From an uncultured Candidatus Micrarchaeota archaeon (GTDB taxonomy: Archaea; Micrarchaeota; Micrarchaeia; Anstonellales; Bilamarchaeaceae): a stretch of 64,000 nt of DNA. The stretch covers positions 12,313-76,312 of the forward strand of contig CAWDBH010000005.1 in assembly GCA_963800555.1 (NCBI GenBank), in the 5' to 3' direction. Made by a program: the position numbers and the translations under genes. The notes under the pieces are model-generated. The model was not told the DNA's origin. It did not search any database and worked only from the letters and a program-made list of their open reading frames with translations. Within the stretch, counting starts at the first letter, position 1. The number at the start of each line of letters is the position of its first letter. Below are positions 1 through 64,000 of the stretch, in pieces.

Positions 1-14
1 TTCCGCGGGATTTC

Positions 15-2543
15 GTGAACGCCCTTTTGGATAAAGGATGGGTAGGTAAGGAAGTGCTCCTATCGCTCAGGCCGCACCATACCCAATCGGACATCGCCGA
101 AGCTTTCCTGGAAATGAACGACAGGGCAGATGACGCTTTCGCCAGGCACGGGATCACCGCCAGGCATGAGTTCGTGAAGATACTGCTCATCGCATCTTAC
201 GGCGCATTCGAAGGGGATCTCAGGGTCATCGATCCCGAGTTCGGCATCGAGAATCTCAGCCACTATCTGCTGAGGGAAACGGATTTCGCGGATTCGAGGG
301 TGTACAATCCGAACCTCGGAGGGCTTGAGAGGCTGGAGAAAATATTATCCAGCGAAAGATTCGACCTGGTCGGCGTGTGCCCGATAGTCGTTGAGAACGA
401 CGTGGAGATAATGGCATTGGTCAGCCGCCTCAATCCGGACGCGTTGAAGGTGGCTGGAGGGCCGCTGTTCTTCGCCAGCCCCCCGGAAGATTTCCTCCGC
501 TCATTCCCGATAGACGTGGTCGTCAGAGGCCCGGGCGAGGAGGCATTGGCGCGCATCGCGCAAACGCTGTTCAGGAAAGAACCGATCTCGGATTTGAAAG
601 GGCTCTGGTCATATGAGAACGGGAGGATCACGCACACGGGCGATTTGAAACTCCTGGCTGAAGCGGCATTGGAGAACCATCCGGAGGATGTGCCCGTCAG
701 GATAGAGGATGTCTACCATGGCGTCACATATCTCAAGGCGCGCAAAAAGAAATCCACGGTCCAGGGAGACCATATCGGCTCGAAACCCATCCCTATCCAG
801 ATCACCGACCATTGCCGGGGGAGATGCTTATTCTGCGAAACCCCCAGGAACACCATGCGGATGGGGAAGGAGGGCAGGATCGCGGCTGCGCGAGCCGCCG
901 TGGAGAGGATAAAGAAGGAATTGAAGGAGGACACATCGGAAGGCCATGAGCCGCATGATGCGGTCCAGATACTGGATAACAACTTCACGACCCATCGGAA
1001 GGTGGTGGAGGAATTCTGCCATGAGGTGATAAGGCAGGGGATCCAAGGCATCAAGAAATCCTGCAAGGGGAGGGTAGACGAGTTCTGCGTCAGCCGGGAG
1101 TCTCCGGTGCCAGACAGGGAATTCATAGGCCTGATGGCGCGCGCAGGGTTCAAACGGATATACTTCGGCAACGAGAGTTTCGTGCAGGGCGCGCTGGACA
1201 GCATGGACAAGGGGATAACCGTGGAGCAGAACGAGAACGTCCTGCAGGCGGTCATCGATGCAGGCATCATCCCGGGCATGAACCTGATACTCTTCGGAGG
1301 GCTACATGACCGCCCCGCGGATGCGCTCCATACTGTGAGGAGGGCGCTCCATTTCATCGAGAAGGGAGCAACGGCGAATGTGGTGGGACGCATGTATGCT
1401 TCAGAGAGGGCGCTGCGCAAGCATCCGGAAAGGATCGGTTTCGAAACTCTTGATAGACCGGGCATGAGGGCGCCGTATAAGATGCTGAGTATGGTGTACA
1501 CGAACGCGGAGCTGGAAGCTTTCGCGGACAAGGCGGCAGCCGAATGCGAGAGCATCCTGAAATTCATCGGATACAGATATCCGTTCGAGACATTCTCCAC
1601 TCATGTGAAGGCCCTCGCCTTGTTCTGGGCGGTCGCGCACGTCTCTGGTGAGGACGAGCTCGCTGAGAAGGCCGAATGGCTGATTGACGACCACATGTGC
1701 GCGCAATCTAGGAACGTCCACCCTTATCCGAAGATCCCTTCGGTCCTGCAGAGGAAGATGCGCTATGCTTTCATAGACGGCATCTACGGTGAAGCGATAC
1801 AAGCGTATAACGAGCATCTGGAAGAGCTGGTCGGCGCGAACCCCGGGAGATTCGCTGTTTCCGGGGTCGAACCCGGGGACCTGAAGATGGATCCGTTGAA
1901 GCCGGTCATCGACATCGGTTCCCTTGCGAACGATTTATCCGTTGTGATAGGGAAGATGGAGCGGGATCTGGGAAGGCCGCTGAGGATACGCATGGCTGGA
2001 TATCCCGCGACCGGGAAAACCATGCTGCGCAACCAGCTGATAGCCCGCGGCATGGATCTCAAGCTGGTCCATCTGGACAGATACCGGCAGGTGCAAGGCA
2101 GCCAGATGATGCTTGGGATCGCCCAGGTCGAAACGAGCTATGATATGCCTGGGATCGAGAGGGGCCTTGAAGAGACTTCCGGAGAACGGTTATTGTACGA
2201 AGGGACCTGGGTACTGGCACCCGAATTCAATTTCGGAAAGAGATGGGACCTGTCGCTGGCATTCGATTTCCCCAGGCAGGTCTGGACGCCTTCGTTATGG
2301 TTCAGGCAGATATTATTCAGAGGAAAGGAGATTGACGCATTGCTCCCATCGAAAGAGCAATTGGAGGTTTACGATGCCGCATATGCCAGGCATATCGTAG
2401 ACCGGCTGTCGGACGCGGACCTGGTGATAGGCCCCGGAGGTGAGTTCAGATCCAATGGACACGTATCCTATCTGCTCGAAGAAGCGGGGATAAGACGTTT
2501 CAAGACTTCCTTTTTCATGGACCAGTTAAGGCACTTCAGATGA
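15..2543 (+). CDS. B12-binding-type radical SAM enzyme fused to a C-terminal P-loop uridine-kinase/PRK-like domain (frame open to window edge, possibly 5' partial)
   Basis: 842-aa ORF. It has the rSAM cluster motif CRGRCLFC (CxxxCxxC) after a Rossmann-like segment FDLVGVCPIVVEND..VVVRGPGEE, as in cobalamin-domain rSAM enzymes. The C-terminus has Walker A MAGYPATGKT, then LVHLDRY, LLYEGTWVL and DLSLAFD in the order seen in uridine kinase/phosphoribulokinase folds. There is no in-frame stop between position 3 and the GTG at 15. Confidence 0.7.
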   Translation: MNALLDKGWVGKEVLLSLRPHHTQSDIAEAFLEMNDRADDAFARHGITARHEFVKILLIASYGAFEGDLRVIDPEFGIENLSHYLLRETDFADSRVYNPNLGGLERLEKILSSERFDLVGVCPIVVENDVEIMALVSRLNPDALKVAGGPLFFASPPEDFLRSFPIDVVVRGPGEEALARIAQTLFRKEPISDLKGLWSYENGRITHTGDLKLLAEAALENHPEDVPVRIEDVYHGVTYLKARKKKSTVQGDHIGSKPIPIQITDHCRGRCLFCETPRNTMRMGKEGRIAAARAAVERIKKELKEDTSEGHEPHDAVQILDNNFTTHRKVVEEFCHEVIRQGIQGIKKSCKGRVDEFCVSRESPVPDREFIGLMARAGFKRIYFGNESFVQGALDSMDKGITVEQNENVLQAVIDAGIIPGMNLILFGGLHDRPADALHTVRRALHFIEKGATANVVGRMYASERALRKHPERIGFETLDRPGMRAPYKMLSMVYTNAELEAFADKAAAECESILKFIGYRYPFETFSTHVKALALFWAVAHVSGEDELAEKAEWLIDDHMCAQSRNVHPYPKIPSVLQRKMRYAFIDGIYGEAIQAYNEHLEELVGANPGRFAVSGVEPGDLKMDPLKPVIDIGSLANDLSVVIGKMERDLGRPLRIRMAGYPATGKTMLRNQLIARGMDLKLVHLDRYRQVQGSQMMLGIAQVETSYDMPGIERGLEETSGERLLYEGTWVLAPEFNFGKRWDLSLAFDFPRQVWTPSLWFRQILFRGKEIDALLPSKEQLEVYDAAYARHIVDRLSDADLVIGPGGEFRSNGHVSYLLEEAGIRRFKTSFFMDQLRHFR

Positions 2544-3890
2544 ATTCCGGGAACGATAAGTGGAATTCGACTTCTGGGTATGTTCTCTTGATGTCGAGCA
2601 TCCAGTCCAGGTCCAGGATCTGCCTCTCGGAAGAGCAGGCATGGCATTTCATCGTTTGCTGTTGGATGCGCCGTATATTATCCGGGGTCCAGACGGATTC
2701 GAAGCTGCGGGGCCCCAGTTCTGAAGTGTACCAGAAGTCCGGGTTCTCAGTGACGTCCGGATAGAAGCGGCAGGCCGTCATTTTCGCGGCGTCCTCGCTT
2801 CCATACATCGGATGGATGCTCGGCTGGAGCAACGCGATCAGGCATGTCTCCCGCGCTTTCCTTTTTCTTGGATCGAAATAGTATTTCGCATCATCGACTC
2901 TCTGGTTTATCTTCAGGGGCGACCGCACATATGTCCCTGATCCCGAGAAGGCGTTTTGCAGCGAGGCGAGCTCCTCTTCGGTACTTCGGCACGCGCCTGG
3001 TGAGAACCGGATGCCGTGGGATTTGAGGTTCGGGAGGATCGGATTGAAATGGACATAATCCACTCCCGTATCAACGAGCCTTGAGACGAATTCCATATAG
3101 TGCCCGCCATTCTCCGGATGGACGAGGGAGGTCACACCGAGCAGCATGTCTTTCGAGCGCCCGAGATCCTTCCGTTTGGAGGCGATAGACTGGATAGTCT
3201 TCAATATCCGCTCGAGCGTGATGCCTTTCGGAGGGGATTCCAGATTCCTGAACGCCTCTTCGTGGATCCCATGGATGCTGAACGTCAGGATGGAGGAGTT
3301 CCTGGCCACGCAATCGACGAATCCCTGATCTGCCCTGCTGCCGTTGGTGGTCAGGAAAGTCAAGATGCCTTTCCCCCCTGAGAATTCCATGATGCGGTCG
3401 AACTCCGGGTGGAAGATGGCCTCTCCGGATGCCCCGGAGGATATATTCTGCGCGAGCGGCCCGCCGAAACTGAGGAGATAATCCAGGGTCTGCAGATAGG
3501 TGCCGGCAGAGAGATCCGTGATTCCTTTGTTTCGTGGTCTTTCCGGCTGAAACAGAGGGTGCATGCGAAATTGCAACGATTGGTGAGGGTGGTGAATATC
3601 TGCAATGGCATGATCCGCTCGCCTTTCAGGAACCGCTCGACTGCGGAAGCGTAATCCAGAGGGGATAGCGGATAGAAGTCGTTCGGGTGGGCGTCCCTCC
3701 GTGCGCGGATATTGCCATCCACCGCCGCGATGATGCCGGAGAAAGGCCTGAAATAATATCCTACCGAGCTCAATCCCTGGATTTTCTTTTCCTCCGGAGA
3801 AAGCTCGGCGGCTTTGACCAGCCGGTCAGGCTCTGCCATGCGGAATATCTCTTTCCGCGCATTCATCACGATGTTTTTCTGCGCAAGCAT
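2536..3890 (-). pseudogene. radical SAM protein interrupted by a single frame disruption near 3540-3550 (track ORFs 3360..3890 plus 2536..3576)
   Basis: The upstream ORF carries CNFACTLC (CxxxCxxC) and then becomes low-complexity text. The overlapping ORF resumes with rSAM-core-like NKGITDLSAGTY..SGASGEAIFHPEF..TFLTTNGS..TFSIHG. The ATG at 3890 lies 4 nt after the stop of the upstream rSAM gene. Confidence 0.55.
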
Positions 3891-3894
3891 ATCC

Positions 3895-5022
3895 TCACCT
3901 GATGATCCCGAGATCCACGAAGCAATCCTTCAGGATGCAGACCGCATTGCACCGGCTGAGCGTCTTCAACGGGCCGATATTCTCGAGCGTCTCCCAGAGA
4001 TTGTCCGGAGTCACATCGGAGAGCGGTGTCCTCGACCCTTCGAATGCCGAAGAAGCGAGATACGGGCAGAAATAGACCCGCTCATCCGGACCGATCACCA
4101 CCCCGTAATCCCTCGCGGCGGTGCACTCGCTGATCGCCGGAAGCCGATTGTACCAGTTGTTCCTCAGCTTGACTACGAAATCAGGGCGAAACTCCTTGAA
4201 GGAGATGTCACCGGCCAGCAGTGTTTCCAATGCCTGGGCCAGATCAGAACTGTTCCCATCGTCCAACTTCGGGACCCCGGGATGAAGGTAAAACGGGAAT
4301 TGGAGACGCAGGAGAGAGACGCCGCGGAGCGAATTCAGGTATTCGATAGTCCATATCAGATCATGGGGGATGTGGCCCGCATCCAATGACAGATCGGAGA
4401 TTATCCAGTCCACATTGATCTGCATGGAGGACCCTTTCCTGGATTTCATTTCAGCCGCTTCCTCGAGTTTCCCCATGAGCAATCCGAGGTTCCCGGTTTC
4501 CCGGCAACCATGCACCCGGCGATATACTTCACCCAGGCGGGGATCGGCCCCGAGGGGAGAATCGATGCTGAGATTCAGCCAGTCGTTCGGGGTATTATCC
4601 GAGGTCAGGAGATCGATGTCCTCGCTCTTGAGCAGGATGCCGCTCGTGGACAGCCCTGCGGCGATCCCCCGCTCTTTCGCCTTATGGATCAATGAACGCG
4701 TCACTTCCGGATTCAATGTCGGCTCCCCGGTCATGCCGGAGATGATCACCCTCCACATCCCGATGGTGGGGTCTGCCCGGTCGTCATAGGCGGAAAAGAC
4801 CCGATCGACCAGGCCGGCAGACATCTCTGGAGGCTCGCTCCCCCAGCTTTTCCGAAACGGCAGCCCCTGGCAGTGCGGGCATGCGAAATTACACTTGGAA
4901 GACGGATGGAATTCGAGCGTGATCGAGCGCCTGAACTTATTGTCGCTGTACGACCAAGGCTGGGTCTTTCCTAGGATGGTGATGTCTTCCCCCACGGCTT
5001 TGAATGAGCGTTGTATAGTCAT
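3895..5022 (-). CDS. radical SAM protein
   Basis: Cluster motif CNFACPHC and SAM-binding-like ISGMTGEPTLNPE, with C-terminal extra cysteines (FCPY..CNAVCILKDC). I prefer the ATG at 5022 (MTIQRSF) because TATA-like boxes lie 25-65 nt upstream. The track start at 5109 remains possible. Confidence 0.7.
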   Translation of the reverse strand: MTIQRSFKAVGEDITILGKTQPWSYSDNKFRRSITLEFHPSSKCNFACPHCQGLPFRKSWGSEPPEMSAGLVDRVFSAYDDRADPTIGMWRVIISGMTGEPTLNPEVTRSLIHKAKERGIAAGLSTSGILLKSEDIDLLTSDNTPNDWLNLSIDSPLGADPRLGEVYRRVHGCRETGNLGLLMGKLEEAAEMKSRKGSSMQINVDWIISDLSLDAGHIPHDLIWTIEYLNSLRGVSLLRLQFPFYLHPGVPKLDDGNSSDLAQALETLLAGDISFKEFRPDFVVKLRNNWYNRLPAISECTAARDYGVVIGPDERVYFCPYLASSAFEGSRTPLSDVTPDNLWETLENIGPLKTLSRCNAVCILKDCFVDLGIIR

Positions 5023-5116
5023 GAAGATGCGACCCTGACGGCATATCCTATGTGATGGACTCTTTAAAAAGACACAAGCTAACACTTTATATGACCGGTT
5101 AGGCCGCATGCGTGGA

Positions 5117-5863
5117 TTATTTCATCGGCCTGGAAGCAGACCACAGATGCTCGAAATATTTCGTGAATGAATCGCGGACGAACTTATCCGCTATCACGGT
5201 TGCGACAGGCGGATCGCTATAGACCATGATGGCTACTTTATCCGAGTATATCAGTATCTCGGTTATCATGTCCGCGGCTGAAGGAAGGAGACGGAGCTCC
5301 GTGTATCTCGGACTGGCGAGAGGTATGGACATCCGGAAATCGCTGTTCAGCAGCAGCTTTTCCTTGACCCTGGTCTTCTTGACCTGCATGATGAAACTTT
5401 CCCAGAACTCGGCGCCGAGTATCTCCACGGATGCGTTCGAGACGCCCATGCCGAGGTAAGAGCCGGAACCCAACACCTCCCGCAAAAGACCCTTGAACGC
5501 TTTCCTGCCGCTGTATATCATGGCCGACTGCTTCTGCTTCGATTTCGCGAGCTCGGCGGATATCTCCGGCATGATGGAACGCGCGATGCTTCTCCTCCCC
5601 TCAAGCTCGACGGATTCGCGCTCGAGCATGCTGTTTATGGATTCTGGCGGGGCGACCGCGAACTTGCGCTTCCCGCCTTCGTTGATGTATGTGACAAGAC
5701 CCCGCTCTGAGAGTTTGTCCAGGTTATCGTATATTATATTGCGGTGGAAGCCAGTTATCTTCACCAGCTCGCTGGCTATGGAAGGGCCGTTCTTAAGGAG
5801 CGCCAGGAGGACCTTGGCCTCGTTCCTGTTGAGGCCGATCCGTTCCAGGTCGGATGAGTGCAT
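5117..5863 (-). CDS. TrmB-family HTH transcriptional regulator
   Basis: N-terminal LERIGLNRNEAKVLLALLKNGPSIASELVKITGFHRNIIYDNLDKLSERGLV is a typical TrmB winged helix. The gene is 248 aa and is divergent from the ThyA-like gene. Confidence 0.8.
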   Translation of the reverse strand: MHSSDLERIGLNRNEAKVLLALLKNGPSIASELVKITGFHRNIIYDNLDKLSERGLVTYINEGGKRKFAVAPPESINSMLERESVELEGRRSIARSIMPEISAELAKSKQKQSAMIYSGRKAFKGLLREVLGSGSYLGMGVSNASVEILGAEFWESFIMQVKKTRVKEKLLLNSDFRMSIPLASPRYTELRLLPSAADMITEILIYSDKVAIMVYSDPPVATVIADKFVRDSFTKYFEHLWSASRPMK

Positions 5864-5906
5864 GCATATATCGTGTAAGGAAGGTAATTAAATTGCTGTC
5901 ATAGGT

Positions 5907-5916
5907 TGTTGCAACA
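5907..5916. promoter_or_regulatory. 10-bp perfect palindrome TGTTGCAACA between two divergent TATA-like boxes (candidate operator)
   Basis: It lies between TTTAATTAC (minus-strand sense, about 25 nt upstream of the 5863 start) and GATAAATAC (about 28 nt upstream of the 5953 start). Both genes therefore look leaderless. Confidence 0.3.
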
Positions 5917-5952
5917 GAGAGATAAATACCTAGTGATAGAAGCTAACTTGTC

Positions 5953-6840
5953 ATGGAGATAGTGACGAGTTCCCTGGAGATAGCGTTCTATTCATTGCTC
6001 GAAGGATTCGCATCCGGAGATGCGCATGAGGTTTCCCCACGGGGACAGAAGAGCAAGGACCTCGCGAATTGCCAGTTCATCATGGAGAACCCGCGTGATA
6101 GGCTCATATCCAACCATATAAGGAATGTGGACCTGGCTGCGATAATCGGCGAGACGCTCTGGTATCTTAGGGGGAGCGACTCTTTGGATGAAATCACGTA
6201 TTATCTGCCGCGGATGAGAGAGTATAGCGATGACGGAGCCACGATAAACAGTGCATATGGCAAACGGCTCGTGCGCATGAAAAGAATCACGGAACAGCTG
6301 CGACTGGACCCGGACACGAAACGGGCATGCTACCCAGTCCTCTCTGCCAGCGATTTGGAATCGCTTCCGGATACGAAAGATTTCCCGTGCACTCTTGGAG
6401 TGCAGTTCCTCAACCGCGGCAGCGGGCTTGATATGATAGGATATATGCGATCATGCGATGTTTTCTGGGGCCTCCAGCACGACGTTTTCTTCTTCACGTT
6501 CCTGCAGGAGATGATAGCGCTGGAGACAGGTGTGCAACTTGGAAGCTATCGGCACGTGGCGGGAGTATTCAACCTCTATGAGAGGCATTACGAGAAGGCC
6601 GGGATGATACGGCAGAGCCCCAAGGAGATCAGCACTCCGATGGCTCCGCTTGAGCGCTTGGATGAACTCGAGGAGCTGAAGCGGCAAGAACCCCTCATCC
6701 GCAGCGGGAGCGATGGTCGCGAGCTCAAGGATGAGCTGCTCGAGGATTTCCGGCTCGTGCTGCTCCACAAGCGGACAAAGGATGACGGCTATCTCAGGGC
6801 AGTATCCACAAAAGCCATCAAGAGGGTCGTGGGCCGATGA
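5953..6840 (+). CDS. thymidylate synthase (ThyA) / pyrimidine-C5 hydroxymethylase family protein with Asp at the Asn177-equivalent position
   Basis: FPCTLGVQF (catalytic Cys146 context PC..QF) and RSCDVFWGLQHD align residue-for-residue with E. coli ThyA R166-S-C-D-V-F-L-G-L-P-F-N177. LWYLRG and SAYG motifs are present. There is a roughly 70-aa acidic C-terminal extension. Confidence 0.8.
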   Translation: MEIVTSSLEIAFYSLLEGFASGDAHEVSPRGQKSKDLANCQFIMENPRDRLISNHIRNVDLAAIIGETLWYLRGSDSLDEITYYLPRMREYSDDGATINSAYGKRLVRMKRITEQLRLDPDTKRACYPVLSASDLESLPDTKDFPCTLGVQFLNRGSGLDMIGYMRSCDVFWGLQHDVFFFTFLQEMIALETGVQLGSYRHVAGVFNLYERHYEKAGMIRQSPKEISTPMAPLERLDELEELKRQEPLIRSGSDGRELKDELLEDFRLVLLHKRTKDDGYLRAVSTKAIKRVVGR

Positions 6841-7547
6841 TCAGGGGCAGGGAATTCGCCAAGCGATGGCGGGAGCATGTGCAGGGCGATGGCAGCATGA
6901 TAAGGATGAAACTCCTCAATCCGAAGCTGGATAGCCTCATCGGGGACATCGAAGGCAGTAGAGCGTTGGATATCGGGTGCGGTGAGGGATTTTCGACCAA
7001 GCTCTTGGTCAACAGAGGAGCAGATGTTATCGGGGCGGATGTCAATCAATATTCGGTCGGATTCGCTGCTGGAGATATCAAGGGAGCGACTTTTCTGGTC
7101 GCGAACATAAATGAGCTGCCTTTTTTGCCTTCCAGTTTCGATCTGATATTGTGCTGCAATGTGCTGATGAACTCTTCGGAAGATGAGATGAGGGGAGGGA
7201 TTGTGGAATGGTGGAGAGTGCTCGCCCCTCACGGACGGGTCATCGCCACGATAATACACCCGCTATATTCGCTATTCGGCAACGGGTTCGCCGGAAAGGA
7301 GACCGGGCAGGTCAGACGTTATGGACTCAACGAAGAGATACGTGTGGACACCGTGGCAGGGTTCGGGGATTTCGCCGAATACCGGAGACCACTAGGCTGG
7401 TACGCCAAGGCGTTCACCGATGGCGGTTTCTGCATAAAATCTTTCGATGAGGTTATCCTCTCGAGATTCGAAGGCATCTGCGAGAAGCACGAGAAACGGG
7501 TAGGGCTGCCGATATTCGCGGTATTCGAGTTGGGCAAGATAGGTTAG
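6837..7547 (+). CDS. class I SAM-dependent methyltransferase
   Basis: Motif I ALDIGCGEGFST followed by VIGADVN. The ATG overlaps the ThyA-like stop (ATGA), which indicates translational coupling. Confidence 0.8.
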   Translation: MIRGREFAKRWREHVQGDGSMIRMKLLNPKLDSLIGDIEGSRALDIGCGEGFSTKLLVNRGADVIGADVNQYSVGFAAGDIKGATFLVANINELPFLPSSFDLILCCNVLMNSSEDEMRGGIVEWWRVLAPHGRVIATIIHPLYSLFGNGFAGKETGQVRRYGLNEEIRVDTVAGFGDFAEYRRPLGWYAKAFTDGGFCIKSFDEVILSRFEGICEKHEKRVGLPIFAVFELGKIG

Positions 7548-7782
7548 AGAAAATCACGATTCGGGCATCGCGCATTATGTCTGGGGCAACGCGAAATTCT
7601 TCTCCACCGTGATATATACGTGCAAGCGTTTCGACGATAAGAAAGCGGTCAGCATGGTGAAGGGATTCTTCAAGGCCAAAAGAGTCGCCTACCGCTCATT
7701 TTGATTTACCAGGGCGCGCAACACTCTGTAGTGGCTACCCAAAATAGGAAATATTAAAAACTGTTCCCCACTACAAAACAGC

Positions 7783-8697
7783 ATGGTGTTCATAAGAGAG
7801 AGGAAAAAAGGCGTCACGACGTATTACGAGGCAGTAGAAACGGTACGTGAGAATGGAAAGGTCAGCCAAAGAACCCTCCAGTACCTTGGAACCAGGAAAA
7901 AGATGCTGGATTACTGCAAACGGCATGGGATGAAACCTCCAAACGAATCCGAATTATTGGATAAGCATACCGCGACTATCCTCGAGAAGAAGCTGGCCCG
8001 CTTGAACAAGATGCGGCCCCTTTCCCAGAACACGCTGGAAAGCCTGAGGAAAAAGTTCGAAGTCGAGATGACGTACAACTCCAATGCCATAGAAGGGAAC
8101 CGGCTGTCCCTCAAGGAAACCTTCCTGGTGCTCGAGAAAGGGATGACGATCGGCGGGAAATCGGTGAAAGAGCATCTTGAAGCGGTGAATCACAAAGAAG
8201 CAATCCTGTTTCTTGAAAGATTAGCGGACAGGAAGAATGAGATAAAGGAAGCGGACATACTCCAGCTCCATTCTATCATCCTGAGCAAGATAGACCCGCA
8301 GAATGCAGGATTCTATCGGCAGGAACAAGTCTACATAACCCAGTCTACGCACCGCCCACCATCATTCAAAGAAGTGCCGACATTGATGAAAAAGGTTCTG
8401 GATGAGCTGAATTCCAAGGGAGATGGAAGGAAAGCCGTAGAATCCGCCACAAGATTGCATCATCTTCTCGTTTGGATACACCCGTTTGTCGACGGGAATG
8501 GAAGGGTTGCTAGGCTCCTCACTAATTTGCGCCTGATGCGTGCGACGTTCCCGCCGATAGTTCTGCAAAAGAAAATCAGGATGACTTATTATCGCGCCCT
8601 TGAAACCGGAGACGGCGGGGATCTGAAGCCTCTGGCGGGACTTATCGCGCGGGATGTGGGGCGGGCATTGGATCTCTATCTCGAAGCCGCAGGTTAG
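7783..8697 (+). CDS. Fic/DOC family protein (AMPylase-type active site) with internal inhibitory-helix motif
   Basis: Active-site motif HPFVDGNGRVARLL (HxFxDGNGRxxR). An upstream SNAIEG matches the (S/T)xxxE(G/N) inhibitory motif. Confidence 0.9.
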   Translation: MVFIRERKKGVTTYYEAVETVRENGKVSQRTLQYLGTRKKMLDYCKRHGMKPPNESELLDKHTATILEKKLARLNKMRPLSQNTLESLRKKFEVEMTYNSNAIEGNRLSLKETFLVLEKGMTIGGKSVKEHLEAVNHKEAILFLERLADRKNEIKEADILQLHSIILSKIDPQNAGFYRQEQVYITQSTHRPPSFKEVPTLMKKVLDELNSKGDGRKAVESATRLHHLLVWIHPFVDGNGRVARLLTNLRLMRATFPPIVLQKKIRMTYYRALETGDGGDLKPLAGLIARDVGRALDLYLEAAG

Positions 8698-8716
8698 CTT
8701 AATCGCCCATTCTGAT

Positions 8717-9973
8717 TCATTCATACTTCAGCGCTTCGACCGGAGGTATGGACGCCGCATTCCTCGCCGGGGCTATACCGGCGATTATGCCGATCAGGAC
8801 CGAGAATATTAGACCGGCGGCGACAAGGGTCAGGCTCATGACGCTGGGTATCCCGAGCGAAGCGAGTATGTAGGAAACCACGAAGCTCAAGGCCACCCCG
8901 AGCGCGCCCCCTATGAAGCCGATGGTGGCCGCTTCGCAGAGGAACAGGTAGATTATGTCCTTGTTTTTCGCCCCGATGGATTTGAAGACGCCGATATCCT
9001 TGGTCTGCTCCAGGACGCTCATGAACATGGTGTTCGCGACCCCTATGCCTCCTACCAGGAGGGAGATGGAAGCGATGCCGCCGAGGAATAATGTGAGCGT
9101 GTCGGTTATGCTTGAGATAGTGGACTGCAGCGTGGCAGCTGTCGTAATCGTGAAGTCCTCAGTCGTCGTGGTGACGTGATGGAGGGTTATCAGCTCATTC
9201 TCGATCTCGGATGCGACCGTATCGGTATCATGATCCGGTGAGACGACCACCACGATCTGGCTCGCATCCGTTGTCTGGTTGAACAAGTTCTGCGCCGTCT
9301 TCTGCGGGATGAAGACCGTGCTGTCGGATGTCCCCAGGCCGGATTGCTGGAGTATGCCCACCACGTGGAAGGGCACGCCGTCGATCTTAATCTGCTTGTT
9401 CAGCATGCTGAAATCGTTGAATGTCTCGTTGGCGATGTTGTACCCTATCACAGCGGAGTACTGATCGCTCGAGCTGAGGTAACGGCCGTAGGTCAGATTG
9501 ACTCCGACATCGTCCGCGAACGCACTGGGCTCGGTGCCCACTATGCTCAGCGTGGCGTTGCTCTCCTTGTATTGCACCTCTCCCCGTTTGGAGACACGGG
9601 CGTCGAGCTTATAGACTCCGGGCAGGCCTCTGAGCACATTCGCTTCCTCGAAGGTGAGGGTCGCCTGGCTGGTCTGGACCCCGAATCCTCCGCTGCCTCC
9701 CCCGCCTCCGGTCGTGGCCCTGGCAGGCCCTGCGCCGGCCCCGAACCCGCCGCCCAATCGTGATGACTGCTGGCCTCCGGGGCTTATCGTTATGATGTTT
9801 GTCCCGAGCGTGTTTATCCTGCTGTTGATGGCATCGCTCAAACCGAGGCTTATGCTGATCAAGCTGATGATGGATGCGACACCGATGACGATACCCAAAA
9901 TCGTCAGCCAGCTCCGCAGGTGGCGGTGCTGTATGTTGGTCGCCGCCAGAGCGAAGATGTCCTTCATCTTCAT
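8717..9973 (-). CDS. ABC transporter permease, MacB/FtsX family
   Basis: It has an N-terminal TM, a large extracytoplasmic domain and a C-terminal FtsX-like 3-TM bundle (FKSIGAKNKDI.. motif region). I prefer the start at 9973 because it gives an ATGA overlap with the upstream stop. The track start is 9991. Confidence 0.8.
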   Translation of the reverse strand: MKMKDIFALAATNIQHRHLRSWLTILGIVIGVASIISLISISLGLSDAINSRINTLGTNIITISPGGQQSSRLGGGFGAGAGPARATTGGGGGSGGFGVQTSQATLTFEEANVLRGLPGVYKLDARVSKRGEVQYKESNATLSIVGTEPSAFADDVGVNLTYGRYLSSSDQYSAVIGYNIANETFNDFSMLNKQIKIDGVPFHVVGILQQSGLGTSDSTVFIPQKTAQNLFNQTTDASQIVVVVSPDHDTDTVASEIENELITLHHVTTTTEDFTITTAATLQSTISSITDTLTLFLGGIASISLLVGGIGVANTMFMSVLEQTKDIGVFKSIGAKNKDIIYLFLCEAATIGFIGGALGVALSFVVSYILASLGIPSVMSLTLVAAGLIFSVLIGIIAGIAPARNAASIPPVEALKYE

Positions 9974-11544
9974 TTCTTGCTCGCCTTCCATCTCTTATAA
10001 CCGAAATACGCTACCACTATCACGACCAGCGCTATGCCGATCTCCAGATAGCTGAAGCCGAAGAGATCTCCGGGCCTGCCCCTCGTTGTGGTTCCGGTGG
10101 TTGTCGCTCCATTCGCCCCGTTCAGCCTCGCCGCGTCCATGGGCGAATAGACGGTTATGGGAATCTCCTTGCTCAGATTGTACTGGATGTTGTTCGCATC
10201 CTTGAATTCCACCCTTATCGGCAGGTTGTATTGCCCGGGTGTGAGGTTCTGGGGGACGTTGACCGTCACCTGGAATGTAGCGAAGTCATCCACGTTCAGG
10301 GTCCCGATGAACTGGTCGGTAGCTCCGATTACAGGCATGACAGTCTCCGGCTCCGTGGTGATATATACGCTCCTTATGGCGCTATTTCCCGTGTTCGATA
10401 TCTGGGCGATCACCTTCGCCCCGCTTGTACCGCCGGAGATGAATGATGGTTGTGTCGTCGCAGTCACGATCACGTCCGGAGTGGCTGTCACCGCGATGCC
10501 GATGTCCTCCACATAGCTCCCTCCATTCACCATGATCGACATGGGCAGGTTGTAATATCCCGAGGCTATGCTGGATCCCACACCCAAGGTCACTATCTTG
10601 GTCTCGTTCTGCCCCGGAGGTATGCTGTCGAAATAGATGAGCGTGGAGCCTATCGGTGTGAACTGGCTGGTCTGGTTGATGTCCACTATCGGGGAAGCGC
10701 CGCTGCCTCCGAGATTCTCGAGCGTAAGCGCGAACTGCGCCTCGGAACCGACCTCCACAGGGTTCAGGGATTGCATCGTAACGGCGAACTGGCCCGAAGA
10801 CGCGGACACCGTCACTGGACCCACGTATATTGTCTGATTCACGACGTTCGATAGCTCGTCCTGGTAGCTTACTATGAGCGGTATGGTGGATTTGCCGCTC
10901 GGTGTCAAAGATGAACTAGATAGTACCACCGAGACATTGGTGCTGCCTCCGGATGGCACCGCGCCCACGACCTGCTGCGTGACGCCTTGGATCAGGAATG
11001 TGGAAGTATCCGGGGTCGTTATGGTCACATCGTTCATGACACCTCCGGTGTTCTCGATCACAAGCTGCACCGTCACCGGATCCCCGGCCTGTATGGAAAG
11101 GGGGTCAACGGAAAGGGTTTTGACACTGAGTATCTGGTGCTGTGATATCTGTATCGGGATTGATATCGGACTGTTCTTGATGGCTGTCTTGGATGCATCG
11201 CTGAAATAGACCACGTTGATATCGATATTGAAGAATCCGCTGCTCACATTGGCAGGCACGGTGAACGGGATCGTGGTGGTTGCTGTGGCTCCGGTTCCGA
11301 CATCACCCAAGGCGATTTGGGAATACTGGCTCTCCAACGGAGTCTTGTATTCGACAACCGCCCCGGCCGCCGTATCAGTCCCGGAATTCGTGAGGCTGAT
11401 CTCGAGCTGCGCGACAGTGCCAGGATAGATTGTTCCTGGAAGCGTGGTGTGCCCAGTCAGCTGCAATGCAGCGTTGTTGGTGCAAAAGCCAACAGAGCAC
11501 ATGAGCGCCAAAATCAATATTCCGAACCAAACATTCAACTTCAT
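9970..11544 (-). CDS. secreted repetitive beta-sandwich surface protein with C-terminal TM anchor (COG1361/CARDB-like)
   Basis: It has a signal peptide (MKLNVWFGILILALMCSVGFC), repeated units of about 100 aa rich in T/S/V/N, and a C-terminal hydrophobic helix plus basic tail (IGIALVVIVVAYFGYKRWKASKK). It sits between the ABC ATPase and permease genes. Confidence 0.6.
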   Translation of the reverse strand: MKLNVWFGILILALMCSVGFCTNNAALQLTGHTTLPGTIYPGTVAQLEISLTNSGTDTAAGAVVEYKTPLESQYSQIALGDVGTGATATTTIPFTVPANVSSGFFNIDINVVYFSDASKTAIKNSPISIPIQISQHQILSVKTLSVDPLSIQAGDPVTVQLVIENTGGVMNDVTITTPDTSTFLIQGVTQQVVGAVPSGGSTNVSVVLSSSSLTPSGKSTIPLIVSYQDELSNVVNQTIYVGPVTVSASSGQFAVTMQSLNPVEVGSEAQFALTLENLGGSGASPIVDINQTSQFTPIGSTLIYFDSIPPGQNETKIVTLGVGSSIASGYYNLPMSIMVNGGSYVEDIGIAVTATPDVIVTATTQPSFISGGTSGAKVIAQISNTGNSAIRSVYITTEPETVMPVIGATDQFIGTLNVDDFATFQVTVNVPQNLTPGQYNLPIRVEFKDANNIQYNLSKEIPITVYSPMDAARLNGANGATTTGTTTRGRPGDLFGFSYLEIGIALVVIVVAYFGYKRWKASKK

Positions 11545-11557
11545 CGTGTATCCACCT

Positions 11558-12289
11558 TTATGCTTTGACTTTTAGGTCATCATGGGTCGCGATCTTCGGT
11601 TTTTGGGTGGTCTCCTTCTCGACCTTCCCATCACGGATGTAGATCGTCCGCTCGCTGTACGCAGCGACCACGGGCTCGTGAGTGACTATGACTATGGTGA
11701 TGCCTTTCTCCTTCCACAGGTTGTAGAGGAAATCCATGACGACCTTGCCGGATTTGGAGTCAAGGTTGCCTGTCGGCTCGTCCGCGAGGATCATCTCCGG
11801 GTTGTTCGCGATCGCCCTCGCGATGGCGGCGCGCTGGCGCTCCCCGCCACTCAGCTGGGAAGGGAGGTTGTCCCTCTTCGGAAGCAGCCCGACGACGTTG
11901 AGGCGGTCATCGACAATCTTCGCCCTCGCCTTCTCTTCCATCTCGCATATTATGAGCGGAAGCTCCACATTCCTGAACACAGTGAGCGTGGACGAAAGGT
12001 TGAACGCCTGGAACACGAAGCCGATCTTCTTGTTGCGGTCCTCGGCCAGCTCGTCCCCGCTCATCTTGGAGATCGGCTTTCCGTCCAGATAGACCTCTCC
12101 TGAGGTCGGCACGTCGAGGCATCCGAGCAGGTGCAAGAGGGTGCTCTTTCCGCTCCCCGAAGGGCCCACTATGGATACGAATTCCCCTTTGCGAATCTTC
12201 AGGCTTATGCCACGGAGCGCCTGGAAGACTGTGTGATCGGTACGATAGTCTTTCGTAGCGTTCTCAATGGCGAGTATGAATTCAGACAT
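11558..12289 (-). CDS. ABC transporter ATP-binding protein (MacB/LolD-like)
   Basis: Walker [10 protein letters not shown], signature LSGGERQR and Walker B ILADEPT. The start [10 protein letters not shown] at 12289 is preceded by GAGG. The track start is 12322. Confidence 0.9.
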
Positions 12290-12410
12290 GGGGAGCCTCT
12301 CGTTAGATATATTTAGCTGCATTTTTAGCTTTGACTTTTGTAATGTTAATGTAACCTTAAGGTAATTGTATTTAAAAACCTATCCCTGCCTTATTCGTCC
12401 AGGTGAAACG

Positions 12411-12722
12411 ATGGCTTATGAATTAGATCTTGTTCTTCCGATTTTGCGCGTGGTCGCTGCCGTGAGCGTCGCCGCCGCGGTCGTAGTCGCGTATAAACTA
12501 TACTCCGAGACGGACCGGGGCTGGTACTGGCTCTCCCTCCTGCTCTCGGCGTTCTTCATGGCCCTGTCGCAATGGATCGTAATCATCTTCCCGCTGCTGA
12601 GAAGCGCCGAGGCGCTGGGCATATTGCGCGACACAAGCGAGATCGTGGCCACGTTCCTTTTCGCATTATCATGCTATGGCATATATAAGACCATGAAAGA
12701 CATCCGAAAGAGGGTCGAATGA
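12411..12722 (+). CDS. small integral membrane protein
   Basis: About 103 aa with three hydrophobic helices. The ATG at 12411 is preceded by GGTGA. Confidence 0.5.
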   Translation: MAYELDLVLPILRVVAAVSVAAAVVVAYKLYSETDRGWYWLSLLLSAFFMALSQWIVIIFPLLRSAEALGILRDTSEIVATFLFALSCYGIYKTMKDIRKRVE

Positions 12723-13000
12723 AAACCGTACTATTCTACTGGAGCAAGGGAGCGGATACCCGCGTGCGGATACTCAAGGAAATCCGCAAGTGCGCCAAAG
12801 GCAACGAGCCCTGCTACCTCAACACTATCGCCGCCAACATGAAGCTCAGCCATGTGGGCATCAAGAAGCATATAGACATCCTCATAGAAGAGGGCTATAT
12901 CCGGGTCATCAACCCGGGAGGGAAACCCCTTTTCCTCGAGCTGACCGAAAGCGGTAACGAGGTTCTGGACGAATTCGAGGGGAAGAAGAAGGGGAGATGA
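12719..13000 (+). CDS. winged-helix (ArsR/PadR-like) transcriptional regulator
   Basis: 93 aa. RVRILKEI..YLNTIAANMKLSHVGIKKHIDILIEEGYI is a typical wHTH. The ATGA overlap with the upstream gene indicates an operon. Confidence 0.6.
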   Translation: MKTVLFYWSKGADTRVRILKEIRKCAKGNEPCYLNTIAANMKLSHVGIKKHIDILIEEGYIRVINPGGKPLFLELTESGNEVLDEFEGKKKGR

Positions 13001-13669
13001 ATGGCCAAGGAAGAAAAGGATGGAGGCAAATCTGCTGACAAGCCAGGCGAATCGGCCGGATCGAAGCGGTATCTCTACGGTGCATCGATAGTCGTCGCGT
13101 TCATCGGGATATTCGGCCTGCTGATATTCACGTTCATGGTGAACGACGCGCTGGACAGCACGCAGAGCGCACTCACAACCAATATAAACGCGGTCGAGAA
13201 CGATTTGACCGGCCTCCAGGGCGTGGCCGGGGATGCCGAGGACGCTCTGGGCAGCGCCAATGAGACTATCTGGGAACTGCAGGGTTCCATGACCCCGCTC
13301 GCCGACGGATTGGACAGCACCAGCAGCTCCATCAGCTCGATAGCTCAGGCCGCTTCCTCCATACCGATGCTCAGCTCAAGCATGATGGGGGGGTTGAATG
13401 ATGCCGCCTCGTCCATGCAGGACTCGGCCACGAAGCTGCGGCAGGCGATCAGCGGGTTCTCGGCCGTGGAAGGGAACATGTCCGGCATGCAGGACACCGT
13501 CGCCGGGATAAAGGGGGACATCTCCAGCCAGATCACGGATCTTGAGGGCACGAAAACCGCCATAGATAATATCTTCGGCCTTATGGAGATCGCGAACATC
13601 CTGTTCTTCATCGCGGTCATGTGCATGTTCGGCACGTTGATTTTGAACTCGATCGCCGGCCTCATGTAG
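13001..13669 (+). CDS. membrane protein with two terminal TM helices and a helical S/A/T-rich ectodomain
   Basis: TM helices at the N-terminus (IVVAFIGIFGLLIFTFMV) and C-terminus (ILFFIAVMCMFGTLILNSIAGLM). The core is low-complexity and helical. Confidence 0.5.
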   Translation: MAKEEKDGGKSADKPGESAGSKRYLYGASIVVAFIGIFGLLIFTFMVNDALDSTQSALTTNINAVENDLTGLQGVAGDAEDALGSANETIWELQGSMTPLADGLDSTSSSISSIAQAASSIPMLSSSMMGGLNDAASSMQDSATKLRQAISGFSAVEGNMSGMQDTVAGIKGDISSQITDLEGTKTAIDNIFGLMEIANILFFIAVMCMFGTLILNSIAGLM

Positions 13670-13728
13670 TGATTTTTCCAGATTTTTGATACCAACGCAA
13701 TTAAACCGATGCGTTCAAATGATTCTTC

Positions 13729-14025
13729 ATGTACCTCAGGATACACCAGACGCAGGCGGGCAAAGTGGTTGCCGTTTGCGACGAGGATCTCGTGGGGAAG
13801 GTGCTCGACGACGGGAAAGCGTACATGGACCTCGACCGCTACCGCTCGTTCTATGTAGGGGAGAAAGCGGACGCGGATGCCGTCAGGAATGCCCTGCATG
13901 GCTTCGTATCCGCGAACCTCGTGGGAAAAGACGCGGTAGGCTCCGCGATAGGCGCGGGCGTTGCCGGGAAACAGGACATTATGTATATAAATAAGACGCC
14001 ATATATCCAGATTTACAATATTTGA
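13729..14025 (+). CDS. DUF424-family archaeal protein
   Basis: MYLRIHQTQAGKVVAVCDEDLVGK...FYVGEK...ANLVGKDAV matches my memory of the conserved DUF424 pattern. Confidence 0.6.
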   Translation: MYLRIHQTQAGKVVAVCDEDLVGKVLDDGKAYMDLDRYRSFYVGEKADADAVRNALHGFVSANLVGKDAVGSAIGAGVAGKQDIMYINKTPYIQIYNI

Positions 14026-14036
14026 GTGGTGGAACT

Positions 14037-14444
14037 GTGAAAAACCTTTCAATCGTAGCCGATGACAAAGTCGGGCTCCTGGCTGACATATCTTACGTGC
14101 TCGCGAAATCCAAGATAAACATAGAAGCGCTCAGCGTGGACGTCATAGGCGGCAAGGCCATAATCAGCATGACCGTATCCGATGTCATGAAAGGGAAGGA
14201 CGTAGTGCAGGGCGCTGGATACAAGGTCGAGGACCAGAGCACCACGATAGTCAAGTTCATCGAGAAGCCGGGAGAGCTCGAGAGGCTCACCGCCATGCTC
14301 TCAAAAGAGGGCCTGAGCGTCCAGAACGTCAATGTCATAGCCAAAGACGACAAGACCACTGTCTTGGGCATATCCACTGACAAACCGAAGAAGGCCGCGA
14401 TGATCCTGCGCGGATACCTGATAACGAACGATCCGGCCTACTGA
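14037..14444 (+). CDS. ACT-domain protein
   Basis: LSIVADDKVGLLADISYVLAKSKINIEAL is an ACT beta-alpha-beta motif, and a second ACT-like half follows. The GTG at 14037 is preceded by GGTGGA. The track start is a TTG at 14022. Confidence 0.6.
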   Translation: MKNLSIVADDKVGLLADISYVLAKSKINIEALSVDVIGGKAIISMTVSDVMKGKDVVQGAGYKVEDQSTTIVKFIEKPGELERLTAMLSKEGLSVQNVNVIAKDDKTTVLGISTDKPKKAAMILRGYLITNDPAY

Positions 14445-15418
14445 AGGTCCAGTTCCACCGATTTCTCTTTCTTGTCCGCTTTCATCTCACCGAATTTCCC
14501 TTCTTTGGCGAGCGCCAGCACGCTCTCCACTTCCTGGTATTTGTTGTAGATGAGATCGCCGGCCTCTTTGTATTTCTTCTCCTCATCTTTCAATTCGATG
14601 AGGCGCTCCTGCTGCTTCTCTAGGCGGTTAATGAGTTTCTCCAGTTTGGGATTCGGCCGCTCGACGACCGGATAATACGCGTCTGCGGCAGCGCTCAGGG
14701 TCGGGAATTCTCGCATCTCCTGACCTTCATATTTCGAGAGCTGGGTGAGAGAGATGTCAATTACCTTACCCGAATCCACGAACATGCAGGGCTTCGGGTT
14801 ATTCTTTATATTCTCGATCTCATGCTCGAGGCGCGAAATGTCTTCTTTTGAAAGAGAGTTGCCTGCGGCCTTCTCATCTATTTTCGCCCGGTGCAATGCT
14901 TCCACCACGTATTCTTTCCCCATCGGGAGCTTCATGAGCGAGACTATGATGTATCTGTCCGATGGCTCGACTCTTTCTACAGGGACGTTCTTCGGAAGGG
15001 AATACGCGGCTCCGGCTTTGACCTCGCGGTCGGACCAGGATTCGAATCTCGTGGCGCTGACAGTCTTCCCATCCCGCACCAGGATGGCGTTGCCCTCGCC
15101 GAACATCTCGAAAATAAGGCTGCCCTTGTCGAAATTGAATGCCACGATGCGGTCCTTGTTCACCTGCTCCAGCGAGATGAGCCGGGCGTTGTCGAGCTCC
15201 TTTCCGACTTTCTCCACGAACTTGTCTGTCAACTCGCTGGATTCTATTATCATTGTCTGGTGGATGCGGATGCCGAGCTCGCAGAGAATCTCGGTGGTCC
15301 CTATCTTGAGCCGGTAAATATTCTGGCCGATCTTGCGCATGCGGTTGAAATGCTTCCCTACCAAGCCCGAAAGCTCCTTCACCATTGTTGAGTATTCGAG
15401 ATTGTTCATCTTATGCAT
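14438..15418 (-). CDS. NFACT-N (FbpA/Rqc2-like) protein, short form lacking NFACT-R/DUF814
   Basis: The N-terminal pattern (LEYSTMVKELSGLVGKHFNRMRKIG..IYRLKI) and a following coiled coil (EKLINRLEKQQERLIELKDEEKK) are present. The ORF ends after 326 aa. Confidence 0.55.
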   Translation of the reverse strand: MHKMNNLEYSTMVKELSGLVGKHFNRMRKIGQNIYRLKIGTTEILCELGIRIHQTMIIESSELTDKFVEKVGKELDNARLISLEQVNKDRIVAFNFDKGSLIFEMFGEGNAILVRDGKTVSATRFESWSDREVKAGAAYSLPKNVPVERVEPSDRYIIVSLMKLPMGKEYVVEALHRAKIDEKAAGNSLSKEDISRLEHEIENIKNNPKPCMFVDSGKVIDISLTQLSKYEGQEMREFPTLSAAADAYYPVVERPNPKLEKLINRLEKQQERLIELKDEEKKYKEAGDLIYNKYQEVESVLALAKEGKFGEMKADKKEKSVELDLQ

Positions 15419-15472
15419 GGATTAACTATGGCTGGAGAGGTTAAAGATAGTTGACCTTGGCGCACAAGTTCG

Positions 15473-16195
15473 CTATCCCTGCTGCTTATTTTTCATAGGT
15501 GCGCCAAGAGGCACTGGATCGATGACGGGTTTTTTGAATTTCAAATCCTTTAGGAAGGTTGCGTAATCCGATTTCATGCCTGTTTCCGGGAGGATCAAGC
15601 CGCTGAAAGCTGAGATGTCCTTGCTGAAGGAAAGCTCCGCGGGAGGTTTGAAGACACCGCGATCAAATCCAATACGCTGCAGGCCGCCCTTCACATCCAC
15701 CTGATCTCCTTTCCCGTGAACCTGCAAAACAGGGGTCGCTTGTTTAAGCAGCATCATTATTCCAGGAAGATTCCGTTCTATCTCGGCCATCACTTCTCTC
15801 CCTTCAGAAGATTCGTTCATAAGACCTATCGCTCCAACCGGCATGGGCAACTTAAATTCCATTGAGAACATGGTGCCGACCTCGACCGCACCAGCGTTTA
15901 CGAAATCCTCGATGCAATGAGCATTTTGGATGCATCCCTGCAATTTCGCGGAGTCTATGACATCGATGTAGACGTTGATTCCGAATTCGGGGTCTGCTGG
16001 CATGAAACCGCGCCTGAAAATCGCGCTAAGAACGAATGAGTATTCTGGTTGGGGCTCATCATCGGTTTTTGCTTCTGATTGAAGCTTTCTTATTTGAGCG
16101 AGTTTCTCTGTAACCGCTACCTTAGGCAAATATCCGGCGAGAGTAACTGTGATCACACCGGCATCTGTCCTTTTCACGGATAATATCGGGCCCAT
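15473..16195 (-). CDS. hypothetical protein (possibly the C-terminal part of a gene split by an in-frame TAG)
   Basis: 240-aa ORF with no recognisable SD upstream of its ATG. The frame is open upstream to the TAG at 16313-16315. Confidence 0.45.
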   Translation of the reverse strand: MGPILSVKRTDAGVITVTLAGYLPKVAVTEKLAQIRKLQSEAKTDDEPQPEYSFVLSAIFRRGFMPADPEFGINVYIDVIDSAKLQGCIQNAHCIEDFVNAGAVEVGTMFSMEFKLPMPVGAIGLMNESSEGREVMAEIERNLPGIMMLLKQATPVLQVHGKGDQVDVKGGLQRIGFDRGVFKPPAELSFSKDISAFSGLILPETGMKSDYATFLKDLKFKKPVIDPVPLGAPMKNKQQG

Positions 16196-16312
16196 GTCTT
16201 TTTTCAGCTCGCTGCCATCAATCGAATGGAGACTGTTGCTTTCTTTCCCTACCAGCCCGGGGTTCAGACTGCCGTACCATGGGGTCGCATCAATCTGGAT
16301 TGTCCTGCCATC

Positions 16313-16627
16313 CTACGGATTAGTGATCTCGACCCAGTTCTGAAACCTTTCGTCCTGCATCACTATCCTTGGTTTCAGCTCAGGGTTATGAGCTAGTATA
16401 TCAGAGTACATCCTTTCTGCGATGACTCTGCAATCCACATATTTTGTTTCATCGAACATCAAATGAAGCGACCCGTCAAACATCGCAGAAGCTCCGGCGT
16501 ATAAACTGATGCCATTGCATAAAACAGGCCCAAGTCCGACTAAGTGGTCTGGTGTTTTATGCTTATCGAGATAGAATTGGGCCAAGGATTCTGCTGAGTC
16601 GCTTGCCATACTTATATTATGCCCCAA
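16313..16627 (-). CDS. hypothetical protein (possibly the N-terminal part of the same gene)
   Basis: 104-aa ORF in the same frame as 15473..16195. A TATA-like TTTAAAAAG lies upstream. Confidence 0.45.
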   Translation of the reverse strand: MGHNISMASDSAESLAQFYLDKHKTPDHLVGLGPVLCNGISLYAGASAMFDGSLHLMFDETKYVDCRVIAERMYSDILAHNPELKPRIVMQDERFQNWVEITNP

Positions 16628-16742
16628 AGGCTTTTTAAATGTTAATTTTAGTGGTTAATCATGCCAATTACTCATTGATTGAGATACACAAACTCATACC
16701 AAGAAGGAGCAGCATTTTAGCTCTAATCTGATTATCCAATAC

Positions 16743-17696
16743 ATGGACCTGGAGGCAGAGCTGCTCAAAACCATCTCAAAAGAGGAGCTGGAATCGGAAA
16801 TTACAGAAAAAATCAGATCCTTCCAGGGACTGCTCACGCGGGATGTTGCGCTCCGCCTCATCGCAAAGGAGAAAGGATTGCTAAAAGCCGAGGAAGAGAA
16901 AGAGTACGCGCTCGGGCAGATACCGCGCGGTGCGAAGAAAGTAACTTTCAGGGCATCTGTCTCCAGGATATGGCCGGTCGCGGACTATGCTTCAGGAAAG
17001 CGCTCGAGAGTGGTCGAAGTCTCAGCGGATGGAACGACGATGCCGCTGGTCCTCTGGAACCAGGACACCGACCTCGGCAAAGGCATACGGCTGAAAGACG
17101 AGATTGTAGTGAAAGGAGCGTATGAGAGCAACGGCGAGATGCATCTGGGGTATAGCGGGAGGATAGAAGTATCGAAGCATGCTACATTCTCGGAGCTAGA
17201 TAACTTGATCGAAGGCGAGAGAGCGCATGTGCGGGGCTTCGTATCGAAGGTTTCAGGTTACGGAGCTTATCGGAACTCGCGCGCTTTCATGTTCACCCTC
17301 AGCGACGGAAAGGCAGAAACGCAGTGCATCGTATTGGAAGGGCCGGAGCGGGCTGCGAATCTACGCGAAGGGGATGAAATGATACTTGAAGGAGCGCAGG
17401 TCGGCGAAGGGAAATTGCTCGTAGACGATTCATCGCGCATGCACATGCGCAGGACGAAAGAGATGCTTATCGGGGAGATAAAGATGCTCGAATGCGACGG
17501 GGAGAAGCTGATCGCGAAAGTGGGCGACAGGACGCTCAGCCTCGATAGGCAGAACGCGCTGCGGCTCATACAGGTCGATGCAGCGGACGATATCGCGCTC
17601 TCGACGATTGTGAGCCTTAAAAAGCATGCGCTGATAAACACGAAAATAGCATTGAAAGCGCAGGAGAAGGATGGGCAGATAGTGATCGGTGGTTGA
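16743..17696 (+). CDS. OB-fold protein (RPA-like, two OB-type segments)
   Basis: Two segments follow the RPA OB pattern: KVTFRASVSRIW..VVEVSADGTTMPLVLWNQD and AHVRGFVSKVS..FMFTLSDGKAETQCIVLEG. This is a weak, pattern-only call. Confidence 0.4.
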   Translation: MDLEAELLKTISKEELESEITEKIRSFQGLLTRDVALRLIAKEKGLLKAEEEKEYALGQIPRGAKKVTFRASVSRIWPVADYASGKRSRVVEVSADGTTMPLVLWNQDTDLGKGIRLKDEIVVKGAYESNGEMHLGYSGRIEVSKHATFSELDNLIEGERAHVRGFVSKVSGYGAYRNSRAFMFTLSDGKAETQCIVLEGPERAANLREGDEMILEGAQVGEGKLLVDDSSRMHMRRTKEMLIGEIKMLECDGEKLIAKVGDRTLSLDRQNALRLIQVDAADDIALSTIVSLKKHALINTKIALKAQEKDGQIVIGG

Positions 17697-17697
17697 T

Positions 17698-19836
17698 ATG
17701 GCTGCAAATCTCAAGGTTGCGGAAGCGTTCCAGAACGATATCGGGCGGGGAATCGCCAGGATAGACTCCAAGGCCAAGAGCGAGCTGGGAGTATCAACAG
17801 GGGACATAATCAAGCTCGTCGGGAAGAAGTCCGCCCTCGCCATCGTATGGCAGGCGCATCCGGACGACGAGGGCCTCGATATGATCAGGATGGACGGCAT
17901 CCTTAGGCAGAACGTCGGCGTCGGGCTCGGCGAGAAGGTCCGGATAGAGCAGGTGCAGACCAAGGTCGCGAAGAAGATAGTGCTCGCCCCGCAGGAAGCG
18001 GTCCGCTATTCGGTCGGATTCGACCAGTATGTGAAGAAAAGGCTCATCGGAAAACCGATTCTCAAAGGCAACCTCCTCCCGGTCGGCATCTTCGGCACAT
18101 CCATCCCGCTCATAGTCACGCAGGTGTTCCCGCAGGGCCCGGTCATGATAAGCGAGGAGACGGAGATCAAGATAAACCGCGAGCCGATGAAGGACATCAA
18201 GAACGTCCCGAACATAACATACGACGATGTCGGCGGACTCAAGGACACCATACAGAAGGTCCGCGAGATGATCGAGCTCCCGCTGCGCCATCCCGAGATA
18301 TTCGAGCGGTTGGGGATAGACCCGCCGAAAGGGATCCTGCTCTACGGGCCTCCGGGCACCGGGAAGACTCTGCTCGCGAAGGCGGTCGCGAACGAGAGCG
18401 ATGCCAACTTCTACTACGTCGGCGGACCGGAAATCATCAGCAAATACGTAGGAGAGAGCGAAGAGAGGCTCAGGAAATTATTTGCTGAAGCGCAGGAGAA
18501 CGCGCCTTCGATAATATTCATAGACGAGATAGACGCCATCGCGCCGAAAAGGGAAGACGTTGTCGGAGAAGTAGAAAAGCGCATGGTCTCCCAAATGTTA
18601 ACGATAATGGACGGCCTCAAAGCCAGGGGCGAGGTCATAGTCATAGGAGCCACCAACCGGCCGGACACGATCGACCCCGCATTGCGCAGGCCCGGAAGGT
18701 TCGACCGCGAGATAGAGATAGGGGTGCCTGACAAGCAGGGCAGGAACGAGATAATGAACATACAGGTCAGGAACATGCCATTGGACAAGGACGTGAATAT
18801 CGCGGAGATAGCCGCGGTCACCCACGGGTACACCGGCGCGGACCTATCCCTCTTATCCAAAGAAGCGGCGATAAAATCCCTGAGAAGGGTGCTCCCCGCG
18901 ATCAACATCCAGGAAGAGACGATATCATCGGAGATATTGGAGCGCCTTAGCGTCACGCGCGAGGACTTCTTCAATGCCATGCACGAGATACAGCCGTCTG
19001 CCCTCCGTGAGTTCTATGTGGAGCGGCCGTCCGTGAAATGGGAGGACATCGGCGGCCTCGTCCAGGTTAAGAGCGAGCTCCAGGAAGCGGTGGAGATGCC
19101 GCTCAAGAAGCCGGAACTTTTCGAGAGGATGGGCATCCGGCCGATAAAAGGCATACTGCTCTACGGCCCGCCAGGGACAGGGAAGACATTGCTCGCGAAG
19201 GCGGTCGCGAACGAGAGCGAGGTCAATTTCATCGCCACCAAAGGCTCCGACCTGATGCACGCGCATGTGGGCGAATCCGCGAAACGCACGCGCGAGCTTT
19301 TCAGGAAAGCGAGGACCGCTGCCCCGAGCATAGTCTTCATAGACGAGATAGACACCATAGCCAGGTCCCGCTCGTCCAACAGCCCTTCGATAATCCACGA
19401 GGACATCGTGAACGGGATACTTGTGGAGATGGACGGCCTCCGCAGCCTGAAGAACGTCATCGTGATAGCGGCGACGAACAGGCCGGACATGCTGGATGCA
19501 GCGCTCATCCGCTCGGGAAGGTTCGATAGGCTCATAGAGATCCCGGCTCCAGACGAGAACGCACGGGCCGAGATATTCAAGGTGTGCACGTCCAAGATGC
19601 CGCTTGAGAAGGATGTCATTCTAAAAGACCTTTCCAAGAATACTGATGGATATACAGGAGCGGACATCGACAATCTCGTCCGCGAAGCGGGGATGGCCGC
19701 GATAAGGGAAGGCGCGAAGAAGGTGTCCCTCAAGCATTTCGAGCTCGCGTACAAATCAATCGTGCCGAGCATGAAGAGAGAGGATGTTGAGAGCGTCCAG
19801 AAATTCAAGATGAGCGCCGCCACGATGTATCGGTGA
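17698..19836 (+). CDS. cdc48: Cdc48/VCP-type AAA+ ATPase
   Basis: An N-domain plus two AAA modules, each with GPPGTGKTLLAKAVANE, Walker B IIFIDEID / IVFIDEID, and SRH regions. The ATG at 17698 lies 1 nt after the upstream stop. Confidence 0.95.
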   Translation: MAANLKVAEAFQNDIGRGIARIDSKAKSELGVSTGDIIKLVGKKSALAIVWQAHPDDEGLDMIRMDGILRQNVGVGLGEKVRIEQVQTKVAKKIVLAPQEAVRYSVGFDQYVKKRLIGKPILKGNLLPVGIFGTSIPLIVTQVFPQGPVMISEETEIKINREPMKDIKNVPNITYDDVGGLKDTIQKVREMIELPLRHPEIFERLGIDPPKGILLYGPPGTGKTLLAKAVANESDANFYYVGGPEIISKYVGESEERLRKLFAEAQENAPSIIFIDEIDAIAPKREDVVGEVEKRMVSQMLTIMDGLKARGEVIVIGATNRPDTIDPALRRPGRFDREIEIGVPDKQGRNEIMNIQVRNMPLDKDVNIAEIAAVTHGYTGADLSLLSKEAAIKSLRRVLPAINIQEETISSEILERLSVTREDFFNAMHEIQPSALREFYVERPSVKWEDIGGLVQVKSELQEAVEMPLKKPELFERMGIRPIKGILLYGPPGTGKTLLAKAVANESEVNFIATKGSDLMHAHVGESAKRTRELFRKARTAAPSIVFIDEIDTIARSRSSNSPSIIHEDIVNGILVEMDGLRSLKNVIVIAATNRPDMLDAALIRSGRFDRLIEIPAPDENARAEIFKVCTSKMPLEKDVILKDLSKNTDGYTGADIDNLVREAGMAAIREGAKKVSLKHFELAYKSIVPSMKREDVESVQKFKMSAATMYR

Positions 19837-19840
19837 AAAC

Positions 19841-20242
19841 ATGAGGATAATGCTTTTCGGGAAGCTGATGCTGATCGCCATATGCGCGCCGCTGCTCTAC
19901 TTCGGGCTCGCGCCAGCGGTAGGCTTGCTCGAGACGGTGAAACTGATAGCGGTCGGCGGCGTGGCTTCGGTCTGCATAGCGGCGTTCTATCCCGAGATAC
20001 GCGGCATAAGGAACGGTGACGCGGTATCCGTCGTGCCCGATTCCGGGATCCCGAGCATCATCGGGAAGATGGGCACGGCGGCAGCGGACGGAAGGAAAAA
20101 CCAGAAGATAAAGGTGAGGCTCGACAACGGCGCCGAGGTGCTCGGGCTGATCGAGAGCTACACCGGGCTGATAAGCCCTCCGAAGATCAAGCTCATATAC
20201 GAGGAGAAGCTAGTGCCAGGACAAGAGAGATTAATCGAATAA
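19841..20242 (+). CDS. small membrane-anchored protein
   Basis: 133 aa with two N-terminal TM helices and a soluble beta-rich C-terminus. GGTGA lies upstream. Confidence 0.45.
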   Translation: MRIMLFGKLMLIAICAPLLYFGLAPAVGLLETVKLIAVGGVASVCIAAFYPEIRGIRNGDAVSVVPDSGIPSIIGKMGTAAADGRKNQKIKVRLDNGAEVLGLIESYTGLISPPKIKLIYEEKLVPGQERLIE

Positions 20243-20257
20243 AACGGAGTTGGGATA

Positions 20258-21010
20258 TTGTACGGCATCAACCTTGGGAGAGATGAGATCGCTCAGATAA
20301 CCATCTGCGTCATCTCCATATCGTTCGCGTTCGCGCTCGTTTTCGCGGGCGTCCAGGGGATGGTGGGCCACCCTCTGGAATTCCTCGTCTTCATAGTCCC
20401 GCTGCTCGTGACGGTCGGGAGCGGATTCATCCTGCATGAGATGTCCCACAAGCTCGTGGCCATGTATTACGGCGCGCAGGCCAGGTTCAGGATGTGGATC
20501 CAGGGCCTCGTGGTCATGCTGGTCGGAGCGGTCTTCGGGGTGCTGTTCGCGGCCCCTGGAGCGGTCTATATCTACTCGAACAACATCAACAAGCGCCAGA
20601 ACGGGATAATCTCCCTGGCAGGCCCGATGCTCAACGTAATATTGGCCGGAGTCTTCATCGGCTTGCAGTTCCTGGCTCCGATAAGCCAGTTCTACAGCTT
20701 CTTGGTCCCCATCGGGACGGACTTCGCGGGCTACGGCATGTCCAACGGCGTGCTCCAGGTATGGTGGTTCGGAGCGGCCATGAACATCGTGCTCGCGCTC
20801 TTCAACATGATACCCGCGTTCCCCCTAGACGGGAGCAAGGTCTTCGCTTGGAGCAAGCTCATCTGGCTGGCATTCGTCCTTCTCCTGTTCTACATCGGGA
20901 TATTGGTGATAGGCTGGGAGCTGGTCATAGGGTGGGCGATCATGCTCGTGTTCTTCAGCGTGCTCTCGTTGCTTCTCTTCGGGGACATGAGCCGGAGGCT
21001 GAATCAGTGA
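20258..21010 (+). CDS. site-2 protease family (peptidase M50) membrane metalloprotease
   Basis: HEMSHKLVA (HExxH) and FNMIPAFPLDGSKV (the NxxPxxxLDG-type motif), with multiple TM helices. Confidence 0.85.
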   Translation: MYGINLGRDEIAQITICVISISFAFALVFAGVQGMVGHPLEFLVFIVPLLVTVGSGFILHEMSHKLVAMYYGAQARFRMWIQGLVVMLVGAVFGVLFAAPGAVYIYSNNINKRQNGIISLAGPMLNVILAGVFIGLQFLAPISQFYSFLVPIGTDFAGYGMSNGVLQVWWFGAAMNIVLALFNMIPAFPLDGSKVFAWSKLIWLAFVLLLFYIGILVIGWELVIGWAIMLVFFSVLSLLLFGDMSRRLNQ

Positions 21011-21555
21011 AAGGCGCTGAAGCTGTGCTGACAAGGACTACGGTCATAGGCCGGGATGCACTGATCAAGAGCCGCATAGCCAAAGGCTATCGCATCAAGG
21101 AACTGGATGCCAGGCTGCGTTCTGAAAGGACAAAAATGGAGGCGCGGCTATTGAACAAAGCGAAACTCGCCGGAGTCCCATGCCCGACAGTGCTCGAAGT
21201 GGACGAATTCGACATAGTGATGGAGAGGATAGACGGCGAGAGGCCGAAAATGGATGCAACTGATTGCGAGAAGGCTGGCGCACTGCTCGCCAAGCTCCAT
21301 GGTGCGGACATAATACACGGGGATTTCACTCCCGCGAACCTGCTCAGCGACGGGAAAACATTCTATGTCATAGACTTCGGCCTGGGCTTCATCTCGAATG
21401 ATATCGAAGACAAGGCGGTGGATGTCTTCACCATGCTCAGGATGATACCTGATAATAAAGAGAAATTCATCAAAGGCTATAGCAGGTATTCCAAGGCGCC
21501 AAGCGTGCTGAAGCGCGTGAAGGACGTGGAGAAGAGAGTGAGATACGCGCAGTGA
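21007..21555 (+). CDS. bud32: Bud32/PRPK-like small atypical kinase (KEOPS subunit)
   Basis: IMERIDGE, LHGADIIHGDFTPANLL and YVIDFGLG, in the short (about 180 aa) archaeal Bud32 format. A GTG at 21007 overlaps the upstream stop. The N-terminal 170 aa of track ORF 20494..21555 are out-of-frame overlap with the M50 gene. Confidence 0.8.
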   Translation: MKGAEAVLTRTTVIGRDALIKSRIAKGYRIKELDARLRSERTKMEARLLNKAKLAGVPCPTVLEVDEFDIVMERIDGERPKMDATDCEKAGALLAKLHGADIIHGDFTPANLLSDGKTFYVIDFGLGFISNDIEDKAVDVFTMLRMIPDNKEKFIKGYSRYSKAPSVLKRVKDVEKRVRYAQ

Positions 21556-22494
21556 TCACAATTTCATTATCGTCCCTTTGGCCGGGAAGACGAAATCTCC
21601 CCACATGGTCGCGGTCTCGATGTTGCGCAAGGAAGGGAATTCCGCCTTGAGCCGCCGCGTTATGGAATTGAACTTCTGGTAATCCTCCACCATTATCTCC
21701 AGCTCGATGTCCCACGGAGCGATGACTGTCACGATGTGCAGGATATTCGGATCCTGCTTCGCCATCTCGAACAGCCTCTTCTCGTCATCTTCTGAGAAGG
21801 AATCGAAATAGAGGAACGCCTTGTAGAACTCCAGACCGAGCTTCTGGTAATCGATTATGGCCTTGTAGCTCACGATTATCCCCTTGGATTCCAGCTTCTT
21901 CATCCTGCCCCGCACGATATCTACGGTAGTCCCTGATCCGGCGGCGAGTCCCACCAGACTCATCCGTGAATCATGCAGAAGCGCTGACAATATCCCCCTG
22001 TCGATTTCATCTAGCCCATTCTCCTCGATTCTGCCGAACATGTAATAGTAGTCTTTCGGCTCCTGATAGAAAATCTTTTTGGGGTATGCATATGCGACCA
22101 CGGTTATGCCGGTGAATTTCTGGAGGATTATGCGGCTATACTTAGAAAAAATCTCGTTCTTCCTTTCGAAGAATTCACCATTGTCTTTCGCGAAGAATGT
22201 CAGGCCAACGTCCCACGCCCCGTCCGCTGTGCCGAGCCAGAACAGGTCCACCCGCTTCTTGAGGTCTTCTAGGAATCCTTCCCTCTCTTTCTCGTTGCCG
22301 CCCATCTTGATATATATCTTGTATGCCTGGTAGCCGAGCTTCGAGACGTTCAACCATGTAGCATATCCAGTGATGACGCCGCGCTTCTCGAGTTGCATGA
22401 TGCGATAGCGCACGGTCTCGCGCGAGCGCCCGATTTTTTTCGCGAGGGCGGTCTCCGGCTGGCGTGCGTTCCAGTCGAGTTCATATACTGACAT
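21556..22494 (-). CDS. tandem Lrp/AsnC-type transcriptional regulator (two HTH+RAM units)
   Basis: Two HTH segments: LAKKIGRSRETVRYRIMQLEKRGVITGY and LAAGSGTTVDIVRGRMKKLESKGIIVSY. Confidence 0.8.
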   Translation of the reverse strand: MSVYELDWNARQPETALAKKIGRSRETVRYRIMQLEKRGVITGYATWLNVSKLGYQAYKIYIKMGGNEKEREGFLEDLKKRVDLFWLGTADGAWDVGLTFFAKDNGEFFERKNEIFSKYSRIILQKFTGITVVAYAYPKKIFYQEPKDYYYMFGRIEENGLDEIDRGILSALLHDSRMSLVGLAAGSGTTVDIVRGRMKKLESKGIIVSYKAIIDYQKLGLEFYKAFLYFDSFSEDDEKRLFEMAKQDPNILHIVTVIAPWDIELEIMVEDYQKFNSITRRLKAEFPSLRNIETATMWGDFVFPAKGTIMKL

Positions 22495-22543
22495 CCTCCC
22501 ACTTCTAAATGACGTGGGGTTCCTTGGTTCGGGGTTACTGGCT

Positions 22544-23557
22544 TCATAGCATTTCCCCTCTGGGCGTATCAGTGCTGCCCTTCAACGCATCTCTTTCTAC
22601 GTTGAATCGAGAGATGCCTTCATGATACAGATGCGCTATATTGAAACCTGCATTTGCATCAGCATTCTCAACCACTCCACAACTTGTGCAGTGGAACTCT
22701 TTTGCTTTCCTACTGTTGCTATCTATATGACCGCATCTGCTACATCTCTGCGACGTATACTGCGGTTCGACATAGGCAACAGGCACTCCATACTTTTTGG
22801 ACTTGTATTCTATCATGCTTTGCAACTGATAGAAACTCCAAGAGTTTAGGGAATACCTCTGCTTCTTTCTCGTTTTAGCTGTCCTTCTTATGTTTTTCAA
22901 TCCTTCAAGGACTATGATAGCCTTGTTGCTCTGTGCTTCCACAACAAGCCTCTTGCTTATCTGATGATTGATGTTCCTGACGATTCTGCTTTCTCTATTC
23001 TTGATTTTCTTTACGAGAGCATATTTGCTTTTCTTCTGCAAGTCTTTCCTGATGCTCTTGTATTTCGCATGGATGTGGTTGCATTCCTTTCCGAGCTTCA
23101 GCACTTTCCCTGTGTTGATATTAGATGCGACCAAGACATGACCAGTCGTGTTCCTATCAACGCCGATTACCTGCGCAGGAGCGTAGCAAGGCTGTTCTTT
23201 GTATGAGCAGGAGATATAAGCATAGGTATCATCAAGCTCTATCTGATTTATCTTCTCAAAGGAGGCAGGGAAGGTTATCGACAGAATCAGCTTCAGGCAT
23301 GGTAGATGAATCTCCTTTCCTACAATCTTTATGCCTTGATTCGGTATCGCCAGATTCACAGACTTGACTGCCTTTGCTCGTCTGTTTCTCGCATACTTTC
23401 TGAGGATTTGGTTTGCTATCATGGATTTCAAACCGATGTGCTTCACGTCCTTGCTGGATATTTTCCTTTCTGAGATAGCAAAGTCGGCAACCTTCTTGGC
23501 AAGACTGAGTTCATGGCTGAAATCCCTGCCGTGTTTGACTTTGTATGTCAGTATCAT
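22544..23557 (-). CDS. tnpB: TnpB (OrfB) RNA-guided-nuclease family protein, compact 337 aa
   Basis: C-terminal Zn-ribbon/RuvC-III region YTSQRCSRCGHID...FHCTSCGVVENADANAGFNI. Confidence 0.85.
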   Translation of the reverse strand: MILTYKVKHGRDFSHELSLAKKVADFAISERKISSKDVKHIGLKSMIANQILRKYARNRRAKAVKSVNLAIPNQGIKIVGKEIHLPCLKLILSITFPASFEKINQIELDDTYAYISCSYKEQPCYAPAQVIGVDRNTTGHVLVASNINTGKVLKLGKECNHIHAKYKSIRKDLQKKSKYALVKKIKNRESRIVRNINHQISKRLVVEAQSNKAIIVLEGLKNIRRTAKTRKKQRYSLNSWSFYQLQSMIEYKSKKYGVPVAYVEPQYTSQRCSRCGHIDSNSRKAKEFHCTSCGVVENADANAGFNIAHLYHEGISRFNVERDALKGSTDTPRGEML

Positions 23558-23964
23558 ATCTTATCCCACTGTCGTTCTATGTATTTCTGGATTGCTGCCG
23601 AAGAGACGTTGCCAGCAGTTGAAAGGAAATATGAACGTGTCCATAACGTCGGCATCTTCATAAGCATTGGAAACTCCCTGCGTAGATACCTTGAGCTTCT
23701 GCCCTTGAATCTCTTGACGACTATCTCAGGTCTGGTTCTCACATCTGCATAGACGAATAAATGAACGTGGTCTGGCATGATTTCCTTTGCTATTATCTTC
23801 CATTGATTCTCCTGCGCTACCTCATCACATAGCTCTGATAGACGATTCTTGATGTCGCCTACCAATAACTTTCTCCTGTATTTTGGGCAGAACACAAGAT
23901 GATAGTTTATCATGACGACAGACGTTGTATTGTGTTTATACTCCATAGATAGATTATACTCCAT
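23554..23964 (-). CDS. tnpA: IS200-type Y1 (HUH) transposase TnpA
   Basis: YHLVFCPKYRRKLL and PDHVHLFV (HUH motif), with a C-terminal Tyr-containing helix. The gene is 136 aa. Confidence 0.85.
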   Translation of the reverse strand: MEYNLSMEYKHNTTSVVMINYHLVFCPKYRRKLLVGDIKNRLSELCDEVAQENQWKIIAKEIMPDHVHLFVYADVRTRPEIVVKRFKGRSSRYLRREFPMLMKMPTLWTRSYFLSTAGNVSSAAIQKYIERQWDKI

Positions 23965-24109
23965 CTAATTCATATACTGTTGCATTCATCTAATATCTGG
24001 GCATTCATCCCACGATTAAAAGTCGTGGGCTTTCTGCCCTATGGAAGTGTAAGCGCAAATCTATTTTGTCGAGCTTTTCCTTCATTATTATACAATATAT
24101 GGAAATATT

Positions 24110-25141
24110 GGCTCTGTAGAAACCCTCTCTTAAGTCCAGCTTAAGACGAGGCAACAAAAAATCTCCTCTAGCTGGACTGACCGGTAAATGTTGTAGGCAA
24201 AGTACTTCAGCTTCAATTCCTTGCGCCGCATCCAGATGCCCTTGCTATAGAGGGCGTCTCCGAAGACCCTCTTTACAACGGAGTTGATTGTTTCTATGAG
24301 GTTGCGCTGCCGCCCCCTCAAAGCGAAGGTGAGCCGATTCCAGTTGTTCAAAACCCTGCGCCTTATCTGGCTTTTGCATTTGTGCCTGTCGGTTTCCTTG
24401 ATCTTGATGTACGGCACGGCCTTCAGAAGCTTCTCCACGAGAAGGATCTCATCCTTGCCATCGTACCCCTTGTCAGCATGAACCTCTGAAATCTTCTTCA
24501 AGAGTATCAGGGCGCGTTTCATCAGCCTCCTGAAATCAATGATATCATGAGACGGGAAATTCCTTAGCCTGCAGCAGACGATGACCTGATTTGTCAGGTC
24601 CCCAACGAATGAACCTTTGAGGAACGTCTTATGCGTAGGCTTGCGTTTTATCCTCCTCACGAAGTAGCTGCTGGCATGCGAAGCAGGATATCCTGAAGAG
24701 TCTATCCCTACGACGGCTCCCCTGATCAATTGATCCCCTATGATGAGGATTGCGACCACTGCGATAAGGGTATCCAATACCTGTGAGTCCAGCCTCTTGA
24801 TGAACTTCTGGAGGGTAGTGAAATGAGGTATCTTCGTGAGACCCATCGCTTGCATCAAGTCGCTGCCAATGCCGTCAACAGTATCCCTGTAATCCTCGTC
24901 AGTCTTCTGTTTCAGGACAGCTATCGCTAGGAGCTGATGCTGAGTGAAGTCTTTTCTTGAGAATTTGTTTCCATATTCAGGCAGCACGTACTTGGCTGCC
25001 TGCTGGGCCCTAACCGCTACTCTAATTAACTTTGACGTTCTCTTTTGCATGGATTTCGCCGCTGGGAGGAGTCAAGGCCCTGGTAAGCCTCGACGATGAA
25101 ACCCATTGGCATACTTATCAATTAAGCATTTCTACAGAGCC
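24110..25141 (-). mobile_element. IS4/IS5-superfamily insertion sequence with 13-bp perfect terminal inverted repeats and 8-bp target-site duplication
   Basis: IR GGCTCTGTAGAAA at 24110..24122 matches its reverse complement at 25129..25141. A flanking direct repeat GAAATATT occurs at 24102..24109 and 25142..25149. Confidence 0.85.
24130..25050 (-). CDS. DDE transposase (IS4/IS5 type)
   Basis: GIDSSG, HADKGYDG and RNLIETINSVVKR (a YREK-type signature). Confidence 0.8.
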   Translation of the reverse strand: MQKRTSKLIRVAVRAQQAAKYVLPEYGNKFSRKDFTQHQLLAIAVLKQKTDEDYRDTVDGIGSDLMQAMGLTKIPHFTTLQKFIKRLDSQVLDTLIAVVAILIIGDQLIRGAVVGIDSSGYPASHASSYFVRRIKRKPTHKTFLKGSFVGDLTNQVIVCCRLRNFPSHDIIDFRRLMKRALILLKKISEVHADKGYDGKDEILLVEKLLKAVPYIKIKETDRHKCKSQIRRRVLNNWNRLTFALRGRQRNLIETINSVVKRVFGDALYSKGIWMRRKELKLKYFAYNIYRSVQLEEIFCCLVLSWT

Positions 25142-25215
25142 GAAATATTGATAAATAAATTCATTTTTCGCTGGAAATTATTTGGAATATTTAATATATG
25201 AAATAATGTCAATTA

Positions 25216-26142
25216 ATGACCATGTGTGTATTGTCTCAAGACAAAAAGGCGTCGGTCGCAAAAGTTCAGGCTTCACGGATATCGCCAAAAGGTTTCGAAA
25301 GCGAGGAAGCTATGCTGGATAGTATTGCGCAGAGTTGCCGCGGAAAGCGGAGCGTCATGCTGACCGGTAATTACGTGGTGCGCGAAGGCCCGAACATCGA
25401 ACAGGAAGACCCACGCCTTCTTGGGGAAGGAATGCTCCTGACAGTCGAGCTTTGCGCGCGGACGTACAGGAAGTGCGTCGGCACCGGAATAGAACCACCG
25501 ACACTGCTACTGGTGCCGAACGACTTGGTACCAGAAACTTTCGCAAGCTTCGAGGAAGAGCGAGCTTTCAAAAGCGCATATAGTATCCCTGATGAGATAC
25601 GTGCCATTCTGGCTGCGACAGGCATATCCCAGGAGCCCGTATATTTCTTCAACCGGGATTTCGAAAGGGCGGAGCAGGAGACAGCGAGAGAGTTCGCTAG
25701 CATCCGGAAACGCATCTCCGAAGGGGCCGAAAAATTGATCGTGCTGTTCGAAAGCTTCGCCCAGAATCTCGCCACGAGAGATATCGGGAGAGGGAAGGTG
25801 AAGCACGTCGAAGATATAGAAATCGAGCCTTCGGGCAGAAGAAAGGCGATCATACCTTCGGCTATAGTCGACACGTTCAGCAGGCAGCCGCAGCTTTCGC
25901 CCATTGCAATCACCATCACGAACCCGAACGGCGCACCATACTGCTCATTCCTCGCAGCGACGCTTTTCAGGCAATTCGAGCGGCTGGGTTTTGACCAGAT
26001 GATAAACTCTTTCGTCAAGGAGGAGCATCCCTGCGCAGACAAAGCTGCGGCAGCATACAAATATCTATACGAAGGGAAAATGTCCATCCGCAACATCTAT
26101 ATGGATGGCGCGAGCGTCGTTGTCGACATCACGGCAGTCTGA
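25216..26142 (+). CDS. hypothetical protein
   Basis: 308-aa ORF with protein-like composition and no motif that I recognise. Confidence 0.5.
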   Translation: MTMCVLSQDKKASVAKVQASRISPKGFESEEAMLDSIAQSCRGKRSVMLTGNYVVREGPNIEQEDPRLLGEGMLLTVELCARTYRKCVGTGIEPPTLLLVPNDLVPETFASFEEERAFKSAYSIPDEIRAILAATGISQEPVYFFNRDFERAEQETAREFASIRKRISEGAEKLIVLFESFAQNLATRDIGRGKVKHVEDIEIEPSGRRKAIIPSAIVDTFSRQPQLSPIAITITNPNGAPYCSFLAATLFRQFERLGFDQMINSFVKEEHPCADKAAAAYKYLYEGKMSIRNIYMDGASVVVDITAV

Positions 26143-26180
26143 TTTCATGTTTTATAAATTGTTTTATTTAATATCATGGT

Positions 26181-26900
26181 GTGACTGAAGTTGACAGACG
26201 CATACGGGCCGCCATGACGGATTCGGTGCATGAAGGCGGAGACTGCCTCATATCCATGAAGAAAGGCATTGATCAGATCGAGAAGAGATGCCGCGCCAGG
26301 ATGATGGCGCCTATCCAGAGGGTCATGCCGCAGATAAGCGAATGGGGCGGCGAACGATCCGGTCAAAGCGTCATGCTGTGCCCGATAGATTCCATGTTCA
26401 ATCTCTCCAGGCAGCACGGTCCGTATGGATTGATGACCGCATATCTCTATGAAGGCGAACCGCAGCTCGGAACGCTTTTCCTGCCCAAACATGGAGAGAC
26501 TATGGTCGCTGAGAGAGGCAGGGGGACATATTACAATGATTCGAAGATAAAGGTGATCGGGCGGACGGAGCTGCCCGATGCCATCATCCGCTGCGACTGT
26601 TTCGATCAGGATGAGAGAGTCGGCTGGATTGTCGACACTTTGACAGAAAATAGGGTAAGATGGCAGAATTTCGATTCTCCCGCGGAGGCGTTCACGGCGT
26701 TGGTCACTGGGAAAGTGGAGGGTTACGTCTCCCCTTGCATGGATCCGTCGCATATCGGCGGCTATCTGGTGATGCAGGAGGCGGGCATAATAGTGACTGA
26801 CAGCAAAGGAAAGGATCTCGATGCTGAGTCTCCGAATATCGTGGCGGCCAGACCGGGTCTCCATGAGCAGCTGCTTGAATTGATTGGGAGGGTGTTGTGA
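26181..26900 (+). CDS. inositol-monophosphatase-fold protein with degenerate metal-binding motif
   Basis: IMPase-like order of motifs: LCPIDSMFN replaces the canonical DPIDGT, followed by GTLFLPKHGETMVAERGRGTYYND, GYLVMQEAGIIVTD and IVAARPGLHEQL. The start is a GTG. Confidence 0.6.
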   Translation: MTEVDRRIRAAMTDSVHEGGDCLISMKKGIDQIEKRCRARMMAPIQRVMPQISEWGGERSGQSVMLCPIDSMFNLSRQHGPYGLMTAYLYEGEPQLGTLFLPKHGETMVAERGRGTYYNDSKIKVIGRTELPDAIIRCDCFDQDERVGWIVDTLTENRVRWQNFDSPAEAFTALVTGKVEGYVSPCMDPSHIGGYLVMQEAGIIVTDSKGKDLDAESPNIVAARPGLHEQLLELIGRVL

Positions 26901-27626
26901 ATGGTTAATTCGAAAAAGATCGTGTTTTTGAACCACCGGGCAGGTTATCTGGATGCGCGGAAATTAGCGGCAGATAAAGGCATGAAACTGGCCTCCAATG
27001 TTTTGCATGACGATTATCTTGTCAGGACGAACAGATGGAGGATGGCATGGCCATATTCGCCCTATGATCGGATGCCGCATTGGGCATGGGCAAGGGAAGT
27101 GCTCGTTTATCCGGCGCCAGGATTGGAGTTCATAAAGGGGAAGGATGTCTTCGATTCTAATACGCAATGGTGTCTGCCGGCCGAATATCTGGAAAAGAAA
27201 TATCTCAAGAGGGATCTTTTCGGTAGGGGGATGTTCAGCGAAAGCAATATGGGTCTGATAGTCGATCCGGAAGATCTCAGAGAAGAAGGCGGCCGGATCG
27301 TGGTCATCCCGGCTTCGATCTCGGTACTGTACCCTTTCATTCAGAAAGAAGCGTCTTCTGGAAAGGTGGATGAAGAGACCGGGATCCCGCTTGATCGCGA
27401 GTGCCGGACAGAACTGGAGAAAAGGGTACTTCACAGGTGGAAAGGCAACGGAGTGGTCCCTCTTGCCCGCATCTATGATCCGCATGGGGACTTCAGACTG
27501 ACCATCTTGGCGGATAACCGGGCCGACGATCCTCTCAGGGTGGCGATTGAAGCCATAGAACCGGGCACACCAGAAAAGCCATGGTATAGACGGCTGGGAG
27601 AGAAATTGGGAATCGGCCGGCCCTGA
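26901..27626 (+). CDS. hypothetical protein, paralog of 48485..49225
   Basis: 241 aa. It shows collinear similarity by eye to the 246-aa ORF at 48485: LIVDPEDL/LAVEHPDF, VDEETGIP/VDPRYGIP, RVLHRWKG..PLAR/RFLFRIRQ..IAR and LRVAIEAIEP/LGLAVEAPEP. Confidence 0.5.
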   Translation: MVNSKKIVFLNHRAGYLDARKLAADKGMKLASNVLHDDYLVRTNRWRMAWPYSPYDRMPHWAWAREVLVYPAPGLEFIKGKDVFDSNTQWCLPAEYLEKKYLKRDLFGRGMFSESNMGLIVDPEDLREEGGRIVVIPASISVLYPFIQKEASSGKVDEETGIPLDRECRTELEKRVLHRWKGNGVVPLARIYDPHGDFRLTILADNRADDPLRVAIEAIEPGTPEKPWYRRLGEKLGIGRP

Positions 27627-27647
27627 GAGAAAGCATTCGATATAGGT

Positions 27648-28880
27648 TCACGTCAAAGCCGCTCTCAACCCTTCGAGCACTTTTTCAAAAAAGCCTTCTG
27701 GTATGGTCTTGCCCAGCTTAGGCGGGCAGCCGGCGTTCATCATGCCGCCGAACCTGCGAAGGTTCTCGCTTCCGGCCCAGATTTCCGCGAGGCTTTGATT
27801 CTTCAGGTTACCTTGTATGCTCACGTCATCTCCGGGGCACCTGAAAGCCAACCCATCGCGGCGGACGAACATGCCGTGCCCTAGCTGCTGGCAGGGGCGC
27901 ACGCCCACGTACGGGCTGACACCGTCGCGCTCCACATCTTCGAGCGTGTAGATGCCGTTCTGGATCGCCCAGAGATTTATCTTCAAATACAGGCTGACGA
28001 GTTCGGCCTCGGATGGATTGATGGAATTATAGGTGGAGGCGTCTTTGCAGGAACCGGAAACCATTGAGGGGGAAGAGATGGCGTACATGTGCCTCCGCCT
28101 CGCCCAGACGTGGATGTCGAAGATCTCATCAATGTTGCTCTTAAGTATCGGGTTAAGAATGAGCGATAGCCGTGTAGGCTCGCCCGGGATGAAATCATTG
28201 AAACCCGAGGCTGCGAGAAGCTCCATAGCGCGGTTCCGGACGTCAGGGTAATTGCTGCGCCCTACTATCTCCGCCTGGGTCTTTGGATGGAACGAATTCG
28301 CGCCCATGAGTATAGTGGCGCCGAAATCGCGAAGCCGGATCGCCAGCTCCTCTGGGGTCAGCCCGTGGACACTTCTAGAGATGCGCCCGTCGCCCAATGC
28401 CGTAGCTTTCGTGAATATCATAGGCGTGATGTCGCGCGCCGCTAGGTAATCCAGGAAATGGAGCAGCGTCTTCGTTTCCAGGGGCTCTCCAGGTCCGATT
28501 ATCTTCACCGAACGCAGCCCAAGAGCCTTCCCTTCGTCCACGACGCGCAGGACTTCGGAATCGGTGAGGAGCTCATTGCAGATCTGCGGCTGCATGCTTA
28601 GCGGCGTATACCAAGCATATAAGCTTTCGGAATCAAGGAGCTTTTTGCGGACCTGCAGCAGTCTCGATGTGGGATTGAAGCAATGAGCGCACCTGAGGCT
28701 GCAGCTAGGCCTTCCTGTCATATCCAGGTCCATGGATAGCATCCGCCCTTTCTGCGCGGACTCGGTGAGCACGGATTGGGGAAAATTCCAACCCTTCACA
28801 TCGTTCACATGGTCCGCAGGGAACTTGCCTGAGAACTTCTCTGGTATTTCCGGGAACTTCAGCTTCTTTTGTGTTTGCAT
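27648..28880 (-). CDS. radical SAM protein
   Basis: CSLRCAHC (CxxxCxxC), IIGPGEPL, and a C-terminal Cys-containing region (FRCPGDD..AGCPPK). Confidence 0.75.
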   Translation of the reverse strand: MQTQKKLKFPEIPEKFSGKFPADHVNDVKGWNFPQSVLTESAQKGRMLSMDLDMTGRPSCSLRCAHCFNPTSRLLQVRKKLLDSESLYAWYTPLSMQPQICNELLTDSEVLRVVDEGKALGLRSVKIIGPGEPLETKTLLHFLDYLAARDITPMIFTKATALGDGRISRSVHGLTPEELAIRLRDFGATILMGANSFHPKTQAEIVGRSNYPDVRNRAMELLAASGFNDFIPGEPTRLSLILNPILKSNIDEIFDIHVWARRRHMYAISSPSMVSGSCKDASTYNSINPSEAELVSLYLKINLWAIQNGIYTLEDVERDGVSPYVGVRPCQQLGHGMFVRRDGLAFRCPGDDVSIQGNLKNQSLAEIWAGSENLRRFGGMMNAGCPPKLGKTIPEGFFEKVLEGLRAALT

Positions 28881-28994
28881 GAAGTAATTAGTGCTTCAGA
28901 CCCGACATTACCCTAGTCCTTGTCCAGACAAGCGTTTTTCATTTTCTCCGACGTGGCTGACGCTGGAAATGGAAAGATTAAACGATGGAGAGAA

Positions 28995-29699
28995 TCAGTT
29001 CTGTAGCTCTATTATTTTCGCTATCGCGGGCATGAGCTTGCGCTCGGCTTTCCGCAGCAGCTCTCCTGCCGCGGCTTCGCTGATGCCCATCTTCTGCCCG
29101 ATCTGCTCGAGCGAAGCGCGCTTTGGTATTTCGTAATAGTTCATATCCCCGGCAAGGCGGAGGGCTTCCACCTGCCTCTTGGTGAGGAGGTCTGCGGCGG
29201 ATACGAATTCCATGAATCCGCTCTTCACCAGGCTGTCCGGACGGACCCGCTCGTCCTCTTTCAGGAAGTGCCTCGATGCGACCTTCACGTTATAGCTGTT
29301 CTTCAGTGAATCGAGGAATATCTTGAGGGCGTCGAAGGATGGTGCGAACAGGTGGGCTTTCTCGATCCCCCCGCAATAGACCGGGTTCGAGATGAACGCG
29401 CTGCCTGATTTCTTCAATGCGAATTTCGTCGACGCGTCTTTCTTGGTTATCGTTATTATCTCGGATGAATCCTTGCCTTTCCGGACGACCTTCACGTCGA
29501 AAGTGGTCGAGTGCGTGCGGACGGATTTTATGAACCCCTGGATGTCCGGGCCCGAGACGTTGAAGAAATGCCTGATCGCCTTGCCCTGCTCTCCCAGTTC
29601 GGCTAGATACTTTATCGAGGTATCGGGGAAGCGCTCCGGGACGTCGGAGCAGATGCAATCGTGGTTGTATTCTATCGTCGCGATAAGGGGCTTGGCCAT
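28995..29699 (-). CDS. HTH_10 (bacterio-opsin-activator-type) transcriptional regulator
   Basis: C-terminal LTKRQVEALRLAGDMNYYEIPKRASLEQIGQKMGISEAAAGELLRKAERKL. I prefer the start MAKPLIAT at 29699, which has a TATA-like CTTTATAAG about 28 nt upstream. The longer track ORF N-terminus is not protein-like. Confidence 0.6.
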   Translation of the reverse strand: MAKPLIATIEYNHDCICSDVPERFPDTSIKYLAELGEQGKAIRHFFNVSGPDIQGFIKSVRTHSTTFDVKVVRKGKDSSEIITITKKDASTKFALKKSGSAFISNPVYCGGIEKAHLFAPSFDALKIFLDSLKNSYNVKVASRHFLKEDERVRPDSLVKSGFMEFVSAADLLTKRQVEALRLAGDMNYYEIPKRASLEQIGQKMGISEAAAGELLRKAERKLMPAIAKIIELQN

Positions 29700-29812
29700 A
29701 GATGTATTATGGCTGAAAGTGCTTATAAAGTTATCTTTTATGGAAAATCGTATATAAAAAGGGACTCGGAAACTATGTATTAGTCTTAAAAAGAACGTCG
29801 GTGGAATATACA

Positions 29813-30075
29813 ATGGGCTAGAGTGGGGCCAGGGGTCCCAGCACCGCGCATCCCCTTTAAGCGGCTCGAATGCCCGGGGCGTTCTGCAGTGCATGCATGC
29901 CCTTCGTTTCAAGCGTTGACGCCCTGCCTTATGTGGCGGCGCGATGCGTGAATCTGGTCAGGCCGAAAGGAGCAGCCATAAACGTTTTGAGCCGTGCTTG
30001 TGAGATACAGGGTCGAGTGTAGATGCGAAGGCTCCTTGCATGTATTGCAGTGCAAACCGGGAAGCCCACCCATGA
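29813..30075 (+). ncRNA. signal recognition particle (7S/SRP) RNA, ends approximate
   Basis: The domain IV motif GGUCAGGCC-GAAA-GGAGCAGCC at 29956..29977 has a GNRA tetraloop and the AGCA/CAGG loop pattern of the SRP54 site. A long interrupted helix-5-like pairing joins four segment pairs: 29873-77/30057-61, 29885-93/30046-54, 29894-900/30038-44 and 29901-06/30026-31. Alu-like 5' hairpins are GGGGCCAGGGGUCCC and CCGC..GCGG. TATA-like CTTAAAAAG lies about 27 nt upstream. Confidence 0.65.
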
Positions 30076-30088
30076 TCCAGGTGAGCGC

Positions 30089-30547
30089 ATGATTTTCAAA
30101 GTCAAAGGATGGTCCCTGTTCTTCCAGATCGACACGATAATCGCTTCCATCGCGACGGGGTTGTTGCTTTTGCTCCTGGCTCTCCGGAACCTGGATACCT
30201 TGCTCTGGTTCATCATAATAGGGATTGCCGGGCTGCTAGCTATTATGGTCGGTGTGTCCACATTCAATTCCACCATAACGTCCGCGAGCGTGGATAAAGG
30301 CTCTGTGGAATTGACCTACCTCCTCAATAGGAAACGGACCATACCGATAAAGAGCATGGCTTTCGGAGATGTCAAATACATATGGACGGTCTCCCCGATT
30401 CTAGAGGTCAACGAAGGGCCCGACGCCGTGACATTGGACATCCGACTTTTCGACGACTGGAAAGCCATGGTCACTGAATTGGAGAAGACGAGCGGGGTGA
30501 AGATACCCGGGCAAGAAGGAGTATCTCCTCAAGTACCTATGAGCTGA
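30089..30547 (+). CDS. membrane protein (two TM helices plus soluble C-terminal domain)
   Basis: The ATG at 30089 is preceded by AGGTGA. The longer track ORF N-terminus overlaps the SRP RNA. Confidence 0.5.
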   Translation: MIFKVKGWSLFFQIDTIIASIATGLLLLLLALRNLDTLLWFIIIGIAGLLAIMVGVSTFNSTITSASVDKGSVELTYLLNRKRTIPIKSMAFGDVKYIWTVSPILEVNEGPDAVTLDIRLFDDWKAMVTELEKTSGVKIPGQEGVSPQVPMS

Positions 30548-30565
30548 TGCCCGGAGCGTTCTGGT

Positions 30566-31141
30566 TTATCCGCAGCCGGTCTCGAACCATCCGCTCCATG
30601 GCGCCAAGGAACCCTTCTGCGCGCTCATGAAGACATAACCGTCACCCTGGAATGGGATGGCCGCCCTGCCGCTTTGGCCAGTCATGGAGGACCATGAATC
30701 GACCGAGATGAAGACGTCTCCGAGCGGAAAACCTTGCGATGTGGCGTTGACTCTCAGGATATCTCGGGCGCAATCGGCTGAGATCGAGAGGTTGATCTGG
30801 TTTGCCGGAGGCTGCGGGCACAATGTGTAGTTGAAATCGACATAATCCGGATGGATGTAGGCGGTTGTATTGAAGTATAAACGATAGTATCCGGTCCGCG
30901 AGAGATTCACCGAGGCTGACCCGTTCGCATCAGTGAATAGAACATTGCGGAGACCGTTATATGGATTATAGAGCAGGAGGCGGAGCTGGAAGCCGGCCGG
31001 GCTGCTGTTGTCCGATGTCTGCGCATGCACGGTGAGCACGTCCCCAGGGCAGGATGTGGAAGTTGTGAGGTTGAGATAGCGTGCGCCGTCGGATGCAAAG
31101 GCTATCGCGATCATAAGGATCAAAATGGGGAAAATCCGCAT
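30566..31141 (-). CDS. secreted protein with two CarboxypepD_reg-like beta-sandwich repeats
   Basis: Signal peptide MRIFPILILMIAIAFASDG, and the repeat signature TDANGSASVNLSRTGYYRL. Confidence 0.5.
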   Translation of the reverse strand: MRIFPILILMIAIAFASDGARYLNLTTSTSCPGDVLTVHAQTSDNSSPAGFQLRLLLYNPYNGLRNVLFTDANGSASVNLSRTGYYRLYFNTTAYIHPDYVDFNYTLCPQPPANQINLSISADCARDILRVNATSQGFPLGDVFISVDSWSSMTGQSGRAAIPFQGDGYVFMSAQKGSLAPWSGWFETGCG

Positions 31142-31183
31142 GAAAAGGATATGTGGCGAATCAAATTAATCATATCGATTGGA

Positions 31184-31858
31184 TCAACGGAAGAGGAACA
31201 GGACGCCACCCAGGTAGATCTTCCCGCCCTTGAAAAGCGCGGATATGTCCGTGCAGACGCCATGGATATGGAGTTCGCCGCCTTCCATCTCATCCGCGGC
31301 CCAATTGCCAGTATTCCCGTTCACGGTTATGGATCCGCGTTTCATCCGATCCGCGAGGACATCGCCGACATGCCCGTTCACTATCATAGTGCCGCCGTCC
31401 ATCAGGCAACCGAGGCCGTCCCCGGCGCCGCCGTTCACGACGACATCCTTCGTGTTGCGGTATCCCAGGAGATGGATGGGCTCGGAGAGATGATATGTAT
31501 TGATGACGAATCCGGTATCCGGGCTGCCATTAATCAATGCGCTGAGGAAAAGACCGGCTTTGAATGAGAAATTGCCTTCATTCTGGAATCCGACGAGCGC
31601 AATCATGAACTTTTCGACGTCTTCTGCCGAATGCCCCAGCCCTTCTATTTTGCCGAGCATCTCGGAATAGTGGGTTTCAAAATGGCCCACGGCACCGCTG
31701 GCGCGGCACTCCGACCAGGCTTTCTTCATCGCTCCGACTTTTTCTGCGACGATCGCTTTCTGCGCTAGATGTTCTGCTAAGGGCTGACCTAAGGCCGCAC
31801 CAAGGGCTGGTGGATTCGAATCCACCTTGCCCGTCATCTTCGGTTCGGGTGTTTTCAC
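31184..31858 (-). CDS. GXGXG-repeat (GltB C-terminal / FwdC-like beta-helix) domain protein, paralog of 41276..42100
   Basis: VVVNGGAGDGLGCLMDGGTMIVNGHVGDVLADRMKRGSITVNGNTGNWAADEMEGGELHIHG. The N-terminal domain is shared with the second copy. Confidence 0.55.
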   Translation of the reverse strand: MKTPEPKMTGKVDSNPPALGAALGQPLAEHLAQKAIVAEKVGAMKKAWSECRASGAVGHFETHYSEMLGKIEGLGHSAEDVEKFMIALVGFQNEGNFSFKAGLFLSALINGSPDTGFVINTYHLSEPIHLLGYRNTKDVVVNGGAGDGLGCLMDGGTMIVNGHVGDVLADRMKRGSITVNGNTGNWAADEMEGGELHIHGVCTDISALFKGGKIYLGGVLFLFR

Positions 31859-31995
31859 GTTATAATCAGTGGTAAGATGACATTAAATATGCATCGAAAA
31901 CAACATCGGAGGGGAAATAAGACGCCCGAAACGACGGGCAGGATAAATATGCTGTTTTGGAACGATATTTGAGATTTCATATCATTATCCGAATC

Positions 31996-32079
31996 TCATT
32001 TATCTTCGTCCAGATCGTGCTCGTCCTCATCCTCGTTCTCTTCATCCTCGTCCGGATCTTCGTCTTCGTCGTCTCCCAT
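31996..32079 (-). CDS. 27-aa poly-acidic micro-protein (MGDDEDEDPDEDEENEDEDEHDLDEDK)
   Basis: The ATG at 32079 is preceded by GAGGTGA with a 4-nt spacer. The stop is a TGA at 31996. The ORF is below the ORF-track size cutoff. Confidence 0.45.
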   Translation of the reverse strand: MGDDEDEDPDEDEENEDEDEHDLDEDK

Positions 32080-32226
32080 GATTTCACCTCATTCTTATGC
32101 TATCAGCGATTTCGATGTAATTCATTGAAGTTAAAAATAGCTCGATGAATATTATATGTATAATAGTCCATTATTTATCTATCAGCTATTTAAACGTTCG
32201 CTGGCTAATCCGTATGGTGAGATTGT

Positions 32227-32619
32227 ATGTGCAGAAATTGTGATGAAAGAACTGGTAGCTGCGATATGGAAGGCAAGTGCGGAGGACACTCCTGCGAAGG
32301 CAGTTGCGGCCAGGAAAGAGGCCCTTGCGGCCCGTGCGAAGAGGAAGAAAGCTGTCCCTGCCGATGCCATGAGGCGGAGATGTGCGAGGATTGCGCCAGT
32401 AGCGGGCACAAAGTGAAATTCCTCGTCATGAAGGCGATGAAGAAGATGCTGGTTGGGCGCATCAAAGACAAGCTCGAGAAGAAATACGGCAAGAAGATGG
32501 ATGCCGTAGCCGACAAGGTCTTCGAGGCATTCGAGAAGCACCTGAAGATGAAGAAGGAAATGATGGAGCAGGAAGAATTCGACCTCGGGGAAACGATGAT
32601 GGAGATTTTCAAGGAATAA
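32227..32619 (+). CDS. Cys-rich (metallothionein-like N-terminus) protein with K/E/M-rich helical tail
   Basis: 13 Cys in the first ~55 residues, in CxxC/CxC patterns. The ATG is preceded by GGTGAG. An oligo-T tract follows the stop. Confidence 0.6.
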   Translation: MCRNCDERTGSCDMEGKCGGHSCEGSCGQERGPCGPCEEEESCPCRCHEAEMCEDCASSGHKVKFLVMKAMKKMLVGRIKDKLEKKYGKKMDAVADKVFEAFEKHLKMKKEMMEQEEFDLGETMMEIFKE

Positions 32620-32645
32620 TTTTTTTTATTATTTTTATTATATGA
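32620..32645. terminator. oligo-T/A tract between convergent genes
   Basis: TTTTTTTTATTATTTTTATTA lies immediately after the TAA at 32617-32619. Confidence 0.45.
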
Positions 32646-32655
32646 TTATGAAAAT

Positions 32656-33363
32656 TCAGTACTTCACACTCAGTTCATCGAGCCTTCCCCTGACCGGGCC
32701 GCTCACTTCCGGACTCGGGTCGTTCGCCAGCGCCTTCAGGGCGTTGATGGCATTCTGGTCGCTGAATTGCATCAGCTTTTTGACGGCTGTCGCCCTTATG
32801 CTCCATCTCTCGTCCTTGGTGGCGGCGATCATGACGTCCTCCTGGTTCGGTAAAAGCTTATCGGTCGCGAACAGCCTCAGTTTCCAGTCCTTATCATGGA
32901 GCGCGATGGAGGCTACTTCCGACCCGACCTTATCTCCGAGGGCGTTGAGAGCTCGTATGACCGCCACTTGGATATCATGGTTGTAGGGGCCCCACGGCTG
33001 CACTTCCTCCCTGAAAAGCAGGATCGACTTCACTGCCTTGGGATCGCCTATCTGGCCGAGTAGCTCGACGATCTCGTATCTTGCTGGCATCAGATTGTCA
33101 TACCCCACCGACTTCTCCAGGGTCTTGCAAAGCGCCGGCACGGCTTCCGAGCCATAACCGAGAAGCTTTTCTGCGGCCTGCGCTCGCGCATCTTGTTTTC
33201 CGTGAAGGAGTTTGCTCACAAGCGTGCTTATTTCCTTCTGCCGAGGATCTTTCGCAGAGGCTTCCTTGGCGAGAGTTTCTCCATGCGGCATGTAGACCGG
33301 AAACGCTGACATGCCCGCCACAAGCGCCAGCACTTTCATTGTCCTAAAGTGTGTCATACGCAT
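32656..33363 (-). CDS. secreted HEAT-repeat (PBS-lyase-type) protein
   Basis: Signal-like MKVLALVAGMSAFPV, and repeated units such as DKDWKLRLFATDKL and DERWSIRATAVKKL. Confidence 0.6.
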   Translation of the reverse strand: MRMTHFRTMKVLALVAGMSAFPVYMPHGETLAKEASAKDPRQKEISTLVSKLLHGKQDARAQAAEKLLGYGSEAVPALCKTLEKSVGYDNLMPARYEIVELLGQIGDPKAVKSILLFREEVQPWGPYNHDIQVAVIRALNALGDKVGSEVASIALHDKDWKLRLFATDKLLPNQEDVMIAATKDERWSIRATAVKKLMQFSDQNAINALKALANDPSPEVSGPVRGRLDELSVKY

Positions 33364-33454
33364 CCGTATTTGAGACGCAACAATTAAAGCTTTTATCGGC
33401 CTTCAACAACCGAATCTGTGTTTTTGAACCCTGGGTTTACCTCGTGCAAAAAAA

Positions 33455-33577
33455 TGCTCCGTCTGGGATTTGAACCCAGGTCGATGGAGGACTTCAAACT
33501 TTTTGGTTTTTGATGAAACTTTTTCCCAAAAAGTTTCTGAAAGTCCATAATCCTTGACCGGTCTAGACGAACGGAGC
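33455..33577 (-). tRNA. tRNA-Glu(UUC) with a 48-nt intron at the canonical 37/38 position
   Basis: - Acceptor stem GCTCCGT/ACGGAGC
- D arm GTCT-AGACCGGTCAA-GGAT
- Anticodon stem ATGGA/TCCAT with loop CTTTCA|C
- T arm CTGGG-TTCAAAT-CCCAG
- The splice sites sit in two 3-nt bulges around a 4-bp helix (CUUU/GAAG), which is a clean BHB motif
- No encoded CCA
- The 3' end is followed by T7. Confidence 0.9.
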
Positions 33578-34870
33578 GAATAAGGGTGAATTACCCGGCG
33601 CTAAAGCGCTGGGCTTCCTGCTTCCTTGAAGATACTTGCCGGTTATGTTTATAACGGGTAGTGGTCCCTTCTCCGCAGGCTTGACGTTCCGGCATTCCAC
33701 CGGTAGCCTTTGCAAGTATGTTTATCGCAGCATTGAGATCCCTATGCATTGATGCACCGCATGGGCAATCATGCCACCTCTCAGCAAGCGATTTTTTCCG
33801 GATCAGACCGCAGTTGCTGCACATCTGCGATGTGTAGGCAGGATTCACCAGCACGACTTCGCAACCAGCTTCTTCCGCTTTGTAGCTGATCATGCTGGCA
33901 AACTCTGCCCAACTGCAATCCAATACTTCTTTCGCCAGGAAACATTGTGCCAATCCTTCGTTATTCAGGTCTTCCATGGCTATGAACGAATGATTTTTCA
34001 CAAGAGTTCGACTTGTTTTGTGCAAGAAATCTCTTCTCTTGTTTGTGAGTCTCTCATAGGCAATCGCAACCGCTTTCCTGCATTTGACTCTGTTTGAGCC
34101 GCCCCTCTGTTTCTTCGACATCCTCCTTTGGGCAAGCGCCAACCGCTCTTGCGCCAATCTGAGATTCCGTGGGTTCTCTATCTTCGAGCCATCGCTCAGA
34201 TAGGAGAAATTTTCTATCCCAAGATCGATTCCTACTTTGGGTTTCTTGTTTCTCTTGGGCATCTTTTTCTCGAATTCAGTCGTAAAAATTGCATGCCACT
34301 TTCCAGAATGGGATTTCTTTACGGTCAGGGTCTTGATCGTTCCTTGCAATTCTCGGTGTTTTCTGATTGCCACGCTTCCGATGCCAGATAGTTCTAGCCG
34401 ATCTTTGAGTTTGAAACCGAATTGAGGGTATGTGAATGATTTCACCCGTTCAATCGATTTGAACCTGGGAAATCCAGCCGTCTTGCCTGCTTTCTTTCTT
34501 ACAATCACTCCGTATAAGGATTTCACAAGCCGATCAGCAACGTTCTGGGCGACCTGAGAATAGAGCTTGGTATCCTTTGTCAAAAGAAAAAGCTGCCCTT
34601 TGGTTGGAAATTTCTTTGTTTTCTCGTAGTATCCTTTTGTGTACTCAAGCAGGGAATTCCAGAGCGACTTGCATTCGTATAGATGCTGGTCCAGCGACTT
34701 CTCCTCGCTTTTCGAAGGATAGATACGGTATTTCCAGGCCCGCATTACTTTCATGATATATTTACCAGAAAGGTCATATATAATCAAAGACAGGGTTCAT
34801 TTCCGCGGAAATATCATCTGATAGAACAAAATCGGCCCTTTCATCCCATATTTGAAAATATGGGTTTTCT
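33578..34870 (-). mobile_element. solo-tnpB IS200/IS605-type element (no tnpA), ends approximate
   Basis: An upstream 9-bp-stem hairpin CCCATATTT-ga-AAATATGGG lies at 34845..34864. An 8-bp-stem hairpin CCCGGCGC-taaa-GCGCTGGG lies at 33594..33613, inside the tnpB 3' end. Confidence 0.45.
33591..34754 (-). CDS. tnpB: TnpB (OrfB) RNA-guided-nuclease family protein
   Basis: N-terminal RAWKYRIYPS pattern, and C-terminal YTSQMCSNCGLIRKK..HDCPCGASMHRDLNAAINI. The start could be 34787, 34754 or 34745. Confidence 0.85.
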   Translation of the reverse strand: MKVMRAWKYRIYPSKSEEKSLDQHLYECKSLWNSLLEYTKGYYEKTKKFPTKGQLFLLTKDTKLYSQVAQNVADRLVKSLYGVIVRKKAGKTAGFPRFKSIERVKSFTYPQFGFKLKDRLELSGIGSVAIRKHRELQGTIKTLTVKKSHSGKWHAIFTTEFEKKMPKRNKKPKVGIDLGIENFSYLSDGSKIENPRNLRLAQERLALAQRRMSKKQRGGSNRVKCRKAVAIAYERLTNKRRDFLHKTSRTLVKNHSFIAMEDLNNEGLAQCFLAKEVLDCSWAEFASMISYKAEEAGCEVVLVNPAYTSQMCSNCGLIRKKSLAERWHDCPCGASMHRDLNAAINILAKATGGMPERQACGEGTTTRYKHNRQVSSRKQEAQRFSAG

Positions 34871-34918
34871 CGGGTCTAAAGAAATATAAATCAATTCTTT
34901 ACAACCAATTTTAATACA

Positions 34919-35500
34919 TTAAGACAAGGCTTTCATTATCTCCTTGTGCACGCTCTCGACCGATTTCGAAGCGTCTATGTTCTTCCAGTCGTTGCAGAGG
35001 AAGCGCTCCTCATCGAGCCGCAGATAGTTGCCCCGGACTATGCGCAGGAATTCCCGGTCCGCCTCGTAACGGTCGAGCTCCTTCTGCTTGCTTTTCCGCT
35101 CTTGCGAGACCTCCGGGGTTATGTCGAGCAGAATCACCCGGTCGGGCTTCAGGAACCCCATGCCTTCCACTATCTTCTTGGCTTGGGGGTAATGGAAATC
35201 CGTGCTTTCGTATGCGATGGTCGAGAAAACGTAGCGGTCCAGGATCACGAGCTTCCCTGAATCGGTTGCTTCCTTCACTTTCATCTGCTCGTTCGCGATG
35301 TCTGATAGGAAAAGCAGGAAAAGGGATTTGGGAGCTAGATCTATCCTTTTCTCCAGGTAATCATTGAGCATCTGGAAATGCTTTGTCGGGTATTTGAAAA
35401 CCAACAGATCGGGGTACTTCTCCCTTAGCAGTTTTATCTGCGTCTCCTTCCCGCATCCGTCTATGCCCTCTATTACAACAAGCATAATCTTGAATACCAT
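34919..35500 (-). CDS. tmk: thymidylate kinase
   Basis: P-loop VIEGIDGCGKETQ and DRYVFSTIAY, about 190 aa. Confidence 0.85.
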   Translation of the reverse strand: MVFKIMLVVIEGIDGCGKETQIKLLREKYPDLLVFKYPTKHFQMLNDYLEKRIDLAPKSLFLLFLSDIANEQMKVKEATDSGKLVILDRYVFSTIAYESTDFHYPQAKKIVEGMGFLKPDRVILLDITPEVSQERKSKQKELDRYEADREFLRIVRGNYLRLDEERFLCNDWKNIDASKSVESVHKEIMKALS

Positions 35501-35546
35501 GGTAGGTTATAAATTCTATTTCCCCAAATTGGTTTGAGGCGGATGT

Positions 35547-36434
35547 ATGGATCTCATTTCCATCCGTGAGATGGACAAGAAGACGATAGAAGCGATACTG
35601 GAGCGGGCTGCCGAGATAGAGGCCAGGGGCGCTTCTCCGGCGGTCAAGGGCAAGATAATAGCGACGCTTTTCTTCGAGCCGTCCACGAGGACGAAGCTAT
35701 CATTCCAATCAGCCGCGCTCCGGTCCGGCATGGGTTACATAGATTTCCTGCCCGACACCAGCTCGCTCAAGAAAGGCGAATCCTTCGAGGACACGGTCCG
35801 GGTCGTATCAGGCTACGCGGACGCATTGGTGATAAGGCACCCGAAAGAGGGGGCGGCAAGGCTCGCTGCGGACACCATAAAGAAGCCGGTCATCAACGGG
35901 GGCGATGGAGGGAACCAGCACCCGACGCAGACGCTCATAGACTTATATACTATAAAGAAGAACAGGGGCCGGATAAAGGGCCTCAATGTCACGCTGTTCG
36001 GGGACCTCAAGCACGCACGAGCCATGCGGTCGCTCGCTTACGCCCTTGCGATGTTCGAGGCAAAAGTCACATTGGTATCTCCGAAAGGGCTGGAGATGGA
36101 TCCTGCATATGTCAAAGAGCTGGAGACCAAGTTCGGGATGAAGGCCACGATCAGGAACGAACCGAAGTTCTCGGACGCGGACGTCCTTTACATATGCCGC
36201 ATCCAGCAGGAGAGGTTCGACGACCCGTACGAAGCCAAGATGGTGACAGAAAAATTCTCGATAAAGAAATCCGACCTAGAAGGCGCGAAGGAGGACCTCG
36301 TGATACTCCACCCTCTCCCCAGGCTGAACGAGATCGATCCGGACATAGATTCCATGAAGCAGGCGAAATACTTCCAGCAGGCGCACAACGGGGTGCCGGT
36401 TAGGCAGGCGGTACTCGAATACGCATTGAGATGA
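35547..36434 (+). CDS. pyrB: aspartate carbamoyltransferase catalytic subunit
   Basis: FFEPSTRTKLSF, GGNQHPTQTLIDL and HPLPR. Confidence 0.95.
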   Translation: MDLISIREMDKKTIEAILERAAEIEARGASPAVKGKIIATLFFEPSTRTKLSFQSAALRSGMGYIDFLPDTSSLKKGESFEDTVRVVSGYADALVIRHPKEGAARLAADTIKKPVINGGDGGNQHPTQTLIDLYTIKKNRGRIKGLNVTLFGDLKHARAMRSLAYALAMFEAKVTLVSPKGLEMDPAYVKELETKFGMKATIRNEPKFSDADVLYICRIQQERFDDPYEAKMVTEKFSIKKSDLEGAKEDLVILHPLPRLNEIDPDIDSMKQAKYFQQAHNGVPVRQAVLEYALR

Positions 36435-36438
36435 GCAT

Positions 36439-36867
36439 ATGCAGGTCGACAACATAGAGATCGGGACCGTGGTGGACCACATATCCGCGGGCAAGGCCGC
36501 GAAGATCCTGAAGCTGCTGCATATAGGCGAGGATTACGGGCACCGGGTCGCGATAATGATGAACGTGCCGAGCAAGAGGATGAAGACCAAGGACATAGTG
36601 AAGATAGAGGGCAAGCTGGTCTCCCAGGAAGAGGCGAACGTGATAGCGCTGATATGCCCCGAGGCGACCATCAATATAATAAAGGACGGCAAGGTGCAGA
36701 AGAAATTCGAGGTCGAGCTCCCCTCCGAGGTCGCGGGTTACGCGAGATGCGCGAACCCGAACTGCATAACGAACACGGAGAACACGGCCAGAAGGTTCGT
36801 CCGCGACGGCAAGGGCTTCCGCTGCCAGTACTGCGAAAGGCTTTTCAGGGCCGAAGAATTGGTTTAA
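36439..36867 (+). CDS. pyrI: aspartate carbamoyltransferase regulatory subunit
   Basis: IEIGTVVDHI, and a C-terminal Zn domain CANPNCIT...FRCQYCE. It lies immediately after pyrB. Confidence 0.9.
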   Translation: MQVDNIEIGTVVDHISAGKAAKILKLLHIGEDYGHRVAIMMNVPSKRMKTKDIVKIEGKLVSQEEANVIALICPEATINIIKDGKVQKKFEVELPSEVAGYARCANPNCITNTENTARRFVRDGKGFRCQYCERLFRAEELV

Positions 36868-36932
36868 ATAGCTTTTGCAAGCAATATAGACTTCGCTTTT
36901 ACCTTCAGTGGTTGAGTTCAAGAGGTATATTC

Positions 36933-37238
36933 ATGACTAAAGTCAGGATTAAGCTAAGCGGCGAGGACCCGACGGCCCTCGATAACGTGGTCTCGCAGAT
37001 AAAGAACCTGTCGGACACCCTCAGCATGAGGTTCATAGGCCCGGTCAGGCTGCCGAGAAGGAAGCTCGAGATATCGTGCAGGCGCACCCCGTGCGGAGAC
37101 GGGACCGACACGTACGAGCACTGGGAGAAACGCGTGCACAACAGGCTTTGCGACGTCGAAGGGGACGAGAAGATGATAAAGCAGATCCTCAGGATAAAGG
37201 TCCCCACCAACGTGTTCGTGAAGATCTCGCTGAGCTGA
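36933..37238 (+). CDS. rps10: 30S ribosomal protein S10 (uS10)
   Basis: VRIKLSGEDPTALDNVVSQIKN..GPVRLPRRKLEISCRRTPCGDGTDTYEHWEKRVHNRLCDV. The longer track ORF overlaps pyrI out of frame. Confidence 0.9.
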   Translation: MTKVRIKLSGEDPTALDNVVSQIKNLSDTLSMRFIGPVRLPRRKLEISCRRTPCGDGTDTYEHWEKRVHNRLCDVEGDEKMIKQILRIKVPTNVFVKISLS

Positions 37239-37708
37239 TGAAACTTCTTTTCGACGAGATGCTGAAATCCCTGTCCTCTTGGGCCAGGATACTCGGCATC
37301 TATTCAGAATTCTACTCCTCCAAGAGCGACAGCGAGCTCCTAGCAATAGCGAGGAAGGACGGGCTCATCATGGTGACGCGGGACGTGAGGCTGCACATCC
37401 GCTGCCAGACCGCGGGCGTGAAATCCATACTCATAAAGAGCGATGTCATCGAGGAGCAGCTCGCCCAACTGCTTAAAGAGAGCGGCGCGACCGTGACTTT
37501 CCCGGAGAAAACGAGATGCGCCAAATGCAACGGCGAGCTCGTGGATGCGACGGCCGATGACGTGAAAGACGTCCCGGAAGCTGTCATCAAGACGCACAGC
37601 AAGTTCTGGAGATGCTCATCCTGCAAGAGAGTATATTGGGAAGGCGGGCACTGGAAGAACATAACCAGGATATACGAAAAAGCGAAAGCTATAATGGCTA
37701 CGGGCTAG
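37238..37708 (+). CDS. Mut7-C (PIN-like RNase, DUF82) domain protein with C-terminal Zn ribbon
   Basis: LLFDEMLKSLSSWARILG, IMVTRD, and RCAKCNG...FWRCSSCKRVYWEGGHW. The ATG overlaps the rps10 stop (TGATG). Confidence 0.75.
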   Translation: MKLLFDEMLKSLSSWARILGIYSEFYSSKSDSELLAIARKDGLIMVTRDVRLHIRCQTAGVKSILIKSDVIEEQLAQLLKESGATVTFPEKTRCAKCNGELVDATADDVKDVPEAVIKTHSKFWRCSSCKRVYWEGGHWKNITRIYEKAKAIMATG

Positions 37709-37721
37709 TCCCCTGCATCCC

Positions 37722-38336
37722 TTAGGATATCCCTTGCGTTATGGAAGAAATCGGTTGGCCCATCGAAGGCGGCGCCACGAACTCCAGCTGGACGCCCAGG
37801 AAATCCGCGATCTGCTTGGCGAAGTTCATCTCCTTCTCGTCCGGAGATATTAAAACGTTGTTCACACCGGATGAGATGTTCGCCAGCTTGAAGGGCAGCT
37901 CTTCGCCCGTATCCATGACGAAACCGATCGTGTAATCGAACTCGATGCGCATCCCAGAGCTCATGCCAGAGCCAAAGGACACGCCTGAAGACGACCGGGA
38001 GCTAGTATAAGTGGTCCTGGTCTGTTTCCTTAGTGTGAGCTTCTTGACTTTGCTCAGTTCGATGTCCCTCGATCCGCCGCCGATTATCCCCTTCAGCGCG
38101 ATTGTCCCCTTTCCGGTTGCCTTATCCAGGGTTATCGTGAGCATCTTGCTCGTGGCGACGATGGCGATCCCGATCAGTGCGAACAGACCTCCTGCGCCTG
38201 CGGTCATCAGACTAGTGCTCATATATGAGTATCCAAAATATGCTCCGATTAAGAAAAACGCGGCTCCGAAGATGTACATCATGTAGTTGTGGTCTATTAG
38301 CACCATCCTGGAGGGGTTCTCAAGAGTGATTTTCAT
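37722..38336 (-). CDS. membrane protein
   Basis: 204 aa with two TM helices after a short N-terminus, then an S/G-rich linker. Confidence 0.45.
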   Translation of the reverse strand: MKITLENPSRMVLIDHNYMMYIFGAAFFLIGAYFGYSYMSTSLMTAGAGGLFALIGIAIVATSKMLTITLDKATGKGTIALKGIIGGGSRDIELSKVKKLTLRKQTRTTYTSSRSSSGVSFGSGMSSGMRIEFDYTIGFVMDTGEELPFKLANISSGVNNVLISPDEKEMNFAKQIADFLGVQLEFVAPPSMGQPISSITQGIS

Positions 38337-38464
38337 ACATAGCGTTCTTTCGCAAGGATTAAAACTGCACCCGTACGTGCGGCATGCAAAGAAAAGTTAT
38401 TTAAGCCCATCCGATGATTATGAAACTCACGAATTGACTATATATTTACAGATTAGGTGAACTC

Positions 38465-38578
38465 ATGGGTGCGAAACCGCGAAAATGGAAGAAGAAAAAC
38501 CGCATGCGCTGGAAGTGGGTGAAGAAGAGGCGCAAGCGCTTGAAGAGACGCATGAAGAGACGCGTAGGCGAACTCTGA
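38465..38578 (+). CDS. rpl41e: ribosomal protein eL41-like (37 aa, highly basic)
   Basis: [37 protein letters not shown]. The ATG is preceded by AGGTGA. The ORF is below the track cutoff. Confidence 0.65.
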
Positions 38579-38581
38579 ACG

Positions 38582-38614
38582 GATGAGGATATCTCATCTT
38601 TATCATTTTTCTTT
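38582..38614 (+). terminator. hairpin GATGAG-gatat-CTCATC followed by T-rich tract
   Basis: It lies directly after the eL41 stop. Confidence 0.45.
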
Positions 38615-38656
38615 CAAAACCTAGTTTTAAATAATTTCACACACTAATCGTAAGAA

Positions 38657-39115
38657 ATGGAAAAAACATTATCGTTCTCGGGAATCTGCGCGCGCATAAA
38701 GAGCGGCATGGAAACCCGCCGCAAGCAAAGGCATGAGGCGATGATAGAGGACATAGCGAGAGGCTGCAATGTGAGCAGGGGGAATGTCGTCGCTACCGTG
38801 AACCCTGGAACGATCCTATCCTCTGAGCCATTCGTCAAGAGGGTGCGCAGAGGGGATGTTATCCTCATATCTGGCAGGGAGCCGATGGCCCTGGATGTGA
38901 AAAGCATCGATGCTCAGGGCATGACCGTACTCGCGCGAGAAGAGGGCGCGAACCCCGTGGAACACAAACTGACGCCCGGGGACAGCAAGGAGGTATGGAA
39001 AGGTAGCGTGCCTGGCGCCTTCATCGCCGATTTCTGCATACTCAGCGTGTCGCTGAACGGAACATCAGGTTTGGAACTCAAGGCGCAGCTGATCGGCGGC
39101 ATGATGCCGTTCTGA
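38657..39115 (+). CDS. hypothetical protein
   Basis: 152-aa ORF with no recognised motif. Confidence 0.45.
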   Translation: MEKTLSFSGICARIKSGMETRRKQRHEAMIEDIARGCNVSRGNVVATVNPGTILSSEPFVKRVRRGDVILISGREPMALDVKSIDAQGMTVLAREEGANPVEHKLTPGDSKEVWKGSVPGAFIADFCILSVSLNGTSGLELKAQLIGGMMPF

Positions 39116-39118
39116 ATC

Positions 39119-39316
39119 TCATTTCTTCTTCAGCAATTTCCGGTAATCATCCAAAGGAGCCTGTATGGGTAGCCCTGAGTAGCCGCATTTCATGCAGCGT
39201 ATGGTCGTCCCGGGGGTGTCCGAGCGCCAGTCGCTCAACCCCCGCGTCGAGAAATACTCCTTGGCCTCCACCGGCTTGAGGCATCTGGGGCAGAAGGTTA
39301 TCCTCTTGGAAGCCAT
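39119..39316 (-). CDS. small zinc-ribbon protein
   Basis: CPRC...CMKC. I prefer the start MASKRITF at 39316, which has a TATA-like TTTTTAAAG about 25 nt upstream. Confidence 0.45.
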   Translation of the reverse strand: MASKRITFCPRCLKPVEAKEYFSTRGLSDWRSDTPGTTIRCMKCGYSGLPIQAPLDDYRKLLKKK

Positions 39317-39417
39317 AGCATGGGCTTCGACGGTAACTTTAAAAACCCTTCTCGGATATAACTGACTTACCCATTTTACCAATCAGGGGCATGGCTCCAG
39401 CTTGGGAGGGCTTACTT

Positions 39418-40050
39418 ATGGACAAGAAGAAACTCGCTGACGCCTTAAACAAGGCGCTGGAAGACAAAGGCAAGAAGAAGTTCAAGCAGAGCGTCGAGCT
39501 CATCGTCAACGTGAGGAGCGTCGACTTCTCGAAATCCGAGAACAGGCTCAACCTGGACATACTCCTGCCGAAAGGTAAGGGAGGCAAAGAGCTGAAATCC
39601 GCAGTCTTCGCGGACGGCCAGATGGCGGACGAAGCGAAGAAAGCGGGAGCAGACCTCGTGATCATGCCGAACGACATCCCGAACTGGACCGCAGCGGCCA
39701 AGATCAAGGACCTCTCGAGCAACTATTTCCTCCTCGCGCAGCCGAGCCTGATGGCCCCGGTCGCGAAATCCCTGGGTCAGTACCTGGGTAAGAAAGGGAA
39801 GCTCCCCAAGCCGGTCACCGGCGGGATAGCCGACCTCATAAAACGCTCCAAGAACTCCGTGAGGATAGTCTCGAAGGGCAAATACCTGCCGGTGGCGCAG
39901 GCATTGATAGGCACCGAGATAATGAGCGTGGAAGACCTCGCGGAGAACGCAGACGCGGTCTACGAGACGGTGAAGAACAAGGTGAATGAAGGCAACATCA
40001 AGTCCGTCTACGTGAAGCTGACGATGGGCAAGCCTGCGAGGGTCATGTGA
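39418..40050 (+). CDS. rpl1: 50S ribosomal protein L1 (uL1)
   Basis: FKQSVELIVNVRSVD, GKGGKELKSAVFADG and the cluster context. The ATG at 39418 is preceded by GGGAGG. Confidence 0.9.
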   Translation: MDKKKLADALNKALEDKGKKKFKQSVELIVNVRSVDFSKSENRLNLDILLPKGKGGKELKSAVFADGQMADEAKKAGADLVIMPNDIPNWTAAAKIKDLSSNYFLLAQPSLMAPVAKSLGQYLGKKGKLPKPVTGGIADLIKRSKNSVRIVSKGKYLPVAQALIGTEIMSVEDLAENADAVYETVKNKVNEGNIKSVYVKLTMGKPARVM

Positions 40051-40060
40051 GGCGATTGCA

Positions 40061-40912
40061 ATGGCATACAAGATTGACACTAACCGGAAAGCAGTGAAGA
40101 TTAAGATGGAGCAGGTGAAGGAAGCGATATCCGAGATGAAGAAATACAAGACTGTCGCGCTCCTCGATCTGCGGAAACTCCCGGACGCATTGTTCCAGAA
40201 CTTGAGGAAAAAGATAAGGCAGGACGGCGGACGGGTGTTCGTGCTCAAGAAACCGGTCATATCCAGGGTGCTCGCATCCAACAAGAAGCTCGCCACGAAG
40301 CTGAGCGCTTGCGACAACCCGGTTGCGCTCATATATACCAACAAGTCGGCTTACGAGGTCAACTCGTTCTTCAAGCAGAACAGGAAGAAGAGGGCGGCCA
40401 AGACCGGCGACATAGCGATCGCCGACATAATCGTGCCAGAAGGGGACACCGATCTCCCTCCGGGACCGGCACTGTCCGAGCTCAAGACCGCTGGATTGAA
40501 CGTCCAGATAAAGGCCGGAAAGATAGTGGTCGCGAAAGACAGCACGGTGGCGAAGTCCGGGGACAAGCTTACGGAGCAGAAGGTGAAGGCGCTCCAGACC
40601 CTCGGCGTGAAGCCGTTCGAGATAATGGCCAGCATGCTGTTCGGTTTCGACGGGGAGTACATATACACTAAAGAGCTCCTCGACATCGGGGATACGATCA
40701 GCTCGGACGTGGCATCAGGCCTCTCGCAGGCGATGAACCTCTCCCTCAACGTGTCCTACCCGACGCAGCAGAACATAAACCTGCTCCTCGGCGATGCGCT
40801 GAGGCAGTCGATCAACATGTCATTGAACGGGGATTTATATTCATCAAGCTCGGTCGAGCAGCTTCTCACCTCTGCCATAAGGCAGGGGACGGCTCTTTCG
40901 AAACTTGGTTAA
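40061..40912 (+). CDS. rplP0: 50S ribosomal protein uL10 (P0)
   Basis: Its position between L1 and P1, with KTVALLDLRKLPDALFQNLRKKIR and PGPALSELKTAGLNVQIKAGKIV. Confidence 0.9.
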   Translation: MAYKIDTNRKAVKIKMEQVKEAISEMKKYKTVALLDLRKLPDALFQNLRKKIRQDGGRVFVLKKPVISRVLASNKKLATKLSACDNPVALIYTNKSAYEVNSFFKQNRKKRAAKTGDIAIADIIVPEGDTDLPPGPALSELKTAGLNVQIKAGKIVVAKDSTVAKSGDKLTEQKVKALQTLGVKPFEIMASMLFGFDGEYIYTKELLDIGDTISSDVASGLSQAMNLSLNVSYPTQQNINLLLGDALRQSINMSLNGDLYSSSSVEQLLTSAIRQGTALSKLG

Positions 40913-40926
40913 ATGAGGTGTGAATT

Positions 40927-41238
40927 ATGACGAAAGTGGATCCATATTTGCATGCCGTGCTCGTTCTGCATGGCGCTGGCAAGGAAGTCAGCAAAGAGGG
41001 CATAGTAGCCGTCATCAAGGCGAGCGGCGCAGAGGTCGATGAGGCCCGCGCGAAAGTGCTCGCAGAAGCGGTGAAGGGAGTGAACTTCGATGACCTGCTC
41101 AAGCAGTCCATGATGGTGGCTGCGGCTCCGGCCGCCGCTGCGCCTGCAGCTGCGGAATCGAAGAAGGAGGAGAAGAAGGAAGACGAAGGCAAGAAAGAGG
41201 AGCAGGCCGCTGAAGGTCTCGCTTCGCTGTTCGGCTAA
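40927..41238 (+). CDS. rpl12: 50S ribosomal stalk protein P1 (aL12)
   Basis: Ala-rich hinge AAAPAAAAPAAAE and an acidic tail KKEEKKEDEGKKEEQAAEGLASLFG. Confidence 0.9.
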   Translation: MTKVDPYLHAVLVLHGAGKEVSKEGIVAVIKASGAEVDEARAKVLAEAVKGVNFDDLLKQSMMVAAAPAAAAPAAAESKKEEKKEDEGKKEEQAAEGLASLFG

Positions 41239-41272
41239 ATCTTCTTTTCTTTATTATTTTTTTATTCTATTT
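41239..41272. terminator. T-rich tract between convergent genes
   Basis: ATCTTCTTTTCTTTATTATTTTTTTATTCTATTT. Confidence 0.45.
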
Positions 41273-41275
41273 CTA

Positions 41276-42100
41276 TCAGAAATCGGAAGGAAAATCTATA
41301 GCTGGGCTTGTCTGCGTGCGGCATACGGACTTCTTCTTCCCGTCGACGTTGATCTCTCCGCCGGTCTTCCTGTACCCGACGAGATAACCGGCATCGCCCC
41401 GGACCACTATGTAGCCGCTTTTCATGTATTGGCCTACATTGTCGCTGGCATTGCCGTCGACCACGATTATGGCCCTGTGAGAGTCATCGAATTTGCTGGG
41501 CTCCCCCATCCAGCCTCCGAGGCCGAAACCCGCGTTCTTCTTTATTCGTATATCCCCGGAGAGGAAGTGCTGGGCGGCGTGATCGCCCACGCTTTCAGAG
41601 ACGAACAGGTCCGCCCGCGCATTGTATGCGATGAAATCCTTGGCGCTCCCGTAAAGAGCCAGTTCCGCGCCTACTGAGTTGGCGGCGAAATAGTCCCCCA
41701 CATCACCGTGTATGGTGAGGGATTTCGAGCAGCGGGCGGCCATAAAATCCAGTTTGACGATGAGATGGGAGATATCGAGGGTGTAATCCTGCTCGCTGCC
41801 GAAGTTCACCAGGGCGCTGAGGAAGAATCCCGCGCGGGCCGAGAAATCCATGTCGTGCTGGAGATCAGTGATCGCTATGCAGAACTGCTCCAGATCATCA
41901 GTTGTATATCTCAAGGAGGATGCGAGAGAAAGCGCGGCATTGTATGAAGGTATGATGGAATTTGGCAGGTTATCGCGGCCGGCGAGCTTGAACGACTTGA
42001 ACGCATTTGTGAGCGCGTCTACTGCTGGGGTGAACTGCCGGAGCTTGGCATCGGGCTTCTGCCCGGCCGGATGGGATTGCAACATGCGAGTATTTGTCAT
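41276..42100 (-). CDS. GXGXG-repeat domain protein, paralog of 31184..31858
   Basis: It shares an N-terminal block with the first copy: DDLEQFCIAITDLQHDMDFSARAGFFLSALVNFGSEQDYTL versus EDVEKFMIALVGFQNEGNFSFKAGLFLSALINGSPDTGFVI. C-terminal turns include IIVVDGNASDNVGQYMKSGYIVVRGDAG. Confidence 0.55.
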   Translation of the reverse strand: MTNTRMLQSHPAGQKPDAKLRQFTPAVDALTNAFKSFKLAGRDNLPNSIIPSYNAALSLASSLRYTTDDLEQFCIAITDLQHDMDFSARAGFFLSALVNFGSEQDYTLDISHLIVKLDFMAARCSKSLTIHGDVGDYFAANSVGAELALYGSAKDFIAYNARADLFVSESVGDHAAQHFLSGDIRIKKNAGFGLGGWMGEPSKFDDSHRAIIVVDGNASDNVGQYMKSGYIVVRGDAGYLVGYRKTGGEINVDGKKKSVCRTQTSPAIDFPSDF

Positions 42101-42274
42101 ATATATTATATTATTACCACAAGTATTTATAAATATATGTTATAGTAAGTTAAAATTCAGGTATATTGGGGCAGGGGGAATAGAATGGAGTTCTTGCCCA
42201 GAATGACGAAGATTTTCTGCGATCATAAGCGAGGCAGAGCAACCTATTTATTCCTAGCCAAAGCTTAGTACGCC

Positions 42275-43201
42275 ATGGACAAGAAGGTCAGGCGGATAAT
42301 CGCGGACATCAAATCCCTCAAGATCCAGGGCGCGAGGAACGTCGCCAAGGAATCGCTCAACGCCCTCATCATCGAAGCTGAAGAGGGGTATGTGAAGAAA
42401 CCCTCGTGTCTTGTCAAGAACGTATCGCTCGCCGCGGAGTCATTATCCAAAAGCAGGCCCACCGAACCTATGATGAGGAACCTCATAGGAGCGAGCATGG
42501 TCTTCCTCAAGGAAGAGCACGCCCGTGGAGCCAAGGCCTTGCAGCTCAAAGACGCGTATGTGCAGCACGTGCGCGGCATGTTGGCTGATATGGATAGCGA
42601 TGCGAAAAAACTCGCGTCCTATGGCGCGAAGCTCATACCCGACGACGCGCTCGTCCTCACGCACTGCCATTCATCGAGCAGCACGAAGATACTCATAGAA
42701 GCGAAAAGGATGAAGAAAAGATTCTCGGTCGTCTGCTTCGAGACGAGGCCGAGGTTCCAGGGCCGCACCACGGCTACGGAGCTCGCGAAGGCAGGCATAG
42801 ACGTCACGCTCACCGTGGACGGGGCCATGAACATGTTCATGAAGAAGGCGGATATCGTCTTCGTGGGCGCGGATTCCGTCACATCGCGTGGCGACCTGAT
42901 CAACAAAATCGGCACCTCCACTCTCGCGCACATAGCGCGCATGAACGACGTCTCGTTCTACAGCGCGGCCGAGCTCTCCAAGTACAGCCCCATGACCATG
43001 CATGGCGAGAGGGAAAAGATAGAGGAACGGGACCCGAAGGAGGTCTGGGACAAGCCGCCCAGGGGGCTGAAGATAAGGAACCCGGCGTTCGAGGCCACGG
43101 CGGCCAAATACATAAACGGGTACGTCACAGAATCTGGAGTGATACCCCCTGAATCGTTCTTCTCCATGGCGAGCAAAAAACTCCTCATCAGGATAGATTG
43201 A
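42275..43201 (+). CDS. e2b2: ribose-1,5-bisphosphate isomerase (eIF-2B alpha/beta/delta family)
   Basis: IQGARNVAKESL and VFVGADSVTSRGDLINKIGTS. It is directly coupled to the AMP phosphorylase gene. Confidence 0.75.
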   Translation: MDKKVRRIIADIKSLKIQGARNVAKESLNALIIEAEEGYVKKPSCLVKNVSLAAESLSKSRPTEPMMRNLIGASMVFLKEEHARGAKALQLKDAYVQHVRGMLADMDSDAKKLASYGAKLIPDDALVLTHCHSSSSTKILIEAKRMKKRFSVVCFETRPRFQGRTTATELAKAGIDVTLTVDGAMNMFMKKADIVFVGADSVTSRGDLINKIGTSTLAHIARMNDVSFYSAAELSKYSPMTMHGEREKIEERDPKEVWDKPPRGLKIRNPAFEATAAKYINGYVTESGVIPPESFFSMASKKLLIRID

Positions 43202-43227
43202 AAAACATTGGATACGATGTGAATATT

Positions 43228-44790
43228 ATGGTCGAATACGTCGAGAAGGAAATCAAGAAGGTCGATGTCTGGAAATTCAAGAAGTTCGTGTGCAAAGTCA
43301 AGCCCATAGACATATACACTGGGAAGAACGTCGTTGTGCTCAACAAGAACGACGCCCAGGACCACGATATCTACTGGGGATACCGCACGGAGCTATGCGC
43401 TGGCAACAAATGCTTCATAGCGATAGTGGATGTCAGCGACGAGATAGTGAAGCCGGGCGAGATAGGCGTCTTCAGGGACGTCGCGGAGTCCAACAAGCTG
43501 AAGAGAGGGGACGAGGTGGAGATAGTCCACATGAACCAGCCCGAGTCGATAAAATACATCAAGAAGAAGCTGGACAAGGGCGCGCTTTCCGACTCCGAGA
43601 TCAAGACCATAGTCAAGGAGATAATGCAAGACCGTCTCAGCGAGATAGAGACCTCGTCGTACATAACAGCCGCTTACATAAACGGTTTCACGGACGAAGA
43701 AGTGATATCGCTGGCCAACGCCACTGTGGAATCCGGCGAGACGCTGGACCTCGGGAAGAAACCGATACTGGACAAGCACTGCATAGGCGGCGTGGCCGGG
43801 AACAGGACCACCATGGTCGTCGTGCCGATAATCGCCGCTGCCGGCATGTACATGCCCAAGACATCCTCGCGTTCCATCACATCTGCATCGGGGACCGCGG
43901 ACACCATGGAGGTGCTCTGCAAAGTGACGTTCAACATCGACGAGCTGCGCTCCATCGTCCTCAAGGCCAAGGGCGCGATAGTCTGGGGAGGCGGGATGAA
44001 GCTCGCTCCCGTAGATGACAAGCTGATCAAGATACGCCACCCGCTCAGCCTCGACCCGGAAGGCATGCTGCTCGCGAGCATCCTCGGCAAGAAGAAGAGC
44101 GTCGGGGCCGAATATGTCCTAATCGACATCCCGGTCGGCAGGGGCGTGAAGGTGCCGTACATCGAGAAAGGCAACGACCTGGCCAGGCATTTCCTGCGGG
44201 TCGGGGAGAGGCTCGGGATGAAGATCGAGGCTCTGATAACCGATGGCGCGGAACCTGTCGGCAACGGCATAGGGCCGGGATTGGAATGCGTCGACGTTCT
44301 GCAGGTCCTGGGCGGCAAGGGTCCGGATGATCTGCGGCACAAGAGCCTATTGATGGCAGGCAAGCTCCTCGAGCTGTGCGGCAAGGTCGATAGCGGGAAA
44401 GGCTACGGCGTGGCGGAGGACCTGCTGAATTCGGGGAAAGCCGAGAAGAAATTCAGGGAGATCATCGAGCTCCAGTGCGGGAACCCCAAAGTGAAGGAAT
44501 CCGACATCAAGATAGGCCAGTACAGCCAGGTGGTCAATTCCGAGGTCAGCGGGAACATATTCCACATCGACAATAAGGCGATGTCGAAGATCGCGCGCAT
44601 AGCCGGAGCGCCTAGGGACAACGGGGCCGGCGTGCTGCTCCACCGCGTTCGCGGAGACCGGGTCGAGAAAGGGGATTCTCTTTTCACGATATACGCCGAG
44701 AGCGAGGCGCAGCTGGATTTCGCTCTCAAAGCGCTGAAAGACCTCGAGCCCATAGAGATGAGGAAGATGCTCCTCGGAAGCGTTGAATGA
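43228..44790 (+). CDS. deoA: AMP phosphorylase (thymidine phosphorylase family)
   Basis: An archaeal-type N-terminal extension (KVKPIDIYTGKNVVVLNKNDA), plus DKHCIGGVAGNRTTMVVVPIIAAAG and TSASGTADTMEVL. Confidence 0.8.
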   Translation: MVEYVEKEIKKVDVWKFKKFVCKVKPIDIYTGKNVVVLNKNDAQDHDIYWGYRTELCAGNKCFIAIVDVSDEIVKPGEIGVFRDVAESNKLKRGDEVEIVHMNQPESIKYIKKKLDKGALSDSEIKTIVKEIMQDRLSEIETSSYITAAYINGFTDEEVISLANATVESGETLDLGKKPILDKHCIGGVAGNRTTMVVVPIIAAAGMYMPKTSSRSITSASGTADTMEVLCKVTFNIDELRSIVLKAKGAIVWGGGMKLAPVDDKLIKIRHPLSLDPEGMLLASILGKKKSVGAEYVLIDIPVGRGVKVPYIEKGNDLARHFLRVGERLGMKIEALITDGAEPVGNGIGPGLECVDVLQVLGGKGPDDLRHKSLLMAGKLLELCGKVDSGKGYGVAEDLLNSGKAEKKFREIIELQCGNPKVKESDIKIGQYSQVVNSEVSGNIFHIDNKAMSKIARIAGAPRDNGAGVLLHRVRGDRVEKGDSLFTIYAESEAQLDFALKALKDLEPIEMRKMLLGSVE

Positions 44791-44791
44791 T

Positions 44792-45283
44792 ATGGCGAAA
44801 CATAAGATGCTCCCATTCCCGGACGCGAATGTCGGGGAGGTCCTGGGGCTAGTCGAGATAGTGTACGCCTACAAGGGCAAGGTCAGGGTGTCCTTCCTGG
44901 CCGAGGAGCTCAGGATGGACCTGGATGAGCTGAACGACGTCATCGAGATGGCCAAGCTCCTTAACCTAGTCCGCGTGAAGGAGGGGACCGTGGAGCTCAC
45001 GCTTTTCGGAGAATCGCTCAACCTGGGGACCATCGACGACAAGAAACGCGTGCTGCGCAAGAACCTCGTGAAGATAGAGCCTTTCAAGACCATACTCGCG
45101 ATCCTCAAGAAGGACGGGCATGCGCACCTGGAGGATATCATAAGCGACCTCCGCGAGAGGAACGTCGTGATAGAAGATGAGATGAGATTCCACAAGCTGC
45201 TCCTGGCATGGGGCGGCTATGCAGAGATATTCGAGTACAACGGCTCCAAGCGGGTCTTCACCATGCCGGCGAACCATCAATAA
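44792..45283 (+). CDS. ABC-associated small protein (AAA-associated C-terminal-domain-like)
   Basis: LPFPDANVGEVLGLVEIVYAYKGKVRVSFLAEELRMDLDELNDVIEMAKLLNLV. It is adjacent to the NrtD/TauB-like ATPase. Confidence 0.45.
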   Translation: MAKHKMLPFPDANVGEVLGLVEIVYAYKGKVRVSFLAEELRMDLDELNDVIEMAKLLNLVRVKEGTVELTLFGESLNLGTIDDKKRVLRKNLVKIEPFKTILAILKKDGHAHLEDIISDLRERNVVIEDEMRFHKLLLAWGGYAEIFEYNGSKRVFTMPANHQ

Positions 45284-45294
45284 GAGGTCGGCAC

Positions 45295-46041
45295 ATGGTT
45301 TACGGGCTCACGCTCAAAGACGTCTGCAAGAAATACGCGGTCGAAGGGAACGATATCGTCGCACTGCAGAATATCTCCTTCTCCGTGCGGAAAAGGGAGT
45401 CCATAGCCCTGGTGGGTCCGAGCGGATGCGGCAAGACCACCCTGATCAGGATGATCTGCGGATTGGAGCAGCCGTCATCGGGGAGCATCACGTTCAACGG
45501 CAATGAGGTCAAGGAGCCGACAAGCCGCATCATGATGGTCTTCCAGTCGTTCGCAATCTTCCCGTGGAAGACGGTCCAGGAGAACGTCGAGCTCGCGATC
45601 ATGGACAAGCCGGCAGCTGAAAGGAAGAAGGTCGCGACGCAGTTCATAGACCTTGTGGGCCTGGACGGATTCGAGAACAGCTACCCGAGGGAGCTCTCGG
45701 GTGGGATGAAGCAGCGGGTCGGCATCGCGCGGGCGATATCGAGCGAACCGGAGATACTGGTTCTTGACGAGCCGTTCTCCGCTCTCGACGCGCTGACAGC
45801 CAACAACCTGCGAAACGAAGTCCTCAAGTTTTATTTGAGCAAGAAGCACAAGCCGGACGTCCTGCTCATGGTCACGCATTCCATCGAGGAGGCGGTGTAC
45901 ATGTCGAGCAGGGTCATCGTGTTCTCGAGACGTCCGGGGCAGATCGTGGATGACATAAAGATAGATCTGCCTTTCCCGCGCGACAAGAGGGACCCCAAAT
46001 TCTACGGATACGTGGATCAGATAACCTCGCTTATAACCTAG
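45295..46041 (+). CDS. ABC transporter ATP-binding protein (nitrate/sulfonate/taurine-type)
   Basis: GPSGCGKTT, LSGGMKQRVGIARA and LVLDEPFSALD. The ATG at 45295 is preceded by GAGGT. Confidence 0.9.
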   Translation: MVYGLTLKDVCKKYAVEGNDIVALQNISFSVRKRESIALVGPSGCGKTTLIRMICGLEQPSSGSITFNGNEVKEPTSRIMMVFQSFAIFPWKTVQENVELAIMDKPAAERKKVATQFIDLVGLDGFENSYPRELSGGMKQRVGIARAISSEPEILVLDEPFSALDALTANNLRNEVLKFYLSKKHKPDVLLMVTHSIEEAVYMSSRVIVFSRRPGQIVDDIKIDLPFPRDKRDPKFYGYVDQITSLIT

Positions 46042-46682
46042 AGCAAGGGGCTGAAACCGAAGCAGAAGCGTCTCGCCATCGTCCCGAGGATGCCATGCAT
46101 CTGCGGATAGGATATCCTCAGCTCGGCATCGATGTCCGAAACCGTGGACTTCATACCCCTGCCCGTTTCATAGGATAAGGAATCGCCTTCGAAAGATATG
46201 GAATCGGTTTTCACCCCGTCCTTCCAAAGTTCCTCTCTTATCGCGGTCATATCGGCCGTGCGGTCGCGCAGCCGCTTCAGATGCTCCAGGGTCATTATCC
46301 TCCTCTGCACGGATCTCGTCCTGTTGATCAGATGCCTGAGGCTCGGATTGTTCTTTTGATTGTACGAGAACAGGCAAAATTCGGTAGAGCACCCGGACTG
46401 CAAGAACAACTCGGGGAGCCCAAACCCGGCGCGTTGGACCCTGGTGGTCGAGTCCCATGACTCGGCGACGGAGAATGCAAACGCCATGAAAGCTATGGTG
46501 GGATCGACCGGCAAGACGAACCGATCCGCCTCGCAATACATGAAGAATCCCGGGGGATGCTGGCCCAATAGACGCTCGATCAGAGGCGTCTGGACTTTGA
46601 TGCCTTCATCGATGACTCTCTTGTGCTTTTCGTTAGAAGAATCCTCGTAAAGCCTTCTTATGGATGGGACTTTCAGCAACAT
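46038..46682 (-). CDS. hypothetical protein
   Basis: 214-aa ORF with no recognised motif. Confidence 0.4.
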   Translation of the reverse strand: MLLKVPSIRRLYEDSSNEKHKRVIDEGIKVQTPLIERLLGQHPPGFFMYCEADRFVLPVDPTIAFMAFAFSVAESWDSTTRVQRAGFGLPELFLQSGCSTEFCLFSYNQKNNPSLRHLINRTRSVQRRIMTLEHLKRLRDRTADMTAIREELWKDGVKTDSISFEGDSLSYETGRGMKSTVSDIDAELRISYPQMHGILGTMARRFCFGFSPLL

Positions 46683-46746
46683 GGACAGGAAGATGCGGGC
46701 CCGATTTTATAATCTAACCATTGTTCGCGAATTAGGAATTGCGTTC

Positions 46747-48363
46747 TCAGATCTTGAAAAGCTCCGCTTTCTTCAGCGCTGTGCGCCACACGGTCTTGTT
46801 CAGTACGATGATTATGGCGATCATCGCGAGCACCGCGAGCATTATGCTCGAGACGTCGCCGTTCGCAGCTCCCATGTCCAGCATGTAGCCGAGGCCATCG
46901 GCGTGGAAGACCTGGCCGCCGTAAGTGATGTATTCGCTCACTATGCTCGCGTTCCATCCGCCGCCGAAGGCCTGCATGCTCGCCACTATCAGCGTCGGGA
47001 AAATCGCCGGGAGGAAAACATGCTGCACCTTGTCCAGCACGCCCATGCGCAGGAGCTTCGACGCGTCGATGAGATCGTTCGGTATGGTCTGCACTGCGCG
47101 GAGGAGATTGAAGAGGAGATACCATATCATGCCGGTGAGTAGCAGGAGCAATGAGGCGATCTGGATGCCTATCCCGCCGCCGATCTCGTGGATGACGAAG
47201 ACCACGATTATCGGGAACACTGCGATAGCAGGCACGGATTGCGCGACATCGAAGAAAGGCATCAGCGAGTCCGTGAGCTTCTGGTTGCGGCCTATGTAGA
47301 TGGCGACCACGATCGCGAGGGAGAGGGCGATTACATACGCTATCAAGATCCTCCCCAAGGTCAGTCCGGAGAATAGGGCTATGGTGCCGATATCGAAGTG
47401 CGTCCCTGAGAAGAAATAGATGAATATGAACGCGGCGGCCACAATGAATATTATAGCGAAGTCGCCCACATTGAATTTCTTGCTCTCCTCCATTGTGACC
47501 GTCGGATTGATCCCGAGCGAATCTATGACCCATGATACAGGAACCTGGAGGTGCTTGAGGACGGATGTCTTGCCCATCGTATACAGGCTCTGCAGGCCCC
47601 GGGTTATCACGTTGCTCCTTATGGATGAGGTTTCGCCGCTCGTCTGGCTGTAGCTGAACCGATTCGCCCTCGCGAGCAGGGGACCCCAGACGAAGATGTT
47701 CATGAACAGGACCATCGCGGCGAGGACCCCCATACCTATCAGCGAATGGAGTATGTTGCCGCTGTAGGCCGATTCCGCGATGAAAGAGCCGACCCCCGGC
47801 AGGATGTATGGGTTGCCTTTCCCGAACGTGACGAACTCGCCCGCTACGAGGAAGTACCATCCTCCGCCCCAGGCCGCGATGCTGCCCGAGACGACCGGAG
47901 CGTATATCGCGGGGAGCAGCACATCGAACAGATAGGACGAGCCCGTCATGCGCACCAGGCGGGAGGCGTCGCGGAGGTCTCCGGGAATCGAACGGGCGCC
48001 TTCGATGACATTGAACACGACCGCCCAGGTCATGCTCGTGAAGATGAGGAGCATGGATGCCACCTCGCTCCCGATCACCGGAACGACCTGGATGATGAAG
48101 AGCACGGCCAGGGGGAGATAGCCCAGAATAGGCACTGACTGGAGGATGTCCAGCACCGGGAATATGAGGCCGAACGCCCTCCGGTTATGGACTATGAACA
48201 GCCCGATAGAGACTGAGAATATGAGCGAGAGGATATACGCGCCGAGCATCCTGATGAACGTGCGGAGCATCAGGTATGGCATGAAGAGAGCCTGGGCTCC
48301 CAGGACATACGCGGTGGCGATGGCGAGCAGAGCTACGAAGATAAGGAACTCGCTGGTCTTCAT
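46747..48363 (-). CDS. ABC transporter permease with duplicated BPD-type transmembrane domains
   Basis: 538 aa, about 12 TM helices, and two EAA-like loops (GARSIPGDLRDASRL and AVQTIPNDLIDASKL). Confidence 0.8.
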   Translation of the reverse strand: MKTSEFLIFVALLAIATAYVLGAQALFMPYLMLRTFIRMLGAYILSLIFSVSIGLFIVHNRRAFGLIFPVLDILQSVPILGYLPLAVLFIIQVVPVIGSEVASMLLIFTSMTWAVVFNVIEGARSIPGDLRDASRLVRMTGSSYLFDVLLPAIYAPVVSGSIAAWGGGWYFLVAGEFVTFGKGNPYILPGVGSFIAESAYSGNILHSLIGMGVLAAMVLFMNIFVWGPLLARANRFSYSQTSGETSSIRSNVITRGLQSLYTMGKTSVLKHLQVPVSWVIDSLGINPTVTMEESKKFNVGDFAIIFIVAAAFIFIYFFSGTHFDIGTIALFSGLTLGRILIAYVIALSLAIVVAIYIGRNQKLTDSLMPFFDVAQSVPAIAVFPIIVVFVIHEIGGGIGIQIASLLLLLTGMIWYLLFNLLRAVQTIPNDLIDASKLLRMGVLDKVQHVFLPAIFPTLIVASMQAFGGGWNASIVSEYITYGGQVFHADGLGYMLDMGAANGDVSSIMLAVLAMIAIIIVLNKTVWRTALKKAELFKI

Positions 48364-48484
48364 CGGAGTTAGTGGGAAGTGAGGGCGTATAAAGCTTGTT
48401 GTTTCGGCCTATCATTCCAATCCGCGGGATGCTGGTTTTATAATCATTTTGCCGCGTATTCTATAACTTACATACGGTGTCGCC

Positions 48485-49225
48485 ATGGCAGCACAAAAGG
48501 AGATTCAACGGATGCGGGGCCCAGATCTCGGCGTTTTCGTTAAAGGCCGCGAAGGCGTCCCTATGGAAGAGGCGATCCGAAGGGCCGATGCGAATGACCA
48601 CGTAATTCTATCCAACAAAAGATTGGATGCGGAGCTGGTAAACAAGTATTGGAACGGGGGGATGGTCCACCTGGTATTGACCTGCTGGGGCGGGACGATG
48701 GTCGGTTACGACGAACCCGGCAAACCGCTTGGAAAGACGATCGAATATGTGGATAAAAAATCCGGCATAAGATACATCTTCCCGGTCCCGAAAGAGTATA
48801 TCGGGGAGAAGGACATCGCCCTTGCCGTCGAACATCCCGACTTCACGCTTGAGAAGGACAAAAACGACCGGGTCGTGCATGCCAAAGAGGTCGGTATGGT
48901 GCCGGAGTTCCCTGACATGGAAAAGACAGGCTCTTATCATTGGTATCTTGTCGATCCTAGATACGGCATCCCGAGCGGGAAGGAAGTCAGATACGATGAG
49001 CACGGCGTCAGGTTCCTTTTCAGGATCAGGCAGAGGGTGGGCCTCATCGCCCGCGCGGACCATTACTTCCACGGACCCTTCAATGTCCCGGAGCTGAAGA
49101 TGGTCGGCATCAGCAATTCGCCTTCGGACAAGCTGGGGCTTGCGGTGGAGGCTCCTGAACCCCCTAAAAGAACGCGTTCCGGGGGTATATCGGAACTTGA
49201 TGAAGCGCGACTATACTACGATTAG
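48485..49225 (+). CDS. hypothetical protein, paralog of 26901..27626
   Basis: See feature 26901..27626. Confidence 0.5.
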   Translation: MAAQKEIQRMRGPDLGVFVKGREGVPMEEAIRRADANDHVILSNKRLDAELVNKYWNGGMVHLVLTCWGGTMVGYDEPGKPLGKTIEYVDKKSGIRYIFPVPKEYIGEKDIALAVEHPDFTLEKDKNDRVVHAKEVGMVPEFPDMEKTGSYHWYLVDPRYGIPSGKEVRYDEHGVRFLFRIRQRVGLIARADHYFHGPFNVPELKMVGISNSPSDKLGLAVEAPEPPKRTRSGGISELDEARLYYD

Positions 49226-49681
49226 TCATATCTCGTCTTTGGCTATCTCGAAGCATGATATGGTGTAGGTCTTGAACACGCCGGGCACGGCGCGGATCCG
49301 GTCCAATATCGTGGTGCCGATATCCTCTATGCTCTTCCCCCGTATCTTGATGAGCAGGTCCCATTCCCCCGACACTATGTAGACGCCGAGCACCCCCGGG
49401 ATCTTCCCTATGCTCCGGGCCACCTCGTGCTGGTCCGCCTCGTCGATATGCCCGTATTCGGCGAACACGAACGCGAGGGTCGGAAGGCCGATCATCTTGT
49501 AATCCTGCTCTATGGTGAAGCGCCGGATCACGCCGGATTTCCTTAGCCCGACGATGCGTTCATGCACTGTCGCACGGGGGATCCCGAGCTCGTTCGAGAG
49601 CTCGGCTATGGTCTGCCTTGCGTCTTTATGGAGCGCGTCTAGTATCGTGAGGTCTTTTTCATCCAGCTTTATGTCTTTCAT
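49226..49681 (-). CDS. Lrp/AsnC family transcriptional regulator
   Basis: LDEKDLTILDALHKDARQTIAELSNELGIPRATVHERIVGLRKSGVI plus a RAM domain. Confidence 0.9.
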   Translation of the reverse strand: MKDIKLDEKDLTILDALHKDARQTIAELSNELGIPRATVHERIVGLRKSGVIRRFTIEQDYKMIGLPTLAFVFAEYGHIDEADQHEVARSIGKIPGVLGVYIVSGEWDLLIKIRGKSIEDIGTTILDRIRAVPGVFKTYTISCFEIAKDEI

Positions 49682-49693
49682 ATCGGATAATAT

Positions 49694-49768
49694 CCGGAAA
49701 TGGGTTTATAAAATGGGTTGGATTCGGAAATTTTCCGGAAATTCTGGGTTGAAATTTATATATATTAT
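49694..49768. promoter_or_regulatory. divergent promoter with repeated CCGGAAAT / AAATGGGTT motifs and two TATA boxes
   Basis: (C/T)CGGAAAT occurs at 49694, 49724 and 49735. AAATGGGTT occurs at 49698 and 49711. TTTATAAA at 49705 lies about 25 nt from the Lrp start. ATTTATATATA at 49754 lies about 27 nt from the ATG at 49786. Confidence 0.45.
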
Positions 49769-49785
49769 CATACTAATCATAAAAA

Positions 49786-51400
49786 CATGGAATCGCTCAC
49801 ATCGAAAACCGTCCCCCAGTCCATACTGAAGGAGGGCGTGCGACGCAACCTGAAAGGCATCGCTGCGTTCGTGGAGAACGCCGCTTTCGCCGAAAAGAGC
49901 TTCTCTCCCGGATGCCTCAGGGGCAAGGCCTTCACCGTGAGCGGCCCGATAGACGAACCCAGGATCTCGGATGCGTACGGGGATGTAAAGGGCCTCATAC
50001 ATGTCGGTGGGGAGATGTGCAATTCCTGGACCACCAACTACGAGCTCCACACCTTCATGGCAGGCGCCATGCTCGCGGCGGCCGCGACCGCGCTGAGGGC
50101 CAATTTCAAATCATATAGATCCGCCGATTACACCGTGAGGAGAGAGTTGATAAAACATGACCTCCGCTCCCTCGATGAATCGGAGCTCTTCGCAGCTTTC
50201 CAAAGGCCCGCCTACGGGATACTCTCCCAGTTCGTGGATGATATCGAGGCGGACCGCTATGCGAAGGCGCATCTCTGGGGCATGGAACAGGAAAGCTCGC
50301 GGAGGTTCGTGCAGAATATCCGCGCCGGGGACCTGAGCAGGAGGAACCATTTCACTCCGACCGAGCTGTTCACCGAGCATGACATAGCGCTGGCGCAGAT
50401 GGTGCTCTCGAAGGCAGACGACCTCTTCAAGGCGAAAGCGCTCCAGATGCATTTCTCCATACGATCGTTCCTGTCGGAGATCGGGGTCGACATATCCGGC
50501 ATACCGCTGTTCTTCAGCTCCACTCCGAACCTGCACCTGCAGGCCCTGGACGAGTCGCACGAGTTTTTTTCCATGCTGAGCGCCACGCTCAGGAACGCTG
50601 AGCTCAGGGGTGGCAAACCTCACGAGAACCGGCGGCTGTACGCCAGCCTGGTCCACGAGGACAAGCCGTGGATAATCAAGACGCCCTGCCCGAACTGCGG
50701 GATACAGTCCAAGTACATAATCAAGACGAGGCTCACGGACGATATGAAATCATTCAGGAGCGTGTGCCAGACCCGCGAGGTCACGCTGAGAAACGAGATC
50801 GGATGGGAGACCGGGAAGCTCAAGGGCTGCGGACATGAATGGCACGAGGATATGCCGCATGACCCTAAAGAGATGGCCGCGTTCCTGAAATCGCGCGCGG
50901 TCGGCATGCATTTCCCGATCAACATGTCGATCATGCTCATGAGGAGCGGCCTGCCCATAGTGGGATCGCTGTTCGAGGACCCGGGATGGATCTACAACGG
51001 CAACGGCCTGGAGAAGGTGCCGGATTATCCTACCGGGGACAACCCGGATATGATAATGAGCGTGATGGCGACGCAGCTCGCGGTCGCGTGCGGCAGGATG
51101 GGTAACCTGCCTGCGGAGAGCATAGTGAGCGCGCTCCCCCTCATGATGTCCCAGCACAGGCAGATCATGGACCCACTCATCAAGCAGAGGAAGATGGGCC
51201 AGGAGACGGATGCGGGTACTACCAACTCGAGCATAACCGCGCTCTATCGCCACGGCATGACCCCCCTGCAGATATTCGAGAGCACACTCTCCATGCAGCA
51301 CTATCCGTTCACCACGATCATGGATTTCCGCAGGAAGCTGGACGTCCCGGAAATGATACGCGAGGCCCAGGCACGCGGTATTTATGTGGCCAGATGGTAA
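49786..51400 (+). CDS. hypothetical 538-aa protein with an internal CxxC...CxH zinc-ribbon-like segment
   Basis: I prefer the start MESLTSK at 49786 (a leaderless geometry). CPNCGIQSKY...CGHEWH is present. I recognise no family. Confidence 0.5.
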
Positions 51401-51407
51401 TCCCGTC

Positions 51408-52388
51408 ATGGATCTGCTCGCAGAGCTCGTTTCGATACCGTCCATGAGCGGAGAGGAGCGGAGGATAGCGGAGCGGATCGATGCTCTCATGACCGAACGC
51501 GGGTTCTCCACCCGTCGACTCGCGATAGCGCCCGGAAGGTTCAACATCCTCGCGGAGCGGAGCGGCTCCGGGAAACCAATCGGACTCTACGGGCACATGG
51601 ACACCGTGGAACCGGCAGACGGCTGGGTCGACCCTTTCCGCCTGACCGAATCAGGGGACAGGTTGATAGGCCTCGGGGCCTGGGACATGAAAGGAGGTCT
51701 CGCGGCGATCATCGATGCGGTCGGAAAGCGGACGGAAAGGCCAATCAAGGCCGCGTTCGGGGTTGACGAGGAGAACGTCTCCGAAGGCGCGTACGCGATA
51801 GTGAAATCCGGCTTCTTCGATACCTGCGGATGCATAGTGAGCACCGATACCGGAGCGGATGACGGAAAGCATTCTGGCGAAAGGCAAATCACCCTCGGCC
51901 GGCTCGGCAGGGCGGTCTATGAATTCAGCGGAGAAATGCCCATCGAGAGAATTAATATGAAGAAACGGGGCATCTTCCCATCGGCCCCGCCATCCGTGCA
52001 CGGCAATGAGATCGAATGGCACCTGACGCCCCCCGAGACTCCGGAGAGCGTCCTCGCTGAGCTTAACGGGATCGGGAGCGCACGACTGAAAGAGCGCAAG
52101 ACCCCATATCTCCTCCCGCAGCTCACTGACAGGAACGACCCCAGCGTGAGGAGGCTGGAGGGCATCATAAACGCCGAGCTCGGAAGGCCGCGCATCGCAT
52201 ACGGCGACTCGGTCGCGGACGAGAACGTCCTCGCATTGAGCGGCATCCCCGTGATCACGTACGGGCCGCGCGGAGCCAACATGCATTCCGCCGGGGAGTG
52301 GGTATCGAAAAAGAGCTGCCTGAACATCGCGATGGTGCTCAGGGGATTCCTCAATGGAGCAGGGGGAGAGAGATCTGATTGTCGTTAG
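51408..52388 (+). CDS. M20-family metallopeptidase / deacylase (ArgE/DapE-like)
   Basis: LLAELVSIPSMSGEE, LYGHMDTVEP and GAWDMKGGLAA. Confidence 0.8.
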   Translation: MDLLAELVSIPSMSGEERRIAERIDALMTERGFSTRRLAIAPGRFNILAERSGSGKPIGLYGHMDTVEPADGWVDPFRLTESGDRLIGLGAWDMKGGLAAIIDAVGKRTERPIKAAFGVDEENVSEGAYAIVKSGFFDTCGCIVSTDTGADDGKHSGERQITLGRLGRAVYEFSGEMPIERINMKKRGIFPSAPPSVHGNEIEWHLTPPETPESVLAELNGIGSARLKERKTPYLLPQLTDRNDPSVRRLEGIINAELGRPRIAYGDSVADENVLALSGIPVITYGPRGANMHSAGEWVSKKSCLNIAMVLRGFLNGAGGERSDCR

Positions 52389-52701
52389 CTTCGCGTTCCA
52401 CGTGGAACCTGGCCCCTCCGAGACGGTTCGTGAGGACCACGATGAATTTATTGGTCATAACGGTCACTAGATAGCCCCAGTCCAATGAACATTCCACGGC
52501 AGTCTCTTCCCCATTCCGGTTGTCCGCGTTCCTCAGGTTCAATTTCTCGGTCCTCTGGGTGTCCGGGCAGAAGATGTTCAGTTTGACTCTGCCGATGTCG
52601 GATGTGATGATACCTTCCGCCATAGGGATCACCAGGATCATGGAACTGGTATTCTTGACAGGCGCCGGGTTGCCAGTGACTATCTTTCGCGTCAGCACCA
52701 T
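52351..52701 (-). CDS. hypothetical protein
   Basis: 116-aa ORF whose 3' end converges on and overlaps the M20 gene. Confidence 0.35.
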   Translation of the reverse strand: MVLTRKIVTGNPAPVKNTSSMILVIPMAEGIITSDIGRVKLNIFCPDTQRTEKLNLRNADNRNGEETAVECSLDWGYLVTVMTNKFIVVLTNRLGGARFHVEREANDNQISLPLLH

Positions 52702-52785
52702 ACTATTACCACTGATATAGACAATTTATAATTGCCTAGGCCTTGGGATGCTTCCTGTAAATCTGCATCGCAGGTTTTTCTCGGC

Positions 52786-55700
52786 CTAGGGCTTTCCGAA
52801 TCTACGCTTGGGCCTGCGTATAATGATCGTCACCCCGCCGATTATGACTATGACGATGAGCACTGTGAACGTGCCTTCCACCACCTGCATGATCGTGAGC
52901 GTCGGCGGGGTCTGCTGCAGGGGGGATGCCCCTGGCATGGAGTGTATCTCCACCGTCTTCACCACGGTGCCGTTTCTCAGATACGCGACGGTATAGGTGC
53001 CGATCATATCAAGAGGCACTGAGAAGTCGCCCGATGCATCCGTCTTTCCTGTTAGCGTCTTCCCGCTCGGATCGGTTATCTTGAGGTCGCAGCCCGCGCA
53101 GGTCGTGTTGTCTTCCAGCGCCTGCACGCTCGCGTTGTTTCCTACGAAACCGGAGTCCGGACCCTTGAGATCGAAGCTCTTGCATGCGTTGTCCATGCAG
53201 ATCTGGCCAAGGCCGCAGGATGGGCAACCCGGACCTGAGCCGCATTGGTACGGGGTCAGGACATGGTTGGCCACCGCGCCGCAACCCGTGATAGCCTCGC
53301 AGCTGCCTTGTTGCGCTCCTGCTGCTCTGCTGCATGATTGGTCTCCGGCGCAGTCAGAATCAGAGGCGCACTCGTGCGTGTTCTGGGGAGTCGGTGATTG
53401 GCAAACATGGTCCTTGCATGACTCTCCTGATGCACAGTCGCTGTCCAAGCAGCACGCGTAGGGGACGCATGCGTGACCCTGCACATAGCCGCAGCTGCAT
53501 ATGATGGGAACGCAGCTCTGGTTTACGCATCGCTGGTCCTGATTACACATGGAATCTTCGGTGCACTGTGGCGTAATCGCTGGGCAGAGGTCGAGCTCGA
53601 ACGGGTCGGTAGAAGCTGAGAGGTAGTCCGAGCTGCCCGGGGTATAGAGCTCATAGCTGTCGTTGTTTGTAACGGTGAAAATCGCGTCACCGGAAGAGTC
53701 CGTCTGGGCCTGCTGCGATCCTGAGGCGGATACGGGTATGAGGCTGATCGTCAGTCCGGGAACTCCCGAGGAGACAGTGAGCTGCCCGCTGGAGCAGTTG
53801 AAAGATTCCGATAGCCTCACTGGAGACTTGGTGGTCTGGTGGCCAGTATCTGGGTTCACCGTTATTGCCGGACCCACGAAGGGGTGCCAGTCCGCTCCGT
53901 TGCCGGTCCATTCGCCGCCGTATAGGGAAGCGTTGAAAGGCAGGTCGCTTCCGGTGTCAGCCCAGCTATCGTCATTGGTGTCTGATATGTTGTAGACTTG
54001 CCAGGATGGTGTGCCGTCGGAGTCATAGTATATGTTGCCTGAGGTCGAGTCGTTGTAGGCATTGCCACCCGCTTCGTCATCGACCCAGTAATCGCTCGTG
54101 ATGTTGTTGTGCAGGAACATGTTCCCTACGGATCCGTCAGCCAGATAGATGGACGTGCCAGAGGTGTTCATGATATTGCCGAAGACCAGCGTACTGGTGG
54201 AACCCGAAACCAGTTGGATGCCTTGATCGTCGCTAATTATGACGTTGTTGGAGATAGTGCTCTGGAATTCGCTCTCACTGTCGTCTTCGGTTTTCATGGC
54301 GCCATGAGAGGCGGCCTGCGCGTACTCTGCGTAGTTCTCACCTCCCAAGTATATCCCCGTCCCCGTGCCTTCATTGCTCGCGTTTATGATGTTGCCGCTT
54401 ATCAGCGTGCCGACGGAAGAATCCGAAGAGATGCCGGTTCCGACTCCCGTGATGTAGTTGTCGAGCAATTGCGTGTCGGTTTCGGACTGCAGCATCAGGC
54501 CGATTGAGAAGGGATACCCCCCGATTATCGTATTATTGAATACCGTGTTGTTGAACGAGTAGGGCAAATCGACCGAAGTCGTGTTGGACGCCGGTTCGGC
54601 GTAATCCCTGGTGTTCCATTCCGCCATGTAATCCTGGTGGGCAGAATCATCCGGATAGCTCTCGTTGGCAGGATACGGGTATGCACTCATGCCGTGGAAC
54701 GGCAAGGGGTCTACGGAGTCGCGGATGAACCCGTTTATGCTGGACTTGATGCTGTACATGTCATCGGCCAGCAGGAAGACGTACCTGTCCGTGCCATCGA
54801 TCTTCGGAGCATCGTTGAACTGGAGATGCAGCTCGTCGCCGCTGCGCATGACCACGAATTGGTCGTCGCTGGAGCTCAGCAGCGGAAGCACATCGCCGTA
54901 CTTGGTGAAGTTGCCGTACATCAGGTCGTTCGGTATGGCCGGGCCATGGTCATCGGTGACGTTGGTGTTCCGGTGGTCTACGGTCGGGTAGTCGTAGCTC
55001 GTGGAGCCTCCCCATTGCAATGTCGCATCGCTCGGATCCACGTAGGTGACCGTGTAATTCACCGGAGGCGAGTCGTCGAGCAACACCTGGTCGACCATGT
55101 TTATGGTGGTGGGCGCGGAAGGCGCGATGATCCTCATCAAGGTATCGTTCGCCTCAAGGATGCCTGATAGGTTGTATACGATCGTCCTGGAATCCCCGAT
55201 GAAACCTCCGAACGCCTTGCGGGTGACCCAGGTCCCGTTCGCATTCTTGGTTTGCACCAGCAGGTAATGCTGCGGGGTGAGTTTCGGGTATGCCGAGTAC
55301 TCGCCCCAGCCTGTGACTATCAGCTTCGCGTACTGCGGGTTCTCTATCGAACCGAAGTCCAGCGTTATCGGATTCTGCATTCTGTTGTATACCGGAACAG
55401 GCACGCCGTCCTTTGCAGATACCTGCGGCAGGACATCGTTGCCGTAATTGTCCGTGGCGCTTATCGGCGCCATCGGATCATGTATCGTCATGAAATCCTC
55501 GTCTGGAACCTGGTTGAACGCATAGGTCCAGCTCCACTGGTTCAGCACGCCATAACCCTGCGGGACATCCACGAGGACCAGCTTCGCCTGGTCGAAATAG
55601 TCAGACTCGGGGATTACTTCCCTGACTTTCATATCGTAGACTCCGTCCGTGGGGGTGAAATTGCCGAGCTCGTAGATCCCTGCCTGGTATTTCTGAGGGT

Positions 55701-57846
55701 TGAATACCGAAAGCCCCAGCATCTCGCCCGCCAAATCCGTGTAATAGCTGTAATCCGATCCGTTCTTGAGATAGAGGAACGGGCAGGAGCCGTAGGTCGT
55801 GTACTGCCCGCTCATGTAATTGTACCCGATCTGGTTGTCGTCCGCGTAGTAGAGGTAGATGCCTTCGTTGTTGTTTGATATATTGTTGTACATGACCCAG
55901 TTGCTATCCGAATCCTGGTCCAGATAGACCCCGAAGGCGCTGTTGTCATGGATATGATCTTCCGAGATATTGACTCCGGTGGCCGCGTACAAGTATATCC
56001 CGTAGCCGGAGGGACCCTCTCCAGTTTGGGCGAACCCCAGGTCGTCGTTGACTATCGCTCCGCCTGACATCTCGTCCAGGTAGATGTCGTCGTAGAAGTC
56101 CGAGATGCTGCAGTTCTCCACATTCGTGTTGACCTGTTCCGAGTAGACGCCGTATGTGCCCGAGTCCTCGCCGTTGATTATCTGGCTCCCGTTGCAGTCT
56201 ATCGTGACGTTCGGCTCTATGACCGTGAGCGCGGTGACTCCGCTGAACGGATAGCTGTCGTTGCACAGGACTATCGAGCCGCTGACCATGAAGCCGGATC
56301 CCATGCTCCCGGTGACATTGCCTTGGTAGGTGGATGGGTCCGAAAGGTTGACGCATCCGGAATAAGCGGGTATTGGTAATGAGACATTATTATCATCTAA
56401 CGTAACCGCACCATTTTGTGCCAACAACCTGCCGCCTACATTTGCGCCAGTGGTGGCAGCGATAGATGCGGCGGCCAGGATATTACCGCTGAAATTGGTG
56501 CCTGTCCCGAGTGTCGCGGAACTGCCGAGTTGCCAAAAGACATTGCTGGCATTGGCACCGTTTACGAGGACCACTTTGCTAGATGATGCCGTGGTTAGCG
56601 TGGAGCCGATTTGAAATATGAAAACTGAATCAGGATCGCCCTCGCCGTTGAGCGTCAGTGTTCCGGTCAATCCGGCCGATGAACTAAAACAATAAACTCC
56701 CGGCGTGAGAGGACTGAGACTGCCTAGATCTTCACCAGTCAGCACGGTATTGCATGTTCGGCCTGTGATATTGTTGTAAGCCGTTGCCAGATCAACCTTG
56801 GATTCGTTCGAAACAGAATCATTCGAATGATCTGTCCCGATCAATGTCCCAGGAGGAAATCCGATTATCGTAGACGTCGGATAGGATCCGATATCTCCTA
56901 TGACAATAGAGTTACCGGTGTTTGTAATCCCCGAATAGGCTAGAATCGCAAAATTGCTCGCTGCTCCTAGATCCACGGGTGTAGCGTATATATATGGAAC
57001 GAGCGGAGCGTAATCTATCACCCCCGCTGAGACCATACCGAGTGAATGAGCGTTGTTATACGGGTAGCCGTTGCCGTTGTTCCCGACGAACAATCCGGAT
57101 CCATAGCCGGATGGGATGGAGGGGTTGCTTGTGATGCTAACTGAATAGTTTATCACGTTGCCCCAGATGTTGCCCTCTTCGATGCCATATGACGAACCGT
57201 TCCAGATATTGCTGCCATTCACGTCATTCACGTACTGGGTCGCCGGGCCCGTGAAGTTGTCCCAGTAGAATACGTTGCCTCCAGAGGCGGAGTCTATGGA
57301 GACCAGAGGCCCCCCCGCGCTCGATGATTCGAAGGTCGTGTTTACGATCGTATTGTTGCTGGAGATATAGAACACGAGATTATCTCCGGGTGCGATCACG
57401 GTGGAGTTGGCTATCGTGTTGTTGGAGCTTTGGTAGAGTAATATCGTGTCCGCTGCCACGGTCGCGCTCGCGGTTATGTTCTTTATCGTCCCGTTGGTAT
57501 TGCTTGTGAAAAATATCGCCCTCGCGAAATGAGAGAGATTGCAGTTTTCGATGACCGTATTGTTCTGGTCCGAGTAGACGGCATAAGTAGTACCGGAACC
57601 GACTATCGAAGAGCCTTTGCAATCTATCGTGACGTTGGGTTCTGTGACCTGGAGCGCCATAACATTGCCGAATGTATAGGTCCCGTAGCATAAGATGATC
57701 GAGCCGTTGATGCTGAAACCGGTCGTGACGTTATCGCCTGAGACGATACCTTGGTAGGTGGACGAGTCGGAAAGATTCACGCATGAGTAGGCGAACCCGA
57801 GATTGGCTAAAACCAGCATCAGAACAGCAAGATAGTAGATTCTCAT
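52786..57846 (-). CDS. giant surface protein B (1686 aa): signal peptide, three right-handed beta-helix (PbH1/NosD-like) blocks, DUF3494 ice-binding-like domain, unknown ~390-aa insert, Cys-knot modules, C-terminal TM anchor
   Basis: The internal Met at 57846 starts a signal peptide (MRIYYLAVLMLVLANLGFAYS) and has a TATA box about 24 nt upstream. Repeated NNxIxxN beta-helix turns are present. The C-terminus is LIVIVIIGGVTIIIRRPKRRFGKP. N-x-S/T sequons are very dense. Confidence 0.75.
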   Translation of the reverse strand: MRIYYLAVLMLVLANLGFAYSCVNLSDSSTYQGIVSGDNVTTGFSINGSIILCYGTYTFGNVMALQVTEPNVTIDCKGSSIVGSGTTYAVYSDQNNTVIENCNLSHFARAIFFTSNTNGTIKNITASATVAADTILLYQSSNNTIANSTVIAPGDNLVFYISSNNTIVNTTFESSSAGGPLVSIDSASGGNVFYWDNFTGPATQYVNDVNGSNIWNGSSYGIEEGNIWGNVINYSVSITSNPSIPSGYGSGLFVGNNGNGYPYNNAHSLGMVSAGVIDYAPLVPYIYATPVDLGAASNFAILAYSGITNTGNSIVIGDIGSYPTSTIIGFPPGTLIGTDHSNDSVSNESKVDLATAYNNITGRTCNTVLTGEDLGSLSPLTPGVYCFSSSAGLTGTLTLNGEGDPDSVFIFQIGSTLTTASSSKVVLVNGANASNVFWQLGSSATLGTGTNFSGNILAAASIAATTGANVGGRLLAQNGAVTLDDNNVSLPIPAYSGCVNLSDPSTYQGNVTGSMGSGFMVSGSIVLCNDSYPFSGVTALTVIEPNVTIDCNGSQIINGEDSGTYGVYSEQVNTNVENCSISDFYDDIYLDEMSGGAIVNDDLGFAQTGEGPSGYGIYLYAATGVNISEDHIHDNSAFGVYLDQDSDSNWVMYNNISNNNEGIYLYYADDNQIGYNYMSGQYTTYGSCPFLYLKNGSDYSYYTDLAGEMLGLSVFNPQKYQAGIYELGNFTPTDGVYDMKVREVIPESDYFDQAKLVLVDVPQGYGVLNQWSWTYAFNQVPDEDFMTIHDPMAPISATDNYGNDVLPQVSAKDGVPVPVYNRMQNPITLDFGSIENPQYAKLIVTGWGEYSAYPKLTPQHYLLVQTKNANGTWVTRKAFGGFIGDSRTIVYNLSGILEANDTLMRIIAPSAPTTINMVDQVLLDDSPPVNYTVTYVDPSDATLQWGGSTSYDYPTVDHRNTNVTDDHGPAIPNDLMYGNFTKYGDVLPLLSSSDDQFVVMRSGDELHLQFNDAPKIDGTDRYVFLLADDMYSIKSSINGFIRDSVDPLPFHGMSAYPYPANESYPDDSAHQDYMAEWNTRDYAEPASNTTSVDLPYSFNNTVFNNTIIGGYPFSIGLMLQSETDTQLLDNYITGVGTGISSDSSVGTLISGNIINASNEGTGTGIYLGGENYAEYAQAASHGAMKTEDDSESEFQSTISNNVIISDDQGIQLVSGSTSTLVFGNIMNTSGTSIYLADGSVGNMFLHNNITSDYWVDDEAGGNAYNDSTSGNIYYDSDGTPSWQVYNISDTNDDSWADTGSDLPFNASLYGGEWTGNGADWHPFVGPAITVNPDTGHQTTKSPVRLSESFNCSSGQLTVSSGVPGLTISLIPVSASGSQQAQTDSSGDAIFTVTNNDSYELYTPGSSDYLSASTDPFELDLCPAITPQCTEDSMCNQDQRCVNQSCVPIICSCGYVQGHACVPYACCLDSDCASGESCKDHVCQSPTPQNTHECASDSDCAGDQSCSRAAGAQQGSCEAITGCGAVANHVLTPYQCGSGPGCPSCGLGQICMDNACKSFDLKGPDSGFVGNNASVQALEDNTTCAGCDLKITDPSGKTLTGKTDASGDFSVPLDMIGTYTVAYLRNGTVVKTVEIHSMPGASPLQQTPPTLTIMQVVEGTFTVLIVIVIIGGVTIIIRRPKRRFGKP
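53400..53870 (-). repeat. C-terminal module (beta-sandwich plus Cys-knot) duplicated between proteins B and A, copy 1
   Basis: TGHQTTKSPVRLSESFNCSSGQLTVSSGVPGL..QTDSSGDAIFTV..CTEDSMCNQDQRCVNQSCVPIICSCG..CVPYACCLDSDCASGESCKDHVC. DNA similarity to 58343..58840 is visible by eye. Confidence 0.7.
56385..56975 (-). other. DUF3494 / type-1 ice-binding-protein-like domain inside protein B
   Basis: LGAASNFAILAYSGITNTG..VIGDIGSYPTSTIIGFPPG..LATAYNN..LTPGVYCFSSSAGLTGTLTLNG..FIFQIGSTLTTASSSKVVLVNGANASNVFWQLGSSATLGTGTNFSGNILAAASIAATTGANVGGRLLAQNGAVTL. This is collinear with my memory of fungal and bacterial IBP sequences such as TisAFP. Confidence 0.75.
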
Positions 57847-57861
57847 GAATGGATTACTTAT

Positions 57862-57878
57862 GCATTTATTTATAAGCG
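57862..57878 (-). promoter_or_regulatory. TATA box (CTTATAAATAAATG) for protein B, leaderless geometry
   Basis: It is centred about 24 nt upstream of the ATG at 57846, in the 107-nt gap after protein A's out-of-frame stop. Confidence 0.5.
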
Positions 57879-57953
57879 TTTTTCTAAGAAAAAAATCGCC
57901 TTTTGACGCGGCCTGATTAAGGCTCGCGCTGCATGATCGATAAAAAAAGGAAA

Positions 57954-60900
57954 TCACCTGGGTTTGGGCGGCTTCCTGCTGATCAGATAGTAGCCCACTC
58001 CTGCGACGACCACGATTATGACAATCCAGAGCAGCCAGGTCCAGCTGAAGGGCTGCGAGCTCGACAGTGACAGTCTGGCTGGGATTCGATGCCGGGGCCG
58101 CTGCGGCGTTCGCGGATTGCTTGGCCTGGTCCGCCATCTGGACCGCGAGCGCGAAGTTGCCTGAGGATAGGGCAGCCTGCGCCTGCGCCAGTTCGGATTG
58201 AGCGGCTGAGACATCCTTACCCGAGGAGCTGGCTGAATCTATCGCTGCGGTCGCAGCGGCTATCGCGGCGGATGCGTCAGCCTGGGTCGGACCTGTGGTG
58301 ACATTAGCCGGGGGGGTCTGGTTCTGGGTGATCTGCTGAGCCACGCACGAGTGGTCCTGGCAGGATTGCCCGGATGCGCAGTCGCTGTCGTAGCAGCAGG
58401 CATATGGGACGCATGCGTGGTTCTCTATCTGGCCGCAGCTGCATTCTATCGGAGCGCAGCTCTGGTCCACGCACTGCTGGCCCTGGTCGCACATTGAATC
58501 TTCGGTGCACTGGGGTGTTTGGGTTATCGGGGTCTGGTTCTGTGGCTGGACCACAGGAACAGGGCAGAGGTCCAGCTCTGCATTGGCCGTCGCTGAGAGG
58601 TAGTCCGAAGTGCCTTGGGAATAGAGCTCATAACTGCCGCTTGAAGCCACTGTGAACACGGCTTCGCCTGAGGAATCGGTCTGCGCCTGCTGGGAGCCGG
58701 CATTGGCTAATGGGATCAATGATACCATCAGGCCAGGTACTCCAGAGGAAACCGTCAATTGCCCGCTTGAGCAGTTGAATGATTCCGAGAGTTGCACTGA
58801 TGATTTGGAGGTCGAGTGGCCGGTCTCCGGATTTGGTGGGGAGTATGCTTCGATCGTCACATCCCAAGGTGCCGAAGTGCTGTTCACGTTATTATCCGAG
58901 AGGAGGACCGCATCCGCTTCCAAGCCATATGTGCCTGGATTGCCGGCAGCATTGAGCTGGAAGACCACCATCTGCGATTCGCCATCCCCCACTGTGATCT
59001 GCTGCGGGTTGCTGTCTGCATAGAATGGAGTCCCTGAACCTACCGGGACCAAGCCGACACGGGCAACCCATCCGACCGCGTTCTTGAGGAGGGCGGTCAT
59101 GTTGGTGTCCCAGCCGGAACTGCTGTTCCAGCATCCAGAGATGTATCCTGGCGCCATCCCGAATTGCACCACTTTCCCGGTGCCCGTGTCGTTGACCACC
59201 ACGATCGGCGTACCATCGGTGGTGTCCTGCACTATGGCGGTCGCGCTACCGGTCGGGCTGAGGGTGCTGTATCCGCATGTCGGAGCTATCCATGAATCCG
59301 GGAGGCCGCTGGTGACCGGGCTCGACCCGAGCAACGAGTAGTTCACGGCCTTAGTATATCCTTCTATCCGATTCGCAATAGTGAAATTGTAGTCGTTGAA
59401 AGCGCTCCACTCGAATATGATGAGCCCGCCGCCGTTCGCGACGTAACCGTTGAGGGCATCCTGTCCCGCCTCGGGCATAACGCTGAGGTAGGAACTTTCA
59501 TCCAGCACTATCACGGCCGCATACGGACTGAGATCAAGGCTCCCGTCATAATCCGGCGTCTGCATCCCGCATGTGACCGAATACCCTGCGGATTCGAGGA
59601 TGGGTTGTATGTCGTCCGCGCATTCAGTGTCTCCGCCTTGCAGCACGTATATGTTTCTGTTGCCGCCGGAACCCTTCAGGCTGACGTTCATCGGTCCGCA
59701 TTCCGGCCCTGCGCACGAGACGTTCAAATCCACGGAGAACGATTCATTCTGGATGACGCTTCCGACCGGGTTTTGGACTGATAGAGTGATCCCCGTGTTT
59801 CCGCCGCTGGTTGTGGCAGGATGCCAGTCGGCCCCGTTACCGGACCAGTATCCATCGATGCCTACTTGCGTCGATGAGTTGAAAGGCAGGTCGCTTCCGG
59901 AGTCGGCCCAACTTGAGTTGGTACTGCTCGTGATGTTGTAGACATCCCATGCTCCTGTGCCGTTCGCGAGGTAGTAGATGTTCCCGGTGGTCGAGTCGTT
60001 GTAAGCATTGCCAGTCCCATCGTCCGTGACCCAATAGGAGCCTTGGATTGTATTGCCGAGGAAGGTATCGTAGTCGGAGTCAATAAGATATATGGCATCT
60101 TCAGTGTTATTCTCGAAAGTGTTGCCCTGGACCCAGTCAAAGCTATTGGCATATAGCTGGATTCCGTACAGCGCGTTCCGGTCTATGTGGTTCCCGCTTA
60201 TGTTCAGGTTCTGGCAGCTATAGGCGTTTATGCCGCTGCCAGTCCCGTCGGTTATATTGTTGTTTATTATTGTCAGGTTGCTCGCGTCTAGGCAGTCTAT
60301 CTGCTGCACGCCTCCGCAGTTATGGACCAGGTTGTTCGATTGGATGGTGTTGTAATCGCCCAGCACATCGAATGCGCCGCCCGTGTCGTTATGCATGTAG
60401 ATGCCGGTGGCAGTGTTGTTCGAAGAAACATTATCGTACCAGATGCCTCCGCCGAATTGTATCCAGTCCCAGTTAGCGGCGTAGTAGTCGTTCGCTTCGC
60501 CGATCTCGCCTCCGGAGATCAGGTTCTGCTGGGAATCCACGAATCCGATGCCGCTCGCGAAGGTGTATGTGATGGTGTTGTTGGTGAAATTCGAATCTGT
60601 CACCCTATTCGCGCTTATGCCCTCGCCGCAGGTCTTATCCGAACAATAAGGGCCGCTGCACCCGCATGAGTCCGGTCCGCCGCTCACGTTGTAGATGACG
60701 TTATCGCTGATCACGGAGCTGTTGATTATCATGATCTGCATGGCGTTTATCGTGCTGTCGTATATCTGGTTGCCCGAGATGATGTCGTATTGGTAAACGG
60801 CCCCGAACATGATGCCGACGTTGTTGTCGTACATCAGGTTGTCCGTGGCATGCACCCACCCCGGCGCGCCGTAGCCGAGTATGGCCGCGGATGATGAGTT

Positions 60901-63900
60901 AGATATCGTGTTGCCCTCTATCGTTATATTGTTCTGGCTAGCCATGCTTATGCCGTCTTCGAAGTTTGAGATCGAGCAATTCTCGATAGTCGCCCAGTCT
61001 GCCTGGACATTCACACCGTTGCCGGTCCCGGGGTTGCTGTCGTTTATCGAGCTGCCCGCGCAGTCTATTGTGACATTGGGTTCCGTGACGCTGAGCGCTG
61101 TGACCCCGGGGAAGACATAGCTGCCGGGACACATGGTAATCGAGCCGGTGACGCTCAAGCCGCTGCTCATGTTCCCTGAGACGTTGGCTCCGTAGGTGAA
61201 CGAGTCGGAGAGGTTGACGCATGTGGATAATGTGTTCAATGTGTACGGGTGCCAATCAGCTCCGTTGCCGCTCCATTGGTCTCCCGAAAGGGAAGAGCTG
61301 AAAGGCAGGTCGCTGCCGGCATCCGCCCAGCCTGAGCCGGTGCTGCTCGTTATATTGTATACTTCCCATGCTCCGGTGCCGTTTCCGAGATAGTAGACGT
61401 TCCCGGTGGTCGAGTCGTTGTATACGTTGCCCGAACCGAGATCATCCACCCACGAATCGCCTTGTATTATATTACCCAGGAAGGTGTTCGTATGCGAGCC
61501 GGACTTCACGTAAAGCGCATACCGGCTATCGGAGGTTATGCTGTTGTTAGTGAAATGCGTTCCCGCTAGAGCCGCTGAGCCTCGCGCCATACCAGTAGTG
61601 CGACGTGATGTTGTTGCCTTCGATGATGTTGCCGTTAGCATTGCTGGCGAAGAATATCCCGCCGCATTCGGTATACGGGCAGGAGTCTACGCTATTAGCA
61701 TCCACGGTGTTGTTTGCGATCAGGTCATAGGAAGCGCCTGAATTCAGCGTTATCCCGACGCCGCTGGTGGAGTTGACATTGTTGTTGGTGATGTTGTTGT
61801 CATTGCTGTTGTCATTGCCCGCGCCGACCCTTATGCCATGCCCGTTTATGGACAGCACGGTATTGTTGTCGACGATATTGTCGGTGCTCGAACCTATGAA
61901 GATCGCGCCGCATATCTCGTAGCTGCAGTCATCACCCAAATAGGTTGCCGTATCGTTCTCGATCACGTTCTGGTTGGCGTAATTGTGGACGAGTATGCCG
62001 ACGCCTTCCTTCGAGGTGGCCTGAGAGCCGGTGACATCGCTGTCAGTCGTTCCGTACAGCTCTATAGCGGATTCGGATGAAGAGTTCGCGTTGGAATCGG
62101 ACACAATGGCTCCGGTAACGGAATCCAGATAAATCGCATCCGAACTCGCGTTCACCGCGTCATTCTGGATGGCTGCGTAATCGCCGCCAGATTCGATGTC
62201 TATGCCGGTATCGAAGCCGCTTACGTTGCAGCTCTCGATGGTCGTGTTGGGCTGATTGGAATAGACGCTCGTGTTGGAATCGCTGGTGGATACCAACGAG
62301 CTGCCCGCGCAGTCGACCGCCACGTCCGGTTGGGTGACCGTGAGAGCGCTGACCCCTGAGAATCCATAGGTCGCGGGGCAAAGCACGATGGAGCCATTGA
62401 CCGTGAAGCCTGAACCCATGCTGCCTTGCACCTTGTTCTGGTAGGTTGAATTGTCGGTGAGGTCGACGCAGCTGTTCGGGGTGTAAGGATGATAATCCGC
62501 TCCAGCGTAGGGCCAATAGCCGTCGATGCCCGGCTGGGTCGTGGAACTGAAAGGCACGTCGCTGCCGACATCCGCCCATCCGTCGTGGTTGGTGTCCGCG
62601 ATATCGTAGACTTCCCAAGCCGGCGTGCCGTCCACGAGATAGTAGATGTTGCCGGATGTCGAATCGTTGTACGTATTGTCTCCGTAGTCATCGTAGACCC
62701 ACGCCAATCCCTGCATGGTGTTGCCGAGGAAAGTGTTGGATTCCGATTCGGCTGCAATTATCGCAGGCCCTTCCGTGGCGTTGAAGGTATTGCCGGAGAA
62801 ATCATTGTCGTAGCCCTCAATCATGTAGAGGCCTGCGGATTCCCCGATGCCGAATTGATCGATCGATGCCGCATCGACACCGGAGACGTTGTCCTGCGCG
62901 CTCCCGAAGAGGATGAGCGGGAATGTCGAGTTGAGATCGTCGTCGGATGCGGTGTTGTTGGAGTCGGAATAAAATAAGATGCCGGACACGATAGTGTTGA
63001 TGTCATCAGCCCTTATGGTGCCATACGAGCTGAAAGACGCGATCCCGCATGGAATCGAGAACTCATCCTCTCCGAACCCTGCGGCGTTCGTGCTCGAGAT
63101 GTTGTCCCAGCTCACCGTGGAGTCGTATGCGGTCTGGTTGAGCATGATGCCTGTGGAGAAATTCATGATATCGCAATCAGTTATCATGGTGCCGGGCTGA
63201 TCTGAGAGGACGCCCAGGTTTCTCGACCCGTTCTCCCCGATGATCTCCGCGCCGTTGCAGTCGATGATGACCCCCGGATTCGTGACCGCGAGCGCGATGA
63301 TATCGCCATCGAACGAATAGTTGTCCGTGCACAGGAGGATCGAGCTGTTGACCGAGAATCCGTCCGCCATGTCCCCCTGGACGTCGTTCTGGTATGTTGA
63401 TGGGTCGGTCAGGTTGACGCAGGATGCGGTATTCGTTGTGTATGGATGCCAGTCCTGCCCGCTGCCGATCCATTCGCCACCGGAGAGCGATGCGCTGAAG
63501 GGTAGATTGCTGCCGATATCCGCCCAGCCGTCTCCGTTGGCGTCCGCGATATCGTATTCCTCCCAGGAAGGTGTGCCGTCGGGTTCGTAATATATGTTGC
63601 CGCTGGTCGCGTCGCTGTAATAGTTGCCGCTGACCTCGTCATCCACCCAGGAGCCGCTCGTGATGTTGTTGCGGAGGATCGTGTTCCCTGCAGACCCGTC
63701 AGTCAGATAGATGGACGTGCCAGAGGTGTTCATGATATTGCCGAAGACCAGCGTGTTCGTGGAGCTGCCATCCAGCTGGATGCCGACATTATCGCTCAGG
63801 ATGCTGTTGTTCGAGATGACGCTGTCGGTCGGGTAGCCATCGTTCTCGCCATACAGGTCTATCCCCGTGCCGCTGTTGCCCGCAGTTATGTTATTGCCTA

Positions 63901-64000
63901 TTATCTGCGTGCTGACCGAATAATCTGAGTATATGCCGGTCTCTACGCTGGAGATGTTGTTGTAGAGTATGCTCGTGGAATTCTCATCCTGCAGATTGAT
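57954..64000 (-). CDS. giant surface protein A (more than 2000 aa, 5' end outside window): beta-helix blocks, repeated ~70-aa modules, alpha/beta insert, Cys-knot modules, TM anchor. It needs two frame corrections, so it is either a pseudogene or an assembly artefact.
   Basis: Three collinear ORF pieces lie in three frames: >64000..61547, 61641..about 58060, and 58214..57954. The repeat register continues across the 61.55-kb junction (..RLSGSSGN / HFTNNSITSD..). The last piece encodes a typical anchor, WLLWIVIIVVVAGVGYYLISRKPPKPR. The frame is open to the window end. Confidence 0.6.
58343..58840 (-). repeat. C-terminal module duplicated between proteins B and A, copy 2
   Basis: TGHSTSKSSVQLSESFNCSSGQLTVSSGVPGL..QTDSSGEAVFTV..CTEDSMCDQGQQCVDQSCAPIECSCG..CVPYACCYDSDCASGQSCQDHSC. 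Confidence 0.7.

Follow-up and report, generated by a model that had tools for sequence, protein, structure and literature searches.

Two antimetabolite pathways are among the closest described systems. In the mildiomycin pathway of Streptomyces rimofaciens, MilA acts as a CMP 5-hydroxymethylase and MilB as an hmCMP N-glycosidase. At the position of Asp186 in MilA an Asp specifies cytosine, Lys133 marks a ribo-type enzyme and a Ser at the site of Ala176 a deoxy-type enzyme (PMC5175136). For MilB homologues specific for hmCMP, a 'P-F-(R/K)' motif has been reported (PMC4081090). The genes of the bacimethrin pathway are ordered as a hypothetical protein, a thymidylate synthase and a methyltransferase (PMC12345177 Fig. 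3).

The window, which is the whole 64-kb stretch of archaeal DNA analyzed, contains near its left end six genes that an earlier note grouped as a pyrimidine-themed radical-SAM (rSAM) cluster. With a probability of roughly 0.55, these genes are instead two independent modules that are neighbors in this genome only, on a probable Micrarchaeota chromosome. Module A (5117-7547) consists of a TrmB-family regulator, an 89-nt divergent control region, a ThyA-like enzyme and a methyltransferase. Module B (1-5022) holds three genes out of a five-gene rSAM cluster. At least five contigs of related Micrarchaeota (L002, L003/L004, L007, L010 and L093) carry Module A, and none of them has the rSAM genes. 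The Module B cluster was found in three or four other lineages, each without Module A, and its loci (L008, L009=L090=L174 and L091/L092) contain no TrmB, ThyA or methyltransferase gene. Because each module stands alone in every other recovered locus, the rSAM genes are judged to lie outside the Module A pathway, and their earlier assignment to the same pathway as the ThyA-like gene is not supported, for lack of conserved linkage. With the corrections given below, the genes and families named in the earlier note do agree with the ORF positions and with Pfam, which returns Radical_SAM, TrmB, Thymidylat_synt, a class I methyltransferase and, for the adjoining plus-strand gene at 7783..8697, Fic. 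Its picture of six genes around one divergent promoter holds for the TrmB and ThyA-like genes, which flank that promoter, but not for the rSAM genes downstream of TrmB or for the fusion gene on the opposite strand.

Within Module A, the winged-helix regulator (5117..5863, minus strand; Pfam TrmB 1.8e-13) and the ThyA-like gene (5953..6840, plus strand) are separated by the control region at 5864..5952. In a five-sequence alignment this region has a mean column identity of 86%, which is above that of the flanking proteins, and direct reading reveals a palindrome, TGTTGCAACA, at 5907-5916 along with A/T-rich TATA-like boxes. TrmB orthologues of 75-80% identity are likewise divergent from an adjoining ThyA-like gene in all of the related contigs, and an upstream synteny of SUF, EamA, PPIase and GTPase genes is kept. 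The class I SAM-dependent methyltransferase (6837..7547, plus strand; Pfam Methyltransf_11 2.8e-18) overlaps the ThyA-like gene in the predicted ATGA, which was read directly at 6837-6840. In L002, L010 and L007 the ThyA-like gene is immediately followed by an orthologue of this methyltransferase, at 66-69% identity; a cut 152-aa gene occupies the methyltransferase position in L093. Module A may be pictured as a small regulon in which the regulator acts on the control region, and this region would drive the gene of a MilA/BcmA-type enzyme and, coupled to it in translation, the methyltransferase gene as one operon.

The ThyA-like protein matches Pfam Thymidylat_synt above the cut-off (1.9e-18), and among PDB profiles it is closest to MilA (1.1e-34, compared with 5.5e-15 for the best thymidylate synthase). 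Cys146, Arg166, Asp177 and Tyr102 are invariant in its family, and its Cys146, Glu67, Tyr209 and Asp177 align with Cys155, Glu68, Tyr218 and Asp186 of MilA. An Asp in the Asn177 position together with this best match bears out the description of the gene as a cytosine-type ThyA homologue (PMC5175136). The ribose signature is mixed, with a Lys at the MilA Lys133 site, a Ser at the Ala176 site and an Asn at the His216 site. By homology, the enzyme would use Cys146 and a methylene-folate-type one-carbon donor to hydroxymethylate a cytosine nucleotide (CMP or dCMP) at C5. Its product would then be methylated by the adjacent methyltransferase, whose closest PDB sequences are those of methyltransferases acting on small molecules, ToxA among them.

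Further insight into the product comes from sister genomes. In L002 and L003 the ThyA-like protein carries a 160-aa N-terminal extension that is homologous to a separate 152-aa gene in L005, and the only significant PDB matches of the corresponding profile are BcmB (4jen, 1.3e-5), MilB and BlsM. The equivalents of MilB Glu62, Asp78, Ser97, Gly99 and the catalytic Glu103 are invariant in this archaeal glycosidase domain (PMC4081090), which lacks the P-F-(R/K) motif. Such a MilB/BcmB-type N-glycosidase, fused to or preceding the hydroxymethylase, would release the free base; its presence in close relatives makes the comparison with MilA and BcmA antimetabolite pathways an apt one. Since the glycosidase is fused or adjacent in the sister genomes and the gene order is bacimethrin-like, the likeliest product is a small molecule derived from 5-hydroxymethylcytosine, an antimetabolite akin to bacimethrin, rather than modified DNA. 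It is plausible to read Module A as a cytosine-antimetabolite pathway, its hydroxymethylase and methyltransferase recalling the opening steps of bacimethrin or mildiomycin biosynthesis. A glycosidase domain was found nowhere in the 64-kb window, so the pathway here would need one encoded elsewhere, or its end product may be a hydroxymethyl-cytosine nucleotide in methylated form.

Module B begins with a plus-strand fusion gene at 1..2543 (ORF 15..2543) that has no upstream stop inside the window. The window edge cuts its N-terminus; in the source contig the protein (P0049) has 901 aa, not 842 aa as first described, though it is indeed convergent with the rSAM genes and overlaps the nearest by 8 nt (2536-2543). 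The protein matches Radical_SAM at 4.6e-12 (aa 261-435, nt 795-1319) and a B12-binding domain at 1.7e-5, below the Pfam cut-off (aa 98-181, nt 306-557). It is very rare: billions of proteins include only about four relatives, and in a set of 5.8e9 clustered proteins only P0050 and P0051 are real homologues. Its C-terminal domain of about 280 aa (1695..2540) is an orphan P-loop domain with a Walker A motif, GYPATGKT, at 1998-2021 and an 'LLYEGTW' strand. A Pfam search of the domain at E<=10 gave no match, the best PDB profile match is a 'putative kinase' (2rhm, E 0.22) over the P-loop only, and the AF2 model, with a pLDDT of 43, is too poor for use. When 1.84e9 representatives were searched exhaustively with HMMER, four matches resulted, one of which (P0066) has a weak PRK match of 0.0018. 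The label of uridine-kinase-like is thus backed by nothing beyond the Walker A motif in profile and structure searches.

The two minus-strand rSAM genes are separated by 4 nt (3891-3894), as direct reading confirms, and both are rSAM genes, but rSAM2 (2536..3890) is not one intact gene as previously listed. Its 1355 nt are not a multiple of three and hold two overlapping ORFs in different frames (3360-3890 and 2536-3576). Relative to intact orthologues of 451-455 aa, each a single gene in L091 and L009, it has a 1-nt deletion near 3516/3517, where the DNA alignment reads GAATCACG-GATC versus GAATCGCACGATC. The rSAM2 product, at about 451 aa, is extended at its N-terminus by about 100 aa and carries a CNFACTLC motif as well as Cys motifs near its C-terminus. 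rSAM3 (3895..5022, 375 aa; Pfam Radical_SAM 1.4e-7) has nine homologues at 45-76% identity, and its C44, C48, C51, C300, C319, C358 and C362 are invariant. As judged from sequence, its CxxxCxxC motif and four C-terminal cysteines are consistent with a twitch/SPASM-like auxiliary cluster. Foldseek searches with its AF2 model (pTM 0.80) gave generic matches only (DesII, SuiB, SkfB, MoaA and viperin; TM about 0.5, 14-16% identity), and the rSAM genes are not members of well-known families. The full five-gene set comprises a SPASM rSAM, a 430-aa orphan protein, the fusion, rSAM2 and rSAM3; the other loci named above have the last three, with or without the first two. Our best guess is that Module B would modify a phosphorylated small molecule in successive radical reactions, among them a cobalamin-dependent C-methylation, and would do so outside the pathway of Module A.

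Other explanations of Module A concern its ThyA-like gene. Its Pfam match and a 64-kb window in which no second thyA or thyX was found would suit the organism's housekeeping thymidylate synthase. This is very unlikely in light of an Asp rather than an Asn at the base-specificity position, a match to MilA that is better by 20 orders of magnitude, relatives fused to a CMP glycosidase, and scores far below cut-off for all seven NCBIfam thymidylate-synthase models (e.g. 51.9 vs 108, and 37.5 vs 175 for the archaeal model). A less improbable, though still doubtful, proposal is that Module A acts on deoxynucleotides, forming 5-hydroxymethyl- or 5-methyl-dCMP for DNA modification or poisoning nucleotides as an anti-virus defence. 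The deoxyribose-type Ser (PMC5175136) would agree with this, as would a match to phage 'thymidylate synthase' families (PHROG 5131, 3e-43) and the 114 viral relatives that accompany 322 bacterial ones at 30-42% identity. Among the bacterial relatives, 55 of 80 adjoin aGPT-Pplase3/ADDT DNA-hypermodification genes; bacterial systems with thymidylate-synthase and aGPT-Pplase domains count as validated or predicted defence (PMC13092281), and the adjoining Fic gene matches PADLOC PDC-S04/SoFic. However, PADLOC gives no match for the ThyA-like protein, its Lys at the Lys133 site is ribo-type, and Module A lacks a dNMP kinase, dCTPase, or glycosyl- or pyrophosphoryl-transferase partner. Moreover, the glycosidase fused to close relatives destroys the nucleotide, and the locus is syntenic across genomes, unlike a variable island.

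The rSAM genes allow two further proposals, both improbable. If all six genes formed one pathway, a hydroxymethyl-pyrimidine nucleotide could be tailored further, to a hypermodified nucleotide or a nucleoside antibiotic, by the rSAM enzymes together with the P-loop domain, which would fit a nucleotide substrate. The genes do adjoin one another, and rSAM3 and rSAM2 have weak viperin-like matches; these score 38 bits where the cut-off is 180 and span the generic core only. TrmB and rSAM3-rSAM2 point in the same direction across a 94-nt gap that holds a TATA-like element, so read-through co-regulation is possible in this genome. The sample also contains related Micrarchaeota-like populations with relatives of both modules (L002 and L092), making unlinked co-occurrence within one genome possible. 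A unified pathway is nonetheless not supported, given the separation of the modules elsewhere, the frameshift in rSAM2 and the unsupported kinase assignment. Alternatively, Module B could mature a ribosomal peptide (RiPP): a SPASM-type rSAM belongs to the full cluster, the peptide maturases SuiB, SkfB and CteB are among the Foldseek matches of rSAM3, and the rSAM2 extension could be a peptide-recognition domain. Yet the small-molecule enzymes DesII, MoaA, viperin and BlsE are equally among those matches, and neither a protease or transporter partner nor, in four loci, a conserved small ORF outside the large genes was seen.

Turning back to the reading as two modules, the fusion resembles class B rSAM enzymes (BchE, HpnJ and PhpK) in that a CxxxCxxC rSAM core comes after a B12-binding-like N-terminal domain. 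Among NCBIfam models it matches BchE, HpnJ, the MJ_1487 family and PhpK best, but it scores at least 10-fold under every family cut-off and adds an N-terminal region of 59 or more aa and the P-loop domain. For Module A, phage T4 dCMP hydroxymethylase and the aGPT-Pplase3/ADDT-linked enzymes of bacteria and viruses belong to the same superfamily, with an Asp at the base-specificity site and the same deoxy-type Ser, whereas the aGPT-Pplase3, M78 peptidase, NUDIX and dCTP-deaminase-like partners of those loci are all absent from the window. MilA, the best solved-structure match, shares with the archaeal protein its catalytic residues (Cys, Glu and Tyr), the Asp that specifies cytosine and the Lys at the Lys133 site (PMC5175136). 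The glycosidase of the relatives, fused N-terminally, keeps the catalytic Glu of MilB as well as the residues that bind ribose and phosphate (PMC4081090). In place of the remaining mildiomycin genes stand a methyltransferase and a TrmB regulator. With respect to bacimethrin, no ThiD2, thiaminase I or dedicated transporter signature was seen, and with no glycosidase beside the window copy, bacimethrin itself cannot come from these genes alone. BcmB is nevertheless the top PDB match of the archaeal glycosidase domain, and L002 has the same content and order as BcmA-BcmB-BcmC of Clostridium botulinum: an N-glycosidase, a thymidylate-synthase-like hydroxymethylase and a methyltransferase, the last a putative BcmC counterpart.

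Positions 1-7547 of the window hold two modules, and the unified, pyrimidine-themed radical SAM (rSAM) cluster that the earlier note proposed is not supported: the part built around the ThyA-like gene (Module A, 5117-7547) recurs without rSAM genes and the rSAM part (Module B, 1-5022) recurs without Module A. All of the reading frames listed in that note were recovered at their coordinates by the ORF call. Module B comprises the fusion protein (15..2543, + strand; Pfam Radical_SAM, 4.6e-12, with a sub-threshold B12-binding match), rSAM2 and rSAM3 (3895..5022, - strand; Radical_SAM). Module A comprises the TrmB regulator (5117..5863, - strand; TrmB), the ThyA-like gene (5953..6840, + strand; Thymidylat_synt, 1.9e-18) and a methyltransferase (MTase) gene (6837..7547, + strand; class I methyltransferase), and is followed by a Fic gene (7783..8697, + strand; Fic). 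The sequence directly shows the ATGA overlap (6837-6840) and the 4 nt that separate the two minus-strand rSAM genes. Near 8623, the independent assembly L001 is one base short, which cuts the Fic protein to 280 amino acids.

Two of the gene descriptions have to be amended. The fusion was listed as an 842-residue protein; its plus-strand ORF exists, but that ORF has no upstream stop in the window, and the full-length protein in the source contig (P0049) has 901 amino acids. The stretch at 2536..3890, taken for a single rSAM2 gene, is 1355 nt long and actually holds two ORFs that overlap in different reading frames. An alignment to the orthologue in the related contig L091, intact at 451 aa, places a single-base deletion at about 3516/3517 (GAATCACG-GATC versus GAATCGCACGATC), which either is a genuine mutation or arose in assembly. 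Over 4 kb, an independently assembled version of this population departs from the window at one indel, and contig L092 has comparable frameshifts that are missing from its near-identical twin L091; pointing the other way on assembly error, one ORF of 8.9 kb in another part of the window is uninterrupted.

A collection of 5.8 billion proteins contains just eight close relatives of the ThyA-like protein in Module A (56-80% identity), two of them among GTDB species representatives and both labelled Candidatus Micrarchaeota, which makes a DPANN archaeon the probable source of the window. The other genes of the window are typically archaeal and chromosomal, among them CDC48, RIO kinase, NFACT, aspartate carbamoyltransferase and TnpB elements. 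In the larger related contigs (L002, 1.57 Mb; L003/L004; L010; L093), the ThyA-like gene diverges from a 75-80% identical TrmB gene across a spacer of about 90 nt, the upstream order is SUF, EamA, PPIase, GTPase and TrmB, and rSAM genes are absent. Module B sits in the window where these relatives have the GTPase and PPIase genes. An MTase was identified directly after the ThyA-like gene in L002, L010 and the further contig L007; L093 has a cut 152-aa gene at the matching overlapping position, and L003/L004 and L005 have no MTase. In L003, AbiEi/AbiEii, MNT-HEPN and PemK toxin-antitoxin genes (5429-7719 and 12369-12707) surround the conserved TrmB-ThyA locus, indicating that the flanks of Module A accept mobile defence or toxin-antitoxin genes.

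The TrmB-ThyA spacer (5864-5952) is itself conserved, with a mean column identity of 86% that exceeds the conservation of the flanking proteins, and a palindrome centred on TTGCAA, TGTTGCAACA, lies within it (5907-5916). The regulator has the TrmB winged-helix domain (PF01978, 50.6 bits against a cut-off of 25.6) and scores far below the cut-off of the sugar-sensing TrmB equivalogs. A TPP riboswitch would have tied Module A to thiamine; neither this nor any other RNA element was found in 1-9000 at E<=1.

The ThyA-like protein is a member of the ThyA/thymidylate-synthase superfamily (PF00303, 67 bits against a cut-off of 24.3), and its best matches among solved structures are entries for MilA, the CMP 5-hydroxymethylase of mildiomycin biosynthesis (1.1e-34, compared with 5.5e-15 for the best thymidylate synthase). 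The catalytic positions of MilA are retained: the nucleophile Cys155 corresponds to Cys146 of the window protein, which also aligns with Cys146 of thymidylate synthase, the catalytic Glu68 to Glu67, and the ribose-binding Tyr218 to Tyr209. Base specificity in this superfamily depends on the site of MilA Asp186, where Asp selects cytosine and uracil enzymes have Asn (PMC5175136). The window protein has Asp177 there ('QHDVFFF'), equivalent to Asn177 of the E. coli enzyme, and neither Cys146 nor Asp177 varies in an alignment of 16 family members. A housekeeping thymidylate synthase converting dUMP to dTMP is judged very unlikely on the basis of this Asp and of the seven NCBIfam thymidylate-synthase models, all of which score far below their cut-offs (best scores 37.5-53.8 bits against 108-427). 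No second thyA or thyX was found within the window. One close relative, the glycosidase-hydroxymethylase fusion P0006 (L002, 10001-11371), has Asn at the base-specificity position ('QHNVFFF'), which by the MilA/thymidylate synthase rule would be a switch from cytosine to uracil.

The sugar preference is less clear-cut. The residues Lys133 and Ala176 of MilA are reported as the pair that sets ribose versus deoxyribose preference, and an A176S substitution moves it towards dCMP (PMC5175136). In the ThyA-like protein this signature is split, with a ribo-type Lys at the first site ('DPDTKRA') and a deoxy-type Ser at the second ('MRSCDVF'), so that its sugar specificity could go either way; the site of MilA His216 holds Asn. 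The mixed Lys/Ser/Asn pocket offers a natural test of the published rule.

The decisive contextual clue to the family is a glycosidase partner in its relatives. In L002 and L003/L004, the ThyA-like protein has a 160-aa N-terminal extension, and the Micrarchaeota contig L005 has a homologous 152-aa gene immediately upstream (43% identity). A profile of these sequences matches in the PDB only the bacimethrin-cluster CMP N-glycosidase BcmB (4jen, 1.3e-5), the CMP/hmCMP hydrolase MilB and BlsM. The archaeal domain retains without variation the equivalents of MilB Glu62, Asp78, Ser97, Gly99 and Glu103, the catalytic residue; however, it has 'S-I-T' in place of the 'P-F-(R/K)' motif described for hmCMP-specific homologues (PMC4081090, as for the residue roles). 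Together these features point to a product of the ThyA-like family that would be a small molecule derived from 5-hydroxymethylcytosine under TrmB control. Because no MilB/BcmB-type glycosidase homologue occurs in the 64-kb window, the predicted pathway is here either incomplete, served in trans, or ends with a nucleotide.

Module B is a separate, extremely rare rSAM cluster, whose fusion protein matches no curated family. By word-indexed search, the fusion has only two real homologues; rSAM3 has nine homologues, and the rSAM genes always occur together on the homologous contigs. L008 has an rSAM2-like gene, a SPASM rSAM, a 427-aa orphan, the fusion and rSAM3; L091/L092, whose proteins are 74-83% identical to those of the window, have rSAM3, rSAM2, the fusion, a 434-aa orphan and a SPASM rSAM. 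A further contig (L009, the same as L090 and L174) has rSAM3, two rSAM2 paralogues and a short fusion without the P-loop domain, and is judged bacterial from its 41% GC and RecO gene. TrmB, the ThyA-like gene and the MTase are all missing from these contigs. The protein P0055, being 88% identical to the L091 copy, probably has the same context, without TrmB. The window therefore holds three of five cluster genes, and the other two presumably lie just left of position 1. No relatives of rSAM3 were found in viral contigs, and a JGI metagenome scan recovered the L090 organism and nothing further.

All three rSAM genes of the window encode CxxxCxxC motifs. The fusion has an rSAM core of 46.9 bits and a sub-threshold B12-binding match of 25.1-26.9 bits (cut-off 32.1), and only weakly resembles class B (cobalamin) enzymes, with 30-46 bits for the BchE, HpnJ and PhpK models against cut-offs of 480-600; none of the NCBIfam class B cut-offs is reached. 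rSAM3 has four further invariant Cys in a C-terminal region that is modelled with low confidence, without a Pfam SPASM match, and its model (pTM 0.80) finds in the PDB only generic rSAM folds at TM ~0.5 (DesII, SuiB, SkfB, MoaA, viperin, anSME, BlsE). The orphan protein of about 430 aa has no Pfam or PDB match, and a hunt outside the large cluster genes gave no conserved small ORF as a candidate RiPP precursor gene. As a weak guess, Module B may carry out multi-step radical tailoring, including cobalamin-dependent methylation, of a phosphorylated or ATP-activated small molecule.

The C-terminal domain of the fusion was likened to uridine kinase/PRK on the basis of motifs, and the results of profile searches and structure prediction were negative or weak. 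In the domain, a Walker A motif (GYPATGKT) precedes an 'LLYEGTW' strand. It gives zero Pfam matches even at E<=10, its best PDB profile match is an insignificant, P-loop-only hit (E 0.22), and an AlphaFold2 model built on a 2-sequence alignment is unusable (pLDDT 43). HMMER, run exhaustively on 1.84 billion representative proteins, returned four matches: P0050, a further fusion (P0064), one fragment and P0066, which has 1067 aa, three P-loops and a weak PRK match (0.0018). P0066, encoded outside the window, is the only relative that is not a fusion; its three P-loop modules lie in tandem and are of the same type. Assignment of the fusion to the uridine kinase/phosphoribulokinase family (PF00485) is not supported, as no profile match spans the kinase domain and only the Walker A motif and the transitive P0066 match speak for it. 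For enzyme discovery, Module B offers a clean target of five genes, with a fusion for which billions of proteins yield only about four relatives.

Several features lie elsewhere in the window. A fourth radical-SAM gene (27648-28880, - strand, 410 aa) is weakly similar to the SPASM rSAM of L008 (25% over 298 aa). A signal-recognition-particle RNA at 29813-30069 (+ strand) matches the bacterial large SRP model (Rfam RF01854, 71.9 bits) despite the archaeal context and runs into the ends of two ORFs from the mechanical listing. Mobile-element insertions are indicated at 22544-25050 and 33591-34787 by two TnpB/Cas12f-like (IS200/IS605-type) ORFs and a DDE transposase, which coincide with a fall in GC to 0.45 at 22-24 kb. 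A giant ORF at 52786-61641 (- strand) encodes 2951 amino acids.

A role of Module A in DNA modification or defence remains a rival to the small-molecule reading. More distant relatives of the ThyA-like protein (30-42% identity) occur in 114 viral contigs, and in 55 of 80 bacterial loci (L012-L089) the gene adjoins aGPT-Pplase3/ADDT, an M78-peptidase and a small unannotated gene, a widespread and seemingly uncharacterised cassette of the DNA-hypermodification or defence type; NUDIX and dCTP-deaminase-like genes are further neighbours in these loci. In the Firmicutes loci L012 and L016-L021, the gene lies amid two AMP-binding enzymes, an APH-type phosphotransferase and a 77-80-aa gene of carrier-protein size, which suggests nucleoside natural-product biosynthesis. 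None of these partner genes is present in the window, nor are the dNMP or 5hmdU kinase, aGPT-Pplase or glycosyltransferase of phage-type hypermodification. Thymidylate-synthase-containing defence systems have recently been validated (PMC13092281) and the adjacent Fic gene matches the PADLOC candidates PDC-S04 and SoFic, but the glycosidase fusions in relatives, the stable synteny and the absence of kinases and dCTPases argue against such a role. PADLOC itself places neither the ThyA-like protein nor the fusion in a defence system, and finds only weak viperin-core matches for the rSAMs.

It is also conceivable, if very unlikely, that the orphan rSAM cluster has been functionally captured by the TrmB regulon in this lineage. 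The rSAM cluster would then lie downstream of TrmB, both modules would answer one signal, and the rSAM and P-loop enzymes would tailor a methylated hydroxymethyl-cytosine nucleotide, the product staying a nucleotide here because the glycosidase is missing. The product of such a capture would be a pyrimidine compound not known before, either a hypermodified nucleotide or a nucleoside antimetabolite, made by a DPANN archaeon.

Module A can be compared with the bacimethrin pathway, which runs from CMP through hmCMP and 5-hydroxymethylcytosine to bacimethrin (PMC12345177). The C. botulinum cluster has the order hypothetical protein, thymidylate synthase, methyltransferase (PMC12345177, Fig. 3), and L002 has the same order of glycosidase, hydroxymethylase and methyltransferase. 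The ThiD2 kinase, thiaminase I and transporter of bcm clusters are absent from the ORFs scanned in 1-37.7 kb; the MacB/FtsX ABC system at 8.7-12.3 kb is unrelated. A full-text literature search returned no archaeal CMP hydroxymethylase. If Module A works as predicted, the MilA/BcmA route to 5-hydroxymethylcytosine-derived metabolites would have its first archaeal (DPANN/Micrarchaeota) example, one with a dedicated TrmB-type switch and, in sister genomes, a glycosidase and a hydroxymethylase that are naturally fused. This would hint that tiny symbiotic archaea act on hosts or competitors through pyrimidine or thiamine antimetabolites of their own making. The class I MTase translationally coupled to the BcmA-like gene of the window may be a counterpart of BcmC. 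Once the unified cluster is set aside, what is left is a putative archaeal, TrmB-regulated variant of the MilA/BcmA route and, apart from it, the rare rSAM cluster.

Follow-up and report, generated by a model that had tools for sequence, protein, structure and literature searches.

The ThyA-like protein P0001, encoded in the 64,000-nucleotide stretch of Candidatus Micrarchaeota DNA analysed here (the window), is probably a folate-dependent C5-hydroxymethylase of pyrimidines, from the MilA/BcmA branch of the thymidylate-synthase superfamily, that acts at the first step of a methyltransferase-coupled pathway. This assignment builds on the observed fold, catalytic residues, kinship, gene linkage and purifying selection, and on the presence of a separate ThyX; we infer the hydroxymethylation chemistry, the sugar, the methyltransferase substrate and the end product as follows. 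Cys146 would attack C6 of a cytosine mononucleotide, and Asp177 would bind and protonate the N3/4-amino edge of the cytosine. The methylene group of 5,10-methylene-tetrahydrofolate would be transferred to C5 and then be hydrated, not reduced, to release 5-hydroxymethyl-CMP (or 5-hydroxymethyl-dCMP) and tetrahydrofolate. P0001 would catalyse the opening step of a small accessory pathway on a mobile three-gene unit, and the translationally coupled SAM methyltransferase of the unit would then methylate the hydroxymethylated pyrimidine to a bacimethrin-like or otherwise methylated 5-hydroxymethylcytosine compound. If this is right, cytosine hydroxymethylation of the MilA/BcmA type, previously described from bacteria and phages alone, reaches the DPANN archaea. 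Table 1 lists the features of the unit.

Table 1. Positions in the window of the three genes, their shared spacer and the codons and domain of P0001 discussed in the text.
Feature	Position	Strand	Basis
TrmB-family HTH regulator, divergent, first gene of module	5117..5863	-	Pfam TrmB E 1.8e-13
Divergent intergenic region, 89 nt, presumed shared promoter/operator	5864..5952	.	spacing conserved in relatives
ThyA-fold, MilA/BcmA-like cytosine-nucleotide 5-hydroxymethylase (P0001, 295 aa), predicted	5953..6840	+	alignment, trees, AF2 model
Lys123 codon (MilA Lys133' equivalent; Arg in ThyA and T4 dCH)	6319..6321	+	alignment, PMC5175136
Cys146 codon, catalytic nucleophile within D143-F-P-C146	6388..6390	+	alignment, PMC6400193
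Ser167 codon (Ala176 in MilA/BcmA; Ser in ThyA and T4 dCH)	6451..6453	+	alignment, PMC5175136
Asp177 codon GAC, base-specificity position (Asn in ThyA)	6481..6483	+	translation, alignment
Asn207 codon (His207 ThyA; His216 MilA and T4 dCH; sugar-hydroxyl ligand)	6571..6573	+	alignment
C-terminal helical domain (residues 222-295), homologous to MilA helices alpha9-alpha13	6616..6837	+	alignment, AF2 model
Class I SAM-dependent methyltransferase, 236 aa, dedicated partner	6837..7547	+	Pfam Methyltransf_11 E 2.8e-18

P0001 matched the Pfam family Thymidylat_synt with an E-value of 1.9e-18. Residue 146 is Cys, in the context TKDFPCTLGV, and residues 166-177 of P0001 (RSCDVFWGLQHD) aligned with the E. 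coli ThyA counterpart (RSCDVFLGLPFN) without gaps; both the Cys and the gap-free match to E. coli ThyA R166..N177 had been pointed out in the initial annotation and were seen again here, as was Asp instead of Asn when the GAC codon of residue 177 was translated. The core set of the ThyA fold is complete, with C146, R166, D169, E67 (ThyA Glu58) and Y102 (ThyA Tyr94) all there, and together with R30, K123, R124 and Y209 these make up the catalytic and phosphate ligands that P0001 keeps. In ThyA, Asn177 forms hydrogen bonds with O4/N3 of uracil, and Asp at this base-specificity position switches the base preference of ThyA to cytosine, as in the N177D/N229D mutants. The Asp that the initial annotation had mentioned for T4 dCMP hydroxymethylase (dCH) is indeed common to that enzyme, MilA (Asp186) and BcmA, with Asn in the uracil-using enzymes (PMC5175136). 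Among the retrieved relatives of P0001, 180 of 194 have Asp at position 177. It had been considered that canonical archaeal thymidylate synthases might routinely carry Asp here, and Asn was found in 10/10 canonical ThyA homologues of other Micrarchaeota. With Asn in these ten proteins and Asp in most relatives, Asp177 is thus no chance or lineage-wide quirk. P0001 also shares the motifs N-S-x-Y (S100, Y102) and D143-F-x-C with T4 dCH. Asp143 corresponds to Asp145 of T4 dCH and to Leu in E. coli ThyA, and the T4 dCH polar residues (Ser94, Tyr96, Asp145) have been proposed to hold the hydrating water (PMC6400193).

The C-terminus of P0001 had been described as an acidic extension of about 70 aa. 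A MilA-type helical domain is there, but it is not net acidic, as the last 74 residues hold 15 Asp/Glu vs 16 Lys/Arg. In total length, P0001 exceeds E. coli ThyA by only 31 aa. The AF2 model (pLDDT 95.2) places C-terminal helices at residues 236-250, 261-275, 278-282 and 287-294, and E246, R250 and L258 in this domain are invariant across the alignment of P0001 and the MilA clade. Foldseek aligned the model with MilA at a TM of 0.87-0.89 over about 317 columns, C-terminal domain included, and with thymidylate synthases at 0.60-0.67. E. coli ThyA shares the fold and the numbering (Cys146, Arg166, position 177) with P0001, but the TM is about 0.65 and P0001 differs from it in Asp177, Lys123, Asn207 and an unlike C-terminus. 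T4 dCH has no helical C-terminal domain.

MilA, which hydroxymethylates CMP at C5 in the mildiomycin biosynthesis of Streptomyces rimofaciens (PDB 5b6d, 5jnh, 5jp9), was the best match of P0001 by both sequence and fold. It was the top PDB sequence match (E 1.1e-34), followed by thymidylate synthase (5.5e-15). The catalytic Cys, Glu, Tyr, Arg and Asp, the base-site Asp, the Lys at 133' and the extra C-terminal helical domain are common to the two proteins. On the other hand, their identity is 29-31%, a stretch of about 8-10 aa ahead of the phosphate-binding KR motif is missing from P0001, its C-terminal domain is shorter, and it is an archaeal protein outside a peptidyl-nucleoside antibiotic cluster, with no MilB partner in the genome. 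The alignment and phylogeny with ThyA-like enzymes that the initial annotation had proposed agree with this kinship. Nine archaeal sequences formed one clade in both the FastTree and the IQ-TREE C20 tree (support 99-100), and this clade was sister to, not nested within, the clade holding MilA and C. sporogenes BcmA (support 99), with moderate support at the joint node (84 in FastTree, 82 in IQ-TREE C20). T4 gp42 was far from the archaeal clade in both trees. Viral homologues had at most 39% identity to P0001 in IMG/VR and at most 35% among GenBank phages; a viral origin was rejected, as neither collection held close relatives.

The complete ThyA catalytic core would also be compatible with reductive methylation of the ThyA type, in which P0001 would be a cytosine-nucleotide C5-methyltransferase producing 5-methyl-CMP or 5-methyl-dCMP and dihydrofolate, and Asn-to-Asp mutants of ThyA do bind dCMP (PDB 1njc, L. 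casei N229D with dCMP). Nevertheless, we consider this very unlikely. In place of the ThyA C-terminal tail, which shuts over the folate to allow hydride transfer, P0001 has the helical domain that superposes on that of MilA, the polar water-holding residues of the hydroxymethylases are present (PMC6400193), and the two nearest characterised relatives are both hydroxymethylases. For hydroxymethylation by P0001, the one-carbon carrier is putative, since the folate-pocket residues W172 and H176 are unlike those of both ThyA and MilA.

The genome encodes ThyX, and SHMT as a source of methylene-folate. Because ThyX covers dTMP, P0001 is not the thymidylate synthase of the cell. About 20 congeneric genomes do not have the gene, so a housekeeping role would fit poorly. 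An ordinary if divergent archaeal thymidylate synthase that converts dUMP to dTMP and tolerates Asp would account for the Pfam domain, for P0001 being the sole PF00303 gene in the assembly, and for the natural Asn variant at position 177 of the close homologue P0006. Such an enzyme is, however, extremely improbable given ThyX and the genomes without the gene. In addition, all scores for the NCBIfam thymidylate-synthase equivalogs were far under their cut-offs (best score 53.8 bits vs 327; TIGR03284, 51.9 vs 108; TIGR03283, 37.5 vs 175), and the Asn-bearing canonical ThyA proteins of the ten other Micrarchaeota are 21-28% identical to P0001. The preference for a cytosine nucleotide over dUMP, which the initial annotation had suggested, is therefore a well supported prediction from sequence and model, backed by MilA as the best match in sequence and fold, by the trees and by ThyX. 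Relatives of P0001 are named thymidylate synthase in several sources, and automatic annotation gives the gene of P0001 this name too. This label would wrongly credit reduced-genome archaea with a second route to dTMP, and would hide a secondary-metabolite or nucleotide-modification pathway.

The gene of P0001 is part of a small mobile unit, present in few Micrarchaeota, that consists of a TrmB-like regulator, the enzyme and a SAM methyltransferase. This conserved 2.4-kb unit, in which the start of the methyltransferase overlaps the stop of the enzyme (ATGA), was found in four lineages, and the DNA homology to relatives (L011, L103) is bounded at positions 5119 and 7537. Neighbouring radical SAM genes were considered as part of the unit and rejected, as they lie beyond these two boundaries and relatives have other genes there. 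In seven related loci (L001-L004, L011, L103, L111), a TrmB orthologue is likewise divergent and 90 nt away from the enzyme gene, and the spacer in the window would act as a shared promoter/operator. In L001 and L004, an N-glycosidase domain is inserted after the divergent spacer, not before it. The distribution is patchy: the gene was found in 2 of the 301 sampled species-representative genomes of the phylum (G000, the present genome, and G059) and, in the same family, in the further genomes G320 and G321. In relatives, the module is flanked by genes for an RsgA-like GTPase, a PPIase, BacA and RuBisCO, which are on other contigs in G000. All three genes of the module are under purifying selection, with dN/dS of 0.12 for the regulator, 0.11-0.18 for the enzyme and 0.20-0.23 for the methyltransferase. 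Within the archaeal clade, the enzyme most often occurs in the form coupled to the methyltransferase and without a glycosidase.

Orthologues of the methyltransferase are 67-70% identical, and within the family they occur only in enzyme-bearing genomes, always directly downstream of the enzyme. Against a 25-member BcmC profile the methyltransferase scored 30.2 bits, the best in the genome (next gene, 18.4 bits), and its identity to C. sporogenes BcmC is a weak 22%. No curated NCBIfam family assigns it. We did not adopt an identification as a BcmC orthologue: pairwise BLAST, NCBIfam and PDB comparisons showed only generic class I similarity, and the profile test is suggestive rather than decisive.

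In MilA, Lys133' contacts the ribose 3'-OH, Ala176 makes room for the ribose, and His216 and Tyr218 bind the 2'-OH of CMP (PMC5175136). P0001 matches MilA at Tyr218 (Tyr209) and differs in having Ser167 for Ala176 and Asn207 for His216. Lys-Ala-Asp-His is found at the positions of MilA Lys133', Ala176, Asp186 and His216 in 51 of the 52 bacterial cluster-linked homologues. Asn or Asp at position 207 occurs only in the nine archaeal sequences among the 195 aligned, and position 167 is Ala in P0007-P0009, which are basal members of the archaeal clade. The A176S mutation of MilA caused loss of most CMP activity and a gain of dCMP activity, and the CMP activity was abolished only once K133R was added to A176S (PMC5175136). 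Judged from these residues, the nucleotide used by P0001 would be CMP by ancestry, with dCMP possible because of Ser167.

If dCMP were the substrate, hm-dCMP could enter the dNTP pool and give rise to 5-hydroxymethylcytosine in the DNA of the archaeon or of a resident element, as in the T-even phages, and the role of the methyltransferase would be unrelated or downstream. Ser167 is the residue of the deoxyribose-preferring ThyA and T4 dCH, and the gain of dCMP activity in MilA A176S points the same way. P0001 also resembles T4 gp42 in the Asp at the specificity site (T4 Asp179), in the Ser at 167/169 and in the N-S-x-Y and D-F-x-C motifs, and the surroundings of the module are variable, with Fic and radical SAM genes and IS elements. 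We nonetheless regard such a dCMP hydroxymethylase as unlikely. Lys123 is kept in P0001 where T4 gp42 has the phosphate ligand Arg123', and MilA needed both K133R and A176S to abolish CMP activity (PMC5175136). The archaeal clade groups with MilA/BcmA, distant from T4 gp42. Sister sequences with Ser167 are fused to an N-glycosidase domain that would destroy the nucleotide. P0001 lacks a phage context: no close viral relative was found (≤39% in IMG/VR, ≤35% among GenBank phages), the module contains no hm-dCMP kinase or glucosyltransferase, and in relatives it is surrounded by chromosomal housekeeping genes. Regardless of the substrate, the clade is a natural experiment on sugar specificity, with Ser for Ala at position 167, Asn for His at position 207 and one natural Asp-to-Asn revertant.

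The hydroxymethylase reading of P0001 invites comparison with bacimethrin biosynthesis. P0001 is 36% identical to C. sporogenes BcmA; BcmA, with BcmB and BcmC, belongs to the bacimethrin operon of Clostridium botulinum/sporogenes and Paenibacillus. Four other lineages have the enzyme fused to or beside a MilB/BcmB-like CMP N-glycosidase. Linkage to the glycosidase was seen in the relatives L001-L005, L012 and L092, and the profile of this upstream or fused domain matched only CMP/hmCMP N-glycosidases (BcmB, 1.2e-5, then MilB and BlsM). The gene order in L004 (glycosidase, enzyme, methyltransferase) is that of bcmB-bcmA-bcmC in C. sporogenes, which PMC5627462 describes as the bacimethrin operon. 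BcmB-like, BcmC-like or ThiD genes were found beside the enzyme in 57 of 80 related loci, nearly all of them bacterial. Like the bcm operon, the module has a class I methyltransferase directly after the enzyme. It differs in the weak resemblance of this methyltransferase to BcmC, in a TrmB regulator instead of the bacterial context, and in a genome without BcmB, ThiD/BcmD or thiaminase I. No glycosidase was found in G000, the window included, or in G320 by protein search, tblastn with archaeal and clostridial queries or profile search, the last of which detected its positive controls. ThiD (PF08543) was not found in the assembly, which is 86% complete, although 14/14 control genomes gave a match, and the C. 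sporogenes ThiD and thiaminase I proteins had no tblastn match in the same 86% complete assembly. With the glycosidase, ThiD and thiaminase I all missing from this genome and from G320, the bacimethrin analogy is incomplete.

We tentatively suggest, while regarding it as rather doubtful, that some DPANN archaea (Micrarchaeota) carry a mobile, glycosidase-independent two-enzyme route, in which a variant cytidylate hydroxymethylase and its dedicated methyltransferase, under a TrmB-type regulator, would make a methylated 5-hydroxymethylcytosine compound. The product might be a bacimethrin-like thiamin antivitamin or an undescribed modified cytosine nucleotide, with the base perhaps freed by the AMP/CMP phosphorylase of the cell (an AMP phosphorylase is encoded at 43198..44790 of the window). 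If true, it would be the first pathway of its kind in Archaea, and a producer without ThiD would itself be insensitive to a bacimethrin-like thiamin antivitamin. Production of a thiamin antivitamin by an episymbiont would be of ecological interest.

What the analysis adds to the initial annotation is the kinship with MilA/BcmA, the coupling to a methyltransferase, the fused glycosidase of relatives, and Ser167 and Asn207 as second and third unusual residues. The gene upstream of the enzyme in L113 (192 aa) was considered as a further glycosidase and rejected, as its product resembles a response-regulator receiver. In MilB/BcmB, a Phe-Arg/Lys pair recognises the hydroxymethyl group (PMC4081090); the glycosidase domain of the archaeal relatives has Ile-Ser/Thr at these positions.

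P0001, the ThyA-fold protein of the window, is 295 amino acids long in translation and carries a Thymidylat_synt domain (Pfam, E 1.9e-18). As the initial annotation had stated, its residue 146 is Cys, residues 166-177 (RSCDVFWGLQHD) align without gaps to RSCDVFLGLPFN of E. coli ThyA, and codon 6481-6483 (GAC) places Asp177 at the position of the ThyA Asn. The C-terminal extension, described there as acidic and about 70 residues long, is rather a different C-terminal domain and is not net acidic (15 acidic and 16 basic residues among the last 74), and P0001 is just 31 residues longer than E. coli ThyA.

Routine Asp in canonical archaeal ThyA, which would have refuted the initial annotation, was not seen in this phylum: Asn was found in 10/10 Micrarchaeota ThyA within the motif R-S-x-D-x7-N, while Asp occupies position 177 in 180 of the 194 P0001 relatives that were retrieved. 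In the 301 genomes sampled from the phylum, 15 further genomes gave weak matches (21-28% identity), and the 10 retrieved as loci were canonical ThyA, eight of them matching E. coli ThyA at E 1e-60 to 1e-81. That P0001 is a true thymidylate synthase would fit its Pfam domain and the finding of no second PF00303 gene in the assembly of the source genome (G000; 1.46 Mb, 86% complete); this reading is hardly credible, since P0001 falls far under the cut-offs of the NCBIfam thymidylate-synthase equivalogs (e.g. 53.8 vs 327) and the assembly contains a ThyX gene. The ThyX gene (G000:C9:35826-37091, outside the window) has two tandem Thy1 domains in a single 537-aa open frame and appears to be a duplicated or fused ThyX.

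The solved protein nearest to P0001 by sequence is MilA (E 1.1e-34; 5.5e-15 for the top thymidylate synthase), the CMP 5-hydroxymethylase of mildiomycin biosynthesis. The AlphaFold2 model of P0001 (pLDDT 95.2) superimposed on MilA with a TM of 0.87-0.89 over the whole length, and on thymidylate synthases with 0.60-0.67 at most. The match to MilA includes the helical C-terminal domain, which is found in MilA and not in ThyA or T4 dCMP hydroxymethylase (T4 dCH, gp42) (PMC5175136). The close family of P0001 comprises eight other sequences (56-80% identity; next relatives at most 49%), and all named members are Candidatus Micrarchaeota. In the phylogeny that the initial annotation had proposed, built with FastTree (197 sequences) and IQ-TREE (LG+C20, 67 sequences), the nine archaeal sequences formed one clade with support of 99-100 in both trees. 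This clade is sister to a clade (99) that includes MilA and C. sporogenes BcmA, the joint node having 84 in FastTree and 82 in IQ-TREE. Both trees place T4 gp42 and E. coli ThyA at a great distance from it. Asp186 of MilA, BcmA and T4 dCH is a marker of cytosine use (Zhao et al., PMC5175136). With MilA as the best relative in sequence and fold and Asp177 as in these enzymes, the proposed cytosine-nucleotide substrate is favoured, and the base is very probably cytosine. Taken together, these data make P0001 most likely a cytosine-nucleotide 5-hydroxymethylase related to MilA and BcmA.

P0001 keeps the full set of catalytic and phosphate ligands (R30, E67, Y102, K123/R124, C146, R166, D169, Y209). 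P0001 also shares with T4 dCH the motifs N-S-x-Y and D-F-x-C, where E. coli ThyA has G-P-V-Y and L-A-P-C. Within these motifs, Ser94, Tyr96 and Asp145 of T4 dCH have been proposed as the residues holding the water for hydration of the exocyclic methylene (PMC6400193). Because P0001 shares these water-holding motifs and differs from ThyA, its residues favour hydroxymethylation over reductive methylation, and hydroxymethylation is probably its chemistry; a cytosine-nucleotide methylase, which would fit Asp177 and not these motifs, is very unlikely.

Two further positions bear on the sugar: MilA and BcmA, which prefer ribose, have Lys133' and Ala176 as markers of this preference, whereas the deoxyribose-preferring ThyA and T4 dCH are marked by Arg and Ser there (PMC5175136). 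P0001 combines Asp, Lys and Ser at the three specificity positions, just as the MilA A176S mutant does; that mutant lost most CMP activity and acquired dCMP activity (PMC5175136). The substrate may thus be either CMP or dCMP. A dCMP hydroxymethylase for DNA modification would fit the Ser and the T4-type motifs; set against the Lys and the distance of T4 gp42 in the trees, it is improbable. At a fourth position, the sugar-hydroxyl ligand His (His207 in ThyA, His216 in MilA) is Asn207 in P0001, and Asn/Asp here is confined to the nine archaeal sequences among 195 aligned. Because 51 of the 52 bacterial homologues adjoining BcmB-like, BcmC-like or ThiD genes have Lys-Ala-Asp-His at the four positions, P0001 is a genuine variant. 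The basal clade members P0008 and P0009 have Lys-Ala-Asp-Asn. At the base-specificity position a natural reversion is seen in P0006, which has Asn at 177 (AAC, L004:9006-9008; same gene as in L012) against Asp in each of the eight remaining members of the clade. P0006, a glycosidase-hydroxymethylase fusion encoded on a Micrarchaeota chromosome, is otherwise 75-76% identical and still has the methyltransferase downstream.

Features of the window around the enzyme gene, and the AMP phosphorylase gene
Feature	Position	Strand	Remarks
ORF, 842 aa	15-2543	+	B12-binding and radical SAM domains, C-terminal P-loop segment
Radical SAM-like ORF	2536-3890	-	seemingly split, two overlapping frames (346 aa, 176 aa)
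Radical SAM-like ORF	3895-5109	-	404 aa; weakly resembles models of tungsten-cofactor maturase and prokaryotic viperin, below threshold
TrmB-family regulator	5117-5863	-	89 nt upstream of enzyme, divergently transcribed
P0001	5953-6840	+	
Class I SAM methyltransferase	6837-7547	+	236 aa; start overlaps enzyme stop (ATGA, 6837-6840)
Fic-domain protein	7783-8697	+	Pfam E 1.2e-20; directly 3' of module
AMP phosphorylase	43198-44790	+	TIGR03327, 611 bits, over equivalog cut-off

The enzyme forms a module with the regulator and the methyltransferase. At the DNA level the window is homologous (76%) to two contigs of other Micrarchaeota across exactly 5119-7537, i.e. the three module genes and nothing beyond. 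The same unit is present in three loci (L011, L103, L111), and L114 has at least the enzyme and methyltransferase. In G000 the neighbours of the module are radical SAM genes and a gene for a Fic protein. The genes next to it in relatives (RsgA-like GTPase, PPIase, BacA, RuBisCO) lie elsewhere in G000, on separate contigs; thus, the unit moved as a block. The enzyme distribution is patchy: G000 and G059 are the sole close matches among species-representative genomes in the phylum sample, the gene is missing from about 20 genomes of its genus, and G320 and G321 of the same family have it. Within the family, orthologues of the methyltransferase (67-70% identity) are confined to enzyme-bearing genomes and always lie immediately 3' of the enzyme, and dN/dS of 0.11-0.23 across the three genes indicates purifying selection. 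A third context type for the clade is the metagenomic contig of P0008, in which a 192-aa gene (L113:690-1268) lies upstream of the hydroxymethylase; its product has a receiver-domain-like N-terminus (MLIIDDD ... DIILLDFVL) and is neither a glycosidase nor TrmB.

Two relatives, P0002 and P0006 (455-456 aa), have an extra 157-aa N-terminal domain; in L005 and L092 this domain is encoded on its own, by a 152-aa gene immediately upstream of the enzyme. Against the whole PDB, a profile of this domain matched above noise only CMP/hmCMP N-glycosidases (BcmB at 1.2e-5, then MilB and BlsM). The catalytic segment Ser-x-Gly-x3-Glu is kept. Ile-Ser/Thr takes the place of the Phe-Arg/Lys pair with which MilB/BcmB recognise the hydroxymethyl group (PMC4081090). 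L004 shows the order glycosidase, hydroxymethylase, methyltransferase, which matches bcmB-bcmA-bcmC of the bacimethrin operon in C. sporogenes; in that operon, thiaminase I and thiD come next (PMC5627462). BcmB-like, BcmC-like or ThiD genes adjoin the enzyme in 57 of 80 related loci from species-representative genomes, nearly all bacterial. When a profile of 25 BcmC-like methyltransferases was run against every G000 ORF, the window methyltransferase came top (30.2 bits, E 1e-7; next 18.4), with an alignment reaching past the SAM-binding core; at 22% pairwise identity to BcmC, this is suggestive, though not proof, of orthology. About 21 actinobacterial loci (L014, L015, L018, L021-L025, L034, L037-L041, L050-L052, L059-L063, L066, L069, L078) have a MilA-like hydroxymethylase, BcmB-like glycosidase and ThiD-like kinase without a BcmC-like methyltransferase. 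In such a cassette, of which we know no description, 5-hydroxymethylcytosine would be phosphorylated in place of bacimethrin.

In profile searches the glycosidase domain was absent from G000 and G320, while G059 and G321, as controls, matched at 1e-86 to 1e-93. Neither ThiD nor thiaminase I was found in the 86% complete G000 assembly, and SHMT is present as a methylene-folate source. The AMP phosphorylase and a form III RuBisCO (contig C16) indicate the archaeal nucleotide-salvage (pentose bisphosphate) pathway. Since the AMP phosphorylase family (Thermococcus enzyme) also phosphorolyses CMP, the AMP phosphorylase of the window could release a modified cytosine base without a dedicated glycosidase. 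The commonest clade architecture is enzyme plus methyltransferase with no glycosidase; therefore, the glycosidase-free module is not what remains after decay, and the methyltransferase could have the nucleotide itself as substrate. We propose that P0001 and its partner methyltransferase make up a small accessory pathway in which P0001 would act first, and our confidence in this whole picture is moderate. A bacimethrin-like product is our best-informed guess and a tentative one. The kind of enzyme is already known; new are its presence in archaea, the changes at the residues that contact the sugar, and a module that couples it to a methyltransferase and lacks a glycosidase.

The 842-aa ORF lies outside the module conserved with relatives. 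Its P-loop segment (GYPATGKT ... VHLDRY) resembles uridine-kinase/PRK-type kinases, Pfam detecting only the other two domains. The two radical SAM-like ORFs between this gene and the regulator were found only in G000. The Fic gene, together with the wider surroundings, suggests a location of the module in a variable, accessory chromosomal region.

Follow-up and report, generated by a model that had tools for sequence, protein, structure and literature searches.

A 2951-codon open reading frame in a Micrarchaeota assembly reads as a chimera of two tandem giant surface-protein genes

An open reading frame of 2951 codons, which runs on the minus strand from 61641 to 52786 of the 64,000-nt window (the whole stretch of DNA analysed here), is, judged by its sequence, a chimera of the back part of one surface-protein gene (gene A) and the whole of a separate paralog (gene B). 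The locus is best read as two tandem paralogous surface-protein genes, gene A (approximately 2900 aa, in three frame segments) and then gene B (1686 aa), because the C-termini, the intergenic spacers and one colinear gene of a genome of the same genus agree on this arrangement with the homology that spans one of the junctions. The chimeric frame would be the outcome of two single-base frame errors in gene A; after the second break, the wrong frame would stay open by chance through the tail of gene A, its terminator and the promoter of gene B into gene B itself. We consider both breaks to be consensus indel errors of the assembly, with a probability of roughly 0.7. The frame has been entered in a protein collection as a protein of 2934 aa, and this record is an annotation artefact. 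The main value of the case is a corrected annotation and not new biology.

Materials and Methods

The assembly under study (G000) comprises 1.46 Mb in 22 contigs, and the window corresponds to C5:12313-76312; positions without a contig name are window positions. The genome used for comparison (G004) belongs to the same genus and is recorded as 'MAG: uncultured Candidatus Micrarchaeota archaeon isolate MFD01689.bin.1.58'. The genes of the two genomes were compared over 428 kb of G004, whose surface-gene contig, CAWDQD010000013.1, carries three tandem genes (g1 to g3) at positions 29588-51517. Signal peptides and transmembrane (TM) helices were judged by Kyte-Doolittle (KD) hydropathy. Frame breaks were screened for by tblastn of the dominant ORFs of each genome against the other, over 256 orthologs and approximately 84,000 aligned aa, and every candidate was inspected. 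Most of the automatic candidates proved to be gene starts, ORFs on the opposite strand or in another frame, or extensions into intergenic DNA, and were set aside.

The 2951-aa product had no exact match, a scan of metagenome contigs gave no relative, and a search of 5.8 billion proteins gave nothing beyond the 2934-aa protein of the window itself, one remote match and, at 60%, a paralog from G004. These collections therefore hold no second copy of the species.

Results

The first-pass annotation of this DNA had proposed that a methionine inside the long frame, at 57846, starts a signal peptide with a TATA box upstream, and both features are borne out. The protein opens with MRIYYLAVLMLVLANLGFA before the predicted cleavage point and YSCVNLSD after it, with a basic start, a 15-residue hydrophobic core (mean KD 2.15) and a small-x-small cleavage motif. 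The promoter and start, aaaaacgtttataaa-N24-ATGAGA, are common to five genes, namely A, B and the three genes of G004. Gene A itself begins beyond the window edge, at C5:78973 (window-equivalent 66661), where MRINYFVVLILVLANLGFA precedes the cleavage point and ISCVNLSNN follows it. When the two starts are placed ATG on ATG, window 66698-66585 (gene A) aligns with 57883-57770 at 79% identity, and the alignment takes in 37 nt upstream of Met 57846 in addition to the signal-peptide codons. Therefore, the block of promoter and signal peptide that precedes Met 57846 is a paralog of the one at which gene A truly starts. Overall, genes A and B have 2.5 kb in common at 74% identity. The TATA box lies at a distance from the ATG that is usual in archaea, which suggests a leaderless mRNA for gene B. 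Genes A and B would be transcribed separately, each from a BRE/TATA promoter approximately 26 nt before its ATG, and the mRNA would probably be leaderless.

The end of gene A is found in a different frame from that of the long ORF. The +1 frame 58214..57954 ends in WLLWIVIIVVVAGVGYYLISRKPPKPR, or ...SSSQPFSWTWLLWIVIIVVVAGVGYYLISRKPPKPR, with a 19-residue window of KD 2.48 ahead of a basic tail, and its stop lies 107 nt before Met 57846. In the G004 paralogs, all three C-termini consist of ...AQAQAALSSGNYALA...ANAAAAP, 17-18 residues, W-x-W, a TM helix and a Lys/Arg tail, and in gene A a C-terminus of this type appears only on switching to the +1 frame for the final 32 codons. The TM anchor and basic tail that the first reading had placed at the end of this frame are thus homologous to the C-termini of g1 to g3. 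Moreover, the intergenic spacers of G004 have the same layout as the A-B spacer, that is, a stop, a T-run, GAAAAACGTTTATAAA, 24 nt and ATGAGAGTC. In the frame of the long ORF, the 68 codons linking the gene A region to gene B are without hydrophobic or conserved character. Because the off-frame stop frequency at the locus is only 0.013-0.040, this stop-free read-through is unremarkable, and the earlier view that it is open by chance stands.

The three G004 genes (2501, 2141 and 2600 aa) are intact and arranged in tandem at the same syntenic position, and the flanking genes reach 95% aa identity. The G004 paralogs have in common with the G000 genes the promoter, the signal peptide, the beta-helix and linker modules and the Cys-rich modules, and also the Ala-rich stalk, the TM helix and the basic tail. 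Among them, g3 is a single open frame that is colinear with gene A over both junctions, with order and content kept (Table 1). Gene B, by contrast with gene A, is in a single frame when compared with the G004 proteins. The proposal of two tandem paralogs with two frame corrections in gene A is therefore supported by an ortholog that needs only one frame.

At junction 2, a second frame that runs in from the window edge ends at 61547-61549 and overlaps the start of the 2951-aa ORF, at 61641, by 95 nt. As assembled, the sequence reads GCA-TTT-CAC-TAA, and GCA-TTC-ACT-AAC restores the expected ...SGSSGNA-FTNNSITS... (GNAFTNN). In a peptide of 149 residues whose two parts meet after residue 60, the local alignment with internal repeats of the two genes extends from residue 2 to residue 148 and so spans the junction. 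The overlap of the two ORFs in different frames at 61547-61641, with repeat homology continuing across it, had been seen in the first pass, which placed a break at about 61555, inside the interval derived here. At junction 1, the spacer between the conserved flanks measures 49 nt in gene A vs 17-18 codons in the three G004 proteins; the frame change, after which gene A had been taken to end at 57954, was expected at 58040-58080, and this range overlaps the derived one (58050-58092). Both junctions are mended by removing one base. Apart from these two breaks, gene A has no lesions, and there are no stops in its 1704 + 1169 + 32 codons. The first-pass annotation had also described gene A as longer than 2000 aa and 5'-truncated by the window; the truncation holds, and the size extends to approximately 2900 aa with the start at 66661.

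At the junctions, single-base runs reach no more than T3, G3 and C3-C4. Such contexts (T3, C3/C4) are not long homopolymers, and this counts against consensus error.

Table 1. Features of the A-B locus, colinear segments of G004_g3 and frame breaks elsewhere in G000 (window positions unless a contig is named)
Feature	Position	Strand	Detail
Gene A fragment 1, in-window part	61547..64000	-	1704 codons from true start to premature TAA 61547-61549
Gene A fragment 2	58051..61557	-	1169 codons, first 40% of the 2951-aa ORF
Gene A fragment 3, +1 frame	57954..58049	-	FSWTWLLWIVIIVVVAGVGYYLISRKPPKPR, then stop; anchor, basic tail, true stop 57954-57956
Junction 2	61552..61558	-	one base too many for the expected frame, within GGGAACGCATTTCACTAA
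Junction 1	58050..58092	-	one extra base (or two missing), between conserved ANAAAAP and (Q)PFSWTW
Gene B	52786..57846	-	1686 aa; signal peptide, beta-helix repeats, ice-binding-like domain, TM anchor, then RRPKRRFGKP and stop
A-B intergenic spacer	57847..57953	-	107 nt
T-rich run	57942-57953	-	directly after gene A stop
BRE-like GAAAAACG	57877-57884	-	before TATA box
TATA box TTATAAAT	57868-57875	-	-29..-22, centred approximately 26 nt before gene B ATG
Re-framed gene A, predicted peptides			...SGSSGNAFTNNSITSDSR and ...PFSWTW
2951-aa ORF frame, predicted read-through peptides			LQLDLAALDCHNRGRRRSGLL...; LQLDLAALDCHNR
G004_g3 residues 334-1594 vs gene A	65866-62012		71%
G004_g3 residues 1735-2309 vs gene A, other frame	61548-59812		75%
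G004_g3 residues 2317-2552 vs gene A	58842-58120		69%
Break, geranylgeranyl-reductase-like gene	C5 ~86170		extra base, at VVVGADGAAG motif
Break, polyprenyl-synthase-like gene	C10 ~79210		missing base, at C7 run
Break, gene without assigned function	C9 ~23560		extra base; A5/G3/A4 context
Break, gene without assigned function	C22 ~12520		missing base, adjoining G4
Break, KaiC-like gene	C8 ~87280		GATC read as GATAC, at GIPGLDEILGGG
Break, another giant surface gene	C2 ~10143		GGATCC read as GGATACC

Each gene is predicted to interleave right-handed beta-helix modules with a conserved module of approximately 100 aa, and to have Cys-rich modules and many N-glycosylation sequons as well. In gene B and in fragments 2 and 1 of gene A, Beta_helix (PF13229) scores 63-105 bits (Pfam gathering cut-off 25.9) and NosD (PF05048) scores 86-89 bits (cut-off 23.6). 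As in right-handed parallel beta-helix and NosD-like proteins, several such repeat blocks, well over the Pfam thresholds, are present in both genes; unlike in NosD maturation proteins, the repeats would here serve to build up a giant surface protein with a membrane anchor. The NosD copper-maturation subfamily was rejected as an assignment (TIGR04247, 39 and 24 bits vs a cut-off of 300). Fragment 2 of gene A contains beta-helix repeats, a ThuA-like domain (a profile match below Pfam's cut-off), Cys-rich modules and an Ala-rich stalk. In gene B, residues 301-488 give a whole-model match of 200 bits to the ice-binding-like family PF11999/DUF3494, and the ice-binding equivalog NF045625 scores 108 bits vs a cut-off of 400; in contrast to ice-binding proteins, gene B has this domain as one among several of a surface protein, and an ice-binding function is not implied. 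A CarboxypepD_reg-like domain of gene B is a weak match, below Pfam's cut-off, and a region of approximately 480 aa in the same gene matches no Pfam family. The NCBIfam search of both genes added no family assignment.

The N-termini consist of MR, 15-17 hydrophobic residues and GFA, with the predicted cleavage before the next residue, and this pattern (KD 2.15-2.81) is kept in the five genes; a Sec-type signal peptide is predicted in both A and B. Gene A (in the +1 frame) and gene B (KD 2.72) each end in one TM helix and a basic tail, and neither gene has another window of TM grade. N-X-S/T sequons occur at 3.2-3.5 per 100 aa, approximately twice the expectation from composition. These features point to A and B as giant membrane-anchored proteins with a putative surface location; the two proteins are probably glycosylated, and a role in adhesion, in cell-cell or host contact, is plausible.

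Elsewhere in the assembly, six further single-base frame breaks were found in G000 where G004 is continuous (Table 1). In the reverse direction, where G004 would be broken and G000 continuous, no break was confirmed in the same 256-ortholog screen. Both halves of the geranylgeranyl-reductase-like gene (C5), the polyprenyl-synthase-like gene (C10) and the C9 gene have 74-91% identity to G004. The eight breaks in all comprise six extra and two missing bases, and several of them lie at homopolymers (C7, A5, G4). A genome-wide conversion of GATC into GATAC, the change at two of the eight breaks, was rejected; the frequencies of GATC and GATAC are the same in G000 and G004.

Discussion

We consider consensus error to be the best explanation of the two breaks in gene A because, across the assembly, single-base lesions hit conserved genes whose halves stay conserved. 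The catalogue to which G004 belongs is Nanopore-only with one round of Medaka polishing, a description that holds for G004 and not necessarily for G000 (PMC12313526), and its authors report Nanopore-associated errors, mostly in archaeal MAGs (PMC12313526). Split and chimeric ORFs that arise from residual indels in long-read-only MAGs likewise show single-base breaks in otherwise conserved genes. The G000 breaks differ from long-read indel artefacts in that six of eight are extra bases and two of eight are missing ones, with GATC read as GATAC in two cases. Alternatively, the breaks may be real and recent mutations, by which gene A would be newly inactivated or truncated in the strain or population and gene B would still be functional. 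Surface-protein genes do differ between the two relatives, with three paralogs in G004 and two in G000; the two breaks in gene A exceed the background rate (Poisson P of approximately 0.02 for two breaks in one 8.7-kb gene, as calculated for a pre-specified gene); and a third break sits in another giant surface gene, on C2. However, similar single-base breaks occur in conserved G000 genes, three of them with housekeeping-type motifs. Furthermore, ORFs of 1200 aa or more number 28 in G000 and account for 16-19% of the aligned length, so that three of eight breaks in giant genes do not constitute an enrichment. In addition, dN/dS between gene A and G004_g3 stays level across the break (0.22 on the 5' side of junction 2 and 0.24 on the 3' side, with 0.18 in the C-terminal module), and there are no additional stops in approximately 2900 codons. 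Real mutation is thus unlikely, although it deserves some weight. The suggestion that gene A is decaying receives no support from dN/dS; a decaying pseudogene was rejected in view of the absence of relaxed constraint and of lesions accumulating after junction 2, a result that a very recent inactivation would also give.

The first-pass annotation had offered mis-assembly in the repeats as its other explanation. In such a case, contig paths would have been joined out of register between diverged repeats or paralogs. Gene A is indeed internally repetitive and has a paralog adjoining it, but self-alignment gives a best internal repeat identity of only 83%, far from both junctions, and neither junction lies at a repeat boundary. 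Moreover, neither G000 nor G004 has a second copy of the 200 aa that precede junction 2, gene A is colinear with G004_g3 at both sites, and a collapse of repeats does not yield a one-base offset; we therefore regard such a joining error as very unlikely. Full-length protein A could also be obtained by programmed +1 frameshifting or by slipped-strand switching. Both breaks call for the same +1 shift, and at GCA-UUU-C a slip of tRNA-Phe from UUU to UUC would give exactly the expected GNAFTNN. However, the G004 ortholog stays in one frame at both sites, no adjacent stop, rare codon or stimulator was identified at the shift site, runs of only 3-4 bases are too short for contingency loci, and the other breaks of G000 are of both signs, so that recoding or phase variation merits very little credence. 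It is scarcely credible that the whole 2951-aa ORF belongs to one real gene, although the frame is uninterrupted and has been called as one protein: its middle 68 codons, in which no conserved or hydrophobic character is seen, run out of frame over the conserved anchor of gene A, a terminator-like T-run and a conserved promoter, and its N-terminus is the out-of-frame overlap with fragment 1 of gene A. There is a slim chance that the breaks are real and that the archaeon uses frameshift mutation or low-level +1 slippage to switch or shed the largest of its surface proteins. With real breaks, gene A would be made as a secreted, anchorless fragment of 1704 aa and only rarely at full length, and such switching or shedding would let the archaeon vary its surfaces for host contact.

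The chimeric record affects how the locus is described. Its domain list (beta-helix, ThuA-like, ice-binding-like and CarboxypepD_reg) mixes two genes, and the first 1704 residues of gene A stand in a separate ORF. G000 carries approximately one frame break per 40 kb, and other observations of a 'split gene', 'pseudogene' or 'fusion' in this assembly should be regarded as suspect.

Giant anchored surface proteins of a plausible host-contact type are already known from DPANN genomes, and the present locus is a clear example of tandem, rapidly reshuffled giant anchored beta-helix surface proteins in Micrarchaeota. The site holds three genes in G004, all intact, and two in G000. The G004 gene g3 holds the position of gene B and yet resembles gene A, which differs from g3 in having an N-terminal array of EGF-like repeats of approximately 36 aa and the ThuA-like insert.

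Frame breaks in conserved and surface-protein genes

A second giant surface-protein gene of the assembly under study (G000, GCA_963800555.1), located on contig C2, is broken like gene A, the upstream member of the tandem paralogous surface-protein genes A and B, and its counterpart on contig C20 of a genome of the same genus (G004, MFD01689.bin.1.58) runs uninterrupted in a single frame for at least 4027 aa. The final 87 residues of the split gene (YHRDRQHHRPVLQQKQ...) are out-of-frame read-through. On the contig of the window (C5), a geranylgeranyl-reductase-like gene is divided by one surplus base at GGAGGCTGAC, within the VVVGADGAAG motif. The G004 counterpart is a single ORF of 441 codons (stop-to-stop), and each half of the divided gene is ~85% identical to it.

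The frame breaks on C8 and C2 are alike in form, with GATC(C) read as GATAC(C). Because GATC and GATAC occur at normal frequencies overall, any error linked to the motif, possibly through methylation, is sporadic. Three further single-base frame breaks were found in conserved genes on C10, C9 and C22, and the G004 sequence is continuous at all three. Within the window, the three overlapping ORFs look like a further frame break.

Interrupted genes and ORFs in G000 and in the window
Feature	Location	Strand	Details
Geranylgeranyl-reductase-like gene, split	C5:~86165-86182 (window-equivalent ~73855-73870, beyond window)		Comparison with G004
Second giant surface-protein gene	C2:2-17003	-	ORFs of 2374 + 3390 aa
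Giant surface gene, frame break	C2:~10135-10150		GATC(C) to GATAC(C)
KaiC-like ATPase gene, frame break	C8:~87270-87290		GATC(C) to GATAC(C)
Polyprenyl-synthase-like gene, frame break	C10:~79200-79215		At C7 run
Conserved gene, frame break	C9:~23555-23570		A5/G3/A4 context
Conserved gene, frame break	C22:~12515-12560		Adjoins G4 run and GAGCTC site
Lone in-frame stop	Window 16313-16315	-	Between two same-frame ORFs
ORF, one side of stop	Window 16316-16654	-	113 aa
ORF, other side of stop	Window 15476-16312	-	279 aa
Three overlapping ORFs	Window 2539-5121	-	Differing frames: 3898-5121, 3363-3929, 2539-3825

Modules and turnover of the surface-gene locus

The surface-gene locus is rearranged among congeners, with three genes at G004 C13 (CAWDQD010000013.1):29588-51517 versus two in G000 at window 52786-66661. 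The third G004 paralog, G004_g3, holds the position of gene B but is most similar to gene A. This reshuffling suggests that the paralogs have undergone recombination or gene turnover. At its N-terminus, gene A has tandem EGF-like Cys-rich repeats with a unit of ~36 aa (CSGHGSCDSGSDTCSCDxGWxGDPSCSTATCSDLNS; window-equivalent 65906-66490, C5:78218-78802, beyond the window), whose copies share 73-83% DNA identity; G004_g3 lacks this array. Residues ~700-1180 of gene B (window 54300-55750, minus strand; YGSCPFLYLKNGSDYSYYTDLAGEML...), a stretch of ~480 aa flanked by beta-helix blocks, had no match in Pfam or NCBIfam; the stretch is common to gene A and G004_g3, within a 2.5-kb paralogous block.

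SRP RNA

The archaeon's SRP RNA at window 29813-30069 (plus strand) scored highest with the Rfam model Bacteria_large_SRP (71.9 bits). A different model from the clan to which Bacteria_large_SRP belongs gave an overlapping match with a lower score, which was suppressed.
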